Program-made: the position numbers and the translations under genes
Notes under the pieces: model-generated
Told to the model about the DNA's origin: nothing
Database searches by the model: none
Seen by the model: only the letters and a program-made list of their open reading frames with translations
Assembly: GCA_003142595.1 (NCBI GenBank)
Contig: PLMU01000009.1
Span: forward strand, 8,195-72,194
Direction: 5' to 3'
Length of the DNA: 64,000 nt
Source of the DNA: Phycisphaerales bacterium
Lineage (GTDB): Bacteria; Planctomycetota; Phycisphaerae; Sedimentisphaerales; UBA12454
Shown: positions 1 through 64,000 of the stretch, one piece after another
Numbering within the stretch: the first letter of the stretch is position 1
Layout of the letters: each line of letters opens with the position of its first letter

Positions 1-2353
1 ATTCACCCAACGTGACGGAAATATTAGTTGCAGCTTCGTTTTTAGCGTTTTTCTTTATCGACTCTTCTATCAGCTCGGCCTGAAGACTGGAGAAACGACT
101 CGGACCCATATCGACGCCGAAAGTTGTTCTTGCCCATTCAGCGATGCATTTAAGGCGATACTTTTCGTCGAGCATTGTGCCGCAAGCCTTGTCGATTGTC
201 GAGTCAATCATCGCGGTAATCGTATCCTTAAGACCGATGCCCTCGATTACCTGTCTTCTGCGGGAATAAAAAGTTTTTCTCTGATAATCCATCACCTCAT
301 CGTATTCGAGCAGGCTCTTGCGAGCTTCGAAGTTTCGCTGCTCGACTTTTTTCTGAGCCTTTTCAACGCCCTTGCTAATCTGGCGGTGCTGAATCGGCAT
401 ACCTTCTTCCCAGCCGACCCAGGAAAGGGCTTTGACAGTCCATTCAGGCGAAAAGATTTTCAGCAGGTCGTCATCAAAACTCAGGAAGAATTGGGTTGAG
501 CCGGCATCTCCTTGCCTTCCGCAGCGTCCGCGAAGCTGATTGTCGATTCTTCTTGCCTCGTGACGCTCAGTGCCGACAATGTGCAGACCGCCGATGTCCG
601 CTACGCCGGGGCCGAGTTTAATATCTGTGCCGCGACCTGCCATATTTGTGGCGATTGTAACGTTGCCGCAGAGTTTTCCGCCGCGGTCTGTGTGCTGCTG
701 GCCCGCTTTTTCAACGATTAACGCTTCTCTTGCGTGCTGTTTTGCATTTAAGACTTCGTGCTCTATACCGTATTTTCTGGTCAGAGCGTTTGAAATCGCT
801 TCGCTTTTTTCGACGCTGATTGTGCCGACAAGGACAGGTTTGCCCGCTGCGCTTGTCTCGTGAATTTCCTCTACGATAGCGTTGAATTTTTCCTTTAAGG
901 ATTTGTAAATCATATCTTCTTTGTCTTCGCGGATGCACGGCTTATTTGTGGGGATAGTGACGACTTCGAGTTTATATATCTGCATAAACTCGTCGGCTTC
1001 GGTAATTGCTGTGCCGGTCATACCGGAAATTTTGTCGTAAAGGCGGAAAAAGTTCTGCAGCGTAATTGTCGCAAGGGTCTGAGTCTCTTCCTTTACCGTA
1101 ACGTCTTCCTTTGCTTCAATCGCCTGGTGAAGGCCGTCGGACCATTGTCTGCCTTGCATTAATCTGCCTGTGAACTCATCGACAATTATGATTTTGCCGT
1201 CCATTACGACATAGTCTTTTTCTCTCTCAAATGTTATATGTGCCCGCAAACTCTGCTCAATGAGATGCTTCCATTCGGTATTTGCGCCGACGAAAAACGA
1301 GCCGACGCCGACCAAATCCTGAGCGGCTCCTGTGCCGTCATGATTCAAGTGGACGCTTTTTTTGTCGTATTCGACTTCGTAATATTGCTTTGCGGACTCC
1401 TGACGAGTCTGGAGATTTTCAATGTCCTGTTTGGCTTTTTCGATAGCTTCCTGAGCCGTTTTTACGCGGATGTCGTCTTTGGCCTTTTTTGAGTCCGACA
1501 ATTCGCCCTGAGCGTTTGCCAGAGTCTTTTGCGCGGTATCGAGCTGCTTGTTTATTCGGCTGTAGTCGCTATTCATTTTTATAAGCTGTTCTGTGACGGC
1601 ATTGGCTTTTTTGTATTTGCTGACGTCGTCGAAAGCGGGGCCGGAAATAATCAGCGGTGTTCTGGCCTCGTCGATAAGAATCGAATCGACCTCGTCAATA
1701 ATTGCGTATTGCAGCGGACCCTGTGCGAGCTGCTCGGCGGAAACTTTCATATTGTCGCGAAGATAATCGAAGCCGAACTCGTTATTTGTGCCGTAAGTTA
1801 TATCGCAGCCGTATTGCTCTTTGCGGACGGATGTTCCCGAAGCGTCGGGGAAGGTATCCATATCAGCCTGAATCGCGCCGACGGTAAGGCCGAGCGCTTT
1901 ATAAATCGGGCCCATCCATTCACTGTCGCGTTTTGCCAGATAATCATTGACGGTGACAACGTGCACCTTTCGTCCCGTAAGATGAACAAGATATGCCGCC
2001 AGAGTTGCGACAAGAGTTTTTCCTTCGCCGGTTGTCATTTCAGCTATTTTGCCGTCATAGAGAACGTGGCCGCCGATGAGCTGGACATCGAAATGACGCA
2101 TATTGACGGTTCTTCTTGCGGCTTCACGGACGACGGCAAAGGCTTCAGAAAGAATTTCTTCAGGATTTGTGCCGTCAGATAAACGATTTTTAAATTCCGC
2201 CGTTTTGGCTAATAAGGCGTTATCGTCAAGGGCTTTAATATCTTCTTCATATTGGGCCGCTTCAAGCGCGATGCGCATATAGCCTTTAACGAGCCTCTCG
2301 TTGCGAGAGCCGAAAATTTTAATGAGAAACTTACTTATTGCGCTTTGTGCCAT
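1..2353 (-). CDS. secA: Preprotein translocase subunit SecA (3' end runs off the window)
   Basis: Reverse strand reads MAQSAISKFLIKIFGSRNER...RHFDVQLIGG...AEMTTGEGKTLVATL...VDSILIDEARTPLII...IATNMAGRGTDI...QLRGRCGRQGDAG, all SecA motifs. Absent from the ORF track because there is no stop in the window. Confidence 0.97.
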   Translation of the reverse strand, partial: MAQSAISKFLIKIFGSRNERLVKGYMRIALEAAQYEEDIKALDDNALLAKTAEFKNRLSDGTNPEEILSEAFAVVREAARRTVNMRHFDVQLIGGHVLYDGKIAEMTTGEGKTLVATLAAYLVHLTGRKVHVVTVNDYLAKRDSEWMGPIYKALGLTVGAIQADMDTFPDASGTSVRKEQYGCDITYGTNNEFGFDYLRDNMKVSAEQLAQGPLQYAIIDEVDSILIDEARTPLIISGPAFDDVSKYKKANAVTEQLIKMNSDYSRINKQLDTAQKTLANAQGELSDSKKAKDDIRVKTAQEAIEKAKQDIENLQTRQESAKQYYEVEYDKKSVHLNHDGTGAAQDLVGVGSFFVGANTEWKHLIEQSLRAHITFEREKDYVVMDGKIIIVDEFTGRLMQGRQWSDGLHQAIEAKEDVTVKEETQTLATITLQNFFRLYDKISGMTGTAITEADEFMQIYKLEVVTIPTNKPCIREDKEDMIYKSLKEKFNAIVEEIHETSAAGKPVLVGTISVEKSEAISNALTRKYGIEHEVLNAKQHAREALIVEKAGQQHTDRGGKLCGNVTIATNMAGRGTDIKLGPGVADIGGLHIVGTERHEARRIDNQLRGRCGRQGDAGSTQFFLSFDDDLLKIFSPEWTVKALSWVGWEEGMPIQHRQISKGVEKAQKKVEQRNFEARKSLLEYDEVMDYQRKTFYSRRRQVIEGIGLKDTITAMIDSTIDKACGTMLDEKYRLKCIAEWARTTFGVDMGPSRFSSLQAELIEESIKKNAKNEAATNISVTLGE

Positions 2354-2405
2354 ATATAATTTAGATTAAAAGTTAAAACTAAAAAGTTAAAATTGTAAAA
2401 AGATA

Positions 2406-2434
2406 AGTATCATCCATAAGGGGCCAAAAGTCAA
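2406..2434 (-). promoter_or_regulatory. Sigma70-like promoter of secA (TTGACT-N17-GATACT)
   Basis: The same TTGACT-N17-GATACT hexamers lie upstream of efp (~4066-4094). Confidence 0.55.
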
Positions 2435-2504
2435 GAAAGGATTAAGCGTGGTCTCCTGCCGGCTCTTCTCTTCGTTTGCAGCAGTATTTGCTTGGCTGCA
2501 GTCA

Positions 2505-3125
2505 TTATTTCAGGCGCGACGTCAGGGCGTTCTTGATCTCATCGCCGATGTTATTTTTTCCGAGGTAAATATCCCAGATAGCCTGTGCGAAGGCGACATC
2601 CTTGATGAGAGTTTTGCCGCCGGGCATAACGCATTCAAAGCCGACACCGGAGACATGCGTCAGCCAGACCCGGTCGCCGCTTTTAAGGTTCTTGTTTTTC
2701 ATGAAGTCGAGCAGGGCCTTACATTGATCGACGAATTTCGGTTCTGGATAGTTAAGGCGTACGCCCTCGAGGAAGGCCTCAGCCATAACCTGACCGTCGA
2801 CATCGCGTTTCATGACCAGGTTCATCTGCTTGGCGCAGTCCTTGGCGACAAGTTCGGCGGCGGAATGCACTTCGACGCCTTGCTCAACATAGCTGCCGAT
2901 TGTATAGACCTTGAAGATGGCCTTCTTTCGCATGGCGACTCCGGTGAGCGTCAGTTTGACCTCCTTGTCTCCAATTTTGCTCTGAATATCGATTGGGTAC
3001 CTGGTGCTGCTGCCGCCGACATCGCCATCCGCGGCGCCTATCGTACCGATTCCGAGCACCAGCAGAAACAAGGCGTGCAAACAGAGGATTCTTATGAGGA
3101 ATTTACTCATTGCGTTCTGTACCAT
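2505..3125 (-). CDS. Chalcone isomerase-like family secreted protein
   Basis: Signal peptide; LTGVAMRKKAIFKVYTIGSY and FAQAIWDIYLG motifs. Confidence 0.8.
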   Translation of the reverse strand: MVQNAMSKFLIRILCLHALFLLVLGIGTIGAADGDVGGSSTRYPIDIQSKIGDKEVKLTLTGVAMRKKAIFKVYTIGSYVEQGVEVHSAAELVAKDCAKQMNLVMKRDVDGQVMAEAFLEGVRLNYPEPKFVDQCKALLDFMKNKNLKSGDRVWLTHVSGVGFECVMPGGKTLIKDVAFAQAIWDIYLGKNNIGDEIKNALTSRLK

Positions 3126-3346
3126 ATTAAAGATAAGTTAAAACTAAAAAGTTGAAATTACAAAAAGTAAGCATAACTCATAAGAGGCGGAAGTCAAGAA
3201 TTCATATGGCATGAATATATAACGTTTCCGATGAACAAATAAAGGAATTTCCCTATTCTCAATAACGACAGGAACGCAGTAGTATATTTTCAGGAAAATT
3301 ATCGCATAAGTATTTGTGAAATGTATTTTTAAGAATGGAAAAAGAT

Positions 3347-3466
3347 ATGAAAAAGATTTTACTAATTGCGCTGTTTGTGCTTTCTCTGTTCATTATGTCC
3401 AGTTGTCATGAAGAGCACGAACGGCACGAACATCATGGCACGAATATAGATGTGGACATACATTAG
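3347..3466 (+). CDS. Small His-rich lipoprotein, 39 aa (below the ORF-track cutoff)
   Basis: MKKILLIALFVLSLFIMSSC-HEEHERHEHHGTNIDVDIH*: basic N-terminus, hydrophobic core, lipobox-like Cys20. Confidence 0.7.
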   Translation: MKKILLIALFVLSLFIMSSCHEEHERHEHHGTNIDVDIH

Positions 3467-3476
3467 TATCTGAATA

Positions 3477-4031
3477 TCAGGCCCTTGTAACGTATTGGCC
3501 TGTGCGGGTATCGACACGGACAACATCGCCGACCTTTATGAAAGCCGGCACATTGATGACGGCGCCGGTATCCAGCGTTGCCGATTTTTTCTGGCCTGAA
3601 GCCGTTGCGCCTTTTATTTCAGGAGGCGTTTCGACCACGGTAAGGTCGACAGTGTTCGGCAGGACAACAGAAATCAGTTTTCCGTCATACATATTGACCA
3701 CAACTTCGGTGTTCGGCTTGAGATATTTTTTGCCATCACCAAAAGCGTCATTGTCGAGCGTTATCTGGTCGAAAGTCTCAATGTCCATAAGGATATGGCC
3801 GTTGGGCTGGGAATAAAGATACTCGTATTTGCGCTTATCCAAAGTAACATCTTCGATGGTTTCCTCTGACCTGATTCTTGCGTTCTGTATCAGGCCGTCG
3901 GTGATGCACTTGAGTTTCGTCTGATAAATTGCGCCGCCTTTGCCGCATTTGACGTGCTCGAAGTCTATAATTATGTAGAGCTTGCCATCCATAAGAATGG
4001 TTGTGCCCTTTTCCATCTCTGACGCTTTCAT
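3477..4031 (-). CDS. efp: Elongation factor P
   Basis: EHVKCGKGGA loop, YLY, KSATLDTGAVINVPAFIKVGD..VDTRTGQY; start taken at MKASEM. Confidence 0.95.
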   Translation of the reverse strand: MKASEMEKGTTILMDGKLYIIIDFEHVKCGKGGAIYQTKLKCITDGLIQNARIRSEETIEDVTLDKRKYEYLYSQPNGHILMDIETFDQITLDNDAFGDGKKYLKPNTEVVVNMYDGKLISVVLPNTVDLTVVETPPEIKGATASGQKKSATLDTGAVINVPAFIKVGDVVRVDTRTGQYVTRA

Positions 4032-4145
4032 TGTCCAGTTTCTCCGAAATCTAAATTTAAGTGATAGTATCACCCAAATGAGGCTGAAAGTCAAGAAAGG
4101 TTCTTTGGCGGGGAGACGACCGTAGAACGGTTGCGTCGAAAGTAA

Positions 4146-4778
4146 TTAAATGTGTTCCTGTCCCTGGTTAAATGATATGCCGCGGTTAATCATATCTTTT
4201 CGTAATTGGCCAACATTGACAAATTGTATCGCTTCCAAACCTGCATCCATCGCTCCTTGTACGTTCTCTATCAGGTCATCAATATATAAACACCGCGATG
4301 CCGCTGCACCGACATTTCTTGCAGCCGCAAGATACGCCTCTTTTTCGGGTTTTCGAAAACCCGTTTCAAAGCTCAATGTCGGCCTTTCTATCAGTGCAAT
4401 AACCTCAAATCGCCGGCGGATATATTTCCAATGCAGAGGGTCGGTATCCGAAAGCAAGCCAAGCCGCACCTTGCCGCTAAGCTCTTTTACAAGTTCATAC
4501 ATTCCATCCATTGGATCAAAAATATCACACCACTGCCTTGCAAATTCCGCAAAATCCGCATCGAGCGAGAATTTAATCTTCATTGCTTTATAGAATTGCT
4601 GCGGTGTCAATTTTCCGGCGTTGTATGCCGCGTATGCCGGTTCCTGCATCATCTGAGCCACGGCTGCTTCGGTGCTATTTGCCAATGAGTGGCCAAACAG
4701 TTCGAATATTCCGCGTGTAATATCCACTTGGACAAGAACCTGCCCCAGATCAAACACTACCGCTTCTATTTTACTCAT
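4146..4778 (-). CDS. HAD-family phosphatase
   Basis: VVFDLGQVL, KPE, YIDD motifs. Confidence 0.85.
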   Translation of the reverse strand: MSKIEAVVFDLGQVLVQVDITRGIFELFGHSLANSTEAAVAQMMQEPAYAAYNAGKLTPQQFYKAMKIKFSLDADFAEFARQWCDIFDPMDGMYELVKELSGKVRLGLLSDTDPLHWKYIRRRFEVIALIERPTLSFETGFRKPEKEAYLAAARNVGAAASRCLYIDDLIENVQGAMDAGLEAIQFVNVGQLRKDMINRGISFNQGQEHI

Positions 4779-4899
4779 ATAGGATTTACCATATAACCTG
4801 TGTATATTTCTGCTCAGCTGAACCGCTGGGCCTCATTTCCGAAAGCTTTGCCACAGGTAGAATGTCAAACCTGTATTGAAAAATCAAGAACTTTAATGT

Positions 4900-6813
4900 T
4901 TACTTATTAATCAAATTAAACAATTTGTTTGCCAATTCAGGGTCTAAGGTTTTTAAGATTTTATATTCCTCAATGGCGGAACTTTTGTCGCCAGTTTCTA
5001 AATAGACAACGCCAAGATTATAGTGTGCCATAGCAACATCCGGCTTAATTCGGATGGCCTGCTTATAGACTTCTACCGCATCGGGATAGCGGCCAAGTTT
5101 GCCGTAGGCAACGCCAAGATTAATATATGCATCGGCATAATCCGGCTTAATTCGGATGGCTTGCTTATAGGCTTCTACCGCATCGGGATAGCGGCCAAGT
5201 TTGCGGTAGGCAACGCCAAGATTATAGTGTACCGTGGCTAAATCCGGATTGATTCGGATGGCCTGCTTATAGGCTTCTATCGCATCGGTGTCACGGCCAA
5301 GACCGTCATATGCATTGCCGAGATTATTGTGTGCCTCGGCGTAATACGGCCTGATTCGAATGGCCTGCTTATGGGCGTCTATCGCATCGTTATAGCGGCC
5401 AAGATTGCTGTAAACAATGCCGAGATCAGTATACGCTTCGGCGTAATCCGGCTTGATTCGGATGGCCTGGCTGAGATCCTCTATCGCCTCCTTGTAGCGG
5501 CCAAGGCTGTTGTAGGCAACGCCACGACTATTGTGCGCGAGCCAATTGTTTGGCGTTACCTCAATGGCATGCGAAAAAAGTGTAAAATTGTTTTTCCAAT
5601 AACTTGCCTGGCGATGGGCGCATATTCCGAGGGTTGTCAGCACAATCACCATCGATAGGCCGAGAGCTATTTTTCGTTGAGGCGACACCGAAATCCATTT
5701 TGAAAGAAGCTGCGGCAGGCCCCAGGCAAGCATTAGAAAGAGGCCTATGTACGGGATATACGTGTAGCGGTCGGCATAGGCCTGCGAACCGACCTGAACA
5801 ATGCCGATGACGGGAATAAGAGTTCCAAGATACCAGAACCAGCCTACCGGCAAGTACCTTTGATTGCGTCCAAGGCGGACCACGAAAACAGATATGCCAA
5901 TTAGCAACAAAGCACACATCACAACCTGCCAAAATGAGATGCTTCCAGCGACGTTAAAAGGGTAAAATGCGGCCAGATTCCGCGGCCAGAACATTTTAGC
6001 CATATATTCTGCGTACGATAAAAAGGCGTTGGCGATTCTGTTGTTCAAAGAAATGATATCGATACTGATTACCGCGCCGCTGCTTCGCTGAATTAAAAAG
6101 GTGATAACGCTTGAGATAACCGAAAGAACGAAGAAAGGAATTTTTTCCCAGACCAGATTATAAATATTTTTCCGATTAAAACGGCCGATACGATTAAGCG
6201 GCCAATAGTCGAGCAGCAGTAGCAAAAATGGCAATGTAACGAGCATCGGCTTGGCCATAAGACCCAGCGCAAACAGCACAAGGGATAATATGTATCGATA
6301 TACAGAAGGACGTTTGACATAGCCGACGTAAGAGGCCAAAGTGAGCAGCAGGAAAAAAGTGCTTAAAACATCTTTGCGTTCGGCAATCCACGCAACCGAT
6401 TCGACATGCATCGGATGAATCGCAAAGGCCGCTGCGACAAATGCGCTCGGCCAGAGCGAGCCGGTCATTTTCTTGAGGACCGCAAAGAGCAGCAAGGTAT
6501 TTACGAGGTGCAGAAAAAGATTTACAAGATGAATCCAGCCGGGGTTTGCACCTCCCGGAAGGGACAATTGACAATCGAGCATTAGAGACAGCCATGTCAA
6601 AGGGTGCCAGTTAGCCGCATGACCGGTTGTGAAAGCCCAGATGGCGCCGCCTGCGGTCAGGCCGTTTAGAACGTGTGGATTTTCGTATACGTAGTCACTA
6701 TCGTCATAACTAACGAACTCGAAATTGCGGACCTGCCGGAAGACCAGAAAGGTACTCAATATCAGGACAAAATACGTGAAAATGACGAAAGATTTTTTCA
6801 CAGATTCAGACAT
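4900..6813 (-). CDS. TMTC-like membrane glycosyltransferase with C-terminal TPR repeats
   Basis: YDDSDYV, WHPLTWLS, HPMHVESVAWIAERKD, ADRYTY motifs; about six 34-aa TPRs. Confidence 0.85.
   Translation of the reverse strand: MSESVKKSFVIFTYFVLILSTFLVFRQVRNFEFVSYDDSDYVYENPHVLNGLTAGGAIWAFTTGHAANWHPLTWLSLMLDCQLSLPGGANPGWIHLVNLFLHLVNTLLLFAVLKKMTGSLWPSAFVAAAFAIHPMHVESVAWIAERKDVLSTFFLLLTLASYVGYVKRPSVYRYILSLVLFALGLMAKPMLVTLPFLLLLLDYWPLNRIGRFNRKNIYNLVWEKIPFFVLSVISSVITFLIQRSSGAVISIDIISLNNRIANAFLSYAEYMAKMFWPRNLAAFYPFNVAGSISFWQVVMCALLLIGISVFVVRLGRNQRYLPVGWFWYLGTLIPVIGIVQVGSQAYADRYTYIPYIGLFLMLAWGLPQLLSKWISVSPQRKIALGLSMVIVLTTLGICAHRQASYWKNNFTLFSHAIEVTPNNWLAHNSRGVAYNSLGRYKEAIEDLSQAIRIKPDYAEAYTDLGIVYSNLGRYNDAIDAHKQAIRIRPYYAEAHNNLGNAYDGLGRDTDAIEAYKQAIRINPDLATVHYNLGVAYRKLGRYPDAVEAYKQAIRIKPDYADAYINLGVAYGKLGRYPDAVEVYKQAIRIKPDVAMAHYNLGVVYLETGDKSSAIEEYKILKTLDPELANKLFNLINK
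5030..5545 (-). repeat. 102-bp tandem TPR-coding repeats
   Basis: Near-identical units such as cggcttaattcggatggc.tgcttatag.cttctaccgcatcgggatagcggccaagtttgc at ~5041 and ~5143. Confidence 0.85.
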
Positions 6814-6884
6814 AACTCATAATGTATTTGTTGTAAGAGGTGTTGTCAATGACCTGCTCCGTTCACAGGGCAAGGATTTAAAAT

Positions 6885-6965
6885 TTATTTTCTTTTTCTC
6901 AAAACCTGTCCTGAGCGGAGTCGAAGGACCAATCCGCCTAGGCCGAGCGGTAAAAACGTGGTCAT
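6885..6965 (-). pseudogene. Orphan PEP-CTERM tail remnant with REP-like insert
   Basis: Reads MTTFLPLGLGGLVLRLRSGQVLRKRK*, resembling the tail ATLLLLGLGGLLLRKRK of the gene ending at 8149. Confidence 0.6.
6905..6928. repeat. REP-like element cctgtcctgagcggagtcgaagga
   Basis: Resembles the widespread CCTGAGCnnnGTCGAAGG extragenic repeat type. Confidence 0.6.
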
Positions 6966-6970
6966 TTTTT

Positions 6971-8152
6971 CTATTGCCAGCATTCTCCGCTGGGGCTGCG
7001 GCCGCAACTCAGCCAGTCTATTGCGAATTGTGCAAGGTCTTTGAAGTTCAGCTTGCCGTCATTGTTCAAATCAACCGAAGGCGGATTACCCGCCCATGCG
7101 TCAGCCATACGAACGAAATCAGAGAAATTTACCTGACAGTCGCCATCAATATCAGAGGCAATCGGACTTGTGCAAGTCCATCCATATCGCATTATCGTTC
7201 CGTGTCCAATTTGTACGGCTGTAGAATTGTCAGTGCATAAAACCGGAGCTGTCCAGGTTTTCCAATTATCGTTGGATTCACTCCAATATGACGCTCCTAT
7301 TGTCCTTTGAAAATATACTCGCCAACTCGTACCGCCAAGCCAAATCACACAAGGGCCTTCTATGCCCCAACCACCAATCGCCGGAACCGCATTAGCCCTC
7401 CAACCTGCCCAATCGTTCACGTCTGTTGTTTTTGTATAAGTCCCTGCAATAGTTGCACAAGCGGCAACTTCGATGTAATTTCCGTTAACATAAAACATAT
7501 AATAATTAGGGTCATTTGGTCTTTGAACTATGTAAGAATCGTAACCGCCAAAGACAGAAACTGGCGTTGACCAATTATTAAAATCGCCAACAACAGTATG
7601 GTGCATTTCTTTTATAGTATAATTTGTCATAACAAAAATATGGACAATGCCTGCTGGATCAACATACCATTCGGGAGCCCACGCTGTGGTAATATTTGGG
7701 AATTTAACATAACATACTTTAGTCCACGTTACTAAATCAGACGACTTAATAATTCCAATTTGGTTTCCATCAAAGCCGCCTAAATTGTTAGTTGTATATG
7801 TGATATAATAATTGCCGTTAGTATGCCTGAATATCGAAGGGTCTCTAAATTGATATACTGGTTCGTGATAAGAAGAACCGCCATTTAACAGCCTCCACGC
7901 CTTACCATCATTAGAATCAAACAAATAAAGGTCATTCGAGTCGTACATTCCGACTAAATTTGAGTTGTGACAAGCCATTAAATAATAAGGTGTACCTGCC
8001 AAATAAGCCTTTGTTGCTGACTGTTGGTCAAATATCACATTGCTGTCGTTGACCTCGTTTAATGGATAATAACTGATAAGATTGGAATCAGCAACACCCG
8101 CAGAACAGAGATTCGTCAAAGACAAGATTAAAAAGCAAATTGCCTTTTTCAC
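6971..8152 (-). CDS. Secreted GH43-like beta-propeller protein with C-terminal dockerin-like EF-hand domain
   Basis: Signal peptide; FRDPSI, WAPEW, IEGP motifs; DIDGDCQVNFSDF and DLNNDGKLNFKDL repeats. Confidence 0.75.
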   Translation of the reverse strand: MKKAICFLILSLTNLCSAGVADSNLISYYPLNEVNDSNVIFDQQSATKAYLAGTPYYLMACHNSNLVGMYDSNDLYLFDSNDGKAWRLLNGGSSYHEPVYQFRDPSIFRHTNGNYYITYTTNNLGGFDGNQIGIIKSSDLVTWTKVCYVKFPNITTAWAPEWYVDPAGIVHIFVMTNYTIKEMHHTVVGDFNNWSTPVSVFGGYDSYIVQRPNDPNYYMFYVNGNYIEVAACATIAGTYTKTTDVNDWAGWRANAVPAIGGWGIEGPCVIWLGGTSWRVYFQRTIGASYWSESNDNWKTWTAPVLCTDNSTAVQIGHGTIMRYGWTCTSPIASDIDGDCQVNFSDFVRMADAWAGNPPSVDLNNDGKLNFKDLAQFAIDWLSCGRSPSGECWQ

Positions 8153-9258
8153 TTTCTTTTTCTTAAAAGCAAACCGCCCAGACCGAGCAGTAAAAGCGTC
8201 GCGGGTTCGGGGATTGGCTCCCAGAGAATTGCATGGTCATTAGCTGTACCTGTTGCATAATCTGCTGCATAGCCAACGATATTCCCATAACTATCGATAT
8301 AATTAGCAGAAGAATTAGTTAATCCGGCTGGCAGGAATTGATTCAGGTCGATGAAGTTATCCGCACTACCATTCCAGAGTAAAGCGTGGCTCTCTCCTCC
8401 TGTGGCCGAACCATAACCAAAGCCGACTTGTTGTGTACCATTGGTTCCATTAGCACAAGAAATATCGAATCCGCTGGGATTCAAATCGACATAGCCTGCT
8501 GCACTACCGTTCCAAAGCAAGGCGTGGTAGCCTGTGCCCGAACCATGACCATAACCAACCTGCTGCGTGCCGCTGATTCCGTAAGCATAAGAATTAGTGA
8601 ATCCGCTGGGATTCAAATCGACATAGCTTGCGGCACTTCCGCTCCAAAGTAGAGCATGATTTTTGTTGCTTGTGGTCGGACCCGAACCATTGCCAGCCTG
8701 TTGCGTACCACTGGTTGCATTAGCACCAGAGGAAGTAAATCCGCTGGGATTCAAATCGACATAACTTGCTGCACTGCCGCTCCAAAGCAAGGCGTGGTCT
8801 TGGCCTCCTGTGGCCGAACCATAGCCAACCTGCTGTGTGCCGCTGATTGCATTAGCACGAGAGGAAGCAAATCCGCTGGGATTCAAATCGATACAGCTTG
8901 CGGCACTGCCGTTCCAAAGCAAGGCATGGGCGAAGGCAATAGTCGAACTCCATCCAAAGCCAACCTGCTGTGTACCATTGGTTCCGGCAGCATGAGAATT
9001 ACTGAGTCCGCTGGGATTCAAATCAACATAACTTGCGGCACTGCCGTTCCAAAGCAAGGCGTGGGCTGGGTTACCTGTGGCCGGACTATAACCGTATCCG
9101 ACTTGCTGCGTGCCGTTGGTTCCGGTAGCATAAGAATTAGTGAATCCGCTGAGGGTCAAGTCAATTGCTATATAGCTTGTGCCCCAGACTTGGCTTACTG
9201 CTATGGCCGCCAAAACCGTTAAGACTATTACGATTCTAAATTGTGAATTAGTTTTCAT
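8149..9258 (-). CDS. PEP-CTERM protein with ~43-aa HALLW repeats
   Basis: Repeated GTQQVGYG...HALLWxGSAASYVDLNPSG; C-terminal IPEPATLLLLGLGGLLLRKRK. Confidence 0.9.
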   Translation of the reverse strand: MKTNSQFRIVIVLTVLAAIAVSQVWGTSYIAIDLTLSGFTNSYATGTNGTQQVGYGYSPATGNPAHALLWNGSAASYVDLNPSGLSNSHAAGTNGTQQVGFGWSSTIAFAHALLWNGSAASCIDLNPSGFASSRANAISGTQQVGYGSATGGQDHALLWSGSAASYVDLNPSGFTSSGANATSGTQQAGNGSGPTTSNKNHALLWSGSAASYVDLNPSGFTNSYAYGISGTQQVGYGHGSGTGYHALLWNGSAAGYVDLNPSGFDISCANGTNGTQQVGFGYGSATGGESHALLWNGSADNFIDLNQFLPAGLTNSSANYIDSYGNIVGYAADYATGTANDHAILWEPIPEPATLLLLGLGGLLLRKRK

Positions 9259-9509
9259 TTTCTTCTCCTTCCAAAAATTTGCGCAGAAATACCGCTGGAT
9301 TGTGAACGAATGGAAAATCCTCCGTAATCGCATTTTCTTCCTGCCTCCGTTAATAACTGCCCCCTATTATAGACGTTTCCTGCCGTAAATCAAGGAAAAA
9401 GCGGTTTTTTGAAAGGTTCTTGCATAAGCAATTCTTATCTATTATATTATGCCGTCTCGTCGTATTGTGAGACTGTTAATTGATAATCCTATAATTGACA
9501 GGTAAAAAA

Positions 9510-10907
9510 ATGGCTAAGTCCACAAAGCCCAAAAAAACAGATGAAATTGTAATTGATAAAACGCCTAAAGACCCGTTTCTGACGGAGTTGGCGAGGCTTG
9601 CCAAGCAGAACAATAAAATAGACCCTGAGCTTTTTGAAAAGTTCAGCGTCAAGCGCGGTCTGCGCAACTCCGACGGCACAGGCGTTCTTGTCGGCCTGAC
9701 GGAAATCGGCGACGTCCACGGCTATATCATGAGCGAAAAAGAAAAAGTCGCGGTCGAAGGCAGACTGAGATATCGCGGCATAGAAATAGAAGATATCGTC
9801 GGCGGATTCCAAAAGGAAAAAAGGCCGGGCTACGAAGAAACAGCTTACCTGCTGATGTTCGGCGAAATGCCGAAGAAAAAAGAGCTGACGAAGTTCTGCC
9901 ATCTTCTGGGCAGGAAGAGAATGCTGCCGGAAGGTTTTACGGAAAATATGACGCTCAAGGCTCCCAGCAGCAACGTGATGAATAAGCTGGCGCGGAGCGT
10001 TTTGGCTTATTATTCCTACGACAAAGACCCGGAAGGACGGTCGCTGAAAAATATAGTTCGCCAGTGCATCGGACTGATTGCGAAATTTCCGGTGTTCGCG
10101 GCTTACGGCTATCAGGCGAAGGTTCACTACTACGACGGCGAAAGCCTTTATATCCATACGCCTGACGAGAAACTTTCTACTGCTGAAAATTTTCTGATGC
10201 TCACAAGGCCGGATAAAAAATATACCAAAACCGAGGCGGAACTTCTCGATTTGTGTCTTGTTCTGCACGCTGAGCACGGCGGAGGCAACAACTCAACCTT
10301 TGTCGCACACGTAGTTACCTCGTCAGATACCGATGTTTATTCGTCTATCGCAGGCGCTATAGGCTCGCTGAAGGGTTATAAGCACGGCGGAGCGAATATA
10401 CAGGTTGTTCAGATGATGGAAGACATCAAAAAGAACGTCAAAAAATATGATAACGAGGGTGAAGTAGCTGATTATCTGGCGAAGATTATTAAAAAAGAGG
10501 CGTTCGACGGAACAGGCCTGATTTACGGTATGGGTCACGCGGTCTATACGATATCCGACCCGAGAGCGGCACTGCTCAGAGGACAGGCGGCAAGACTGGC
10601 GAAAGAAAAAGACCTCGAATGGGAATATGACCTTTACGCGCTGGTTGAAAGACTTGCGCCTGAAGTTTTCAAAAAGGTGAAACAATCCGACAAATCGTTT
10701 TGTTCAAATGTGGATTTATATTCCGGATTTGTTTACAGGATGCTCGGAATACCTGCCGACCTTTACACGCCGCTGTTTGCGATATCGCGAGTGGCCGGCT
10801 GGTGCGCTCATATCATCGAAGAAAACGTCAGCGGCGGACGCATCATCAGACCTGCATATAAAAATGTCGCTGAAGTTCGGGAATATATTCCGCTAAACAA
10901 AAGGTAA
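9510..10907 (+). CDS. gltA: Citrate synthase
   Basis: LHAEHGGGNNSTF, KHGGAN, YGMGHAVY..SDPRA, NVDLYSG. Confidence 0.93.
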   Translation: MAKSTKPKKTDEIVIDKTPKDPFLTELARLAKQNNKIDPELFEKFSVKRGLRNSDGTGVLVGLTEIGDVHGYIMSEKEKVAVEGRLRYRGIEIEDIVGGFQKEKRPGYEETAYLLMFGEMPKKKELTKFCHLLGRKRMLPEGFTENMTLKAPSSNVMNKLARSVLAYYSYDKDPEGRSLKNIVRQCIGLIAKFPVFAAYGYQAKVHYYDGESLYIHTPDEKLSTAENFLMLTRPDKKYTKTEAELLDLCLVLHAEHGGGNNSTFVAHVVTSSDTDVYSSIAGAIGSLKGYKHGGANIQVVQMMEDIKKNVKKYDNEGEVADYLAKIIKKEAFDGTGLIYGMGHAVYTISDPRAALLRGQAARLAKEKDLEWEYDLYALVERLAPEVFKKVKQSDKSFCSNVDLYSGFVYRMLGIPADLYTPLFAISRVAGWCAHIIEENVSGGRIIRPAYKNVAEVREYIPLNKR

Positions 10908-10916
10908 ATTGAAACC

Positions 10917-12578
10917 TTATTGGGCATTACTATCAGAGGGTTTCTTTGGATATAAAGCGATTACAAAACCGTCGTCAAATTTTTCTATTACTTTCATATT
11001 ACAAAATTCCTGAAGCTGTGGAATGTTATAAATATATTTACGAATGTTATTAAAAAACCATATCAGGTAAACATCTTCTTTGGACTCAAGAACAGAATTG
11101 AATTCGGCCAGTTGTGTACTATCGCCGCGAAAGGGGCTTTGGTCCAAATTCTTGAAATAATTAAGTTTAGTCGGAACCATGTAAGCGTTGATATCCGTCA
11201 GAAGAGAAATAATACGCGGCTCATCAGAGTATATTCGGCCTTTAGGCCGGTTTGCTTTGAGCCAGGCGATTGTTTTGGAATTTTTCCAGGAAGTATTTGC
11301 GAAGCCAAACCCCTCGTTGAATGATTGCTTGCATATTGTTACGGTATAATCGAAACCGGGTTCAAACCATAAACCTGTGCCGATTCCGGCCAGAAAGCCA
11401 TATATAAGAATTCTTTGGCCGGGATGGTTTCCTGTCTGAGAAAATTTAAAGTCCGTTTGGGACAATTTTGTAAGAAAAACGCCCAGACAGATTACAATTG
11501 CAGGATATACAGGGGATAATAGTCTGTCGCATAGTGAATCCATACCGATTTTTGTTACGATATAAATCATTGCTGCCAGATAAATGAAAATGAATAAAGA
11601 AGCTGTAATCAATAACCAGTCAAATTCTTTCGACTTTATTATTTTATAAGCAATGAAAACAAAAATCGCCAAAATAAATACACATAATATAATAAAAGAC
11701 AGCCATCCGAATACAGAATTTTGGGGCTGTAAAGGAGTGAACCATGCTCCAATAACGTTACCCATTAATGGGACATTTTCACTAAATTTTATCTTGGCGG
11801 CAGGTCGACCACCGGTTAAAGTTCCAGTTAAAATATGATTCCTTAGAATCCATATTCCAGGGAGAAGTACAGAAACAATACTCCAAAAAATTGTGAAAAT
11901 AAATTTTTTGCGAAAATGTTTTATGCCGCAAAAAAGTACAATAGCGCCAAGGGGCAAAAACACGACTCCGATATAACGAGTCAGGCAAATAGCAGATGTA
12001 ACGACAGCCAATAACAGCGTTGATTTGAATGTCGGTTTGTTAATTACATCCGTCACAAGGAGCAGGAAAGCTATTATGAAGAATATAAATAAAGGCTCGC
12101 TCCACGCGTAGCTGCAGGCCATAACCAGCGGTTCTGAAAGCAGTGCGGCAAGTGAGCATATTATGGAAATGATCAGTGAGCCGGAATACTTTAACATCAA
12201 TAATCCGGATAGAAAAATAATAAAACCGAATGATATGTTGCTAATCAGCCGTACGGCCAGAAAGTCATCGATCCGGCACAATTTGAAACAGGCAATAAAT
12301 ATTGGATATAACGGAGGCCACGCTAAAAGAGATGAACCATCCTGTTTCGAGAATGAATGATTTTCCAGCAGGTTGCGTGCCCAGGAAATATAATCGACCG
12401 AATCACCGGAAAGGCCTACACCGTAATTGCTGGTGCACCAAAATAACAACACAAAACCTATAATCCCTATCAGCAAAGGACCGAGAAATAATAATCGCCG
12501 GGGTTTTTGAAGCAGGCCGGTTTCCTGTATTTTAAAAGTTTTGTCGGGAATCTGTTCTTGTTGTATGTTTTTTTCCAT
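10917..12578 (-). CDS. ArnT/GT39-like membrane glycosyltransferase
   Basis: DSVDYISWARNL, WPPLYP, WSEPLF, LTRYIG; many TM helices; AT-rich. Confidence 0.7.
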   Translation of the reverse strand: MEKNIQQEQIPDKTFKIQETGLLQKPRRLLFLGPLLIGIIGFVLLFWCTSNYGVGLSGDSVDYISWARNLLENHSFSKQDGSSLLAWPPLYPIFIACFKLCRIDDFLAVRLISNISFGFIIFLSGLLMLKYSGSLIISIICSLAALLSEPLVMACSYAWSEPLFIFFIIAFLLLVTDVINKPTFKSTLLLAVVTSAICLTRYIGVVFLPLGAIVLFCGIKHFRKKFIFTIFWSIVSVLLPGIWILRNHILTGTLTGGRPAAKIKFSENVPLMGNVIGAWFTPLQPQNSVFGWLSFIILCVFILAIFVFIAYKIIKSKEFDWLLITASLFIFIYLAAMIYIVTKIGMDSLCDRLLSPVYPAIVICLGVFLTKLSQTDFKFSQTGNHPGQRILIYGFLAGIGTGLWFEPGFDYTVTICKQSFNEGFGFANTSWKNSKTIAWLKANRPKGRIYSDEPRIISLLTDINAYMVPTKLNYFKNLDQSPFRGDSTQLAEFNSVLESKEDVYLIWFFNNIRKYIYNIPQLQEFCNMKVIEKFDDGFVIALYPKKPSDSNAQ

Positions 12579-12604
12579 TCGCTCATCTTTTTGAATAGGT
12601 ATCA

Positions 12605-13603
12605 TCACCATTCTCCGGGCATAAGAGCGTCTGAAATTGGCTGATTCCACCAGGCCGAGTCTCTAAGATACTGTTTTGTCATCATCGCAGCGTTTACGCC
12701 GTCGCCGACGGCTGTTGCAAGCTGCATCGCGGCGCCAATTCGGCAGTCGCCTGCGACAAAAACGCCGGGCACTTTAGTCCGCAAAAAGCCGACATCGCAT
12801 TTGACAAAGCCGGCATCGGTTAAATCGAGAAAACCTTTAAGAAATGCTGTATGAGGCACCGTTCCGACAAAGATAAAAACGCCGTCGCAGGGCAGGATTT
12901 CCTCGTTGTTTGTTTTTGTATTTTTTACTTTGACCCTTTCAACCTTTTTATCACCTTCAATTGCGGTAACGATAGTATCGAGTTTCAGTTTAATATTGCT
13001 ATTGGGACTGTTTACCTTCTGCATAAACTCTTCAGCGAGGACTTTTGTCGCTCTAAATTCCTGCCGCCTGTGAACAAGGGTCAAATCTGCAGCGAATTTT
13101 GCCACGTGGAGTGATTCTTCAACAGCGGTATTTCCGCCTCCGACAGTAACGACTTTTTTGCCTTTAAAGAAAGGCGCATCGCAGATTCCGCAATAGCTGA
13201 CTCCCGCGCCGGCATTTCTAAACTCAGTTTCGCCGGGGACGCCGAGTTTGCGATAGTCGCTTCCGCAGGCAATAATGACAGAGCGGGCGATAAAGATTTT
13301 TTTGTCGCAGGTTATCCGGATTTTGCCGTCGCCGAGCCTTTGCATATTTTTTACTTCAGAGCCCATTTCAAATTCCGCGCCGAAACTTTTAGCCTGATTG
13401 GACATTTTTTCAACCAGGTCAGCGCCTGAAACGACTTGAAAACCCGGGTAGTTTTCAATGCGGTCAGTGTTCATTATTTGTCCGCCGGGGTAAAATTTAT
13501 CAATAACCAGGGTTTTGAGCCTGTCTCTTGAGTTGTAAAGCGCCGCCGCCAGTCCTGCCGGACCTGCTCCGATGATTATGCTGTCGTAAATGGTGTCAGC
13601 CAT
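12605..13603 (-). CDS. trxB: Thioredoxin-disulfide reductase
   Basis: GAGPAG, SYCGICD, GGGNTAVEE, FVAGD. Confidence 0.92.
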   Translation of the reverse strand: MADTIYDSIIIGAGPAGLAAALYNSRDRLKTLVIDKFYPGGQIMNTDRIENYPGFQVVSGADLVEKMSNQAKSFGAEFEMGSEVKNMQRLGDGKIRITCDKKIFIARSVIIACGSDYRKLGVPGETEFRNAGAGVSYCGICDAPFFKGKKVVTVGGGNTAVEESLHVAKFAADLTLVHRRQEFRATKVLAEEFMQKVNSPNSNIKLKLDTIVTAIEGDKKVERVKVKNTKTNNEEILPCDGVFIFVGTVPHTAFLKGFLDLTDAGFVKCDVGFLRTKVPGVFVAGDCRIGAAMQLATAVGDGVNAAMMTKQYLRDSAWWNQPISDALMPGEW

Positions 13604-13614
13604 TGGATTTCCTT

Positions 13615-14952
13615 TCATTCCGCCTTGCCGCTTTGCTTCTTTACATCCTTTTTAAGCCGATATTGTTCCATCTGCTGAATTTTGTCAAGCCACTGAGGAA
13701 AATCAGCGATGATATCCGCTCTTGAAGTCCTTTCAATTCTGTAAGACAGGCCGCTCTGGACGTCGGCAGAGAGCAGTTTGCTTTCGCCGAAGTACATTTT
13801 TTGAGTGGTAGGGGTTGTCGTAAAAAGCTCTACATTTGCGGCGGATTCGGCGGGCAGGACGGAAGTTTCTGGCGAATTAATCCTGGAAAGAATGACCGGA
13901 GCTATTTTGCCTTCAGAAATAACCACATCGAACATAACCGAATCAAAATTACTTTTGAGAAACGCTTCAACGGCCAAATCAAAGAATGGTTCCGGCAGCA
14001 TAGAGCCGGTAAAGCCTAATTTTTCAGCAATGTTCTGCTTCTGGATGGTCAGCATCTGGTCGTTGAGCTGGATATGTATGGGGACTTCGCGATTTGTCCG
14101 CAGGTCGCCCTGTTTTACTATCCAGTCGAATTTACTCAGCGAAATGTTCGAGTAAAAAATCGACTGCTCGGTAAAGACATTAAATCCGGAACTAAGAAAC
14201 AATAAACCGGCAGCGGAAATTACTGAATTTTCATTCGCGTCCGTGAAATGTCCGATTGAGTCTGTGGTAAAGCCGATGGATGTGCCGCGGGTGTCTTTCA
14301 GGCGGTAGTAATTTTGAGATGTGCCTTGCGGCAGAAGGGTGCCAAGCGAGGTTTTGAAGGTTTTTAAAAACTCGGCGCCTTTTACAACAGGATTGTCCGG
14401 ATTGTATTTAACCGAAGCGAGCAGATTCCTGAAGATTTTTTCAGCCAAATCGACGCCTCTGCCGCTCTGGCCTACTCCAAGCATAAGGATTCTTCCGTCC
14501 GGCAGGACGGTAGTGCCGTAGAAAGCAGTGATTTTTTCCGAAACTATTTTTGCGTAATCAAAATTATAATCGCCGAATTTTTCTGACGCGGAAGATTCGA
14601 TGCGACCCTTAATAGATTCTGCCTCGGCCTGAAGCCTTTCTGGAACCGTTTTTGTCGCAGGAAGCAGAGAATAATGCCACTGCATCGTAATAACCGAATC
14701 GCCGCTTATCTGCATCAGGCAGGAGAATGTGAATTCATTGTTTTCATATTTGAAGCCGTTTGAAAGACGTTTCCAACTGTCGCCGAATGGAACTGAAACC
14801 TCAAGGCCCGTGCCTTTGAGCGCAAGCGGCTGGGAAAGCTCAAGCTTTGACCCATAAGAGATGATAAACTTTGCCAAAACAAAGCCGAGCAGCAGCAAAA
14901 CTAAAAATGCAACTTTGTCGAGCCCTAACCGTCTGAGTTTTTCTTGGTCCAT
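13615..14952 (-). CDS. Hypothetical membrane-anchored protein
   Basis: Long ORF with N-terminal TM helix, operonic between arsC and trxB. Confidence 0.7.
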   Translation of the reverse strand: MDQEKLRRLGLDKVAFLVLLLLGFVLAKFIISYGSKLELSQPLALKGTGLEVSVPFGDSWKRLSNGFKYENNEFTFSCLMQISGDSVITMQWHYSLLPATKTVPERLQAEAESIKGRIESSASEKFGDYNFDYAKIVSEKITAFYGTTVLPDGRILMLGVGQSGRGVDLAEKIFRNLLASVKYNPDNPVVKGAEFLKTFKTSLGTLLPQGTSQNYYRLKDTRGTSIGFTTDSIGHFTDANENSVISAAGLLFLSSGFNVFTEQSIFYSNISLSKFDWIVKQGDLRTNREVPIHIQLNDQMLTIQKQNIAEKLGFTGSMLPEPFFDLAVEAFLKSNFDSVMFDVVISEGKIAPVILSRINSPETSVLPAESAANVELFTTTPTTQKMYFGESKLLSADVQSGLSYRIERTSRADIIADFPQWLDKIQQMEQYRLKKDVKKQSGKAE

Positions 14953-14953
14953 A

Positions 14954-15406
14954 TTATTTCTCACTATGATTTTTGTTTTTTTCAAGACTTTCCGGCAGGC
15001 CAAGAACAAAATCCCTGATTTCATCCCGCACTTTGCGAAAAGCGTTCATTACGGTTTCATCAGAACCTGTTAAAAAAGACGGGTCTGAAAAAGGTTTGTG
15101 TATCATCTTTGTTTTGCCGGGATACACAGGGCAAATTTCCTTTGCATTATCGCAAAGAGTAATCACATAGTCAAAGTCGATATTCAGCAGGTCATCGACG
15201 TGCTTGGGGTACTGACCGGAGACATCAACGCCGGCCTCGATCATTACCTGTATGGCTCTTAAGTTTACCGCGACAGGATAGACGCCGGCGGAAAAAGGCT
15301 CAATACAATCGCTTTTCAGTTTCCTTGCCCAGCCCTCGGCCATCTGGCTGCGGCAGGAATTGCCGGTGCATAAAAACAATATCTTTAATTTGTCTTTTTC
15401 AGTCAT
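14954..15406 (-). CDS. arsC: Arsenate reductase (thioredoxin-coupled, LMW-PTP fold)
   Basis: LFLCTGNSCRSQMAEG, TLCD...CP, DP motifs. Confidence 0.9.
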   Translation of the reverse strand: MTEKDKLKILFLCTGNSCRSQMAEGWARKLKSDCIEPFSAGVYPVAVNLRAIQVMIEAGVDVSGQYPKHVDDLLNIDFDYVITLCDNAKEICPVYPGKTKMIHKPFSDPSFLTGSDETVMNAFRKVRDEIRDFVLGLPESLEKNKNHSEK

Positions 15407-15415
15407 AATCGTCAG

Positions 15416-16642
15416 CTATTCTAATTGTTTTAAGACGGATTTTCCAGCGAGAAAACCGCTTGAAAACGCAAATTGAAGATTATATCCGCCGCAGGGGCCA
15501 TCAACATTTATAACCTCGCCGGCAAAAAACAACCCTTTACACAGTTTTGACTGCATAGTTTTGCTGTCGATCTCGGAAATATCAACGCCGCCCCTGGTTA
15601 CAGTTGCCTTTTCAATCGGCTCGGCTGAAATAATAGTAAGGGGAAGATTTTTGAATTTTTCAATAAGCGTTTTACGCATTTGTTTACTCATTTGACCGGC
15701 GGCAGTATCCGGTATTTTATTTTCATCGCATAATGTTTGTATCAGAGCCTTAGGCAGAAATTGAGAAAGTAATGAAATAATATTACGCTTTGGATTTTTG
15801 CCGATTAAATCGGCGACCATTTTGTCTAACTGGTTAAAAGCGGGGAGTAAATCGATATGTATTTTTAAATTATTATATGAAAGCCCCGCGATTTCTCTGC
15901 TCAAGTCAAAGACGGCAGGGCCGCCGATTCCTTTGTGAGTGAAAATTAACGGGCCGGCATAAGAAAATTTTTTGTTATCAATTTTACAGGATATCAAAAC
16001 GTTCCCGATTCCAACACCGGCAAGGTCGCGGCAGAATTTTTCCGCGGCAACCAGCGGCACAACCGAAGCAACAGGCTTTATGATTTTGTGGCCGAGTATT
16101 TGGGCAAATTTGTAGCCGTCGCCCGTTGAGCCTGTCTGCGGCCAGCTTAGGCCTCCCGTGGCGATAATTACCGATTTTGCCGAAATGTCTAATTTTTCTG
16201 AAAGAACTTCAAAACCCTCATCGCGTTTTTCTATGGATTTTACTTTTTTGCCGTAAAGTATTTTGACGTTTAGTTTTTCCAACTCTTCAAGAAGTATCTG
16301 CTGGACGTCGCTTGCACGCTGAGTTTTTGGAAAGACGCAGCCATCTTCTTCCACAACAGTATCGAGACCACGCTGAGCAAAAAAATCGCGTAACTTTTGC
16401 GGCGATAATTCATAAATGCAATGGCGGACAAACCTGTCGAAGGGTTTATACGCTCTTATAATCTCATCAGGCTTTCCGGTATGCGTCAGGTTGCACCTGC
16501 TGCCGCCTGTGAGCAGAAGTTTTCTGCCTGCGGTGGTGTTTGACTCAAAGATGACTATTTTCTTTGAGCCTTCACAAGCCGCGATAGCAGCGGTCATTCC
16601 GGCAGGGCCGGCGCCAATTATACATAAATCTGTTTCAGTCAT
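15416..16642 (-). CDS. HI0933/BaiN-family flavoprotein
   Basis: GAGPAG, GRKLLLTGGSRCNLT, TGSTGDGY, GPCGGYNLQFAFSSG. Confidence 0.9.
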   Translation of the reverse strand: MTETDLCIIGAGPAGMTAAIAACEGSKKIVIFESNTTAGRKLLLTGGSRCNLTHTGKPDEIIRAYKPFDRFVRHCIYELSPQKLRDFFAQRGLDTVVEEDGCVFPKTQRASDVQQILLEELEKLNVKILYGKKVKSIEKRDEGFEVLSEKLDISAKSVIIATGGLSWPQTGSTGDGYKFAQILGHKIIKPVASVVPLVAAEKFCRDLAGVGIGNVLISCKIDNKKFSYAGPLIFTHKGIGGPAVFDLSREIAGLSYNNLKIHIDLLPAFNQLDKMVADLIGKNPKRNIISLLSQFLPKALIQTLCDENKIPDTAAGQMSKQMRKTLIEKFKNLPLTIISAEPIEKATVTRGGVDISEIDSKTMQSKLCKGLFFAGEVINVDGPCGGYNLQFAFSSGFLAGKSVLKQLE

Positions 16643-16693
16643 AATTACTTTGAAAAAAATAGAACTTGAGTTTAACATAACCGGCTCAAAACA

Positions 16694-18136
16694 ATGAATG
16701 AAAATTCTGAAAAAATTGTGATAAACCAAGGCGGGCCAGGGCAGGTCTTAAAGATTGCTTTTCCGCTGATTTTAAGCTCATCGGCGTTTACGCTGCAGAT
16801 GTTTGTCGATAGAGTTTTCCTGATGTGGTACGACCGGGACGCGATGAGCGCGGCGATGATGGGCGGAATACTGAATTTTGTTTTTTTCAGCTTCTTTATG
16901 GGAACCGCTTCTTACGCTAATACCTTTGTTTCGCAGTATAACGGCGCAAATTTGAAAAAAAGGATAGGGCCGGCGGTCTGGCAAAGCCTGTATTTCTCGA
17001 TTATTGCAGGTTTTCTTATGGCCGCGATTACATTATTCGATAAAAAAATTATGACTCTTATCGGCCATCCGCCATTAATCGCCGGTTATGAATTAATATA
17101 TTTCAGGATTTTGAATTTAGGAGCAATAACCGGCCTTATCGGCTCCTCGCTTTCCAGTTTTTTAACCGGCAGAGGCAAAACGTGGACTGTTTGCTGGGTC
17201 AATATCGCGGCGACTGTTGCAAATATTGTTCTGGATTACGTAATGATTTTTGGAAAGTTTGGTTTTCCCCGCTGGGGAATCGGCGGGGCGGCAATCGCAA
17301 CGGTAATCTCCGGCGCCGTCAGCAGCATAATATATTTTATAATATTTCTTTCGCAGGAGAACCGGCGAAGTTTCGGCTCTGCAATTTATAAAGTTGATTT
17401 TGAACTGTTCGGCAGATTAATGAAATACGGCGTGCCGAGCGGCGTGCAGTTTATGCTCGATATTCTGGGCTTTTCATTGTTCATCGCGTTTGTCGGCAGA
17501 ATCAATCCTGTCGCTTTTGCCGCGACGTCGATGGCGTTTCAGATTAACTCGCTTGCGTTTATGCCGATGATAGGTTTCGGTATCGCCACCAGCGTTCTTG
17601 TCGGCAACGCTATCGGAGCTAATAAACCGCACATCGCGCAGAAAAGCACCTTTTCGGCATCTTATATTACATTCGGCTATATGATAGTTATAGCTATCGG
17701 CTACATTGTAGTGCCGAATTTGTTTATGCTGCCTTTTGAATTGAGGGCATCTGCAGAACAAATCGCGGTGATTAAGCCGATGGTCAAAACGCTGCTGATA
17801 TTTGTCGCGTTTTATAGTTTGTTCGATACGGGCAATATAATTTTTTCAGCGGCCCTGAAAGGCGCAGGCGATACGAGGTTTGTAATGTATGTTTCTCTTG
17901 TTCTTAATTGGCTGATTATGGTTATTCCAAGCTGGCTTGCTATAACATATCTAAAAGGCGACGCCAGGCTTTACGGCGCCTGGTTTGCGCTGACAGGTTA
18001 TGTTTGCGCACTTGCGATATTATTTTTGCTTCGTTTTCTTACCGGCAAGTGGAAGACAATGCGTGTGATAGAAAAAACTCCTGTCCTGCCCGGCATTATG
18101 CCGTCGGTGCCGACATTAGGAACTGAATCGACATAA
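16694..18136 (+). CDS. MATE family efflux transporter
   Basis: About 12 TM helices; NIVLDY.MIFG, LKGAGDTR. Confidence 0.9.
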   Translation: MNENSEKIVINQGGPGQVLKIAFPLILSSSAFTLQMFVDRVFLMWYDRDAMSAAMMGGILNFVFFSFFMGTASYANTFVSQYNGANLKKRIGPAVWQSLYFSIIAGFLMAAITLFDKKIMTLIGHPPLIAGYELIYFRILNLGAITGLIGSSLSSFLTGRGKTWTVCWVNIAATVANIVLDYVMIFGKFGFPRWGIGGAAIATVISGAVSSIIYFIIFLSQENRRSFGSAIYKVDFELFGRLMKYGVPSGVQFMLDILGFSLFIAFVGRINPVAFAATSMAFQINSLAFMPMIGFGIATSVLVGNAIGANKPHIAQKSTFSASYITFGYMIVIAIGYIVVPNLFMLPFELRASAEQIAVIKPMVKTLLIFVAFYSLFDTGNIIFSAALKGAGDTRFVMYVSLVLNWLIMVIPSWLAITYLKGDARLYGAWFALTGYVCALAILFLLRFLTGKWKTMRVIEKTPVLPGIMPSVPTLGTEST

Positions 18137-18144
18137 ATTTTTTT

Positions 18145-18482
18145 GTCCGGTGGGTCTATAAGCCGGGTTCTGTAATAAGCGACCATTTCTCTGGGATTGC
18201 CGTTGCCGACAACCTCAAGCGATCTACCCGCCGAGTTAACGCTCGGGCAGAGCATCTCGGCATACTTGATCTTGCAGGCGGTGGGGTTTGCCGTGCCGGT
18301 TCTGTCGCCAGAACCGCGGTGCGCTCTTACCGCACCTTTTCACCATTGCCCGAAGGCTGTGTATTTTCTGTGGCACTTTCCCGCGGATTACTCCGGGTGG
18401 CTGTTAGCCATCACCGCGCCCTGTCCTGCCCGGACTTTCCTCTATATGGTTTCCCATACAGCGGCCGCCCGACCCGCCGGAC
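18145..18482 (-). ncRNA. rnpB: RNase P RNA (class A)
   Basis: Reverse strand has GAGGAAAGUCCGGGC, AGUGCCACAGAAA, GGUGCGGUAAGAGCGCACC and ACAGAACCCGGCUUAU; complementary ends form P1. Confidence 0.97.
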
Positions 18483-18595
18483 AAAAAAATTATTAAATTT
18501 TAAATCACTGAAATCTATCTTATAGCGGATATTATATCAAAAACTGTATTTTATACAAGTCTAGTAATAAAAAGGCGTTATTAACGGTTTAAAGC

Positions 18596-18624
18596 TTGAT
18601 TTTTAGCCTGTTTTATGGTATAAT
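18596..18624 (+). promoter_or_regulatory. Near-consensus sigma70 promoter upstream of the terminase (TTGATT-N17-TATAAT, extended -10 TG)
   Basis: ttgatt tttagcctgttttatgg tataat, 85 bp upstream of the ATG; divergent from a likely rnpB promoter at 18531-18558. Confidence 0.65.
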
Positions 18625-18709
18625 ACCCGGGTAAAAATATGAAAATACTGTAAAAACGACTTTTTTCCATTTCCAATTTTTTAACCCACAATTTTTTTAA
18701 GGATCCCCT

Positions 18710-20185
18710 ATGAACAACGCTATTTTTCTATCATCAGACCGGATTACAAAGGCAAACAATCTTTATGAAACGCTTAGAAAAACAAGGCCGCGGACAAAAG
18801 CCGATTTGAAAAATTATTTTCAGGCTTTTCTGGGCCTTGGCATCGGCGATACGAAAATATGCCCTGAACATAATTCACCGATGGATTATCTGTGGCACTG
18901 CTATAACAGCGATTTTGACGGAAGCAAAAACGGAGATTGCGTCGTCTGGGCAGGCAGAGGCGGCGGAAAAACACTTATTGCCGCTGCCGCTACACTTGCG
19001 GATTGTATTTTTAAGCCGAACTGCAAGGTGAGAATCCTGGCCGGAAGCGAAATGCAGGCGCAAAGGATGTATGATTATCTGCTCGGATTTTTAAGAAACG
19101 GTTTTGAAGGTTTTCTTGCCGAACCTGTTCATAAAAATAAATGCTGCTTTGCCAACGGCTCAGATGTTGAAGTCCTGCCTCAGTCGGCGGCGTCTGTCCG
19201 CGGCAGTCATATTCAAAAACTGCGGTGCGATGAGGTGGAACTGTTTGACAGGTAGATTTTTGAGGCGGCGAAATTTGTCACCAAAAGCACAGATAAAATA
19301 ATCGGCGCGATGGAAACGTTAAGCACAATGCATCAGCCTTTCGGCATTATGCACGAACTTGTCGGCAAGGCACAGGACAGCGGAACAAAGATTTTTAAAT
19401 GGTGCGTCTGGGAAGTGATTGAAAACTGCCCACCGGAAAGAAATTGCTCAAGATGCCCGCTAAACAGCGATTGTCAGGGAAAGGCAAGAAAAGCAAACGG
19501 CTATCTGAAAATCGACGATTGCATAGCTCAAATGAAACGCTCGAGCAGGGCGGCATTTGAATCTGAAATGCTTTGCGTCAGGCCGTCGCTTGAAAATGTC
19601 GTCTTTGCCGAGTTCGAGCCGCAAATTCATATCGCGCCGGTCGAGTATAACCAGAATCTGCCTTTGTATCGCGCGATTGATTTTGGATTTGTTAATCCGT
19701 TTGTGTGTTTGTGGATTCAGATTGACGCGCAAGGCAGGGTTCGAGTTATCGATGAATATATAAAAAGCAGAATGACGATTGATTCACACGCCGATGAGAT
19801 TAAAAACAGAAAGCCTTATATAGAGGATAATGTGATTGCGACTTTCTGCGACCCTGCAGGGGCAGGCGTAAATGATGTAACGGGCACAAGTCCTGTTTTT
19901 CAGTTAAGACAGGTGGGTGTAAAACTCCGTTTCAAAAGAAGTTCTATTCTTGAAGGTATTGAGCTGATAAGAAGGGCACTTCGCAATGGCGAAGGCAGCA
20001 GCAATCTGATAATCAATCCGCGCTGCGGCAGATTGATTGAAGCGATGCAGAGTTATCATTATCCTCAGGCAGGGTGCGAAGAGCTGCCATTAAAAGACGG
20101 CATTTACGACCACCCGATAGATGCTCTGCGGTATTTCTTTGTGAATTACAATAGTGCAGGTGCAGCAAAGAGCAGGAAATACTGA
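18710..20185 (+). pseudogene. Phage terminase large subunit interrupted by one in-frame TAG (19253-19255)
   Basis: Walker A AGRGGGKT, Walker B LRCDEVE, ETLST, nuclease AIDFGFVNP, CDPAG, DHPIDALRY. The two ORFs share a frame and the gap reads R-*-IFEAAKFVTKSTDKIIGA-M. Confidence 0.88.
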
Positions 20186-20190
20186 CAAAC

Positions 20191-20251
20191 AAAAAAGGCT
20201 GTCCTGGTTTGCCGGTGGAGGAGGTTAATCTGGCTTATCAGAACAGTCTTT
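20191..20251. terminator. Long hairpin after the terminase with a U-tract on the minus strand
   Basis: aaaaaaggctgtcctg...cagaacagtcttt. Confidence 0.6.
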
Positions 20252-20448
20252 ATATTTTAAATTACACTCCTCTATTCTGAAGGGCATAATTTAAAAACTT
20301 TAGATTACATCAGCCAATGTTTCTGATGTAATCGATTTTCATATTTGGGAATTGTGAATTCCCTCCTTCCAAAATCCGTACCCACTCATCTCGGTGAAAC
20401 GGCACCGACAAACTTTCTCTCAAAAAATTCCCATGCCAATCGAGAACA

Positions 20449-20492
20449 ATTATAAAAAGAGATTAAAAATCTTGCAATCGTGGTAAATACGG
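20449..20492 (-). promoter_or_regulatory. Sigma70 promoter TTGCAA-N17-TATAAT with upstream imperfect palindrome ccgtatttaccacg
   Basis: Points into an intergenic, hairpin-rich region lacking long ORFs. Confidence 0.55.
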
Positions 20493-20577
20493 AGATTAAA
20501 TATAAAGCTTGTTTTCGTGCCCCCAAGCGATGTTTTATGGAGATATTTCTTGTGAAAAATGGGAAAATCAGTTTTTT

Positions 20578-21579
20578 CTAAATTTTTTCCGGCGCAATTC
20601 CGGAGTCTATCGCTTTTTTTGTCAGTTCAACAAGATTATGGGCCCCCAGTTTTTGCATAATATGGGCTCGGTGGTCTTCGATGGTTCTGATGGAACGCTT
20701 TAGTTGAAAGGCTATTTCTTTGTTACATTTACCCTGCATTACCAGTTCCAGTATTTCGTTTTCTACCCGCGTTAATATTTTAGACGTAGTGATATCCCAT
20801 ATGGCACCTTCGATGTAGCCTTCTTCCGGACATATCTTCGCTGAAACTTTTATCCAATACTCCTCCCCGTTTAGCCGCCTGGCTTTCAGCTCGAAGCTAT
20901 CAACCTGTCCTTTCTCTTTCAATATCGCTATCAACTCATCACGGCGTTTAATGTCCGTGTAATATTTCGCCGAGCAGTATTCAGCCAGGCATTTTTCCCG
21001 GCTTTTATAACCCAGGTGCTTTACCAGAGTTTCATTGCATTCAAGCAATTTACCATCGCTGATTCGTGTTCTATATAACGCTACCCGGGCATTATTATAT
21101 AGAGACTTGTAATCATTCAACGACGACTCTAATTTCTGCTGCAGTAATTTTATTTCCGTGATATCCCGAATGTTGCCGACAACTGCCTCGATTTTACCGT
21201 TGGCGCCGATTAGAAAAGTTCTGTTAATGCCGAACCAGACCCAATGTCCTGCTTTGTGTTTGAATCTCTGTTCTATGTAACCAAAAAAATTCCTCGGTGG
21301 GATTTTTTCCGCCAATACCTCCATAATTTTTTTTTCAACCATTCCAAGGTCGTCGGGATGCACTCTTTTGCTTATTCCCTCCATACCCATTTCTCTTATT
21401 TCTTCGGGCGTGAAACCGCTAATTTCGGTTGTAGAAGGACTTACATATTCAAATTTGCCTGTTTTCGCATTCATCAGGTAAAATATGTCTTTGGAGTTTT
21501 CAATGAGATTCAAATAGTAATCGCTTGATTTGCCAGATAAAGAACTTTCCCTGCTGTCGTCTGAAGAATTTTTACCCAT
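20578..21579 (-). CDS. PAS-PAS-LuxR/FixJ-type transcriptional regulator
   Basis: VHPDD PAS/PAC; C-terminal NKEIAFQLKRSIRTIEDHRAHIMQKLG. Confidence 0.9.
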   Translation of the reverse strand: MGKNSSDDSRESSLSGKSSDYYLNLIENSKDIFYLMNAKTGKFEYVSPSTTEISGFTPEEIREMGMEGISKRVHPDDLGMVEKKIMEVLAEKIPPRNFFGYIEQRFKHKAGHWVWFGINRTFLIGANGKIEAVVGNIRDITEIKLLQQKLESSLNDYKSLYNNARVALYRTRISDGKLLECNETLVKHLGYKSREKCLAEYCSAKYYTDIKRRDELIAILKEKGQVDSFELKARRLNGEEYWIKVSAKICPEEGYIEGAIWDITTSKILTRVENEILELVMQGKCNKEIAFQLKRSIRTIEDHRAHIMQKLGAHNLVELTKKAIDSGIAPEKI

Positions 21580-21710
21580 ACTGGTTATCTATCTTGTCCT
21601 TATATACAAAATTAATACTGTTTTTTCAATGTAATCAGAATAAATGTATTTTCGCCAAATTCAATGGAAAACAAAAATAAAATTATAACAGAAAACACTA
21701 ATTACATAAA

Positions 21711-21739
21711 AAACCCCGGCAAAATCAGACCGGGGTTTT
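21711..21739 (-). terminator. Rho-independent terminator of the dockerin-protein operon
   Basis: aaaccccgg-loop-ccggggtttt. Confidence 0.75.
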
Positions 21740-21757
21740 AATTTACTTTTTATAATT

Positions 21758-23101
21758 TTACGGGCAGCTGCTTTGCGGCTGAAGATTGCATTTAAGCCAG
21801 TTTTCAGCCATAACTGCAAAATCCTGAAAATTCACTGTGCCATCACCACTCGGCGAAGGTGCGATATCAGCAGATGGAGAACCCGGCGTCTGTAGCCATT
21901 GGTTGACTAATATCGCCATGTCTTTAAAATCGACTCTGCAATCGCCGTTCAAATCGCCGGCTAACGTCTCAGGGCAATAGCTTGTCGCGACAAAGTTAAC
22001 TCGGCCGATGTCTCCGCCGGTAAGTTGGATACTTAATCCATCCACCAATCCTGTGAACCCGTTGGCCCATGCAGAGCCTGTTTGAACGGAAAACAAAAGA
22101 ACCTTCTGATTTTTATAGGCTGCGTTGGCGGTTAAATCTGATAAGAAGCCGTCTGTGTAGCTGCCGAAATACAGATTATTGGTTGAATCAAAGAACCGCA
22201 GTCTGTTGTTTTGGCTCGCGCCGGTAACCCATCGGTTCCATGTGTTGCAGGGGTCGAGAAGGTTTTGTGAGAAATAAGGTTCGCTGCCGATTCGTTTGCC
22301 ATACCATGAGCCGTGGATAGGCAGATTAGTATCGGGCATAGTGTAAATATTTAGGAACCAATCCGCTGCGTTAACGGTATGAGTTGTATTTTTTTTAGTA
22401 AAATAACTGATGCTTGAAAGTTCTCCAATGTTCACATCGCGTCCGAACAACGCCTGAGGACTGACATAATATTCGGATTTTTGTCCTGCGACTGTGGCGT
22501 TACCCTGCCAGCTTCCCGGGGCAAACTCTGCGGCATAATCGGCAGAGCCTATCGAATTCGCGACTGGTAATGCGGTAACAGTTGTGGTGGTCGGTGGAAC
22601 GGCTGTTGCCACGACCCAGGGATAAACAGTTCCTATGTCGCCCCCGAAACCGAGGCCGGATCCGTGGCCGGCTCCTTCAAACCCCATATAGGCTCGATAG
22701 GGATAAAAGCCCGCAGTCCATGGATCGGGGGGTATGTACCATTGCAAAGACTCTGTGTAGCCGCCGTTCACACCTTTTAAGTAGATGCATCCGTACGTCT
22801 CATTCAGCACGATTTGCGTTGGAGTGACGGAAAACGCATAGATGGAATTCGAGTTGATATATGGGTTGACCTCGACATTGGAGGCAGTGTAGGACTGCGT
22901 CCCCGACGAGATGGTGAATGAGGCAGAATCGATGACACCCGTCGTCGGATCGGCCATGATCGTGCCCGACACATGGATAGTATTTCTCGTCGCTGTATCA
23001 ATCTGGCTGACCGGGTAGTCGACTATGTAGTAAGTTTGAACTGCCGCCGAGGCAATAGTCGCCAGGACAAGTATCACACAAATTATTGTAAACTTTTTCA
23101 T
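21758..23101 (-). CDS. Secreted protein with C-terminal dockerin-like domain (copy 1)
   Basis: MKKFTIIC signal; AGDLNGDCRVDFKD...ADIAPSPSGDGTVNFQDF. Confidence 0.85.
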   Translation of the reverse strand: MKKFTIICVILVLATIASAAVQTYYIVDYPVSQIDTATRNTIHVSGTIMADPTTGVIDSASFTISSGTQSYTASNVEVNPYINSNSIYAFSVTPTQIVLNETYGCIYLKGVNGGYTESLQWYIPPDPWTAGFYPYRAYMGFEGAGHGSGLGFGGDIGTVYPWVVATAVPPTTTTVTALPVANSIGSADYAAEFAPGSWQGNATVAGQKSEYYVSPQALFGRDVNIGELSSISYFTKKNTTHTVNAADWFLNIYTMPDTNLPIHGSWYGKRIGSEPYFSQNLLDPCNTWNRWVTGASQNNRLRFFDSTNNLYFGSYTDGFLSDLTANAAYKNQKVLLFSVQTGSAWANGFTGLVDGLSIQLTGGDIGRVNFVATSYCPETLAGDLNGDCRVDFKDMAILVNQWLQTPGSPSADIAPSPSGDGTVNFQDFAVMAENWLKCNLQPQSSCP

Positions 23102-23131
23102 TTTAGTCTTCTCCAATTTTTTTCCTGATTA

Positions 23132-24001
23132 TTATTTAGGCACACAAGCAGGGTCGGAAGGATTCGTGTCACAATCTATCAACCAGTTGGCGGCCATAAC
23201 TGCAAAATCCTGAAAGTTTACTCTACCATCACCGCTCGGCGAAGGTGCAATATCAGCAGATGGAGAACCTGGCGACTGTAACCATTGATTGACTAATATC
23301 GCCAGGTCTTTAAAATCTACCCTGCAATCGCCGTTCAGATCGCCGGCCAGAATAAACATACAATCTGAAACGGTGTTGGCGTATACGATGAGACTGCCAT
23401 CATTCATGTTGCCCACAAACCTGAAAGTGTCCTGGTAGTCATAGAGTGTAAGGTCGGCTGTGTTAGGGCTATGGGCCCAATGTATTCCGCCATCGGATAC
23501 GAGGGTGCCGGAGAATTCGGAACCGTTAAGCACAAAGTCCGTGATGGAGGCGCCTCGGAGGGGACTGTTGTAATATGGAGATGATATAGACCAAGCGCAA
23601 CCTAACACGTTACGGGATGGACCAGCGCTGCTGTCTCTGTCCCAGGCAGCCACGTTCGCCTGGTTCATGGAAATATTGATGGTGAACTGGTTCAGCGACG
23701 ATTGATACAGGTGGTGCGTGTTGTAATTAGTGTAGGGGCCGGGGTAAAGATAGTCCCAGAGATGAGGATCCGTGGATAGTGCGAAATTAAACGCGCTAGG
23801 TTCGTACTCGGGGGGGCCAGACAAATCCTGGCTATACGTAAAATATTCCGTAGTCACATTCCCATCTGACGAGGACCCGTGGCTTATGTCACCATAGGTG
23901 GTTCTTCCAAGCTCAAACTCATAGGCTTGGGCAGTGCTAATTGTGCCCAGGCACAGCATCGCGATTGTTACTACTGCACAAATTGTAATTAACTTTTTCA
24001 T
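23132..24001 (-). CDS. Secreted protein with C-terminal dockerin-like domain (copy 2)
   Basis: MKKLITIC signal; same C-terminal module. Confidence 0.85.
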   Translation of the reverse strand: MKKLITICAVVTIAMLCLGTISTAQAYEFELGRTTYGDISHGSSSDGNVTTEYFTYSQDLSGPPEYEPSAFNFALSTDPHLWDYLYPGPYTNYNTHHLYQSSLNQFTINISMNQANVAAWDRDSSAGPSRNVLGCAWSISSPYYNSPLRGASITDFVLNGSEFSGTLVSDGGIHWAHSPNTADLTLYDYQDTFRFVGNMNDGSLIVYANTVSDCMFILAGDLNGDCRVDFKDLAILVNQWLQSPGSPSADIAPSPSGDGRVNFQDFAVMAANWLIDCDTNPSDPACVPK

Positions 24002-24128
24002 TTTAGTCTTCTCCAATTTCTTTGAGCCACGAAAACTCAAAGTTATTTTTTCACTATGCCGTTTCAAAAAGAACTGCCGGCGTGAAAGTTTTTTCAACGG
24101 CCGCAACATTCCTATTTTTTCCTGATTG

Positions 24129-25058
24129 TTATTTAGGCACACAAGCAGGGTCGGAAGGATTTGTGTCACAATCTATCAGCCAGTTGGCAGCCATAACTGC
24201 AAAATCCTGAAAGTTCACTCTACCATCACCGCTCGGCGAAGGTGTAATATCGGCAGAAGGCAATCCGGGTGGTTGTAGCCATTGTTCGCACAAAACTTTC
24301 AGGTCCATAAAATCCACCCTGCAGTCATCGTTCAGATCGCCTGCTATAACAAACAGACACGTAGCAGCATAGCTCGTGCCGTTAAGTTCCACACTTGAAA
24401 CAATAGCTTTCATGCCGTCAAAATTGCCGCTGGTACCCACGACAAAGTCGATTGAATAGACTAAATCTGTCCCGTCGATGTCATTGACCGGCAACATACC
24501 AGGAACGATCGTTGAGAAAGGGCTCCAAAAATTGCCGAAACCATTGCGAGCGTCGTTGGCGTTCCAATAGTAATAGTTTCCCAGGGCATCCCTGGTGACG
24601 AACGTCAAATCTGGAGTCCCCGCACCAGGGGGGTTGTTGTCGCCAGATAAGAAATTGTCCCCGCGGTTTGAACTAGCTACATAGCCGAGGGTTGCCGGGT
24701 TGTGGTTCTGCGCCATCCAGTCGATTCCCGTTCCTTCGAGGGTTGCATCGCCGTCCGCATCGGTATTCAACACGACTTCCAAAGCAAAGCCGCCCGCGCC
24801 AGCGGTTGTGATCTTCGAAGTGTACGAAAGCGACGTGATGGCATTGAGTGCTATCCCTCCGTCGATATTCAGCCGGACGTAAGCACTTCCAGCAGTGCCG
24901 GTGCCTATTGCAGTGGACAGTTCAACGCCGACAGGGGTAACAGTCGCCGTTGCTCCGGTACCTACGGTACCGTATGAAATTTTGTTTACAGCAGAGGAAA
25001 CCCCATTTACTGTTAGAATGACTGCAATTGCTGCACAAATTGCAATTAACTTTTTCAT
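24129..25058 (-). CDS. Secreted protein with C-terminal dockerin-like domain (copy 3)
   Basis: MKKLIAIC signal; last ~110 bp nearly identical to copy 2. Confidence 0.85.
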   Translation of the reverse strand: MKKLIAICAAIAVILTVNGVSSAVNKISYGTVGTGATATVTPVGVELSTAIGTGTAGSAYVRLNIDGGIALNAITSLSYTSKITTAGAGGFALEVVLNTDADGDATLEGTGIDWMAQNHNPATLGYVASSNRGDNFLSGDNNPPGAGTPDLTFVTRDALGNYYYWNANDARNGFGNFWSPFSTIVPGMLPVNDIDGTDLVYSIDFVVGTSGNFDGMKAIVSSVELNGTSYAATCLFVIAGDLNDDCRVDFMDLKVLCEQWLQPPGLPSADITPSPSGDGRVNFQDFAVMAANWLIDCDTNPSDPACVPK

Positions 25059-25415
25059 TTTCTCTTCCTCCAGAGATAAATTCTTGTCTTTCAAATAATG
25101 AAAGACTGAAACGGCTTAGCAGAAGCGCGGAGAGATAATATAGATAACTTAGAAAACAGCGGTCCTTGCCTTGAAGTGGTTCCTGTTGAACAAATCTTCA
25201 TCTACTCCAACCTCCTGGCCTATTTTAACATATCTATCATAATTATACCCCTCGGCAGAGGTATATGTAAAGAGAAAACAAAATTATATTTCTTAACCTC
25301 TTGTTTTAAAAGAAGTTAAGGTGATTATTAGGATAGTAAATCCAAAATTTAAAGACTGTTTATAAATAAGTTGTCAAAACGCCTGCTTTGGTGTAAAAAA
25401 TGCAGGACTGAATAA

Positions 25416-26768
25416 ATGAAAATAAAACTTACACTCGTAATATTTGTTTTGGGCTTTTGCTGTTGTCAGGCGGTGCAGGCGTCTGAAAAGACAACTGGCG
25501 ATAGTAACGCTGCGCCGCGTGACTGGAAACATCCTGCCGACTGGATTGAACTGAGCGGAGATTTCAGGTTCAGGTTTTTGTATGATAATAATGCCAAGAA
25601 GCTCGACAACCAGGCCGTTGGACACGAGAGGATTCAAACCCGCTATCGCATCAGGGAACAAGCAAAATTCAAACTTACCGACGACCTCGATTTTAATATC
25701 CGAATTGTAACAGAGCCGCGTTATTATACCGAAGCTCATTCAGAGCATCATCACTGGGCATATAACGAGGCGTTATTTGATTTGTTTAATTTGACATGGC
25801 GCAACGCTTTCAATGCACCTTTGACTGTTGTCGCCGGCCGGCAGGAAATAAGACTCGGCAGCAACTGGCTTATATTAGACGGCACACCGCTGGACGGCGG
25901 ACGAACAGCTTTTTTTGATGCGCTGCGGTTTACATACAATTGGGCTGATAAAGATACAACAGCCGATTTTATATTGATTGACAATCACGCCGACAGCGGA
26001 AAATGGTTTGAGCCTTTTAACGACAAAGACATCGACCTTTCAGAACAGGACGAGCAGGGCGCTATTTTGTATCTGGCCAAAAAGACTTCAAAAGATTCCG
26101 GCATTGATTTATATCTCATTTACAAACACGATGCCCATCGAATCATAAAAAGCAGCGGGGCAGATGGTGAAATTTATACGCTCGGCGCAAGGTTCTACGG
26201 CAAATTAAATGAACACTGGGGATATAATTTAGAGTTCGCGCCGCAGTTCGGCAGAAAAAATCTAAAGAATTTTGCGGCCTTTGCGGCGAATAATCAGTTG
26301 ATTTACAATTTCAACGATGAAAAACAAAACAAAATCTATATCGGCCATGAGTTTCTTTCCGGCAATAAGGACCCAGACAAATATTTCGACAAGGCATGGG
26401 GACGGGTAGACTCCTGGAGCGTGCTGTATCAGGGCAACATAGATACAATCGACGGCAAGGCCTATGAAAGCTCCAATCTGCATAGGGTTTATCTTGACTG
26501 GGGGACCAAATTGAATGAAAAGACGGAGATGAAAGCCGGTTATGCCGTTTTGTTCGCCGACAAAAATACTAATAAGGCGGGCACCGGCGGTTTGAGCAAA
26601 AACGGAAAATTACGCGGCCAATTGGCCAGAGTTATAATTTCATACAAGCCGACCAACTGGCTGGAGCACCGTGTTGAAGGTGAAGTATTTGCGCCGGGTG
26701 ATTATTACAACAAACCCAAAACAGCCACCGCAGCCTTTTTCAGATATTCTCTGATACTCACCTGGTAA
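25416..26768 (+). CDS. Alginate export family outer-membrane beta-barrel
   Basis: Signal peptide; GDFRFR, GRQEIRLG..WLI.DG, FDALR; terminal W. Confidence 0.75.
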   Translation: MKIKLTLVIFVLGFCCCQAVQASEKTTGDSNAAPRDWKHPADWIELSGDFRFRFLYDNNAKKLDNQAVGHERIQTRYRIREQAKFKLTDDLDFNIRIVTEPRYYTEAHSEHHHWAYNEALFDLFNLTWRNAFNAPLTVVAGRQEIRLGSNWLILDGTPLDGGRTAFFDALRFTYNWADKDTTADFILIDNHADSGKWFEPFNDKDIDLSEQDEQGAILYLAKKTSKDSGIDLYLIYKHDAHRIIKSSGADGEIYTLGARFYGKLNEHWGYNLEFAPQFGRKNLKNFAAFAANNQLIYNFNDEKQNKIYIGHEFLSGNKDPDKYFDKAWGRVDSWSVLYQGNIDTIDGKAYESSNLHRVYLDWGTKLNEKTEMKAGYAVLFADKNTNKAGTGGLSKNGKLRGQLARVIISYKPTNWLEHRVEGEVFAPGDYYNKPKTATAAFFRYSLILTW

Positions 26769-26783
26769 AACGATTTGCTTGAC

Positions 26784-27479
26784 CTATTGTCCGCGTCCGG
26801 GACCACCGCCGCGTCCGCCGCCACCGGGAGCGGGCATTGATATACCGCGCTGCTGCATTCTTGCCCGCATATCATTCATAAACTGCTGGCGCTGTGCTCT
26901 CTGCAGTGCAGTGCCTCTTTCAGCCATTGCCCGCGCATTGGAAGGATTCGACCTTGCGGCCTGACGCTGCTGCTGGCGAGCTATCCGCTTCTGAACATTG
27001 GGGTCGTTTGCGTCTCGCGGCGGTCTTGGCGGCATCTGCTGACGCATCTGTTCCATATTTGCCCGCTGAGCCTGCATTTCATCTATCATTTGATCGAGAT
27101 ACGCGGTCTTTTGCTCTTTTGGCAATGTGAAATAAGTCTCCATTTTGTATTCCATTACCTGCCTGCCGCTCATCATTGAATACATCATCTGCTCTTGCTG
27201 CGATAATTGTTTAAATTGATCGCTGTTTTTGTAATCTATAATTTCTTTGGCGTTCTGCTTGTGCGGATCAGGCATATTAGCGTCATGCCATTGGCGCCTT
27301 GGCCGGTCAAAATCGTTTGGGTCTTCATTGCTGCCTTTGGATATATAATGATGTATTGTGCCCCATGTCGAAAGGCTGACAACCGCTATAATCGCTATAA
27401 TGAGCGCGATTTTTTTTCTGTTTGGTTCAGGCCGTTTGAGTTTGCCATGTATAGTATGTTTACCATTTAAATTTGCCAT
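26784..27479 (-). CDS. Hypothetical single-TM protein, Gln/Arg/Gly-rich C-terminus
   Basis: Operonic with the prepilin-type gene. Confidence 0.7.
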   Translation of the reverse strand: MANLNGKHTIHGKLKRPEPNRKKIALIIAIIAVVSLSTWGTIHHYISKGSNEDPNDFDRPRRQWHDANMPDPHKQNAKEIIDYKNSDQFKQLSQQEQMMYSMMSGRQVMEYKMETYFTLPKEQKTAYLDQMIDEMQAQRANMEQMRQQMPPRPPRDANDPNVQKRIARQQQRQAARSNPSNARAMAERGTALQRAQRQQFMNDMRARMQQRGISMPAPGGGGRGGGPGRGQ

Positions 27480-27481
27480 TG

Positions 27482-28183
27482 TTAATTCCTTGTTCTGTCA
27501 CCGACTAATGTATCGGCGAAAAGATACATAAATGAACCGAGTGAATATACGGTGCTGTTTTGGGCATTTATAAAATCATAATTTATTTCACCGGTGCTCA
27601 CATTTTTCTTGCCATGAAATCCGTCATAATCGTGAAGCATCCATACTTCCATCGTGCCGAATCTTTTTGCGAACCAATCGTCTTCAATTTTCTTTCCGCC
27701 CAACATAGTATTGTATTCGTAACTTGAGTGTTCTTCCTTGAAATAAGATGAATTTTTATCCGGCCATCTGTCGGCAGGACATTTGAGGGCTTGGGGGCCG
27801 GAAAGATATTTGCCGATAACGCCATAAAGAGAAACAGAGTTTGGGTCATCCTGTTTGTTGGAATAAGGCATATTATAAATTATCGGCATAACGTTTTTGT
27901 TGTCGTTGAGATACATTTGAAACCCGACCATGCAGCCGTGGAGATTTTCTTTGCACATGGTTCTGTAAGCGGTTCTGCGGGCTGCCGACAATGCCGGAAT
28001 TAAAATACCCAGCAGCATTGCGATTATCGACATAACAACCATCAGCTCAACGAGGGTAAACCCACTTGCCAATTTATGGCAAAACCCCGGCTTAACCTCC
28101 GCATCGGGGTATTGATGCGGAGGTTTTAAAGCCGTGGCTGTACAAAAAAATGAGTGGGTAAAGGTTTTTTTTATATCTTTCAT
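27482..28183 (-). CDS. Prepilin-type N-terminal cleavage/methylation protein (DUF1559-like)
   Basis: GFTLVELMVVMSIIAMLLGILIPALSAAR, CKENL, CPAD. Confidence 0.85.
   Translation of the reverse strand: MKDIKKTFTHSFFCTATALKPPHQYPDAEVKPGFCHKLASGFTLVELMVVMSIIAMLLGILIPALSAARRTAYRTMCKENLHGCMVGFQMYLNDNKNVMPIIYNMPYSNKQDDPNSVSLYGVIGKYLSGPQALKCPADRWPDKNSSYFKEEHSSYEYNTMLGGKKIEDDWFAKRFGTMEVWMLHDYDGFHGKKNVSTGEINYDFINAQNSTVYSLGSFMYLFADTLVGDRTRN
28084..28138. repeat. Palindromic REP-like insert within the prepilin leader
   Basis: ccccggcttaacctccgcatc-ggggtatt-gatgcggaggttttaaagccgtgg. Confidence 0.6.
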
Positions 28184-28418
28184 ATTTTTTTTACTTGTTT
28201 ACAGACTTTCAGATTTAATTCTGCCATTAGCAACAGTGGCGGGTTTTAAACGCCGGTAACAACTTTTTTTATTTTTTCAGCCATTGCCTATGCATCCCTT
28301 AGCGGATTGCGTCTTTCCAAGGTAAAAAGACGCTTAAAAGAGCGGGAATATTGCAGTGGAATGAGGATTTTTATAATTTTTTGTCGGCAAAGCCCGCCCA
28401 AATTGCCTATTTTATATT

Positions 28419-28838
28419 TTATTGCTGATTTGGTTTATCCTTGTCGACACAAGCCAATGCGGCTAATAATTTTGATGCTGTTGCCGGGTCGATTGCTGCT
28501 GACGGTTCGGCAGAATCATTTACATCATCAGTGTTTAATCCATCCTTCTGCAAAGTTATAATATCCATAGCGGCTTTGCGGGCTGTCTCCTGATTCTCAC
28601 TGCCGCAAAGCTCAATCAGCTTTGACGCGGCAAAAGGCGAATACTTCGACAATATTATCCTGCTCTGTCTTCTCGAAGCTCCGATTCTCTCTGCCATCTC
28701 ATCGGCAAAATCCTTACCGGCCAGCCATTTATGCCAGAGTTTTCTGGAGATGTCGTAGCGTTTCAAAACAACGATCTCATCTCCGCCGTTTTCAAATAAT
28801 TCATCTAAAACGATTAATTGTTGTTTTGTTAATGACAT
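28419..28838 (-). CDS. Phage HTH protein, candidate terminase small subunit
   Basis: N-terminal HTH-like (KRYDISRKLWHKWL..KDF) then AASKLIELCGSENQETARKAAMDII; SD AGGAG before MSLTKQQ. Confidence 0.5.
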   Translation of the reverse strand: MSLTKQQLIVLDELFENGGDEIVVLKRYDISRKLWHKWLAGKDFADEMAERIGASRRQSRIILSKYSPFAASKLIELCGSENQETARKAAMDIITLQKDGLNTDDVNDSAEPSAAIDPATASKLLAALACVDKDKPNQQ

Positions 28839-28890
28839 AGTAAGACTCCTTAAAAAAAATGAAGATTGAAAAATTGTAGATTGAGGAATT

Positions 28891-28964
28891 AGCCACAAAG
28901 GCATGAAGAAAAGTAATAAATAAATATATGTCAAAAAACTTTGTGTCTTCGTGCCTTAGCGGCT
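28891..28964. repeat. Imperfect inverted repeat (agccacaaaggcatgaag ... cttcgtgccttagcggct)
   Basis: Intergenic hairpin. Confidence 0.5.
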
Positions 28965-28973
28965 ATTGGTTAT

Positions 28974-29717
28974 TTATTTTTTGCGTCGCAGCATAAGTCC
29001 TGCGAATGCAAACAGACAAATCGTCGCCGGTTCAGGAACGACAACGATGTCATCGCTTGTAAGTGCCCCTATGTAAAAATCGTTATCCAATGCCGAACCG
29101 TTCTGCAATGTACCGGTTATTCTGCCGGTGAAATAGTCGTATCCTGACGGTATTGTTGCGTAACTCCTGAGACTGTCGCCGTGGTTTAAGGTCTGACCAT
29201 CGATTTGGAAATTACTGCCGTAAAGATAGATTATGCCGTTGTCAGCCGTTCCTAAAATGCCGTCAATTGTACCGCCCCTGATTACACATATGCTATTGTC
29301 ATATGCGTAAATATCACTTATACTGCCTTTCGGGGAATTAATAATCGAACCGCCGTTCATATAAATTCTGCTGTTATTATGAGCGGAAACATCCCCAATG
29401 AGTGAGCCGCTGTTAATCGTAATTATATTGTCGCCGTGCGTATCAATCGATACATTGAAGCCGTCAAGTGAACCGCCGTTAATAGTGACTGTACTTTTGT
29501 TAAAAGGCAGAATTATGCTTGCCTTTCCGCCGCTTAGCAGCTCAAGGTGTGTGCCCGGGTCGTTGGTTGTATTTTCATCCAGCCAGATAGTATCGTTTTG
29601 ATATGTGTTATTATTTATTGAATGAGTTTGGCCATCGTCAAAATAAACAGGATTTGCTGAAACAAAGTTAATTATTGTCAGCATACAAACAAAAACTGCT
29701 AAAACCATCGTTTTCAT
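28974..29717 (-). CDS. PEP-CTERM protein
   Basis: Signal peptide; xxGG repeats; VPEPATICLFAFAGLMLRRKK. Confidence 0.9.
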   Translation of the reverse strand: MKTMVLAVFVCMLTIINFVSANPVYFDDGQTHSINNNTYQNDTIWLDENTTNDPGTHLELLSGGKASIILPFNKSTVTINGGSLDGFNVSIDTHGDNIITINSGSLIGDVSAHNNSRIYMNGGSIINSPKGSISDIYAYDNSICVIRGGTIDGILGTADNGIIYLYGSNFQIDGQTLNHGDSLRSYATIPSGYDYFTGRITGTLQNGSALDNDFYIGALTSDDIVVVPEPATICLFAFAGLMLRRKK

Positions 29718-29937
29718 AACTTCTCTCCTTAAAAAATATTATTTATTTCTGTCCGTGGAATCTTCCGGTTACGTTGAGAATTTAAAAAATGGAAATATAA
29801 GGATAGACTAAAACTCTCTGCTGCGTGAATTTCACTTCTTCGGCCTCCAACCATAACTTCTCCGACTTCTGCTCCAAATACTAATGCGATATTATACCAT
29901 AAAAAGTATAATTGTTAACAAAAAATGTCTTAATGTC

Positions 29938-30324
29938 TTATTTTTCTGCGCCGGATAAATGCTTGTCGCATAGAGGATAAACGATAACCAGTTTTTCCGC
30001 CGCTAAACCCTGATACTTTGCGTAAATTGTAAATTGCTGCTGCTGATTTTGCTTGAACGTCTCAATAATTCCGCCCAGATTAATCACCGCATGCTTATCA
30101 GGATTAACCGTAATGCTTGCATCAGGAGTAACCTCTACGATTGAGCCGTTATCATAGATTGCTGCGACGTGAAAAACGTTTTGTGTATTTTCAGGCACGG
30201 CATTTGGGCCGATGATGTTAATGCTCGTTAATTTTGGTTTCACCTGCCCTGACGATGCAAAAACACAAAAGCCGGCGATTGCAAGAACCGCAAGAATCGT
30301 GGAAAGTAATATTATCTTCTTCAT
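29938..30324 (-). CDS. Small secreted Ig-like hypothetical protein
   Basis: Signal peptide; LTSINIIGP..V.E...AIYDNGS..EVT. Confidence 0.6.
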   Translation of the reverse strand: MKKIILLSTILAVLAIAGFCVFASSGQVKPKLTSINIIGPNAVPENTQNVFHVAAIYDNGSIVEVTPDASITVNPDKHAVINLGGIIETFKQNQQQQFTIYAKYQGLAAEKLVIVYPLCDKHLSGAEK

Positions 30325-30446
30325 AACCTTCTCTTGAATTTAAAAAAAATGGGATTATTCTTCCTGCCTTTTAATTCTCCGTCGTCCATTACAGAACAAG
30401 AAGATATTATATCTTCTTTTAATGCAAAATCAAGCAAAATATACGG

Positions 30447-31310
30447 TTATTTCTTAGTAAAATCGCCGAATTCCGACTTAAATCTGCTGACAAAATAGGC
30501 GAGCGGGTTTTTAATGCCGGGCTTGCTCTTTGCTTCTTTAGCCAAATCGGATGCCTTGGCAAAAAGCTCATCTGTCATCGGGCTGTGCTTTTCATACAGG
30601 TGCTTTATCATTTCATAAAATGTCGTAGTATCGCTGTTGATGTTTTTGCTGTGCGGAAAATACCTCTGCATGACAAGCGACCATTCATATTTTGCCCTGT
30701 TCCAGTCCCAGAGCGGCCGAGCCGAATCCGAACTGGAAGAAGAATTTTTTAACGACTTCTGCGAAGAATCCTTTGCTTTCAAAAGAATATCGCTCAGACA
30801 ATTGCCCAGATTTCCTGATGCCTGTTTTTTAGGCTCCTGCTGTTGAGTTTCGTTCTGTTCTGTTTGGTTCTCTTCGGTTTCGTTATATAACAATTTGACA
30901 TCACTGTCATCGTTTGTCTGGAAGTCAGACAGTTTCAGCCAGTTTATTCTTTCATCAGTAAGAATCGCCAGCGCCTTTTCAATAATCTGGTTTTCACAGC
31001 CAAACTCAAACGCCAAATCTTCTGCCGACAAAGGCTTTTGCTGTTCATCGAGCAGCCAGCCGCGGAAAGCTCTGTCCCTGTTTGCGGCAATTTCCAGAAA
31101 CATACAGAAAAAGCCCAGAACCGCCGGTGCGTCTTTGCCCGCCGCTCTCAGCAGCTTGCGGTAAGCCATGCCGTTGCTTTCGCTGAAAATTTTCAGCCTT
31201 ACAAAGGGGAGAGAACTTTTGCGGTATCTCTTTGTCTGTTCATTGGCCGGCTTGCCCTCAGGCCCTACCTCATATTTACTGTCCCAGTCAGTTATTCTGT
31301 ATGCATTCAT
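30447..31310 (-). CDS. Phage replication initiator/replisome-organiser-like protein
   Basis: N-terminal winged-helix-like (PLSAEDLAFEFG...IIEKALAIL), low-complexity linker, C-terminal IKNPLAYF. Confidence 0.5.
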   Translation of the reverse strand: MNAYRITDWDSKYEVGPEGKPANEQTKRYRKSSLPFVRLKIFSESNGMAYRKLLRAAGKDAPAVLGFFCMFLEIAANRDRAFRGWLLDEQQKPLSAEDLAFEFGCENQIIEKALAILTDERINWLKLSDFQTNDDSDVKLLYNETEENQTEQNETQQQEPKKQASGNLGNCLSDILLKAKDSSQKSLKNSSSSSDSARPLWDWNRAKYEWSLVMQRYFPHSKNINSDTTTFYEMIKHLYEKHSPMTDELFAKASDLAKEAKSKPGIKNPLAYFVSRFKSEFGDFTKK

Positions 31311-31941
31311 TTTTCAGTCCCTTGATATATGATTTTGATATTTTTGTTATTGCCGCGGCAAGTTTTTCAGATTTGGTTTGAGAAGATTTATTTTCAATCG
31401 CTTTTTCTAATGCCGACTCGACTGTTTTAATCTGTTCATCGGTAAGGAAGAAAATCAATGTATTCAAAAACGCTTTTGCATTGTCCGCAAACTGCGGCAG
31501 CGATTTTGTAATGTCTTTTAATCTCTCTATCGCCTGCTTGGTATCAGGCAGTAATTTACAAAGCTCCGGAACGCTGAATTTTTCTGAAAGATTCTTGTAA
31601 AGAGACGCTTTGGAAGCCAGTTCATCTTTGCCGCCAAGTCTGTTGAGCGTCGCAAGAAGCAATCTTGCCGCATCGTCGTCAACATCCCACTGGACGCAGT
31701 TAGCAAATGTTTCGCCGATTTGTTTAAGAGCCGCTGCGCGATGATGGCCGTTGATGATTTGAAAATGATTTTCTCCCGCCAAATCGGGATCAGGATGTTT
31801 TCTGACAATCAGCGGCTCATAGTTGTGCGATTGTTTGATATGGCGTTTGAGTTTTTCAAAGTTAGCCTTTGCCATCCTGTTCGGATTTTCAGGATGCGGC
31901 AAAAGCTTGTCTAATGGGATACGAATGATTGTATTTTGCAT
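31288..31941 (-). CDS. ParB/Srx N-terminal domain protein
   Basis: IPLDKLLPHPENPN, EPLIVR, QIINGHHR, LNRLGG. Confidence 0.85.
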   Translation of the reverse strand: MQNTIIRIPLDKLLPHPENPNRMAKANFEKLKRHIKQSHNYEPLIVRKHPDPDLAGENHFQIINGHHRAAALKQIGETFANCVQWDVDDDAARLLLATLNRLGGKDELASKASLYKNLSEKFSVPELCKLLPDTKQAIERLKDITKSLPQFADNAKAFLNTLIFFLTDEQIKTVESALEKAIENKSSQTKSEKLAAAITKISKSYIKGLKNECIQNN

Positions 31942-32002
31942 AGAGGATTTTCCTTATAGAAAAAAGTTTGATTTATGTTCTACTAAGAGATAGATTGAAT
32001 TT

Positions 32003-33412
32003 ATGGAAACGGATAAATTGAGTAAGAAAGCAAAACCTTTCATTTTGTTCACTCTGCTGGTTTCGTTACTGAATCTTGTCGGCGGATGCGCATCTCTGCC
32101 AAATGTTTCTAAAATGATTATCGAGAAGCAGGACGCGAACAAACCGCATCAAATCATTTCGGCACAGGGGCCGCTATCTGACAGTGAAAGCCAGGCCATT
32201 ATTGAACAGTTAAAAAGAACTGTTCCTCCTACCGATATTCTGACTGACTATTTGGCGGTTATGGATACATGGGGCATAACACCTCTGACAAGCGGCAACA
32301 AGGTCACGCTCCTGGCCAATGATACTGCTTCTTACGCCGCGATGTTCAAAGCGATACAGAACGCTAAAGACCATATTAATATTGAAACCTTTTTCATTGA
32401 AGATGACGAGATCGGCCACAAATTTTCGCAGCTCCTGCAGCAGAAACAGCTGCAAGGTGTCCAGGTTAATATTATCTATGACAGCTTTGGCAGCAGCAAA
32501 ACTCCCGTTTCCTTTTTCAAACACCTGCAGGACGCCGGGATTAACTTAGTAGAATTTCATTCGACAAGTCCGCCCGGGACTTCGGGGCCATGGCTGCAAT
32601 TGCGTTTCGATCACCGCAAGATTCTGATTGTCGATGGTACTCTGGCAATCACTGGAGGTGCCAATGTAAGTCGGGGTTGCTCGCTGAAGGGTTTTGGAGC
32701 GAAAAATGGCAAGAAACCAGCAGTAACCTGGCGTGATACCGACGTTCAAATTGAAGGTCCTGCTGTTGGGCAGCTTCAAAAGCACTTTCTCGACACCTGG
32801 CAGCAGCGAGGCGGACAAAAACTCGCCAAACGGAGCTATCTCCCACAGCTGAAAGAAGAAGGAAACGTTCTTGTTCGAATAGTCGCCAACTCTCCCGGAG
32901 AGCATAAAAGACAGACCTTTGTTATGTATGTCTCGGCCATCACCTTTGCCCGGCATTCCGTGCATCTGACTACCGCATATTTCGTCCCCGACAAGCAGAT
33001 AACCAAAGCCTTGACAGATGCAGCCAAACGCGGCGTCGACGTAAAACTAATTCTCCCCGCGCTCAGCGATTCCCCGATGTCCGTAGAAGCCGGACGGTCT
33101 TATTATTCCGGGCTTTTGAAGGCAGGCGTGAAAATATACGAATACCGCAAAGCCATTCTGCATGCCAAGACCGCCGTAATTGACGGCATCTGGTCAACGG
33201 TCGGCTCAACCAATATGGATTATTGGAGTTTTTTAAGTAATGATGAGATCAACGCCGTTGTTCTGGATGGCCAATTCGCGGCTGAAATGGAATCGCTGTT
33301 CGAAAAGGACATCGGGCAATCCGATCAGATTAAATTGAAGGACTGGAAAAAACGCCCATTCTTCTCCCGCCTCGGCGAGTCATTCGCACGCCTATTCGTC
33401 TATTGGCTGTAA
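32003..33412 (+). CDS. cls: Cardiolipin synthase (PLD family)
   Basis: Two HKD motifs: DHRKILIVD and LHAKTAVID. Confidence 0.9.
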   Translation: METDKLSKKAKPFILFTLLVSLLNLVGGCASLPNVSKMIIEKQDANKPHQIISAQGPLSDSESQAIIEQLKRTVPPTDILTDYLAVMDTWGITPLTSGNKVTLLANDTASYAAMFKAIQNAKDHINIETFFIEDDEIGHKFSQLLQQKQLQGVQVNIIYDSFGSSKTPVSFFKHLQDAGINLVEFHSTSPPGTSGPWLQLRFDHRKILIVDGTLAITGGANVSRGCSLKGFGAKNGKKPAVTWRDTDVQIEGPAVGQLQKHFLDTWQQRGGQKLAKRSYLPQLKEEGNVLVRIVANSPGEHKRQTFVMYVSAITFARHSVHLTTAYFVPDKQITKALTDAAKRGVDVKLILPALSDSPMSVEAGRSYYSGLLKAGVKIYEYRKAILHAKTAVIDGIWSTVGSTNMDYWSFLSNDEINAVVLDGQFAAEMESLFEKDIGQSDQIKLKDWKKRPFFSRLGESFARLFVYWL

Positions 33413-33496
33413 ACATTATTTGCCTCTTTTTTGTTTTTTCTCGATTTGCAGCAGAAAAGGTCTATAATAGCAAACCTCTTTTTGAAAAGGTGGACA

Positions 33497-34276
33497 ATGA
33501 TTTCAATTATAATTGGTTTGATAACTTTTGCCTGTGTCTTCGGCGGGGCGATGCTTGGTATGTGGCTTCGCGGTGTTTTGCCTGACCATCATCTGCGTGA
33601 TGATTCGAAGGATGCTATGAAGGCCGGGATTGCAATAGTTGCCACGCTGTCTGCCCTTGTCCTTGGTCTGCTGATTAGCTCGGCAAAGGATTCATTGGAC
33701 TCGATGAATGCCGCCTTTACGCAAAACGGCGCCAGGATAATTATGCTTGACCGCGTCCTTTGCTTCTACGGGCCCGAAACGCAGGAAATCCGCCGGCAAT
33801 TGAAGGACACCGTGCAAACAATGGTCGACAGGATGTGGCACAGGGACAAAATTAAAAAAAATAATGATATTAATAATGCAAAAACGCAAACCGCAAAGAG
33901 GACCGATGGAATGGAGCTTATTGTAGATGACCTGCGGAAACTGACTCCACAAAACGATTCTCAGCGGCTGCTTCAAGCCCAGGCTTTGCAGATAGGCAAC
34001 GACCTGCTGCAATCGCGCTGGATGGTAATAGAGCAGGCGCAGATTACGCTGCCTACGGTATTTCTTGTGATACTTATATTCTGGCTTACAATTCTTTTCA
34101 TCAGCAGCGGCCTGTTCTCTCCATATAATTCAACGGTTATCATAGTTTTGCTTATATGCGCGATGTCGGTATCCTCGGCAATTTATTTGGTTGAGGATAT
34201 GAGCCGTCCATTCCAGGGGATGATGAAAGTTTCCAGCGCTCCGCTTGAAAAAGCACTCGAACGTCTCGGCAAATAA
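33497..34276 (+). CDS. DUF4239/bestrophin-like membrane protein
   Basis: ATLSALVLGLLISSAK, LDRVL..YGPE, DMSRPFQG. Confidence 0.75.
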   Translation: MISIIIGLITFACVFGGAMLGMWLRGVLPDHHLRDDSKDAMKAGIAIVATLSALVLGLLISSAKDSLDSMNAAFTQNGARIIMLDRVLCFYGPETQEIRRQLKDTVQTMVDRMWHRDKIKKNNDINNAKTQTAKRTDGMELIVDDLRKLTPQNDSQRLLQAQALQIGNDLLQSRWMVIEQAQITLPTVFLVILIFWLTILFISSGLFSPYNSTVIIVLLICAMSVSSAIYLVEDMSRPFQGMMKVSSAPLEKALERLGK

Positions 34277-34281
34277 AAGAT

Positions 34282-34310
34282 AAAAGGCCGGCCTAAAACC
34301 GGCCTTTTTT
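34282..34310. terminator. Bidirectional rho-independent terminator
   Basis: aaaaggccgg-cctaaaa-ccggcctttttt between convergent genes. Confidence 0.8.
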
Positions 34311-34357
34311 ATTTATTTTTTCTCATATGAACTTGTAAAATAACTGAAATACTTTTC

Positions 34358-35098
34358 TTAAATCTTTAATTTCACATCAGCGTTTCGCCAAAGATAATAA
34401 ACAGGTCTGTCTGAAAGTCTGCTGATGAATAATTCCGTTCTTTTTGAACAATCCGGCAGATTTCTCGCCCCTCTGCCGTAGGCGGTAAGAAAATCGGTAA
34501 TCTGTTTATCAATAAAACTCTTTGCCTTTCCGCCAAGGCTTTGCAGTTTATTGTGCGTTGCTTCAATATCGACAAGATCGCTGGTTTCAATGCCGACGGC
34601 GCTGAGAGCCTGTCGCAGTTTTACGCTTCTTGTCGGCTCAGTTCCTTCAAACTTCATCATTCCCGCTTTTTCAAAAAAAGGATTTACCTTTCCCATCACG
34701 GCCAGAGCCTCGATATAAGGCATATTCAAAAGCGGCATTGTCTTTTCGACCAATTCATACGCAAGGCCCAAAGCTCTGTATCGCGGCTCAATTACAACCC
34801 TTGCTATTGTGCGTATGTTTTGATTGATTAGCTGCATATTTACAGAGCTTGAGCCAAGCTGGGTGAATAATCCTTTTGTCGCGATATTGCGGAGCTGAAC
34901 CGCACAGGCAGGCATTGAATAAATTATTATCCCGACGATTGGTTCAATTTGTTCTCGCATTGGGTGGGTGTCGATGATTTTATAAACAGCCGATACAGGA
35001 CCGGTCTTGCCGTCGCGGTAGTGGAATCTGCTCAACGGTTTGTAGTCAGCGATAGTTCCGGGAACGATTTTCAGATATTTTTTTATTGTGCATTGCAT
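34358..35098 (-). CDS. GNAT-fold acetyltransferase-like protein (partner of the ABC ATPase)
   Basis: FHYR, IARVVIEPRYRALGLAYELV (acyl-CoA motif A), PFFEKAGM. Confidence 0.65.
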   Translation of the reverse strand: MQCTIKKYLKIVPGTIADYKPLSRFHYRDGKTGPVSAVYKIIDTHPMREQIEPIVGIIIYSMPACAVQLRNIATKGLFTQLGSSSVNMQLINQNIRTIARVVIEPRYRALGLAYELVEKTMPLLNMPYIEALAVMGKVNPFFEKAGMMKFEGTEPTRSVKLRQALSAVGIETSDLVDIEATHNKLQSLGGKAKSFIDKQITDFLTAYGRGARNLPDCSKRTELFISRLSDRPVYYLWRNADVKLKI

Positions 35099-35102
35099 AA
35101 AA

Positions 35103-35752
35103 TTACCTTTGATTTTTATAAACAACTTCAGCGTCGCCCGCTAAATGTTTAATGACAATCACTTCCGGCAGCAAATCAGCCAGTAAATCATCGTGTGAGC
35201 TTGCAAGGATAAAGATTTTGCCTGTCTTTGTTGCGAATTTTCGCAGGTTATGACTGATTACGGCAGCGGTTACCCTGTCTAATTGGCTGCAGAACTCATC
35301 TGCGAAGATGAATTGTTTGTCGTCTGCCAGTGCTTTTGCGATTCGGTAGCGGTATTTCTGTCCTTCGCTCAGATTTGCCGGTGAATTAAGAACGCAAAAG
35401 ACATCTGTCAGGCCCGCATTGCTTAAATTCCTGAGAGTATCAAGAAATCCGCCCGGCACACAGTCAACGCAGGATTTATCGCTCGGCAGGGGGGGATGTC
35501 GTCGATGTTAATTTTATTATCGCAGGCAAATGAATTGAAAAATTCTCTAAGCAGAACGCTTTTGCCGCTGCCTGACGGGCCGGTGATGTAGGCAATTTCG
35601 CCGGTGGATATTTTAATCTCACATTTGTGTGTGACAGTATTATTTTTCAGTCTCTGGACTGTTATGCCGAACGCCCGCATAACATCGGAGATTTTTTCGG
35701 TTACAGGCAGAACCCAGTCGAATTTTTTATTTGCGGATAATGTAGTAGTCAT
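35103..35752 (-). pseudogene. Soluble ABC-type ATPase, frameshifted at a C7 tract (35489-35495)
   Basis: Upstream part has GPSGSGKS; downstream part has LSEGQKYR, IFADEF, SSHDD. Restoring the frame gives DIPLPSDKSCVDCVPGG. Confidence 0.8.
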
Positions 35753-36132
35753 AAATTCCTCATCTGATTTATTATTTTTCTCACTTTGTATCGCGACAGG
35801 TTTTTGTTTCTTGAGATATCTGTAATTGTCAGACCGTTTACAAAATGGTCTCTGGTTATTTCCATCTCTTTGGTTGACAGGTCATTTGTCTCTATCAGGG
35901 CGGTAATGAAGTCATCGCGGCTGATTAGCCTGGCGATTTTTTTCAGTCTTCTTGCCATTGTTGCATCACTGACGGCTGCTGATTTTGCCATCGTTCTGAA
36001 TTTCTGGCTGTCCATAAAGAGCCGGACCAAAGCCTTTTCCCTCTCAGCCAAAAGGTCTATTCTTCCTGCCGATTTCTCAAAAAGGTTCAAAAGCTCGTTT
36101 TTAGTAATTTTTTGTTGTTTCTTATGGTTCAT
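35749..36132 (-). CDS. Small protein with two HTH/sigma region 4-like segments
   Basis: FRTMAKSAAVSDATMARRLKKI and GLTITDISRNKNLSRYKVRKII; overlaps the ATPase start. Confidence 0.65.
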   Translation of the reverse strand: MNHKKQQKITKNELLNLFEKSAGRIDLLAEREKALVRLFMDSQKFRTMAKSAAVSDATMARRLKKIARLISRDDFITALIETNDLSTKEMEITRDHFVNGLTITDISRNKNLSRYKVRKIINQMRNL

Positions 36133-36394
36133 AATGAAATCCGCAAAAATAGGCGGTATTATATGACTTTAAGTTATATATACATCTAACTTATGCGTAT
36201 TTTAACAAAAAATACTTAAAAAGCAAGGAAAAAGTTCATAAAAATTGCAAATATTTCAATAAGTTCACTAAATACTTAACAAGAATAGACTTAAAAAGTA
36301 GGATTTATAAAGAATTTGCTTTTCACTCGGAATTTTGGTATTTTTATTGGGTTAATAAGAGCAGGCAAGTATCCAGCCTGTTCGGGACAAAGAT

Positions 36395-37375
36395 ATGGGA
36401 CAGTCAATACGACTTATTGTGAAACGGGGCGACCAAACTGTCAATAGATACAAGTTTGACAACACTCCTATTTATATCGGCCGAAAAGCAGACCTTCAGG
36501 TAGTCCTGCCGGATATGGCGGTATCGCGTGAGCATACCATGATTGATTTCAAGGAAGGCAAATGGACAGTCGAGGATTTGGAATCTGCCAACAAGACATA
36601 CTTGAACAGCGAGATAATCCGTAAAGCGCCGCTCAAAAGCGGAGATGTTATTAAGATAACAGGTTTTTCCATTGGAATAGATTTTGTTGAGTCTGCGGAT
36701 GCTTCCGATAAAGAACAAACGGGCTCAACGAGCGATGATACTGTATCTTTAGATGATACGCAGACAGCAGCGGCAGCCCAGACAGACGACACAGAAGAGA
36801 CAGAAAAGAAAGAGGTGACGGCAGGGGCTGAGGCGGCATCATTGTCAACGCCTCGCGATGAGGTAATCGTCAGAAAACCTGACGCAGCGCACGCACCGGC
36901 GATGAGACTGGCGGCAAGAAGATTAAGTGATTTTGCTCAGGCAGTCGAGATGCTGGGCGATACTAAAAATCTTGATGAGATGGTAAAGGTTTTGCTTGAT
37001 GTTTCTTTGAAGCAGTTTACCGCTTTTCGCATATGGTGCGGCTTGAGAAGCCAGAAGGCCGGCCCAATAACATATCAGGCAGGCAAAAGACGCGACGGCA
37101 AGCCTGTGCAGCTGAGCGAAATAAAAATGAGTCCAAAGATTATTGAAACATTTGAACGGGGTCAGTCTATCGTTCTGCCTCAAGTCTCAGCCAAGCTCGA
37201 ACAGACAGAAAGAATACGCTCAGCGATGATAGCGAGCATCAAGACGCCGAAAGGCTGTTTCGGCGTAATATATGTGGACAACTCTATGGTGCATAACCAT
37301 TTCAGCCTAAGCGATTTGGATTACCTGATGGTTCTGGCGATGCATACCGCCGCGGTTCTAAAGAGCCATCTGTAA
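36395..37375 (+). CDS. FHA + GAF domain protein
   Basis: IGR, VSREH, DLESANKTYLN; IRSAMIASI...GVIYVDN. Confidence 0.85.
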   Translation: MGQSIRLIVKRGDQTVNRYKFDNTPIYIGRKADLQVVLPDMAVSREHTMIDFKEGKWTVEDLESANKTYLNSEIIRKAPLKSGDVIKITGFSIGIDFVESADASDKEQTGSTSDDTVSLDDTQTAAAAQTDDTEETEKKEVTAGAEAASLSTPRDEVIVRKPDAAHAPAMRLAARRLSDFAQAVEMLGDTKNLDEMVKVLLDVSLKQFTAFRIWCGLRSQKAGPITYQAGKRRDGKPVQLSEIKMSPKIIETFERGQSIVLPQVSAKLEQTERIRSAMIASIKTPKGCFGVIYVDNSMVHNHFSLSDLDYLMVLAMHTAAVLKSHL

Positions 37376-37749
37376 TAGGGGAGATTGCGGCACATTAATT
37401 CAGGATGTTTCCTGTATTTTTTTGAATTTAGCAAACCTGAAAAAGACCCTTATTGTAACTACTGGAACAACAAATATTGCTGTGTTGTACATATTAGAAT
37501 AGAGGATTTTGAACGCTCTAATTTTAAATAGACGTTTTATTGCCGGTGCAATTCACCTGTCTTGCCTGTCTTAACAGGGCATTAAAAATATTAGCACGAT
37601 TTTAAAAATTTTATGCGCTTTTACTTAATTTTTTATGGCCGATTGACGAACTAATACGTATAGGCAGTAGTGAGTGTTTTAGAATTGTGCGTGTTTACCG
37701 AAACAGAGCTTGCCACAGCGCAGGGTATTTGTTGAAAGGAGGCACGGCC

Positions 37750-38508
37750 ATGGAAAAAGCACGGAAGCTAGCCGAGATATTAGAACGAGTAAGAAGTGGG
37801 GAAGACCCAGCCAAAATAAGACAACAAGCCCGACAGTTGTTATCCACACTAAGATTAAGCGATATCAGTAGAGCCCATAAGTATCTTGTGGGTTCTGGTG
37901 TGTCTTTTGACCAATTGCGGACGCTTGTTTATGCGTTTGCATCAATTTTAGGGGACCAGTTTGCGCTTTTGCGGTCAAACCTCGGGTCTGACCATCCTGT
38001 CCGCAGAATCCTTGCCGAGCATCAGATGTTCGAATGTTTTCTGTCGGACCTTGAAGGTGTAAATCTGATGATCCAGGAGGCGGAGGAACTGACAGAGTTG
38101 TCAAGCGAGTTTCGCAGACTTGAACATATCACAGGCCATCTGCAGGCGTTTGATGTTCACAGTCAGCGGGAAGACGACCTTGTTTTTCCGGCACTGGAAA
38201 GTTATCCCTGCAAGAGCATTTGCGCAGTTCTGCAAAAATCGCACTGGCGAATCAAAAATATGGTAAGCAACCTGACAATGGCGGTGAATAATTTCAAGCA
38301 TTTTGAGCCGGTGCAGTTCAAGATTCAGGTCAGCGCACTGTCTTCAGCTATAATTCCGATTATGCGGGAACATATGTTCCAGGAAGACAATATACTTTTT
38401 CCAATTGCGATTGATGTAATTAAGGATGAGAAAGTCTGGTGGAGAATAAAACAGCTTAGTGATGAAATGGGCTATTGCGGTTTTGATGCCCAACCATGCT
38501 GCACATAA
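37750..38508 (+). CDS. DUF438/hemerythrin domain protein
   Basis: HPVRRILAEH, HSQREDDLVFP, EHMFQEDNILFP, DEMGYC. Confidence 0.8.
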   Translation: MEKARKLAEILERVRSGEDPAKIRQQARQLLSTLRLSDISRAHKYLVGSGVSFDQLRTLVYAFASILGDQFALLRSNLGSDHPVRRILAEHQMFECFLSDLEGVNLMIQEAEELTELSSEFRRLEHITGHLQAFDVHSQREDDLVFPALESYPCKSICAVLQKSHWRIKNMVSNLTMAVNNFKHFEPVQFKIQVSALSSAIIPIMREHMFQEDNILFPIAIDVIKDEKVWWRIKQLSDEMGYCGFDAQPCCT

Positions 38509-38641
38509 ATCTCGCACCTATTTTCTATACCTGCTCTGCCTATGAAAATGGCGTGCGAAAGAAAATAGGTGCGGGATTAAATTGAACTTGCGGGGGGTTG
38601 AAGAAGAATGCTTTCTCAACCTCCGAGAAAGCGTTGCGTAT

Positions 38642-38675
38642 AAGCTCCTCTACGGGGTATAGAGGAGCTTTTTTT
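38642..38675 (+). terminator. Rho-independent terminator
   Basis: aagctcctcta-loop-tagaggagcttttttt. Confidence 0.8.
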
Positions 38676-38744
38676 AGTAAATTCAAAATTATGCGACTGC
38701 CTTTGGCGAATTATTCTTTATTAATTGCCGATAGATTGTTTCTT

Positions 38745-39185
38745 TCACGCGTTTTTCAGGGGTGTTGGTTTATCACGTTTGAGATGTTTGAGGATAAAAC
38801 CCTCTATGGCATAAAGAATGTATTGTTTTTCTTTAGCCGGGCTTTGTGCGACCCATACTGTAAAATTATAAAATTCCTGAACGTCAACGTCCATCCACTT
38901 CTTATTTTTAAGGAGAAATATCAACAGGGTGGTAATGGCAATTCTTTTGTTACCATTTTGAAAAGGATGATTTTTTATCATCAGATAGAACAGCATCGCC
39001 GCTTTTAAGGCAAATGTCTGATATAAATGTTTTTTACCAAACTTTTGAAAAGGTGCGAATAGACTACTTTCAAGTATATTAGGAAACCTTGTGGTGAAGT
39101 CTGGAATCGGCTCATCAAAACTGAAATGTTCCTGTGCCAGTCTAAAGGCGATACGCTCAACTTCTCCCACATCAAGCGGCCGCAT
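38745..39185 (-). CDS. doc: Doc/Fic-family toxin
   Basis: ILESSLFAP, KAAMLFYLMIKNHPFQNGNKRIA. Confidence 0.8.
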   Translation of the reverse strand: MRPLDVGEVERIAFRLAQEHFSFDEPIPDFTTRFPNILESSLFAPFQKFGKKHLYQTFALKAAMLFYLMIKNHPFQNGNKRIAITTLLIFLLKNKKWMDVDVQEFYNFTVWVAQSPAKEKQYILYAIEGFILKHLKRDKPTPLKNA

Positions 39186-39436
39186 TATTCACTTCCCAGC
39201 TTTTTAAGTAGTTTTCCATACTGACGGACAACTTTTTTAACAGCAAGGTCGATTTGTTTCTTTTTGCTTTCTGAAAGTTCTTTGCCCAGTATTTCGTTGG
39301 CTATTTTGTCAGTTATGACGTAATTTCTGCCGATTTTTTCAGCGGGGATTTTACCGGCCTTTACCTTTTTATAAACGGCTATTCTGCTTATGCCCAAAAG
39401 GTCGGCAAATTCAGGTATTGTTAAGTGCTTTTTCAT
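39185..39436 (-). CDS. Excisionase-like HTH protein, candidate antitoxin
   Basis: LTIPEFADLLGISRIAVYKKVKAGKIPAEKIG; C-terminal YGKLLKKLG; overlaps the doc start. Confidence 0.7.
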   Translation of the reverse strand: MKKHLTIPEFADLLGISRIAVYKKVKAGKIPAEKIGRNYVITDKIANEILGKELSESKKKQIDLAVKKVVRQYGKLLKKLGSE

Positions 39437-39461
39437 AACTTATTTGTATTAAACAGCTTAC

Positions 39462-39520
39462 TATGTTAACCACTATCTAATAGGTTAACCTATGTTAACC
39501 TATATAATAAAGGTTAACAT
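39462..39520. promoter_or_regulatory. Four GTTAAC palindromes, candidate operator
   Basis: GTTAAC at 39465, 39484, 39494, 39513, just upstream of the HTH-doc pair. Confidence 0.6.
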
Positions 39521-39546
39521 ACGAAAATTCTGTTGTCAAATAATTC

Positions 39547-40206
39547 TTAGCGTTGCCAATTGATAGCTTCCTTTGGCACATTGGCCAAATCGGGAGCATA
39601 GAAATCTGCGCCGGGGAGTTTTTCCGGCGTGAAACTTGAAGTTATCGCAAGGCATTTTGCCCCAGCGGCCTTGGCAGCCTGTATTCCGCTGAGAGCGTCC
39701 TCAATAACAAGGCAATCCTTCGGGTCAATACCCATTTTTTCCGCTGCGAGCAAAAATATGTCAGGGGCGGGTTTGGTATGTTTGACATTATTGCCATAAA
39801 TAATAGCGTCAAAAGTTTCAGGCGGAATTTTCAGCTCTGCAAAGTTGCCGGCGGCCTTCCGTATATCAGCGCTTGTAGCGACCGAGATTTTCTTTCCAAG
39901 CCGTTTACATTCAGTAATAAATTCTTTTGCGCCGGGCAGGGGCTTGAGATTTCCTCTGATTAGCTCAAGATAGATATCGTAGGTTCGCGTTGTAGCCTTT
40001 TCGATGTCGATTGGGAAGTTGTGGTTTTTGGCCATTCCGCGGACACAGTTTTTTTCACCTGTTCCTGTAAAGGGATGAAAATCCTCAGCTGTGATTTTCA
40101 GGCCGAACTCGGCAAGTGCCTGTATTACGGCCTTTATTATGAAAGGTTCCGAATCGACCAGAACGCCGTCCATATCGAAGATTATGCCTTTAGGGGATAT
40201 TGCCAT
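39547..40206 (-). CDS. HAD phosphatase (beta-phosphoglucomutase-like)
   Basis: IFDMDGVLVDSE, KPAPDIF, VIEDA. Confidence 0.88.
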   Translation of the reverse strand: MAISPKGIIFDMDGVLVDSEPFIIKAVIQALAEFGLKITAEDFHPFTGTGEKNCVRGMAKNHNFPIDIEKATTRTYDIYLELIRGNLKPLPGAKEFITECKRLGKKISVATSADIRKAAGNFAELKIPPETFDAIIYGNNVKHTKPAPDIFLLAAEKMGIDPKDCLVIEDALSGIQAAKAAGAKCLAITSSFTPEKLPGADFYAPDLANVPKEAINWQR

Positions 40207-40207
40207 A

Positions 40208-40873
40208 TTATTCCTTTTCAACAGCTTTTCTAATCAAGTCCGGCCGGTCTGTTATTATCCCTGCGATGCGGCAATCGGCAAGGAATTTTGCTATTTCTGT
40301 ATCGTTTACCGTCCAGGCAAAAATTTTCAAATTCGACTTTTTGCACATATCAGTGAAATCGGCGGTTATAAAATTATATTCCAGAGCAAAACCTGAAAAT
40401 TTATTATCGCAGGCACGTTTGATAAGTTCGCTGCCATTTAAACCTTTTTTCGCCCTTACAGAAAGACAAACACATATATCAGGCATATTCATTTTCGCCT
40501 GTTTCATCGTCTGGAAGTCAAAGCCGATAAGGACAATCTGCCGCTGTTTTGCACATCTCTGGATTTCGGTTTTCAACGCGGGGATAATTTCGCTTTTACA
40601 TTTTATCTCTATAAAGACTCTTTTGTTTTCCGGCAAAACGTCAAAAATTTGACTAAGACTTGCTATGCCGGTTTTTTCAAGCTGCTGAAAATCAGCGGCA
40701 GAAACTCGAATACCATTTGTATTTGCATCGTGAATTACAGCAACTGTGTCGTCTTTTGACAATCTTACATCAATTTCAACTGCGTCGGCGCCAATCTGCC
40801 AGGCGGCCAGAACTGCAGCCGGCGTATTCTCAACGGCTTGTATGCAGAAACCTCTATGTGCGATTATTTCCAT
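40208..40873 (-). CDS. Glycerophosphodiester phosphodiesterase
   Basis: IAHRG, ENT, EIDV, IHD, WTVND, IITDRP. Confidence 0.9.
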   Translation of the reverse strand: MEIIAHRGFCIQAVENTPAAVLAAWQIGADAVEIDVRLSKDDTVAVIHDANTNGIRVSAADFQQLEKTGIASLSQIFDVLPENKRVFIEIKCKSEIIPALKTEIQRCAKQRQIVLIGFDFQTMKQAKMNMPDICVCLSVRAKKGLNGSELIKRACDNKFSGFALEYNFITADFTDMCKKSNLKIFAWTVNDTEIAKFLADCRIAGIITDRPDLIRKAVEKE

Positions 40874-41901
40874 TATTTAAGTCTGTCAGCGCCTAATTGG
40901 CCGCAGGCGGCCTTTATGCTGGTGCCGCGGCGGAATCTTATTATTGTCTCAATGCCGGCCTGCATCAGAATATCCTTAAACATTTTTATCCTGTCGCGGT
41001 CGGCAGGTTTAAAATCGGCGCCTGGATGAGGATTGTATTCAATAAGATTGACGCTTGCGTGCAGACCTCTTAAAAGCTGAATAAGTTTGCGAGCCAATTC
41101 CAAACTGTCGTTAACGTCTTCCATCATACAGTATTCAATGGTTATTCTGCGATCTGTTTTTTGATTGTAATGCTTCATCGCGGCCAGTAACACAGGCAGA
41201 GGATATTTTTTCGCTGCCGGCACAATTTTTTTCCTTAATTCATCGTCAGGGGTGTGAATAGAAACCGCAAGGCGCGGATAAATATCTTCATCGGCAAGTT
41301 TCTTTATTCCGTCAGGCAGGCCGACAGTGGAAATTGTCTGTCTGCGGATACCGATATTTTTTCCTGCAGGGTCGGCTAAGATTCTCACGGCTTTTATAGT
41401 ATTTTCATAATTGTCCAGCGGTTCGCCCATACCCATATAGACGATATTGTTTATTTTGCAGCCGCTGTCGGCGGAAATAACGATAACCTGGTCAACAATT
41501 TCTCCTGCGGTAAGGTTTCTGGCAAATTTAAGATAGCCTGTCGCGCAGAATCTGCAGCCCAGCCGGCAGCCGACCTGAGTTGAAACGCAGATTGTCTTTC
41601 GGCCGGACTCATCAAGCAGGACAGATTCAATTTGCTGGCAATCGGCAGTTTCAAAAAGATATTTTGCTGTGCCGTCAGGGTCTTGGAGCTTTTCTACGAT
41701 TTTGAGATTAGAAATGAAAAAGCCGTCTTCGGTAAGTTTTGTGCGGAACTCCTTCGGCAGGGTGGTGAAAAGATTGATGTCGTTTATGTTGTGCTGGTGA
41801 ATGAAGCTGAATACGTATTTGGCAAGATAGCTTTTGCCGCCGTAGCCGGTGATGATTGAGCCAATTTCCGCAAGCATTTTGTTTTTAAGGTCTTTATCCA
41901 T
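40873..41901 (-). CDS. rlmN: 23S rRNA m2A2503 methyltransferase RlmN
   Basis: CVSTQVGCRLGCRFCATG, MGMGEP, AACGQL. Confidence 0.93.
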   Translation of the reverse strand: MDKDLKNKMLAEIGSIITGYGGKSYLAKYVFSFIHQHNINDINLFTTLPKEFRTKLTEDGFFISNLKIVEKLQDPDGTAKYLFETADCQQIESVLLDESGRKTICVSTQVGCRLGCRFCATGYLKFARNLTAGEIVDQVIVISADSGCKINNIVYMGMGEPLDNYENTIKAVRILADPAGKNIGIRRQTISTVGLPDGIKKLADEDIYPRLAVSIHTPDDELRKKIVPAAKKYPLPVLLAAMKHYNQKTDRRITIEYCMMEDVNDSLELARKLIQLLRGLHASVNLIEYNPHPGADFKPADRDRIKMFKDILMQAGIETIIRFRRGTSIKAACGQLGADRLK

Positions 41902-42020
41902 ATTTGTTTAGTTTAGCTTAAGTTTTGATTTTGTCGAGAAGCAAAATAGCATTTGACCTGCGAGGCGTCTATAAGTACAATTCTCGCATAATATTATGAC
42001 TTTTAGGGAGTTTATTGCAG

Positions 42021-43397
42021 ATGGACCCGACAATTTTCAAGGCTTATGACATTCGCGGGATTTATCCCGACCAGCTAAATGAGGACGCAGCGTGGAAGAT
42101 AGGCAATGCATCCGCGACATTTCTAAGAGCTATGCTTCGCGGCTATGACCGCGGACTTGCCAATAAGCAAAGTCTTTGCGTTGGTCACGATATGCGGCTG
42201 CACAGCAGGGCGCTGGCTAACGCATTAATCAAAGGAATGAACGCTGCCGGCGCAAAGATTATTGATATCGGTATGATTGATACGCCGCAGATGTATTTTG
42301 CTATAAACTACCTCGGCACCTGCGGAGGCGTGCAGGTAACGGCTTCACATAATCCGGCGCAGTATAACGGTTTTAAGATTTCCGGCCTTGAGGCAAAACC
42401 TGTCGGAGTCGATACAGGTTTAAAGGAAATAAAACATATCGCAACGTCATTGCTCCATACCCGCGGGTCAACGGAAGAGATGATAGAGAAACGCGACCTG
42501 ACAGAAGCGTATAAAGAGCATGTATTAAAATTTCTCGGCTCAAAAGTGAAACCTTTGAAAATTGTTATTGACGCTTCCAATGGTATGGCGGGAAAGATGG
42601 TTCCGCTGATTTTCGAGAAAATAGGCATAGAGATAATAAAAATCAATTTCGAGCATAAAGGGGTTTTTAAGCACGAGCCTAATCCGCTGATTGAAGACAA
42701 TCTGAAACAGCTTAAGGATACAGTAAAAAAACGCAAGGCGGATATTGGAGTATGTTTTGACGGCGACGCGGACAGGCTTGTAGTAGTTGACGGAAAAGGA
42801 GAAACAATCAGCTGTGATATATTAACTGCCCTTATGGTTCCATATTTCCTTAAAAAATCGCCGGGTTCTGCGGTTGTTTATGATTTGCGGAGCAGCTGGG
42901 TTGTGCGCGAAGAAATTTTAAAAGCAGGCGGCATTGCCAGACGCGAAAGAGTAGGGCACGCGTATATGAAAAAGACGCTGCGGACAGCAAGAGCGGTTTT
43001 CGGCGGCGAACTGAGCGGCCATTTCTATTACCGTGATAATTTTTACGCAGATTCCGCCTTTATTACTTTTGTGCATCTAATTAATATCCTGAGTTCTTCA
43101 GACGACCCCATCAGCGAGCTTGTTAAACCGCTGCAAAGATACTATGCCAGCGGCGAGATAAATTTCGCTGTAGACGAAAAAGAAGAGATGATGAAAGAGC
43201 TGAAGCGTAAATTCAGCCAGGGCGAAATCGACGACCTTGACGGAATAACGATTCAGTTCAAAGACTGGTGGTTTAATTGCCGGCCGAGCAATACTGAACC
43301 TTTCCTGCGGCTCAATGTCGAGGCAAAAAGTAAAGAGCTGCTGGATAAGCAGCTTAAAGAAATAGAATCCCTGTTAGGCGAACCGGTTAAGCATTAA
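42021..43397 (+). CDS. Phosphomannomutase/phosphoglucomutase
   Basis: FKAYDIRG, TASHNP, FDGDADR, GELSGH, RPSNTEP. Confidence 0.93.
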   Translation: MDPTIFKAYDIRGIYPDQLNEDAAWKIGNASATFLRAMLRGYDRGLANKQSLCVGHDMRLHSRALANALIKGMNAAGAKIIDIGMIDTPQMYFAINYLGTCGGVQVTASHNPAQYNGFKISGLEAKPVGVDTGLKEIKHIATSLLHTRGSTEEMIEKRDLTEAYKEHVLKFLGSKVKPLKIVIDASNGMAGKMVPLIFEKIGIEIIKINFEHKGVFKHEPNPLIEDNLKQLKDTVKKRKADIGVCFDGDADRLVVVDGKGETISCDILTALMVPYFLKKSPGSAVVYDLRSSWVVREEILKAGGIARRERVGHAYMKKTLRTARAVFGGELSGHFYYRDNFYADSAFITFVHLINILSSSDDPISELVKPLQRYYASGEINFAVDEKEEMMKELKRKFSQGEIDDLDGITIQFKDWWFNCRPSNTEPFLRLNVEAKSKELLDKQLKEIESLLGEPVKH

Positions 43398-43402
43398 TTT
43401 TT

Positions 43403-44659
43403 ATGCTGCACAAATTTCCATACAAAGATTTTCCTTCGGTTGATGTGCCCGAAGGTAATCTTGCGGGAATTTACAAGCCTGTCGAATATCCACAGAATGA
43501 GGATGAAAGCAAAATTCTTGAAAAAGCGCTTGCCAATCCCATAGTCGTAGACCGGCTCGACAGGATGGTGAAAACCGGTATGAAAACTGTCATAGCGGTT
43601 GATGATATCACACGCTCGACAAAAACGGAGCTTATGCTGCCGCTGGTTTTAAGGCAGCTTTCGCAGGCAAAGATTAATAATAAAGACATTACAATTTTTA
43701 TCGCGCTGGGCACTCACCGGCAGATGACCGAGAGCGAAATAAGGCTCAAATATACAAAAGAGGCGGCTGAAAATTATCGCATAATAAATCCCGACTGGAA
43801 AGTAATCGCAGACTACAGGGCTGTCGGCAAAAGTTCTGACGGTTTTGAAATCAAAATGCACAAAGAGATACTTAACGCTGATTTTGTAATCGGGCTTGGC
43901 CAGACAGTGCCGCATATGTATGCAGGTTTCGGAGGCGGCGGGAAAATAATCAACCCCGGCTGCTCGGATGAGCAGACAATCGGCCAAATGCACTGGCTAA
44001 GTCATACAATACCTTCAAAACAGAGATTCGGCACCCGTGATAACCCGGTAAGACAGCTTGTAAACGATGTCGCTGTAAAAAGTGGCCTGAAATTTATTCT
44101 TAATGAAGTGCCGACGATGGAAAGCAAAATTGCCGCTGCGTTTGCGGGCGACCCGATTAAGGCTCATCAGGCGGCGTGCGATTTTGCAGCCGGATTGTAT
44201 ATGGTCAAGGTGCAAAAGGCTGATATTGTGATTGCCGATTCATATCCTGCCGACATTGATTTCTGGCAGTCGCTAAAGGTGCTGTATTCTGCGCATTTTG
44301 CGGTAAAAAAAGGCGGCACGTTAATATTTGTTTCACCCTGTCCGGAAGGAGTCAGCTCGCAGCATCCTGAAATAACCCAAATCGGTTATAAAACAGGTTA
44401 TGAACAGATAAAAAAACTTGTCGCCGAAGGCAAATTGAGCAAGGTTGTGGCGGCAAATGTGTGGATGGGAAATGAAATCCTGCAAAACAGCGAGGTTGTT
44501 TTTGTGACCAAAGGCATATCGGAAAAAGAATTAACAGCAATGGGTTTTCAATGGGCGGCAAATCCTGACATCGCGTTAAAAGCGGCAATAAAAAAGCACC
44601 GCAAAGACGCGAAAATCAGCATACTCTGCGGTGCATCGAAAATTATCTGTCAAACCTGA
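43403..44659 (+). CDS. larA: Nickel-pincer lactate racemase family protein
   Basis: DDITR, ALGTHR, PHMYAGFGGGGK, CPEG. Confidence 0.85.
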   Translation: MLHKFPYKDFPSVDVPEGNLAGIYKPVEYPQNEDESKILEKALANPIVVDRLDRMVKTGMKTVIAVDDITRSTKTELMLPLVLRQLSQAKINNKDITIFIALGTHRQMTESEIRLKYTKEAAENYRIINPDWKVIADYRAVGKSSDGFEIKMHKEILNADFVIGLGQTVPHMYAGFGGGGKIINPGCSDEQTIGQMHWLSHTIPSKQRFGTRDNPVRQLVNDVAVKSGLKFILNEVPTMESKIAAAFAGDPIKAHQAACDFAAGLYMVKVQKADIVIADSYPADIDFWQSLKVLYSAHFAVKKGGTLIFVSPCPEGVSSQHPEITQIGYKTGYEQIKKLVAEGKLSKVVAANVWMGNEILQNSEVVFVTKGISEKELTAMGFQWAANPDIALKAAIKKHRKDAKISILCGASKIICQT

Positions 44660-44665
44660 CGGCCG

Positions 44666-46030
44666 TTATTTATCAAACGGCATTTTAGCCCCGCCGCTGG
44701 GGGTAATTGTTGTATCGCTTTGCGTTCCTACCGGATTTTGCTGCTCATGGCCCTGCCTTCTGCAGATTAGCCCTTCAGATAATTTAGACTCATTGCCGCC
44801 TATTAATATCGCATAGGAATAGCCTGGCATAACCTTTACAATTTTTATGGTGGCGACAGGCTCTTCGGTTTGTCCGAGCGATTCTTTTGTGTCATAATCG
44901 AAAATCTCTTCGCCTTGCTGGAGGACTTCATAAATATCCGATACGGCGATGTCTTTGCCGCCTTTATTAATGGCAATCGTTTTATTGGGCAGGATTTTTG
45001 CGATTCTGACCGGATATAGCCCCTGTGTTATATTATCGGCAATCGGACTGACAGCTAATTTAATCAGTTCATCAGCGAGCAGGCGATAATCAATCTTGTC
45101 ATCCTGCCAATTAGGGATAAGTTTTCTGACGTCCCTGTCATACTGGAGCCATAAGTTTACTGAATCTGAAAATTTAATCTGGGTTGTCGCTGCGCCGATA
45201 AGAGAATAATCCAGTTTAAACTTTGCTTCGTGTTCAAAGACACACTGGCCTGTGATTTCCACATATTTTATATTTTCACTTATTGATGCTTCGTTCAGCG
45301 TCAAAGCAAGAATATAGTCGGCACCTAAAAGATTTCCCAGTTTCGCTTTTTCTTCAAGGGAAGCGTCGCCGCGCCAGACCAGACCTTTTTCCTGCATAAT
45401 CTTGTCGATGTAGCTCCTGTCGAGGATGGCGAATTTATTAGTCGCTGCGAGTTTGGTGTTCAAAATATGTGAAATTTTCTTTTCGATTTCGCTGCTGCTC
45501 AAGAGGACTTCTTTGCCGCGAACAAGCTGCTCGATTTTATCGCATCCCGACTCTGAGCTTGTGATAGTGCCGAAGCGGTAAACGCTGCTTAAAGTTGTCG
45601 GCGCCACAACGGCTATTCTTACTCTGTTGTTTTTGTCCGGCGGCTGATAGTCGTATATCCAGGCTTTGACTTTTACCTCGTAGGAATTGGCGTCGTGTTT
45701 CTCTTCGAGGACATCATAGGTTTTTACAAATGCGCCAATTTGCATTTCATTTGTAGAGCCTTTGGTTCTTATTGAAACGGCGTCGAAGCCTATTTCCTTG
45801 CCGGAGCCTTTTCTATCAATATCCGCGGAAGCGGAATCATAACTGTATTCATATTCTCCGGAGCCGACACTTATTCCCTTTGCCTTGGCGACGGCCTCAA
45901 AGATGGCTCTTTTTATCGCTTCCTGCCTTGTCGGAGCGACTCCTTTGCCTTCCTGGACGATGGGTTTTGTTTCAGCAAAAGCCTGTAAAGAAAGCAGGCC
46001 AATCAACAATAGTGTTATTGTCTTTTTCAT
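44666..46030 (-). CDS. CsgG/FlgT-like periplasmic protein
   Basis: Signal peptide; KFAILDR, LGADYIL, DYDTKESLG. Confidence 0.7.
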   Translation of the reverse strand: MKKTITLLLIGLLSLQAFAETKPIVQEGKGVAPTRQEAIKRAIFEAVAKAKGISVGSGEYEYSYDSASADIDRKGSGKEIGFDAVSIRTKGSTNEMQIGAFVKTYDVLEEKHDANSYEVKVKAWIYDYQPPDKNNRVRIAVVAPTTLSSVYRFGTITSSESGCDKIEQLVRGKEVLLSSSEIEKKISHILNTKLAATNKFAILDRSYIDKIMQEKGLVWRGDASLEEKAKLGNLLGADYILALTLNEASISENIKYVEITGQCVFEHEAKFKLDYSLIGAATTQIKFSDSVNLWLQYDRDVRKLIPNWQDDKIDYRLLADELIKLAVSPIADNITQGLYPVRIAKILPNKTIAINKGGKDIAVSDIYEVLQQGEEIFDYDTKESLGQTEEPVATIKIVKVMPGYSYAILIGGNESKLSEGLICRRQGHEQQNPVGTQSDTTITPSGGAKMPFDK

Positions 46031-46063
46031 TTTTGTTCGTCCTTAAACTTTTTTTATACAGTA

Positions 46064-46675
46064 TTACCAGGAAACTGTTTTGTTACTTCCGCGTTTTACG
46101 ATAGGGACCTCTTTCTGCCAGAATCTAAGGCCGGTCTTTACATCTGTAAGCTTCAGTTGGAAATAATATTCCACCTGCTGCTTATCACTGTCATAACGCA
46201 GATTTCTCTGGAAGATTTTTCCGGACATACTTAATTCCGGAGCGATTATTTGTCCCTTTTGGGGCATAGTCGGCTGATTAAACTCTTCGCCTCTCGAAGA
46301 GTCGCGGACATCCCTCATACCATAAACAGTGTCATCGCGATTGCTCTCTTTGCCGCCAACTGCGGAAGTCATAACAACCTGTCCGCTATTCATCATATCT
46401 TCTTCGATTTTCGCGGTAAGCTGGTCGGTGTCAATCCTCTGCATCGTGTCGTTAGTAACTTTGCTTGTGGCCAGGACATATCTGCTGCCGTCCTTTTTAG
46501 ACAGGACGCCTGAATGCAGAAGCGATTGAATCATATCGCTTGCGGCCTGGTCGAAATCCCTGTAATCGAGCGACATAACCTGTTTGCCGGTGTCATTTTT
46601 GGTATCTACTTTCTGAACTTCCTCACAGCCGGCAAGGAAAAATGGTATAACAAATAATACAGCAAGTTTTTTCAT
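46064..46675 (-). CDS. lpoB: LpoB-like lipoprotein
   Basis: LAGC lipobox; NDTMQRIDT, YYFQLKLTDVKTG..FW. Confidence 0.75.
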   Translation of the reverse strand: MKKLAVLFVIPFFLAGCEEVQKVDTKNDTGKQVMSLDYRDFDQAASDMIQSLLHSGVLSKKDGSRYVLATSKVTNDTMQRIDTDQLTAKIEEDMMNSGQVVMTSAVGGKESNRDDTVYGMRDVRDSSRGEEFNQPTMPQKGQIIAPELSMSGKIFQRNLRYDSDKQQVEYYFQLKLTDVKTGLRFWQKEVPIVKRGSNKTVSW

Positions 46676-46690
46676 ATAATTATCCTTTCT

Positions 46691-47134
46691 TTATTCGGGG
46701 GTTTTTCTCGTATCCATTCTGAAATCAGTAACTTCTTTTGACGGAGCGACGGCTTTAAAATCGAAAGTAGTCCTTGATTTTGCCGAAACCGGCATCCAGA
46801 CGGCCGCTTTGGAATCGACGGTAGCGCCATTTTTGTCGAGCCAATCTACTTTGTAATCAAATCGCTTTGTATAGACGGCCCGGTTGTAGCCTGTTACCTG
46901 AATTTCAAGGAAGTCCGAGTTGTTTCTGAAGACTTTTACATCTTTTAAGTCGATTCCATGTCCTGCCAGCAGACTGAAAGCGGCGTACACAGGACGCGTG
47001 AGGTAATTGTTCGCGGCGTCAGAGCTTTTGACGTCGGAGTCGAGACTTACTCGTTTGTCTTTATATTCTTTGTTACAGCCGTTTAACAACACAATCGAAA
47101 CGGCAAAAAACAACAAAAGAAAACACTTTTTCAT
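46691..47134 (-). CDS. YcfL/DUF1425-like lipoprotein
   Basis: LNGC lipobox; YKVDWLDKNG, VAPSKEVTDFR. Confidence 0.7.
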   Translation of the reverse strand: MKKCFLLLFFAVSIVLLNGCNKEYKDKRVSLDSDVKSSDAANNYLTRPVYAAFSLLAGHGIDLKDVKVFRNNSDFLEIQVTGYNRAVYTKRFDYKVDWLDKNGATVDSKAAVWMPVSAKSRTTFDFKAVAPSKEVTDFRMDTRKTPE

Positions 47135-47165
47135 AGTTATCTCCTTAATTATATTTTAAATTTTC

Positions 47166-48560
47166 TCACATAGGAATAATTTCGTAAACAGGTTTCGCAT
47201 TTCTTTGCACGATTTTAATATAAACCAATACATTATTACAATTTGGCAGTTGAATGTCAAATGTCTGGCAATTGTCAGGTGTAATTTTAAGTATATTATT
47301 CTGGGGCTTTGGCATTTTTGCAACCTGGAAATCCTTCGGCAGGGCAGTCCAGATTCTGATATCGGCATCATTGGTCATAAACGAATAGGCAGCTATTCCC
47401 ATCGCAAGAAGGTTGGCCCCAGTGGAACCCTGGCTTGTTAAAGCATATTGGGCGACAACTTTGGCGGTTGTTGAAACTATCGCCCTGAATAAGGCGGCAT
47501 CAAAGTCTTTTTTAAATTCGCTGTGTATAACCCTGTCCATATTGCAGACAACAGAGGTATTATATATGGTTCCGTCAGAATCTATTTGCAGGGAAGTAAC
47601 CGCGCCATCTCTGTATTTGAGTTTCGGCAGCGCAATTCCCGCGTAGAATACTCTGTTGGTTGCTATGAAAATCGGCAGGTCGATTCTGAATTCTTCTCTA
47701 ATCGGACCTACTCCGTTCTCAAAAATCACCCATACGGTATTTTTGAAAGTGCCGTTTGCGGCGAGCAATTTTTCAGTTTCGTCAAATTCCTGAGCGATGG
47801 AATTATTTTCGGGGACAAGGCCGCAGGTTTCTTTCAACAGGTCGCGTGCTTCTGAAGTCTGACCTGTGCCGTTGAAGTAAACTGACGCCAGATAATTAAC
47901 AAAAGGATTAACATAATTGCTATAGGCCTTATACGCGTCAAGTTCCGGGTATTTATCGTGCAGAGCTTGTCCTAATTTGGGGTCTTCAAGAGTCGATTTA
48001 GCGAGGCTGCCGTATTGAGCCTTGTCGAGCTGCTCTTTTTCCTTATTGATTTCTTTTTCGAAAACTTCCTTTGTTCTTCTTTGTCTGTCAAGCGCCCTGT
48101 TAAATTCGACTCTCGCAAGGTCAAAATTGCCCTGAGCCATAAAATTCAGGGCCTTATACGTATTTACCATAACTCTATCGTATTGTTCGCCTTGATAAGG
48201 AATAACATTGTCATTAACGACCATGGCGGCTACCTGGTCTCCGCCGGACCAGCGAAGGTCATAGAATTTCAGGAAATCTTCTGCTTTGTCGAAATATTTT
48301 GTGCTGCGGTTGTAATCTTTAAAGCTTCTTTTTGCCGCGGCGGTCTGAAGTATCCAGAGAAGGTCATCGTTGTCAGGATTTTTTCTGTTTTTATCAAAAT
48401 GTTTTTGCGCACTAGTTGCCGCTGAATTGAAATCCGCCGCTTCAAAACGTTCATTGAAGGTTTGCAGCCGCTCCTGCATAGAGTTGCAGCCGCTAATGAG
48501 AGGCAAACTCAAAACTATTGCAGTAAAAACAATTATTAAAACGTAAATCCTTTTGTTCAT
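47166..48560 (-). CDS. COG3014-like TPR lipoprotein
   Basis: ISGC lipobox; YQGEQYD, ARVEFNRA, ADIRIWTALP. Confidence 0.75.
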   Translation of the reverse strand: MNKRIYVLIIVFTAIVLSLPLISGCNSMQERLQTFNERFEAADFNSAATSAQKHFDKNRKNPDNDDLLWILQTAAAKRSFKDYNRSTKYFDKAEDFLKFYDLRWSGGDQVAAMVVNDNVIPYQGEQYDRVMVNTYKALNFMAQGNFDLARVEFNRALDRQRRTKEVFEKEINKEKEQLDKAQYGSLAKSTLEDPKLGQALHDKYPELDAYKAYSNYVNPFVNYLASVYFNGTGQTSEARDLLKETCGLVPENNSIAQEFDETEKLLAANGTFKNTVWVIFENGVGPIREEFRIDLPIFIATNRVFYAGIALPKLKYRDGAVTSLQIDSDGTIYNTSVVCNMDRVIHSEFKKDFDAALFRAIVSTTAKVVAQYALTSQGSTGANLLAMGIAAYSFMTNDADIRIWTALPKDFQVAKMPKPQNNILKITPDNCQTFDIQLPNCNNVLVYIKIVQRNAKPVYEIIPM

Positions 48561-48718
48561 CGGATTAACTCCATGAGAATAAGTGCGATACATTATACTA
48601 AGGTAACGGAAAGATATTTCAATATAAAAAAGGATTGACAGATTACGATATTATCTTACGCTAAAGAGGTATATTTGCCAGAAATGTAACTGTCTTATTT
48701 GAATAGGGTTAAGAGATA

Positions 48719-49519
48719 ATGAAAATTACATGGATGTTGCTGGCAGCGTCGGCATTAGGATTTATTTGCAGCGGATGTGATGTTAACCCTGTAACAGGCC
48801 AGGAAGAGTTTTTACTGGTAAGCCCGGCCCAGGAAAAAAAGATGGGACTAGACGCCTCGGCGCAAGTTGAAAAAGAACTTGGCCAGAGCGTCCAGGACCA
48901 GCAGCTTCAGGATTATATAAGTTCAGTCGGTCATAAAATAGCGGCCGTCTGCCATACGCCCAATGAGGAATTCAGCTATGAGGCAATCGACCACAAATCA
49001 GTGAATGCCTTTGCGCTGCCGGGCGGATATATCTATATTACTACCGGTCTGCTGAAGGTGCTTAACAGCGAGGCTCAGCTTGCGGCGGTTTTAGCGCATG
49101 AAACGGCGCATGTAACAGCAAGGCATATCACTCAGCAAATAACCAGAGACTTTATTATTAATGCCGGCATAACTGTCGCAAGTACGCAGGTGCCGTCGCC
49201 GGCGATGAGAGTTGCAGGTATTGTGAAGCAGCTTGAGGGGATGTCTTTCACCAGAGAACAGGAACGGCAGGCTGATGAAGTCGGACTGAATTATATTGTC
49301 ATAGCAGGTTATACGCCTTACGGGATGGTCGAGACGATGGAGGCGCTGCAAAAACAGAGCGATGGACGGACGATAGAATTCTTTTCTACGCATCCGAGTC
49401 CTGAACACAGGATGGAGTATATAAAGGAAGATATTATAAAAAGAGATTACATCATTTACGGCAAAACCGGCCGAAAAGGCGAGGCGGAATACAAAAGCAA
49501 TGTTTTAGACCGGCTTTGA
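48719..49519 (+). CDS. M48 family metalloprotease lipoprotein
   Basis: NAFALPGG, HETAH, EQERQAD, STHP. Confidence 0.9.
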   Translation: MKITWMLLAASALGFICSGCDVNPVTGQEEFLLVSPAQEKKMGLDASAQVEKELGQSVQDQQLQDYISSVGHKIAAVCHTPNEEFSYEAIDHKSVNAFALPGGYIYITTGLLKVLNSEAQLAAVLAHETAHVTARHITQQITRDFIINAGITVASTQVPSPAMRVAGIVKQLEGMSFTREQERQADEVGLNYIVIAGYTPYGMVETMEALQKQSDGRTIEFFSTHPSPEHRMEYIKEDIIKRDYIIYGKTGRKGEAEYKSNVLDRL

Positions 49520-50437
49520 AAGTAATATCGCCACAGTAAGAGCGATACAGCCGATTGCGTGCAGTAAAATGGTATTTCTGCTCAAATCAATATAACCTTT
49601 CTGTGCCAATTTTTCAGGATTTGCATTTTTAAAACATACTGTGCTCAGAAAAATAACAGGTATAAGCAGAATTGCTGAAGCAAGAGCATTTAGATTTATA
49701 ATCGCGTAAATAATCGACAGCATACAAAGCAATATGAGTATTAATTTATAAAGAGCAGCGGCGTTTTTTATGCCCAGGACGACGACAAGAGTTTTTTTGC
49801 TCACGGCGCTGTCGGCGTTAAAATCCGGAAATTCATTTGCAAAAATTATCTGGAAAATAAGAATAGCGACAATAACGGCAGGCAGAATAAAAACTGAATC
49901 AAAAGTTTTCGTCTGAATAAAAAATGCTCCCCAAACAGGTAAGATTCCAAACAGCAGTCCTATTGTTATTTCACCTGCTGTGCGGTAGCCGAGTTTAATC
50001 GGGGTCGCGGTGTAAAAATATCCGCCAAGAATACCTGCAATTCCAAGTGCAAGCACAAACAAACTTTTTGTGATTATTAGAATTACTATTCCAAGACAGG
50101 CGCCAATAGTCAGAAACACCAATGAGCCTGTCAGAATATCTTTGGGCGACAAAAGATTATTCTGAATCATTCTGCTTCCGCCTGAGAAGGGCGTTTTGTT
50201 GTCGTTGTGCTCATCGTTGCCGGAGATATGGTCGAAATAATCGTTTGCGATATTGGCTCCAAGATGGATTGCTACTGTTGAGCAAATAGCGAACAGACAA
50301 AGAGTTAGGTTAAATTGTCCTGTGTGTGAAAAAGCCAGGGCAGTGCCGACGATTACCGGCAGTGCGCTTGCAGTGCAGAAAGGCGCCCGTAATTCCTTGA
50401 GCCAGAGAATAATTTTGGATTGATTTCTTTCGATCAT
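49505..50437 (-). CDS. menA: 1,4-dihydroxy-2-naphthoate prenyltransferase
   Basis: NIANDYFD, FSGGSR, YTATPIKLGY, NEFPD..AD..KKTL. Confidence 0.85.
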   Translation of the reverse strand: MIERNQSKIILWLKELRAPFCTASALPVIVGTALAFSHTGQFNLTLCLFAICSTVAIHLGANIANDYFDHISGNDEHNDNKTPFSGGSRMIQNNLLSPKDILTGSLVFLTIGACLGIVILIITKSLFVLALGIAGILGGYFYTATPIKLGYRTAGEITIGLLFGILPVWGAFFIQTKTFDSVFILPAVIVAILIFQIIFANEFPDFNADSAVSKKTLVVVLGIKNAAALYKLILILLCMLSIIYAIINLNALASAILLIPVIFLSTVCFKNANPEKLAQKGYIDLSRNTILLHAIGCIALTVAILLSKPV

Positions 50438-50925
50438 ATATATTTTTCGATTATTTGTTTCAAATGCGGAAATTGTTTAATTAAGAGTTTTCTGTCGCCA
50501 TGCTGGTAGTCAGAAAATTCGAATCCTGGCGATACAGTGCATCCTAAAAGTGCGAATTTGCCGCCTTCGATAAGTCTTGTTCCCTGCCAGACATTTTTAG
50601 GCACAACAACCTGAGGTTTTTGGTTTTTGAGCAAATCTGTGCCGAGGACAATTGTTTCTGTTTTACCGCCATCTGCGATTTTCAGCATCTCTACCGCATC
50701 TCCGAGATAAAAGTGAAAGATTTCATCGCTTTTTACACGATGAAGTTTTGAGAAACTCTGCGGCGTTATGAGATAAAGAATCGCGGTTGAGAAGTTTCTT
50801 GCCCCTTCGTATCCGGCGGGCAGGTCATTGATTTTTTCTTTTGCGCGATAGGTTTCAGTATAAAAACCGCCTTCATCAGGCAGAGGCTTGAGAGCAAATA
50901 TTTTAATTATTTCTTCAGCGGTCAT
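50434..50925 (-). CDS. Cupin_5 (DUF985) protein
   Basis: EGGFYTETYR, TAILYL, DEIFHFYLG, CTVSPGFEF. Confidence 0.88.
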   Translation of the reverse strand: MTAEEIIKIFALKPLPDEGGFYTETYRAKEKINDLPAGYEGARNFSTAILYLITPQSFSKLHRVKSDEIFHFYLGDAVEMLKIADGGKTETIVLGTDLLKNQKPQVVVPKNVWQGTRLIEGGKFALLGCTVSPGFEFSDYQHGDRKLLIKQFPHLKQIIEKYI

Positions 50926-50938
50926 ATAGACAAACAAA

Positions 50939-51394
50939 CTAATCTTCTTTTAAAACAATCTGGTCGTATTCAAGCTCAAAGCGGAGTTTGTGTTTTGCTT
51001 CCTGCTGGGCGAGAGATTGGAAAAGCTGTTTATTTGTCGGGTCTGTGACGAGATTGGCCATATGGGTATAGAGCTGAAAGGCCTTTTTTTCTTTCTGCAT
51101 AGCAAGGACAAGTGCAGCCTGATAGTCCATATCAGGAGTCGGCTGGGCCGCGACCGTGAATTCAGCTATTTTTAAATCAGCGATTTGTTCGCCGCTAAGC
51201 TCAACTTTCTTTCCCTTTTTGGTATCTTCCAGGAGTTTTTTGTGGTTCTGCTCCTCAGCGGCAAAATCGAGAAAGACCTGCTTGATTTCAGGATTTTTCA
51301 TCTTTGCGGCGAGGTCGATATAAAACTTGTAAGCCTTGATTTCATTATCAATCGCAAAATCCAGAATGTCGTCGACGAGATTAAATTGGTTCAT
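50939..51394 (-). CDS. Rubrerythrin/ferritin-like protein
   Basis: AIDNE..A..FY, EEQNH, AMQKE, QEAKH. Confidence 0.85.
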   Translation of the reverse strand: MNQFNLVDDILDFAIDNEIKAYKFYIDLAAKMKNPEIKQVFLDFAAEEQNHKKLLEDTKKGKKVELSGEQIADLKIAEFTVAAQPTPDMDYQAALVLAMQKEKKAFQLYTHMANLVTDPTNKQLFQSLAQQEAKHKLRFELEYDQIVLKED

Positions 51395-51475
51395 TGGTAC
51401 TCCCATAAAAATATTCTTCAATTATTATACGATAGTTCCAGAGCAAATCAATCGATTATTCCTGTCTGTTTTTTT

Positions 51476-51598
51476 ACAAAGCGCGCAATATAAAACTTGC
51501 GCGCTTTAAAAAAATAAAAAAATTTATCTCCATATCCGGCAAGGAGTTACAAATTTCACATCTGGAATTTTGTTCGAAATTTAGCACAAAGCGCGCAA
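51476..51598. promoter_or_regulatory. Three AAAGCGCGCAA motifs upstream of the portal operon
   Basis: acaaagcgcgcaa (51476), inverted ttgcgcgcttt (51497), acaaagcgcgcaa (51586). Confidence 0.55.
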
Positions 51599-51649
51599 CT
51601 TCCTATGTAGGGTGGAAAGACATATAAATCAAAATTGCGGAGAAATTTA

Positions 51650-53179
51650 ATGGCCTTTGATTTTACAAATTTAGAGACAAATAATCTCAATCCAAATTTT
51701 GTCGATTGGCTCGTCGATGAGCAGTGGGTCGATATGCAGACTCACTTCGGCAGGTTCTGGGATTATTATCAGAATCCGATGTATTCAACGATCGGCCTGT
51801 CGGCGGCTGATGCCAAACTGAATGAATCGGCGCGAACTTACGTTCAGGCTCAGGAAATGGGACTGCCTGCGAGAATTACCGGCATAAAAAGAAGCGAGGC
51901 AAGCGGACTTTTGGGCGGCAGGGCTGTTGCGGAGATAGAACGCAAAGAAGTTGTAATAGAAAATGATATAGGCTGGCGAATCAACGCTATGGTGGATTTT
52001 CTGTTCGGCAAAGGCGTTGATATTGTCTGCAGAGCGGAAGATAAAAGCAGACGCGCTGAAATCGATAAAATACTGAAACAGGTATTTAATTCCAACGGCG
52101 GGGTAAGGTTCTTTCAGGATATGGCAGTGCTCGGGGCTGTTTATGGTTTTGTGGACTGTATAGTCCGGCCGGGACAGAAAATCGCAGACTTCGTGCAAAA
52201 TTTTTCATCTTCTTCATCTTTTTCTCTCCAGAAGGCGTTAGAACTTATTTCTGATTGCGGTCTGGAACTGATTGAGGCCCAAAGAGCACTGCCTGTTCTG
52301 GAAGAAAGAGATTTCAGAAAAATCAGTTTTTATGTTCAGCATTTTATCGAGCAGAAAAATGAAACAGCAAATGAAGGAAATTTTCTGCGAAGACTGCTTG
52401 GCGGCAAAGGCAGCAGCACAGCAAGGCATTCGATAGCGGTTACAGAGATTATTTCGCCCAGCTGGTGGCAGAGGTATGAGGAAAAACAACTGGCGGAAGA
52501 AGGGCCGAATATTATGGGCATTATTCCTGTCGTGCATATTCAGAATATCGCGCAGCCATTGTATTACGAGGGAATAAGCGATGTCGAGCCGTTGATACCG
52601 CTTCAAGATGAATTGAATACGAGGCTTAGCGACAGGGCGAGCAGGATAACGTTCCAGGCATTTAAAATGTATCTCGCCAAGGGGATTGAAGGCATTGAGA
52701 ACAGGGCGGTATCGCCGGGCAGGATGTGGTGCACAGATAATCCTGACGCGAGCATTGAGCAGTTCGGCGGGGATTCGACAACGCCAAGCGAAGACGCTCA
52801 TATCTCGGAAATAAGAGAAGCACTGGACAAGGCAAGCGGCGTTACGCCTGTGGTTGCCGGTGTGTTGAAAGATAAAGTCGGCAATCTGACAAGCGCGGTC
52901 GCTTTGAAAATGACACTGATGGGTATGCTGGCAAAGACAGAGCGGAAAAATTACGCATACGGTCAGGGGATTAAAGAGATTGCCGCGATGGTGATGCATC
53001 TGCTTGATGTAACAAATATTTATCCCAACTCGAAAGATAAAAGAGTGTTCGATGTGATTTTTCCAAGTCCGCTGCCGGAAAACACTCTTGAAAAACTCAA
53101 TGAGGCAAAATTGAAACAGGAACTCGGGGTATCCAAAGAACAGGTCCTTAGAGAACTCGGTTATGAAACAAATTCATAG
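51650..53179 (+). CDS. Phage portal protein (SPP1 gp6-like)
   Basis: RINAMVDFLFGK, IPVVHIQN, GISDVEPLIPLQDELN, SAVALK; first gene of a head operon. Confidence 0.85.
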   Translation: MAFDFTNLETNNLNPNFVDWLVDEQWVDMQTHFGRFWDYYQNPMYSTIGLSAADAKLNESARTYVQAQEMGLPARITGIKRSEASGLLGGRAVAEIERKEVVIENDIGWRINAMVDFLFGKGVDIVCRAEDKSRRAEIDKILKQVFNSNGGVRFFQDMAVLGAVYGFVDCIVRPGQKIADFVQNFSSSSSFSLQKALELISDCGLELIEAQRALPVLEERDFRKISFYVQHFIEQKNETANEGNFLRRLLGGKGSSTARHSIAVTEIISPSWWQRYEEKQLAEEGPNIMGIIPVVHIQNIAQPLYYEGISDVEPLIPLQDELNTRLSDRASRITFQAFKMYLAKGIEGIENRAVSPGRMWCTDNPDASIEQFGGDSTTPSEDAHISEIREALDKASGVTPVVAGVLKDKVGNLTSAVALKMTLMGMLAKTERKNYAYGQGIKEIAAMVMHLLDVTNIYPNSKDKRVFDVIFPSPLPENTLEKLNEAKLKQELGVSKEQVLRELGYETNS

Positions 53180-53191
53180 GAGAAATTTTTA

Positions 53192-53707
53192 ATGAGTCAG
53201 ATTGACACAGAAATTAACGGTTCGGATGAACCACAGCAGCGAAGTGAAAAGCTTGTAGATGTAAGCGAGGCTATTCGCTACCGCAAAAGAGCACAGAGTG
53301 CCGAGCAGAAGCAGAGTTTGCTTGAACAGGAACTTGCCGAGAGCAGAGGTGAAGTTGAAAGACTGAATAAAAATTTTTCACAGATGACGATTGAGCGGCA
53401 GTTGATAGAAAACCTTACTTCGGCAGGTGTTCGAGACCTGGAAGCGGCCGTGATAATCGGCAAAGCCAGACTTGAAAACAATGGAAAGGCTACAGCGGCG
53501 GATATTGTCGAGCAATTGAAGAAAGAAAAAAGTTATTTGTTCTCTGACAGTAACTTATCCGGCGCAGTCGGGACAAAGACAAGCGGAGTCAAAGACAAGT
53601 TGTCGGGCACAACAGGAGCGCTTGAACGGACTGCCAAAAAAGCGGCCAAGAGCGGCTCAAGAACGGACCTGCAGGAGTATCTGCGGGCAAGAAGAAATTT
53701 TGTGTAA
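53192..53707 (+). CDS. Capsid scaffolding-like protein
   Basis: Coiled coil, VEQLKKEKSYLF, basic C-terminus; lies between portal and capsid. Confidence 0.7.
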   Translation: MSQIDTEINGSDEPQQRSEKLVDVSEAIRYRKRAQSAEQKQSLLEQELAESRGEVERLNKNFSQMTIERQLIENLTSAGVRDLEAAVIIGKARLENNGKATAADIVEQLKKEKSYLFSDSNLSGAVGTKTSGVKDKLSGTTGALERTAKKAAKSGSRTDLQEYLRARRNFV

Positions 53708-53717
53708 TAAAAATATA

Positions 53718-53742
53718 GATTCCCGCTTACGCGGGAATGACA
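53718..53742. repeat. REP-like palindrome gattcccgc-ttac-gcgggaatgaca
   Basis: ATTCCC-N8-GGGAAT core between scaffold and capsid genes. Confidence 0.65.
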
Positions 53743-53764
53743 ACCAACATAAAGGAGAATAATT

Positions 53765-54913
53765 ATGGCATTTACAGGTAAAGCGACATACTCGGCAGGA
53801 ATAACTCTGCCGGAAATCGCAGAAGATGTATCAGACCTTATCGGGATTATTTCACCCAGTGAGGTGCCTTTGCTTGATGCGATAGGCGACCCTCTGCGCG
53901 AGGCGAAAAGCACATATCACGAATGGCTTGAGGATTCGCTTGTTCCCAATAAGGACACAGTCAGCGACAGTTCTATCAGCGACCCTGACGGTGAAACTAG
54001 CTTTGATGTCGCCAATGGCGATAGATTCAGAGCAGGCGACCAGATTCAGGCTGAAAACTCCGAAGAGCTGATACTGATAACAGGAGTAAGCGGCAATACG
54101 ATTACAGTTGTTCGCGGCTATGCCGGGACAACTGCGGAAAATATCGCCAATGGTCAGGTGATTAAAATTCTCGGCAATGCCGCGCTTGAAGGCGACGATA
54201 AACCCGCGGCAAGATTTACCAATCGCGTCCGCTGCGGAAATTACACGCAGATTTTCACGGCCGGTGTCGAAGTCAGCGGCACAAATATCGCCGCCGGTCA
54301 TCTTGGTATTTCAGACGAGATGGATTATCAAAAGGCCGAGAGGCTGCGCGAGTTGGTTCGCGACCTTGAAAACACTGTAATCAACGGCGGTCAGCCATCG
54401 GCAAATCCGCAGGGCGGGGCATCTGTTCGCAGGAGTATGAAGGGCATAGTCCAGAATATCACGACGAATGTTTTTCGGCCCGGCAGTTCAGGATTCCCGA
54501 GCGGGACAGGTCTTGACGAGGCAAAGATTAATTATGTGCTGCGTCAGATATGGGAGAACAGCAACGGCAATGTCGATTTGATTGTTGTCGGCGGATATCA
54601 GAAGCGCAAGATTAACTCGTTTCTGATTACCAGCAGAAGTTTCTGGCCGGCGGACAAGGCATACACCGATATGGTCAGCGTTTATGAAAGCGACTTCGGC
54701 GTTTGCAGGATTCTCACCAGCAGATGGATTCCGCAGGACGCAGTGCTGCTTCTTGATTCATCGCGGATAAGCGTTCTTCCTCTTGCAGGCAGAAGCTTCC
54801 ACTTCAAACCTCTGGCAAGCGGAGGCGATTATGAAAGTGGACAACTCATCGGCGAATATACACTTGAGTTCAAAAATGAAGCCGCACACGGTCTAATCAG
54901 GGACCTTGTGTAA
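53765..54913 (+). CDS. Major capsid protein (DUF5309/SU10-like, HK97 fold)
   Basis: EDVSDLIGIISPSEVP, HEWLEDSL, NYTQIF...VSGT, YESDFG, GEYTLEFKNEAAHG; strong SD aaggag. Confidence 0.85.
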   Translation: MAFTGKATYSAGITLPEIAEDVSDLIGIISPSEVPLLDAIGDPLREAKSTYHEWLEDSLVPNKDTVSDSSISDPDGETSFDVANGDRFRAGDQIQAENSEELILITGVSGNTITVVRGYAGTTAENIANGQVIKILGNAALEGDDKPAARFTNRVRCGNYTQIFTAGVEVSGTNIAAGHLGISDEMDYQKAERLRELVRDLENTVINGGQPSANPQGGASVRRSMKGIVQNITTNVFRPGSSGFPSGTGLDEAKINYVLRQIWENSNGNVDLIVVGGYQKRKINSFLITSRSFWPADKAYTDMVSVYESDFGVCRILTSRWIPQDAVLLLDSSRISVLPLAGRSFHFKPLASGGDYESGQLIGEYTLEFKNEAAHGLIRDLV

Positions 54914-54932
54914 GTTAGAAATTTACTTTTTT

Positions 54933-55000
54933 CGGCCGGGCACGGATATCTACAAAACCATTGCGATTTTAAAGGTTAGATAATTCCGTCCCGGCCGGGA
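54933..55000 (+). other. Long GC-rich hairpin after the capsid gene
   Basis: cggccgggcacgga-tatcta...tagata-attccgtcccggccg. Confidence 0.6.
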
Positions 55001-55019
55001 TAAAGTTTGAGGTAAAACA

Positions 55020-55675
55020 ATGAATAATTTTTCATACGATGTTGACATTTTGAAATATGAGCCGAGCTTGTTCGACGATTTGCATTTCGCCAGCCAGGTA
55101 TTAATAAGCGGCAGCGGCGCAGAAATATCGGGGGCAACTTTTAATGCGCCGGGCGCGAATTTCAACGCCGCTAAAATTACAGCCGGGATGGTTGTATATC
55201 TGCAAAGCACCGATGGCGTTGTTGATGGGCATACGAGATAGTATCGGTGGATTCCGCAACGCAGCTTACCATTTCTGTTTTAAGAGCTGACGGGCAAAGC
55301 GATGTTATAGCTCTGGCAGACGGCGAAAATGTGAATTACAGGATTTGCACTTATCAGCCGCAAAGCTGTGAAGTGTTCCTGCAACTTACGCAGCATTTTG
55401 GATTAAGACCGGGTGCGCCTGACGGAGATTACAGCGCCGACGATATTCTTGACATCTCGGCTTTGAGACAAGTATCGGTGTATGGGGTTATGTCGATAAT
55501 TTTTGCGACGCTTGCAGGCAAAGCGGATGAAGCGAATTTCTGGGCAAAGAGCAAATATTACAGGCAGCTTTTTGAAAAAGCATTGCAACGCAGCAGGGTA
55601 AGTATCGACCTGGGCGATGATGGCGTCGCGGATTCTGTCCGCAGCGGCGCAAGCGTCAGATTGTTGAGGGATTAA
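55020..55675 (+). pseudogene. Head-completion/adaptor-like protein with a -1 frameshift at 55227-55229
   Basis: Adding one G to GATGGGCATACGAG gives continuous DGVVDGAYEIVSVDSATQL; C-terminal WAKSKYYRQLFEKAL...DLGDDG. Confidence 0.65.
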
Positions 55676-55676
55676 A

Positions 55677-56048
55677 ATGAAAGCTGTGCTCGATAATGAA
55701 ATAATTTTCAATGAAGAATCTTTCGAGCTGGAAATAAAAAGTTTTCAGAGGGAAGTTGTTCAAAGGTCTGCTGCAGGCCTTGACGGGCAGGTGAGTATCG
55801 ACCTTGGTTTGCGGGGAAGAAAGCTTGTGCAGAAAGGCGAACTGCGAGCCAAAAATCAGGCTGAACTTCAGGGAATAATAGATGATATAAATGGGCTTAT
55901 CGACGGCAATGAGTATATTTTGAAAAGTTCTGACGGAAGAGTATTTGAAAATCTTGTGATTGATAATTTTCAGGCCGGTTCTTTTGTCTTCGGCGGGACA
56001 CAAGCCAGTTGCAAATATCAAATAACTTATACGCAGCAGGTTAGCTAA
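55677..56048 (+). CDS. Virion structural hypothetical protein
   Basis: Tightly packed in the capsid operon; beta-rich. Confidence 0.6.
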   Translation: MKAVLDNEIIFNEESFELEIKSFQREVVQRSAAGLDGQVSIDLGLRGRKLVQKGELRAKNQAELQGIIDDINGLIDGNEYILKSSDGRVFENLVIDNFQAGSFVFGGTQASCKYQITYTQQVS

Positions 56049-56752
56049 TGATTTCAAGTGAAGGAATAAGCAAAGTAAGAGCATTTGCGTTGTCGGCAGG
56101 AGCGGCGGTTGTTAAATGGCATTCGACCAGCAGTGATATGCTGCATCAGGTTTATGTCAACGGCAGATTTGCAGGTGCGACAGTTGAGCCGATGCAGAGA
56201 CAATTGATTGTGGCGATTCCGCTTTCTGTAAAAACTGCTGTGCAGATAGAAGTTTTTGCTGTTGAGCCGGAGTATTCTGATATTGATTATTCTGCGGGGC
56301 AATCTCAATCGGGGCGGGCGAAGATTGAATTTCCTCGAACAGATAATCTGCCGACAGGCGGAAACGTTGATTATTATCTTGAGGAAAACAAACTCAGCAA
56401 TAGAAGCATAAGAATCCAACCGGAATTTGCGGACAAAGGCGGATTTGGTCTGAGCAGTTTTGCGATGAGCGATTTCGGATATGACGGCTCTGCTGCGATG
56501 GGGCTGGGCAAAGGAAATTTTGGGGTTGGCTGGTTTGGTTTTGACTGCGATATGCTCTGCTGGCAAAGCGGACAATTAGAAGCAGGCAGATATAAATTTG
56601 ATATTAAAATAACTGATAAATTGGGTAATGAAACAGATGAGCAGATTGAAACGGAGGAGATGGCAGTTATCCCGCCGGCTACGCCTGCTAAAAAACTTAT
56701 AATCAAGTCATTTGATAAGCAAAGCGGTAAATTAATTTTGGAAGCGATATAG
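56048..56752 (+). CDS. Virion structural hypothetical protein with GFG repeats
   Basis: GGFGLSSFAMSDFGYDG..GLGKGNFGVGWFGFD; translationally coupled. Confidence 0.6.
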   Translation: MISSEGISKVRAFALSAGAAVVKWHSTSSDMLHQVYVNGRFAGATVEPMQRQLIVAIPLSVKTAVQIEVFAVEPEYSDIDYSAGQSQSGRAKIEFPRTDNLPTGGNVDYYLEENKLSNRSIRIQPEFADKGGFGLSSFAMSDFGYDGSAAMGLGKGNFGVGWFGFDCDMLCWQSGQLEAGRYKFDIKITDKLGNETDEQIETEEMAVIPPATPAKKLIIKSFDKQSGKLILEAI

Positions 56753-56762
56753 GAGATTTAAA

Positions 56763-57215
56763 ATGGCAGAAGTATATCCATCGGATAATGAACTTTTGAA
56801 TATTGTAAGCGACGGCGAGACAGGCGTTGAGTATATCACCACAGGCAAGGCGCCCTATTATCTTGAGTTTCGCAAACTGCTTTACAGATTGCTTCTGGCG
56901 GCAAGACGGGCGAATGATTTGCGTCTGTTCGATGAGGGTGGGCTGGACATCGGCGTTAAGGGCGGCAAGTTCTGGCTGGGGACAACGCTGATAAATTACG
57001 CCGGCTCAAGCGGCAATACGCTGGCGGATAATAAAAGCAATATCTATATCTATCTTAATTCGTCAGGCAATCTGGTCGTGAATGAATACACAGCTTTTCC
57101 TAATATGGCGGCAAATCCTCATTTAAGACTGGCAATCGTAACAACAAACAGCGGCGATATTACGTCAATCACAGATGTCAGATGTAATTTCTATGTGCCG
57201 GGGACAGGAGCGTAA
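56763..57215 (+). CDS. Structural protein, possible fibre/spike anchor
   Basis: SD aggag; C-terminal HLRLAIVTTNSGDITSITDVR resembles fibre attachment segments. Confidence 0.5.
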   Translation: MAEVYPSDNELLNIVSDGETGVEYITTGKAPYYLEFRKLLYRLLLAARRANDLRLFDEGGLDIGVKGGKFWLGTTLINYAGSSGNTLADNKSNIYIYLNSSGNLVVNEYTAFPNMAANPHLRLAIVTTNSGDITSITDVRCNFYVPGTGA

Positions 57216-58334
57216 ATGGCAACAATTATTTATGCAGACGGGACTTTAACGACCGGCAGTAACAACGGGACAAGCTGGGCAAACGCCTATCGGGGCTGCG
57301 CAGGTTTGCAGACCGCTCTTGACATCGCAGTCAACGGCAGCAATACAATAATTTATGTCCGCAACACTTTTTCAGTCGGCACTTACGGCAGCACGATAGA
57401 TATTGATACCGCTGGCGGCGACTATACAAACAACAACTGGCTGAAAATTATCGGCTGCGATAGTATTACCGGCAATCCTTTGCCGCAGGGGCAGTATGTA
57501 ATCTTGGATGGAGAAAATCTGTTAAGCGGTCATATTTTTAATATTTCCAATGTAAATATGATACATATAGAGAATATTCATTTTACAAGAGCATCGGCAT
57601 CAGGCAAAGCAGGATGCTATCTTACCGCAAGCAGCGTAAGATACGGTTATAATTTTATAAACTGCAAATTTTCATTATGCAGTAACGGTTTATATGCTCC
57701 TGTAAACAATAATCGAAATGTGTATGTTTATAGATGCGAGTTTTTAAGCAACTCCACTTACGATTTTTACTCATCAATATGCATGCCGACAATAACGGCT
57801 AACAGATTCAAATCGGCCTGCCCGTCTATTTTCGCTGCGCTGGGCGGGGCGATTGCCGGGTGCATATTTGAAAATTCTCAAAACAGCGGAACAGTTGTTA
57901 CGCTGAATGGGCATGTGACGCTGAGAGGCGAGGCGGTACTTACTAATTGCACTTTTTATTGCACCGGCACCGGCGGCATAACAGCGATAAACTGCAATAA
58001 TCTGGTCGGGTCTGTGATAATAAATAATATTTTTCACTTTGCCCAGCCGGCAGCTGATATTCCAATATCATCGCCAAGAATAAGTTTCGAGGATTATAAC
58101 TGCACAAACGCAACCGCTCATATTTTGACAGGTTCCCACAGTTTGAATTCCACAGACCCGCAATTTGCAGATTCGGCAAATGAAAATTTCAGGCCTCGAA
58201 ATTGTCTTGTTCTGCGCGGCGGAATGCCGGATTATTCAGGGAATCCAGGTCAAATCGGAGCTGTCGCGGGCAAATATCAGTTCATATCAAAAGCAAAAGG
58301 CGCTAATTTCGGCAGACTTTCAATATTCAGATAG
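57216..58334 (+). CDS. Right-handed beta-helix (tailspike-like) protein
   Basis: NGTSWANAY, INCKF/AGCIF/TNCTF/INNIF ladder, DPQFAD..N.NFR; AT-richer core. Confidence 0.65.
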   Translation: MATIIYADGTLTTGSNNGTSWANAYRGCAGLQTALDIAVNGSNTIIYVRNTFSVGTYGSTIDIDTAGGDYTNNNWLKIIGCDSITGNPLPQGQYVILDGENLLSGHIFNISNVNMIHIENIHFTRASASGKAGCYLTASSVRYGYNFINCKFSLCSNGLYAPVNNNRNVYVYRCEFLSNSTYDFYSSICMPTITANRFKSACPSIFAALGGAIAGCIFENSQNSGTVVTLNGHVTLRGEAVLTNCTFYCTGTGGITAINCNNLVGSVIINNIFHFAQPAADIPISSPRISFEDYNCTNATAHILTGSHSLNSTDPQFADSANENFRPRNCLVLRGGMPDYSGNPGQIGAVAGKYQFISKAKGANFGRLSIFR

Positions 58335-58345
58335 GAGTTTGGATA

Positions 58346-58789
58346 ATGGCAAATACAGCGATAGATATTCCATTTTATGTTTCAAAAGACGGCTCGCCTT
58401 TGAGCGGTGCAGCGGCTGAAATGAATTTCGAATCTTTAAGAATGATTGGCGGGACAGACAAAAGCGGCTCGGCTCCTGCAATCAGCGAAATAGGAGGAGG
58501 CTGGTATAAATTCAGCGCTGCTTACGGCTCGGCGCCTTTCGACGGCGGAGACCTTGTCGGGGTTATTGACGCAGATAAGAACGAAAGCAATAAACTGGCA
58601 AACGCAGAGCGATACATTCCCGTTGAAGTCCGATTAGATTTTTATGCTTTAATGAGAAACGTTTATAAAATGTCACAGGACAAACTGACAGGCGATATGG
58701 AAATTAAAAATTCAGGCGGCGGAACAATTCTGATTCTCGATATTACTGACGGCGACAGTGAAGTTGTCAGAGAGCCGACGTGGAACTGA
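58346..58789 (+). CDS. Structural hypothetical protein
   Basis: SD aggag; EIGGGWYKF; operonic. Confidence 0.6.
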   Translation: MANTAIDIPFYVSKDGSPLSGAAAEMNFESLRMIGGTDKSGSAPAISEIGGGWYKFSAAYGSAPFDGGDLVGVIDADKNESNKLANAERYIPVEVRLDFYALMRNVYKMSQDKLTGDMEIKNSGGGTILILDITDGDSEVVREPTWN

Positions 58790-59115
58790 TGGAAGCTAAA
58801 TTCTTTGACAGTTTATCAGGCGGAGATTCCGCAAACGGCGCAAAGCTCTGTATGGGGCTTACAGACGGGGACTTCTGGTCCTGCTTGAGCGGCGTACAGC
58901 TTTTGTATAAGGGGCAGGATAGTAATAATGTTGATTTCGGCCGGATTGAGGCAGTCTCAAATATAAATAATAAAAACTTTGAGCTCTCGTCCGGCCAACC
59001 TTTATCTCTTTGGCTCTATGTCGTCAGGCGGGTGAACCGCTGCGGAATGGAAGAACAAACGCTGTCGGCGGCGGTGATGGTCGCATTCGATAGTCTGGGC
59101 AATCTGATAGGCTAA
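58780..59115 (+). CDS. Hypothetical protein in the structural operon
   Basis: Overlaps the previous gene; YVVRRVN.CG.EE. Confidence 0.5.
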   Translation: MELMEAKFFDSLSGGDSANGAKLCMGLTDGDFWSCLSGVQLLYKGQDSNNVDFGRIEAVSNINNKNFELSSGQPLSLWLYVVRRVNRCGMEEQTLSAAVMVAFDSLGNLIG

Positions 59116-59117
59116 TT

Positions 59118-60905
59118 ATGAACAATTCAAACAGAATAGATTGTTATCAATGTCCAAATAATCTGCTTGCTGTCCGCGCAGCGGTAGCAAAAGTTTATAT
59201 CGACGGACAATTATGCGATTTTCTTGTCGCTCAAAAGGTAACGCTGGCGGCAGATAACGATTTCAATCAGGCGATACTGAATTTTTATTCAAAAGATGAT
59301 GATATAAGCTCTTTTGCGGTATGCGGGCAAAGAGTTGAAATTAAAATCGCATACGACAGCGGAATTGGAAAAACAATTCCTGATGAAATTACCGTATTTA
59401 CCGGCTTTATCGAACAGATTGATACCGAGATATCTTCAAAGCAGCAGAAAATAACTGTTATCGCAAAAGATTCATCAGCCAGGCTCAGAAGAAAAACGGT
59501 TTACGGCGCAACAGTTGCAAATCAGGGACAGGGGATTTTTATCAGCGGCGCGGATACTGCTTTTAATCCGGCAGGAGCGGCAAATGCCTCACGGCAGCAA
59601 ATCAGGCAAAACGGCAGAAGTTTTATGGCGTTTGCCGCTGATGAAAACGACGCTGAAGTGTTCAGTTGTGCCGATGCGATTTATTATCTTCTATGCAGTT
59701 ACATTCCCGCCGACCAGCTTGTTATTCCGACTCTTGAACAGCTTAATAGTCTGACCTGCGAGCGGAGCATTATCGATATCGATGTTACAGGTCTTAATTT
59801 AATTGACGCTTTGCGGCGATGCTGCGGACAAGCAGGAGTTCGATTCAAGTTTGTTCCAAATCTCAGCCAGACAGGACCAACAGAAGCGATAGTTTTTTTC
59901 AGGCCGAGCGATTGTGCTGAAGTTGAACTGAATTGCCAGTGGCAGGGCGAGAAACTGGATATTTTAAAAACTACCGTTGCTGAAATAACAGGTCAAAAAA
60001 ATCTCGCACCAATAACACACAGATATATCGTGCAGGGCGATTATAAAATTTATGAGGCGACATTTGAACTGGTAAAGGCCTGGGACCCTGCGCTTGAAGA
60101 AAATAATTATGAGCGGTATTCGCCGGTTACTAATGAAAATTTCAATGAAGTCCGCGACGTTTACCGCAAGTGGTGCCTCAATGAGGCGGGCGATTACGGC
60201 GGCAGTCCTTACAATCAGGGAACGGCGTTTGATTTTTCAAAGATTTTTGAAAACGGCTCATATGTCCGCAAAAAAAGACGGTTTCTGCCGGCACTTACCA
60301 GCGGCAAAGACGGCTCATCAATCGGTTATTATCTTGAAGTCTCATACACTAACGGAAGCCATTGGTGGCCTTATATGGCATCTTTCAAGGTTTTGCTCGA
60401 CCAGTGCGGCGTGTGGCTATCGGCAGAGCAGCTCGATATGGATGTGTGGTTCGCGATTCTCAAAGGAGTTTTAAAGTTCAGAATAACCGCATCGGTAATC
60501 GCAGATGAAAGAATAAGTTTTGCCGCTGCCGATGGGCCGGTGAATTCGACTGCCGAGGTAATTGATAAAATTATTACCCTGCCGCGAAGATTCAGATATA
60601 AAAAAGTCTCGCCGGAGAGCATTTTTGCAAATAATCCTGCCGACCAGACAGACGACAGCGAATCATTAGTTGAATTTGCCAGGACAATGGCTGATGGCGG
60701 ACATAGCGAAACTGAAAAGATGAATATCAAGACGCTTTTACTTATGCCTTTTTTAAGTCCCGGCAGCAGGATTGTAAACAGCCAGGACAGCAGAGATATT
60801 TTGAACATTAAATACGACAACAGAAGTTTTAGCTGGATTAAAAGCGTCGATATGGATTTTGAAAATCAGCAGACAACAATTACAGCGGTCAAAACGAGGA
60901 AATAA
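59118..60905 (+). CDS. Large tail/hub-like structural protein
   Basis: VFTGFIEQID...ITVIAKD beta-barrel-like N-terminus and IKSVDMDF..Q.TTI C-terminus, as in tail hub proteins. Confidence 0.55.
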   Translation: MNNSNRIDCYQCPNNLLAVRAAVAKVYIDGQLCDFLVAQKVTLAADNDFNQAILNFYSKDDDISSFAVCGQRVEIKIAYDSGIGKTIPDEITVFTGFIEQIDTEISSKQQKITVIAKDSSARLRRKTVYGATVANQGQGIFISGADTAFNPAGAANASRQQIRQNGRSFMAFAADENDAEVFSCADAIYYLLCSYIPADQLVIPTLEQLNSLTCERSIIDIDVTGLNLIDALRRCCGQAGVRFKFVPNLSQTGPTEAIVFFRPSDCAEVELNCQWQGEKLDILKTTVAEITGQKNLAPITHRYIVQGDYKIYEATFELVKAWDPALEENNYERYSPVTNENFNEVRDVYRKWCLNEAGDYGGSPYNQGTAFDFSKIFENGSYVRKKRRFLPALTSGKDGSSIGYYLEVSYTNGSHWWPYMASFKVLLDQCGVWLSAEQLDMDVWFAILKGVLKFRITASVIADERISFAAADGPVNSTAEVIDKIITLPRRFRYKKVSPESIFANNPADQTDDSESLVEFARTMADGGHSETEKMNIKTLLLMPFLSPGSRIVNSQDSRDILNIKYDNRSFSWIKSVDMDFENQQTTITAVKTRK

Positions 60906-60906
60906 A

Positions 60907-61239
60907 ATGTCGGAACAGATTTATCAAAGTGAAAATCAGCAGTTGATGGAAAGGCTCCTGCGCAGAAGCGATGAGCAGACTGAAAACGCCTTTGTAACTT
61001 CAGCGGGCGGAAAGGCTGTCGGCTTTGCGGCAAAGGTCATCAGCAGAAATAGCTTCAATTATTACAATGTAAGCTCTGTCGAGCTTGAGGGCCCGGGAGC
61101 AATTCCGATGCTGATGGGCGAGGCGGTTTTAGCTGCTAATTTGGCTGAGTCGTTCACGGCACAGGGAAATCTGCCCGCGGGCAAATATGTAATAGTGTTT
61201 AAAATAGGCGATTGCAACGCTTTTTATGCTCCGGTGTAG
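60907..61239 (+). CDS. Hypothetical structural protein
   Basis: Operonic; AANLAE, VIVF. Confidence 0.55.
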   Translation: MSEQIYQSENQQLMERLLRRSDEQTENAFVTSAGGKAVGFAAKVISRNSFNYYNVSSVELEGPGAIPMLMGEAVLAANLAESFTAQGNLPAGKYVIVFKIGDCNAFYAPV

Positions 61240-61254
61240 AAAATCAAACCACGA

Positions 61255-61545
61255 ATGAACACGAATAAACACAAATTATTTAATTGGTATTTCAGCAGAC
61301 AGATAGATCTATCGGTGCTTATACAACTCGTTTTTCTGGCGGCATTGATTGTCGGAACGTGGGTCAATCTGCAGAAGCAGCTTTCATTATTGCAGCACGA
61401 CATAACAAGCCTGATTGAAACGCAAAAGGAGTTTCAGCAGCGGACTGAGGAATTAAGCAGAACAAGCATAACCTATGAATACCGTCTGCGTGCGATTGAA
61501 AAGAAAATACCCGAAGCTGATATCGGCAAAGATGGAAAAATGTGA
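61255..61545 (+). CDS. Small TM + coiled-coil protein (holin-like position)
   Basis: IDLSVLIQLVFLAALIVGTW TM then heptads, RLRAIE. Confidence 0.55.
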   Translation: MNTNKHKLFNWYFSRQIDLSVLIQLVFLAALIVGTWVNLQKQLSLLQHDITSLIETQKEFQQRTEELSRTSITYEYRLRAIEKKIPEADIGKDGKM

Positions 61546-61569
61546 AAATTTATTTAAGAAGGGTTTATT

Positions 61570-62073
61570 ATGAACTGGAAAGTAATTTTATCTATTATTG
61601 TTATCGCTGCGGTTGTATTTGTTACGGGCTGTCAGTTTCTTTATGACTGCTGGCCTGCCGACATATCGCCGCTGGCGGTTAAATACGCAGGTCGTGACCC
61701 GAACAGTATTAAATGGTATGACAAAAACCTGCACACAGCCGGCGAATTAAAAAATCAGGTGATAGATACCTATACCGGCGAACAGTTGCGGCTCGATTAT
61801 CTGGCTAATCTTAACAAAGAAAAATATCAGCAGGTAATCGGCATTCTCGATTTGTCCATAAAACAGGCTGAAGCCGACAGAATGGCTGCGATAGGAACGC
61901 TTGCCCAGCCGGGCTGGCTCTTGGCGGGCCTGATGACTCTGCTGCCTATCGGGTCGTATGTTGCAGGCTGGCGGACTTTGTGGCCTTCACATTATACAGA
62001 AGAAGAAGTCCAAGCCGCCGTTCAACAAGCTCAGGATGCGGCAATCGCAACTACAAAAAGCGCAAACGCATAA
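61570..62073 (+). CDS. Lipoprotein with C-terminal TM helix
   Basis: VTGC lipobox; WLLAGLMTLLPIGSYVAGW TM. Confidence 0.6.
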   Translation: MNWKVILSIIVIAAVVFVTGCQFLYDCWPADISPLAVKYAGRDPNSIKWYDKNLHTAGELKNQVIDTYTGEQLRLDYLANLNKEKYQQVIGILDLSIKQAEADRMAAIGTLAQPGWLLAGLMTLLPIGSYVAGWRTLWPSHYTEEEVQAAVQQAQDAAIATTKSANA

Positions 62074-62195
62074 TAAAAAGTTTTTTATCGGTCTTTAAAA
62101 TAAAAAAAGCGTTTTTTTGTCTCAAATCAGATTAATCCGCAGGGCGAATAAACCGATATTTTGCAAAGGATTATCCTTTATTTGGACATGCAGAT

Positions 62196-63803
62196 ATGAC
62201 TACCAGGAGACAGCGAAAAGTACTTGTTATTGATGATAGCCAACCGAACCTTGTTCTTCTCAAGGCGCATCTGAACAGTATGGGACTGATTGCGCTGCTT
62301 GCGGATAATGCCAAAGATGGCATTGCTATTGCAGCCGAACAAAAGCCGGATATTATCCTGCTTGATGTGATGATGCCGGAGATTGACGGTTTTGAAACCT
62401 GCAGGCGACTCAAAGCCGATGTTCGCACGTCATCGATACCGGTAATTTTTGTTTCAGCCAGGGACCAGAGCGAGGATAAAATCGGCGGTCTTAAACTTGG
62501 CGCTGTCGATTATGTAACCAAGCCATTTAACAAAGGCGAGTTGCAGGCCCGTGTAGGAATTGTTCTTCAGATGACGGAGCTTCAGGAAAGGCTGCTTTTA
62601 CTTGCGAATACCGATGAGCTTACCGGCCTGTCGAACAGACGGCACTTTTTTGAAATTCTTGAACGTGAGGTGCTTGGGGCAAAGATACGCGGCGGTTCAG
62701 TTGCAGTGATGATGTTTGATGTTGACCATTTCAAGAATGTCAATGATTCATACGGACATTTGAGCGGCGACAGGATTCTTCAACAGGTAGGCAAAATTCT
62801 TAATGAAAATATTTATCCGCTGGATTTGGCGGCAAGGTATGGCGGCGAAGAGTTTGTTATTGTAATGCCGGGTATGCCGGCAGAAATTGCGACACAGCGG
62901 GCGGAAAAACTGTGTTCGATTGTTGATAAAAACAACTGGGAAATTGCCAGCCAGCCGATATCGATTACATGCAGTGTTGGTGTTGCGATTTTTGACGGCG
63001 ACGATTCGACCGACCCTTATGAACTTATAAAAAGAGCGGATGATGCTCTCTACGCCGCCAAACATCGCGGCAGAAACTGCGTTGTCTCTTATGACAAACT
63101 GAGTCAGCAGGAGCGGGAGATGGTTCCTCATCAGGATGAGGATTTCCGCGAACTGCAGACAAAAATATCATCGCTTGCTCTGCAGATAAGAGAGCAGACT
63201 ATGGGCATAATATCCGCCTTTACAAAGGCAATTGCAGCCAAAGACCCTTATCTTGCCGGTCATGTCGAAAACGTCAAAGTGTATTCGGTTGCGATAGCAA
63301 AGCAGATGGGCGTTTCTGAATCGCTTGTCGGACAGCTTTGGACCGCTGCGATGCTGCACGACCTGGGCAAAATAATTATTCCCAATCATATCCTGCACAA
63401 AACATCAGGCCTCACCGATGATGAGAGAAGAATTATTCAGCGTCATCCGATAGCAAGCGCCGATATACTTGCGCCAATCGGTATTTTCGGTCAGGAAATA
63501 GTAATTATCAGGCATCACCATGAAAACTTTGACGGCACCGGCTACCCCAACGGGCTTGTCGGTAAAAATATTCCTATCGGTTCGAGGATTCTTGCCGTCG
63601 CAAACAGTTTCGATTCGATAACATCTGTAAAACCATGGAATTCCGAAATCAAATCTGCAGAGGACGCCATCGGTGAAATAGTTAGTCTTGCCGGCTCGCA
63701 GTTTGACCCTGAAGTGGTAGAGGCTTTCAAAAAAGCGTATGCTGAAAATCACAGCCTCTGGCCGCTGGCGCAGAAACATCAGGTTGAGTGCGTCGCGCAA
63801 TAG
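62196..63803 (+). CDS. REC-GGDEF-HD-GYP c-di-GMP signalling protein
   Basis: LVIDD/LLDVMMP/KPF; RYGGEEF; MLHDLGK, HHENFDGTGYP. Confidence 0.92.
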   Translation: MTTRRQRKVLVIDDSQPNLVLLKAHLNSMGLIALLADNAKDGIAIAAEQKPDIILLDVMMPEIDGFETCRRLKADVRTSSIPVIFVSARDQSEDKIGGLKLGAVDYVTKPFNKGELQARVGIVLQMTELQERLLLLANTDELTGLSNRRHFFEILEREVLGAKIRGGSVAVMMFDVDHFKNVNDSYGHLSGDRILQQVGKILNENIYPLDLAARYGGEEFVIVMPGMPAEIATQRAEKLCSIVDKNNWEIASQPISITCSVGVAIFDGDDSTDPYELIKRADDALYAAKHRGRNCVVSYDKLSQQEREMVPHQDEDFRELQTKISSLALQIREQTMGIISAFTKAIAAKDPYLAGHVENVKVYSVAIAKQMGVSESLVGQLWTAAMLHDLGKIIIPNHILHKTSGLTDDERRIIQRHPIASADILAPIGIFGQEIVIIRHHHENFDGTGYPNGLVGKNIPIGSRILAVANSFDSITSVKPWNSEIKSAEDAIGEIVSLAGSQFDPEVVEAFKKAYAENHSLWPLAQKHQVECVAQ

Positions 63804-63835
63804 TTTGTTTTAAATTTCTCTGCCGGCAGCGGAAT

Positions 63836-64000
63836 TTATTTTGTGATTCGTTTTGTCAGGTCCGCAAGCTGCGATTTAATCTTTTCGTTTGATTGCACCA
63901 ATTCGGTAATTTTCCCGCAGGCGTGCATTACGGTAGTATGGTCTCTGCCGCCCAGATGGCCGCCGATTTCCTCAAGACTGTGATTGGTCAGACTTCGCGC
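63836..64000 (-). CDS. dnaA: Chromosomal replication initiator DnaA, C-terminal domain IV (partial)
   Basis: ARSLTNHSLEEIGGHLGGRDHTTVMHACGKI...*. Confidence 0.93.
   Translation of the reverse strand, partial: ARSLTNHSLEEIGGHLGGRDHTTVMHACGKITELVQSNEKIKSQLADLTKRITK

Follow-up and report, generated by a model that had tools for sequence, protein, structure and literature searches.

The structural operon at positions 51650-62073 of the 64,000-nt stretch of DNA analysed here (the window) is best explained as a host-domesticated derivative of a tailed phage, a GTA-like "viriform" that is inherited vertically by the Phycisphaerae and has its large terminase (TerL) at a separate locus. We give this reading a probability of roughly 60%. 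The cluster probably builds particles predicted to carry DNA. No published description of it was found in the literature.

Organization of the structural operon

The region is a run of + strand open reading frames with intergenic gaps of -10 to 106 nt in the ORF listing. The original prediction had described 13 tightly spaced genes; the spacing is indeed tight, but the count rises to 14 once a split adaptor-like gene is rejoined, the supposed 73-aa and 142-aa ORFs being one gene of 217-220 aa. Twelve of the 16 ORFs scanned matched neither Pfam nor PHROGs, and for g04-g14 no function was obtained from Pfam, PHROGs or NCBIfam. Profile and sequence searches of the PDB were uninformative for g04/05, g06, g07, g09, g10 and the portal. 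Upstream of the first gene lies a repeat:

51473..51619, + strand, promoter-like repeat of ~147 nt, 5' of the portal gene, with the core motif GCGCAAGTT-N8-AAGGGTGGAGGGACA

Of 15 family loci examined, 12 have a recognisable core 5' of the portal gene. In its strict form the pattern occurs five times in the genome, and the other four copies stand upstream of genes resembling HNH+AP2 proteins (sequences judged by eye). The motif was not found upstream of TerL.

Head genes and the unlinked large terminase

The features assigned to the head and to DNA packaging are as follows:

51650..53179, + strand, portal protein (PF05133, 3.7e-19; phrog_64, 1.2e-24)
53192..53707, + strand, scaffolding-like protein (PF06810, 24.4 bits, below the cut-off of 35; phrog_206, 2e-4)
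53720..53737, + strand, hairpin with a 7-bp stem and 4-nt loop between the scaffold and capsid genes (sequence reading)
53765..54913, + strand, major capsid protein of the SU10/DUF5309 type (PF17236 SU10_MCP, 8.5e-85; phrog_1328, 1.1e-76)
18710..20185, + strand, TerL, standing alone; its two halves match Terminase_6N and Terminase_6C

These Pfam and PHROG matches confirm the portal and capsid genes that had been called from the sequence. The portal belongs to the Pfam class SPP1_portal, and its start was placed at ATG 51650, with GGAG 7 nt upstream, where the ORF lister instead chose TTG 51635. The capsid protein matches the PDB sequences 9ny2, 9in6 and 7z45, and the closest capsid from a cultured phage is only 31.5% identical. 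The scaffold call stands with weak matches; the gene lies between portal and capsid and is conserved in 61 loci. The stretch around the hairpin is all that many unrelated metagenome contigs have in common with the window, with loose contig ends at 53709-53743.

TerL lies 32 kb upstream of the head genes in the same window, and no small terminase was found beside it. The search of the genome beyond the window covered three terminase families; the genome holds one terminase and one capsid gene. TerL was found in 41 of 41 Sedimentisphaerales genomes, unlinked to the head genes, at a distance of 12-130 kb in other genomes of the class and of 0.3-1 Mb in three complete genomes. In one genome (G038) the hub gene lies 209 kb from the capsid gene. 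TerL is intact in two genomes, G009 and G015, in which the structural cluster has demonstrably been lost from its site or replaced there; TerL thus might have another role. Searches did not find the cluster in two further genomes (G020 and G028).

Tail and remaining genes

Downstream of the capsid gene the operon continues with the following genes:

55020..55675, + strand, g04/05, adaptor-like, 217-220 aa, interrupted in this copy by the loss of 1 nt near 55228 (orthologue comparison)
55677..56048, + strand, g06, ring of Dit/tube-initiator fold, 123 aa (AF2 pLDDT 83.9)
56048..56752, + strand, g07, conserved, with a Gly/Phe-rich block (alignment of orthologues)
56763..57215, + strand, g08, conserved fibre-anchor domain, the N-terminus of longer proteins in distant relatives
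57216..58334, + strand, g09, hypervariable receptor-binding protein of beta-helix type, 372 aa (homologues match Beta_helix/NosD/DUF5123)
58346..58789, + strand, g10, conserved, 147 aa (15 orthologues; no informative match)
58780..59115, + strand, g11, 111 aa, directly 5' of the hub gene (223-230 aa in most relatives)
59118..60905, + strand, g12, tail hub of gp27/VgrG/Tal type, 595 aa (AF2 pLDDT 87.3)
60907..61239, + strand, g13a, conserved, ~110 aa (14 orthologues of 109-132 aa)
61255..61545, + strand, g13b, single-pass membrane protein (hydropathy; 15 orthologues)
61570..62073, + strand, g14, protein with a lipobox (VTGC) and a further hydrophobic segment (hydropathy)

Two of these genes could be assigned by fold. 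The model of g12 matched, in Foldseek searches of the PDB, the eCIS protein Cis8 (6e-13), VgrG1, Mu gp44, T4 gp27 and siphophage Tal, and in BFVD siphovirus tail proteins; a profile search additionally matched Pvc8/Afp8. On the predicted structure, g12 is a gp27/VgrG-type tail hub, which bears out the hub-like role first proposed for the 595-aa protein. No tblastn match to it was found among 50,697 phage records. Similarly, g06 is, as modelled, a Dit/tube-initiator ring: Foldseek returned SPP1 Dit (3.8e-5), PVC/Afp initiators and the Mu and 80alpha baseplates, and the atlas features P2 GpU (0.93) and Dit_like (0.92) agreed.

The original prediction had also stated that no tape measure, tube, sheath, protease or lysin could be recognised in the operon. 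None of these families was recognised by Pfam or PHROGs in the operon ORFs or in 70 orthologues, nor by NCBIfam in 13 window proteins and two orthologues, although g06 does have a tube-family fold (Dit/initiator). Tail tube, tape measure and chaperones went likewise unrecognised in Pfam, PHROGs, NCBIfam and PDB profile searches; folds were computed for g06 and g12. In distant relatives a gene encoding 650-720 aa stands 5' of the hub gene. It was considered as a tape measure and rejected, the L072 copy beginning with Laminin_G_3; the L050 and L064 copies have no Pfam match, and a related 541-aa protein in L047 also has Laminin_G_3. The atypical particle that had been proposed, one lacking these recognisable components, holds as far as the searches reached, but by fold g06 and g12 are standard parts of a long-tail baseplate, so two of the ORFs once listed as unknown do match long-tail components, in part against the prediction. 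The models thus suggest a tail core of the long-tail type, yet one without a recognised tube or tape measure.

The remaining genes were assigned by comparison with relatives. Of 41 loci, 38 have g04/05 as one uninterrupted frame of 197-224 aa, and an adaptor role is proposed for it from its position. For g07 there was no PDB match, and an atlas search gave a poor model and Ig-like tail-tip leads below 0.9 only. In distant relatives g08 heads proteins of 242-653 aa with variable C-termini bearing DUF2793 or DUF2961, and it weakly matches the long tail fibre 8kec (PDB, 0.0065). Across the family loci the identity of g09 is 26-79%, against 70-85% for the genes beside it, and g09 is likely to be a swappable receptor-binding cassette. 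The beta-helix spike first proposed for it holds for its homologues in relatives, through which the assignment is made, but the 372-aa protein itself has no Pfam or PDB sequence match. In L047, g11 follows a Laminin_G_3 lectin domain within one fusion protein. Two membrane proteins had been predicted at the end of the operon, and the last two products do have hydrophobic segments, one transmembrane segment in g13b and a lipobox with a second segment in g14. The tail of g13b looks coiled-coil-like to the eye. A genome that lacks portal to g13b (G009) retains g14 at 92% identity, and g14 possibly lies outside the operon unit.

Chromosomal setting

The cluster is not a prophage, since host genes stand at both of its ends and it occupies the same chromosomal site across the family. 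Its upstream neighbours encode rubrerythrin, cupin, UbiA and M48 proteins and its downstream neighbour RR-GGDEF-HD. No integrase family was found among the 22 flanking ORFs scanned, no replication genes were found, and the 64,000-nt window has no tRNA. The genome has a single terminase and a single capsid gene, and the missing tail and lysis genes did not turn up as part of an ordinary prophage, a possibility that the original prediction had raised. The integrase, patchy distribution and contiguous genome of ordinary prophages and PICIs are all missing. Instead the cluster consists, as in GTAs, of structural genes without replication, integration or lysogeny genes.

Capsid-forming islands also carry head genes without replication genes. 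The cluster resembles them in this, and related capsid genes are present in phages, both of which would suit a mobile satellite (PICI-like or a capsid-forming island) or a temperate phage resident at one conserved site. We consider this highly improbable, because no integrase family was found in the 22 flanking ORFs and no tRNA in the window, the flanks and the cluster diverge together, there is one copy per genome, and TerL is encoded elsewhere in the chromosome, at distances reaching about 1 Mb. With TerL at a separate chromosomal locus the element would be unable to move as a unit.

Inheritance and selection

The cluster is vertically inherited across the class Phycisphaerae, like ordinary host genes. 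The capsid gene is present as a single copy in 36 of 41 Sedimentisphaerales genomes, its identity is 88% among members of the genus and declines to 58% between families, and the entire cluster is syntenic with its host flanks across the family. Correlations of identity to the window were weak, both within the family and among other families, and trees were used instead. In trees of 21 genomes the families f1, f6, f7 and f8 each form a clade for the capsid, for TerL and for a host gene. Mantel correlations were r=0.86 for capsid and TerL, 0.72 for TerL and host and 0.57 for capsid and host, values that none of 2000 permutations reached in any of the three tests; among the non-f1 families only, the capsid-host correlation was weak, with an r=0.34 that 79 of 2000 permutations equalled or exceeded. 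A sample of the phylum (301 genomes) held both capsid and TerL in 33, the capsid only in 9, TerL only in 8 and neither in 251. Values of dN/dS were 0.04-0.32 for cluster genes versus 0.06-0.15 for host flanks, and are rough because dS is saturated (about 1-3). The cluster thus has the vertical inheritance and purifying selection of a GTA, with the caveat of two phage-borne capsid copies.

Lesions in this genome and loss in relatives

TerL has an in-frame TAG at 19253-19255 (codon 182), just past a Walker B-like LRCDEVELFDR. The position is glutamine in all eight relatives examined, and the two codons that could be read are CAG and CAA. A reading of TAG as glutamine was rejected: there is no suppressor among 47 tRNAs, and TAG terminates 191 of 1199 long ORFs. 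The g04/05 sequence as split here aligns without a gap to contigs of three runs, the frameshift recurs in other peat assemblies, and no slippery site for programmed frameshifting was seen by eye. The TerL nonsense codon (CAG-to-TAG) and the g04/05 frameshift are probable inactivating lesions; this copy looks recently broken, and the system in this genome is probably out of order. Relaxed selection on the lineage was undetectable (N:S 47:163 vs 195:848, p=0.21). The closest relative, G009, has lost portal to g13b, and the site of the cluster is now occupied by a DUF4145 gene in G009 and by a SIR2-STAND-TPR gene in G015.

Both lesions, together with the loss of the cluster from G009 and G015, would fit a functionless defective prophage remnant in slow decay. 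Such a history is nonetheless very unlikely: most genomes of the order, and some outside it, keep the cluster unbroken and in synteny, dN/dS is host-like despite saturated dS, the trees follow host families, and remnants do not survive such distances intact.

Capsid homologues in phages

Two phage genomes in IMG/VR, one of them 62 kb long with terminal repeats and rated complete, encode a close homologue of the capsid protein, whose identity to host copies reaches 72% and 80%. In both, the gene stands outside the phage's own packaging and portal module, in the company of RecT, PD-(D/E)XK nuclease, DNA methylase, SocA and Lar genes. Both phage genes nest within host clades, and therefore the capsid gene is not strictly vertical.

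A capsid gene placed in this way might act as a decoy or serve in hijacking, and the replacement of the cluster by SIR2-STAND-TPR in G015 and by DUF4145 in G009 also lends itself to a reading in which the domesticated particle has been retained for some role other than gene transfer, for example phage interference, abortive packaging or the delivery of non-DNA cargo to neighbouring cells. We regard this as rather unlikely, since the conservation of portal and TerL along with the capsid points to DNA packaging and the hypervariable receptor-binding protein to attachment to cells, while the phage copies could be mere recombination products. More speculative, and unlikely in our judgement, is that a host-controlled, class-wide DNA-packaging particle with a minimal tail (Dit ring and VgrG-like hub) has become a battleground, in which phages captured the capsid gene into early or anti-defence regions as a decoy or hijacking tool and lineages losing the system install defence genes at its site.

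Comparison with known systems

RcGTA of Alphaproteobacteria consists of head and tail genes clustered in the chromosome, lacks genes for replication and integration, is inherited vertically under purifying selection, is spread over more than one locus, and has a short tail, a hub and variable fibres. The Phycisphaerae cluster shares these features, its short tail, hub and variable fibres as predicted from the genes. RcGTA and its family, however, have a capsid of the HK97 Phage_capsid type, with prohead protease, tube and tape measure in one cluster, and RcGTA holds TerL inside its main cluster. The Phycisphaerae element is of independent origin, with a capsid of the SU10/DUF5309 type (SU10_MCP), an SPP1-type portal (SPP1_portal), no family match to protease, tube or tape measure, and TerL outside the main cluster. 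In other phyla, VSH-1/BhGTA of Brachyspira, Dd1 and VTA each arose from tailed phages by a separate domestication. No sequence relation between them and the cluster was found, and they are known from particles and transfer assays where the present element is known from genomes.

The folds of g06 and g12 are shared with the siphophage baseplate core (Dit gp19.1 and Tal of SPP1; 80alpha; Bxb1) and with the hub and tube initiator of Mu, P2 and eCIS. The Dit ring and Tal/gp27 hub of a siphovirus-type tail are thus present, by fold alone; in contrast to these systems, the g06 and g12 genes are not adjacent, sequence similarity is nil, and the searches recognised neither a tape measure, tube or sheath nor chaperones. 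A contractile tailocin or eCIS does not fit, as capsid, portal and terminase are present and there is no sheath-sized conserved gene. The podophage SU10 (Kuravirus) has its capsid family (PF17236) and the PDB sequence match 7z45 in common with the cluster, a fibre I homologue of podophage GP4 occurs in the relative L047 (PF23140, 3.3e-40), and the portal-scaffold-capsid gene order is likewise that of these podophages. Yet a podovirus tail of the SU10/T7/P22 type, with adaptor and nozzle and without a hub, was not found: the searches recognised neither nozzle nor podophage adaptor, and the tail ends in a hub of the long-tail (gp27/VgrG) type, which is the largest tail protein. Hexagonal particles have been observed in a cultivated representative of the class, and Phage-ZRK32 is extrachromosomal and, by its description, unrelated to the cluster (PMC10945688).

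Proposed mechanism

Apart from the gene identities and the evolution of the cluster, we infer every step of the following mechanism for a domesticated, GTA-like element. A host-controlled promoter would turn on the operon, and a procapsid would be built from portal, scaffold and SU10-type capsid protein. The unlinked TerL would then fill the procapsid with DNA, probably host DNA packaged by a headful mode, given that no small terminase was found beside TerL. The 220-aa adaptor-like protein, the Dit-like ring g06 and the VgrG-like hub g12 would form a very short tail, with fibres attached through the conserved anchor g08 and bearing the swappable beta-helix receptor-binding protein g09. Release may use the two membrane proteins together with host enzymes. 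The particle model is incomplete, since small terminase, tube, tape measure and lysin were all not found.

Implications

To our knowledge, GTAs come from a handful of lineages only: Alphaproteobacteria, Brachyspira, Desulfovibrio and Methanococcus. If our reading is true, an independent GTA would open a new way for genes to be exchanged in anoxic sediments and peat, as it would be fixed throughout a class whose phylum has an unusual cell envelope and for which genetic tools are few. The particle might serve as a natural DNA-delivery vehicle for planctomycetes. Furthermore, a Dit ring and VgrG-like hub without a recognised tube or tape measure may show the minimum length of such a tail, and the genome studied here would represent a lineage caught losing the system.

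Results

The cluster is a run of ORFs on the + strand at 51650-62073, with spacing of -10 to 106 nt. Family searches against Pfam and PHROG put names on 4 of the 16 ORFs scanned and returned no match for 12.

Features named by family search
51650 (ATG start), +: portal (PF05133, 3.7e-19; phrog_64, 1.2e-24)
within the cluster, +: weak scaffold match (PF06810, 24.4 bits, under the cut-off of 35; phrog_206, 2e-4)
within the cluster, +: capsid of the SU10/DUF5309 type (PF17236, 8.5e-85)
downstream of the cluster: RR-GGDEF-HD host gene

The original prediction had placed the portal start at ATG 51650, which has GGAG upstream and is graded the most likely start. The 73-aa and 142-aa ORFs are a single gene, the adaptor-like g04/05, broken in the window by a 1-nt deletion near 55228; of 41 related loci that gave a match, 38 have g04/05 as one ORF of 197-224 aa. 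The operon gene count is therefore 14.

Two intergenic stretches, 53709-53743 (with a 7-bp hairpin inside it) and 61247-61284, recur, as loose ends, on numerous contigs of four peat metagenomes that are otherwise unrelated, and may be common regulatory or repeat elements. A repeat of ~147 nt lies upstream of the portal (51473-51619), with four further copies in the genome.

Other copies of the ~147-nt repeat
C6:28137, -
C12:5168, +
C3:67273, -
C14:122308, +

Each of these precedes a gene that, judged by eye, resembles an HNH plus AP2 protein, in two paralogue pairs; the repeat may be a shared promoter, or may mark a regulon of particle genes.

The large terminase lies away from the cluster genes, between RNase P RNA and a PAS-LuxR gene.

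Terminase locus
18143-18480, -: RNase P RNA (class A, 310 bits), immediately upstream of TerL
18710-20185, +: TerL, two halves matching Terminase_6N and Terminase_6C

The RNase P RNA-TerL adjacency is seen again in 4 of 9 relatives with readable short flanks (G009, G008, G002, G021). Before TerL, at 18600-18660, there is by eye a near-consensus sigma-70-like promoter (TTGATT, ~17 nt, TATAAT with an upstream TG), unlike the element upstream of the portal. TerL is 32 kb from the portal in the window. Its distance to the capsid is 12-130 kb elsewhere in the class and ~0.3-1 Mb in the order's three complete genomes; close pairing (4-5 kb) is confined to a few distant genomes (G076, G301, G231). 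Head and tail modules are also separated in family f2, where one genome (G038) has a hub-like ORF 209 kb from the capsid. An element in pieces in this way would be unlikely to move as a virus.

The cluster is not a prophage. Upstream, on the opposite strand, are genes for rubrerythrin, a cupin, UbiA and an M48 peptidase, and a response-regulator diguanylate cyclase follows downstream. The 22 flanking ORFs scanned gave no match to an integrase or replication family, and the window has no tRNA. In the window's genome (2.28 Mb, 18 contigs, 98.5% complete) the capsid gene is single copy, and the three terminase families searched gave one match, the TerL described above.

The 80 related loci come from Sedimentisphaerales, Phycisphaerae and Planctomycetota MAGs. 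Within the order, the capsid gene is present in 36 of 41 genomes (the window's own included), in single copy except for an extra distant match (28% identical) in G018, and TerL is present in all 41, its frame open in nearly all and its identity running from 93% down to 48%. Capsid identity steps down from 85-88% in the genus to 75-88% in the family and 58-77% in other families. In a phylum sample of 301 genomes, searched at thresholds of 1e-3 and 1e-10 and containing related, non-independent genomes, 42 had the capsid and 41 had TerL; from the two tables, 33 have both, 9 the capsid only, 8 TerL only and 251 neither. A tblastn matrix of the 80 loci places the entire cluster in identical order with the same host flanks family-wide, and the core retained across the class comprises portal, scaffold, capsid, g04/05, g06, g07, the g08 N-terminal domain and g12.

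In capsid, TerL and host phosphomutase trees (21 genomes), families f1, f6, f7 and f8 each form a clade and f3 groups with f7 as its sister in all three; the capsid tree leaves f2 paraphyletic. Patristic distances gave Mantel correlations of 0.86 for capsid-TerL, 0.72 for TerL-host and 0.57 for capsid-host (0/2000 permutations as high in each), the last falling to 0.34 without f1 (79/2000). Pairwise dN/dS against nine family loci was 0.04-0.32 for cluster genes and 0.06-0.15 for two host flank genes, at dS of ~1-3, which is saturated.

A capsid homologue also occurs in two phage genomes, L170 (record G336), which is 62 kb long with terminal repeats and is rated complete, and L171 (record G337). 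These homologues share up to 72% and 80% identity with host copies, nest within host clades with weak to moderate support, and have RecT, a PD-(D/E)XK nuclease, a methylase, SocA and Lar as neighbours, away from the phage TerS-TerL-portal module. The phage-borne capsid may be a gene captured from the host and turned against the host particle, or employed together with it.

In the window's copy as assembled, both TerL halves form one reading frame broken by TAG at codon 182. All 8 relatives examined have glutamine there (CAG or CAA where readable), and the TAG is thus a C-to-T nonsense change. TAG serves as a stop in this genome, and no suppressor tRNA is among its 47 tRNAs. The population does carry the g04/05 deletion: the site is covered without any difference by contigs from three peat metagenome runs, one of which is not flagged as a possible source. 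No relaxed selection was seen in lineage-specific changes, so the lesions are recent or tolerated.

Losses occur in relatives. The closest, G009 (TerL 93%, flanks 92-94%), has ~7.8 kb of other DNA with DUF4145, HAD and FN3 genes (L107 2836-10534) in place of portal-to-g13b. G015 keeps just portal and g14 stubs around a SIR2-nSTAND5-TPR gene (a SIR2-STAND gene; L108 6626-9115, -). In G033 the contig ends at the hub, an interruption that is an assembly gap.

Elsewhere in the window, an ABC-type ATPase at 35103-35752 (-) is seemingly split into two overlapping ORFs (P-loop part and C-terminal part), which may be another frameshift. Three successive genes at 21758-25094 (-) carry C-terminal dockerin type I domains, two exceeding the Pfam cut-off, a trio unusual for a planctomycete.

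Discussion

The cluster is best explained as encoding a putative GTA-like particle, domesticated and passed on vertically with the host genome. We infer from its genes that such a particle would package DNA.

Predicted folds are best explained by a tail that is minimal and whose type is that of a long-tail baseplate. The 595-aa g12 protein, previously called hub-like, has a predicted fold (pLDDT 87.3) in keeping with that description, matching central hubs and spikes of contractile injection systems (7aef_q, 6e-13), VgrG1, Mu gp44, T4 gp27 and siphophage Tal; among predicted viral structures its matches are mostly siphovirus tail proteins. The g06 fold (123 aa, pLDDT 83.9) matches SPP1 Dit (3.8e-5), PVC/Afp tube initiators and the Mu and 80alpha baseplates, tail tubes scoring below the Dit/initiator matches. 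Language-model features (P2 GpU 0.93, Dit_like 0.92) and a weak DNA_circ_N match in one g06 orthologue are concordant with these folds.

In more distant relatives, the conserved 150-aa domain that constitutes g08 stands N-terminally in proteins of 242-653 aa whose C-termini differ and bear DUF2793 or DUF2961. The g08 profile weakly matches a cyanophage long tail fibre (0.0065). Identity of g09 among family loci is 26-79%, that of adjoining genes 70-85%, and its homologues bear Beta_helix, NosD and DUF5123. The g08-to-hub interval is a variable cassette, which in locus L047 holds a podophage GP4 fibre I homologue (PF23140, 3.3e-40) and a lectin domain. The original prediction's lack of a recognisable tube, tape measure, sheath, protease or lysin holds among the cluster proteins, with predicted folds for g06 and g12. 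Its two membrane proteins are likewise supported: g13b carries a single membrane helix, its tail being coiled-coil-like by eye, and g14 has a lipobox plus a second hydrophobic segment. The latter may lie outside the unit, since G009 retains g14 though the rest of the cluster is lost.

Full-text literature searches brought up no description of an element of this kind from Planctomycetes; of two candidate papers, one concerned alphaproteobacterial GTAs and the other gave a reference-list mention only. In PMC10945688, hexagonal tail-less particles are described in Phycisphaerae isolate cultures after nitrate or ammonium addition, without lysis, and are attributed by the authors to an extrachromosomal phage. 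The conserved cluster might conceivably have a part in such particles.
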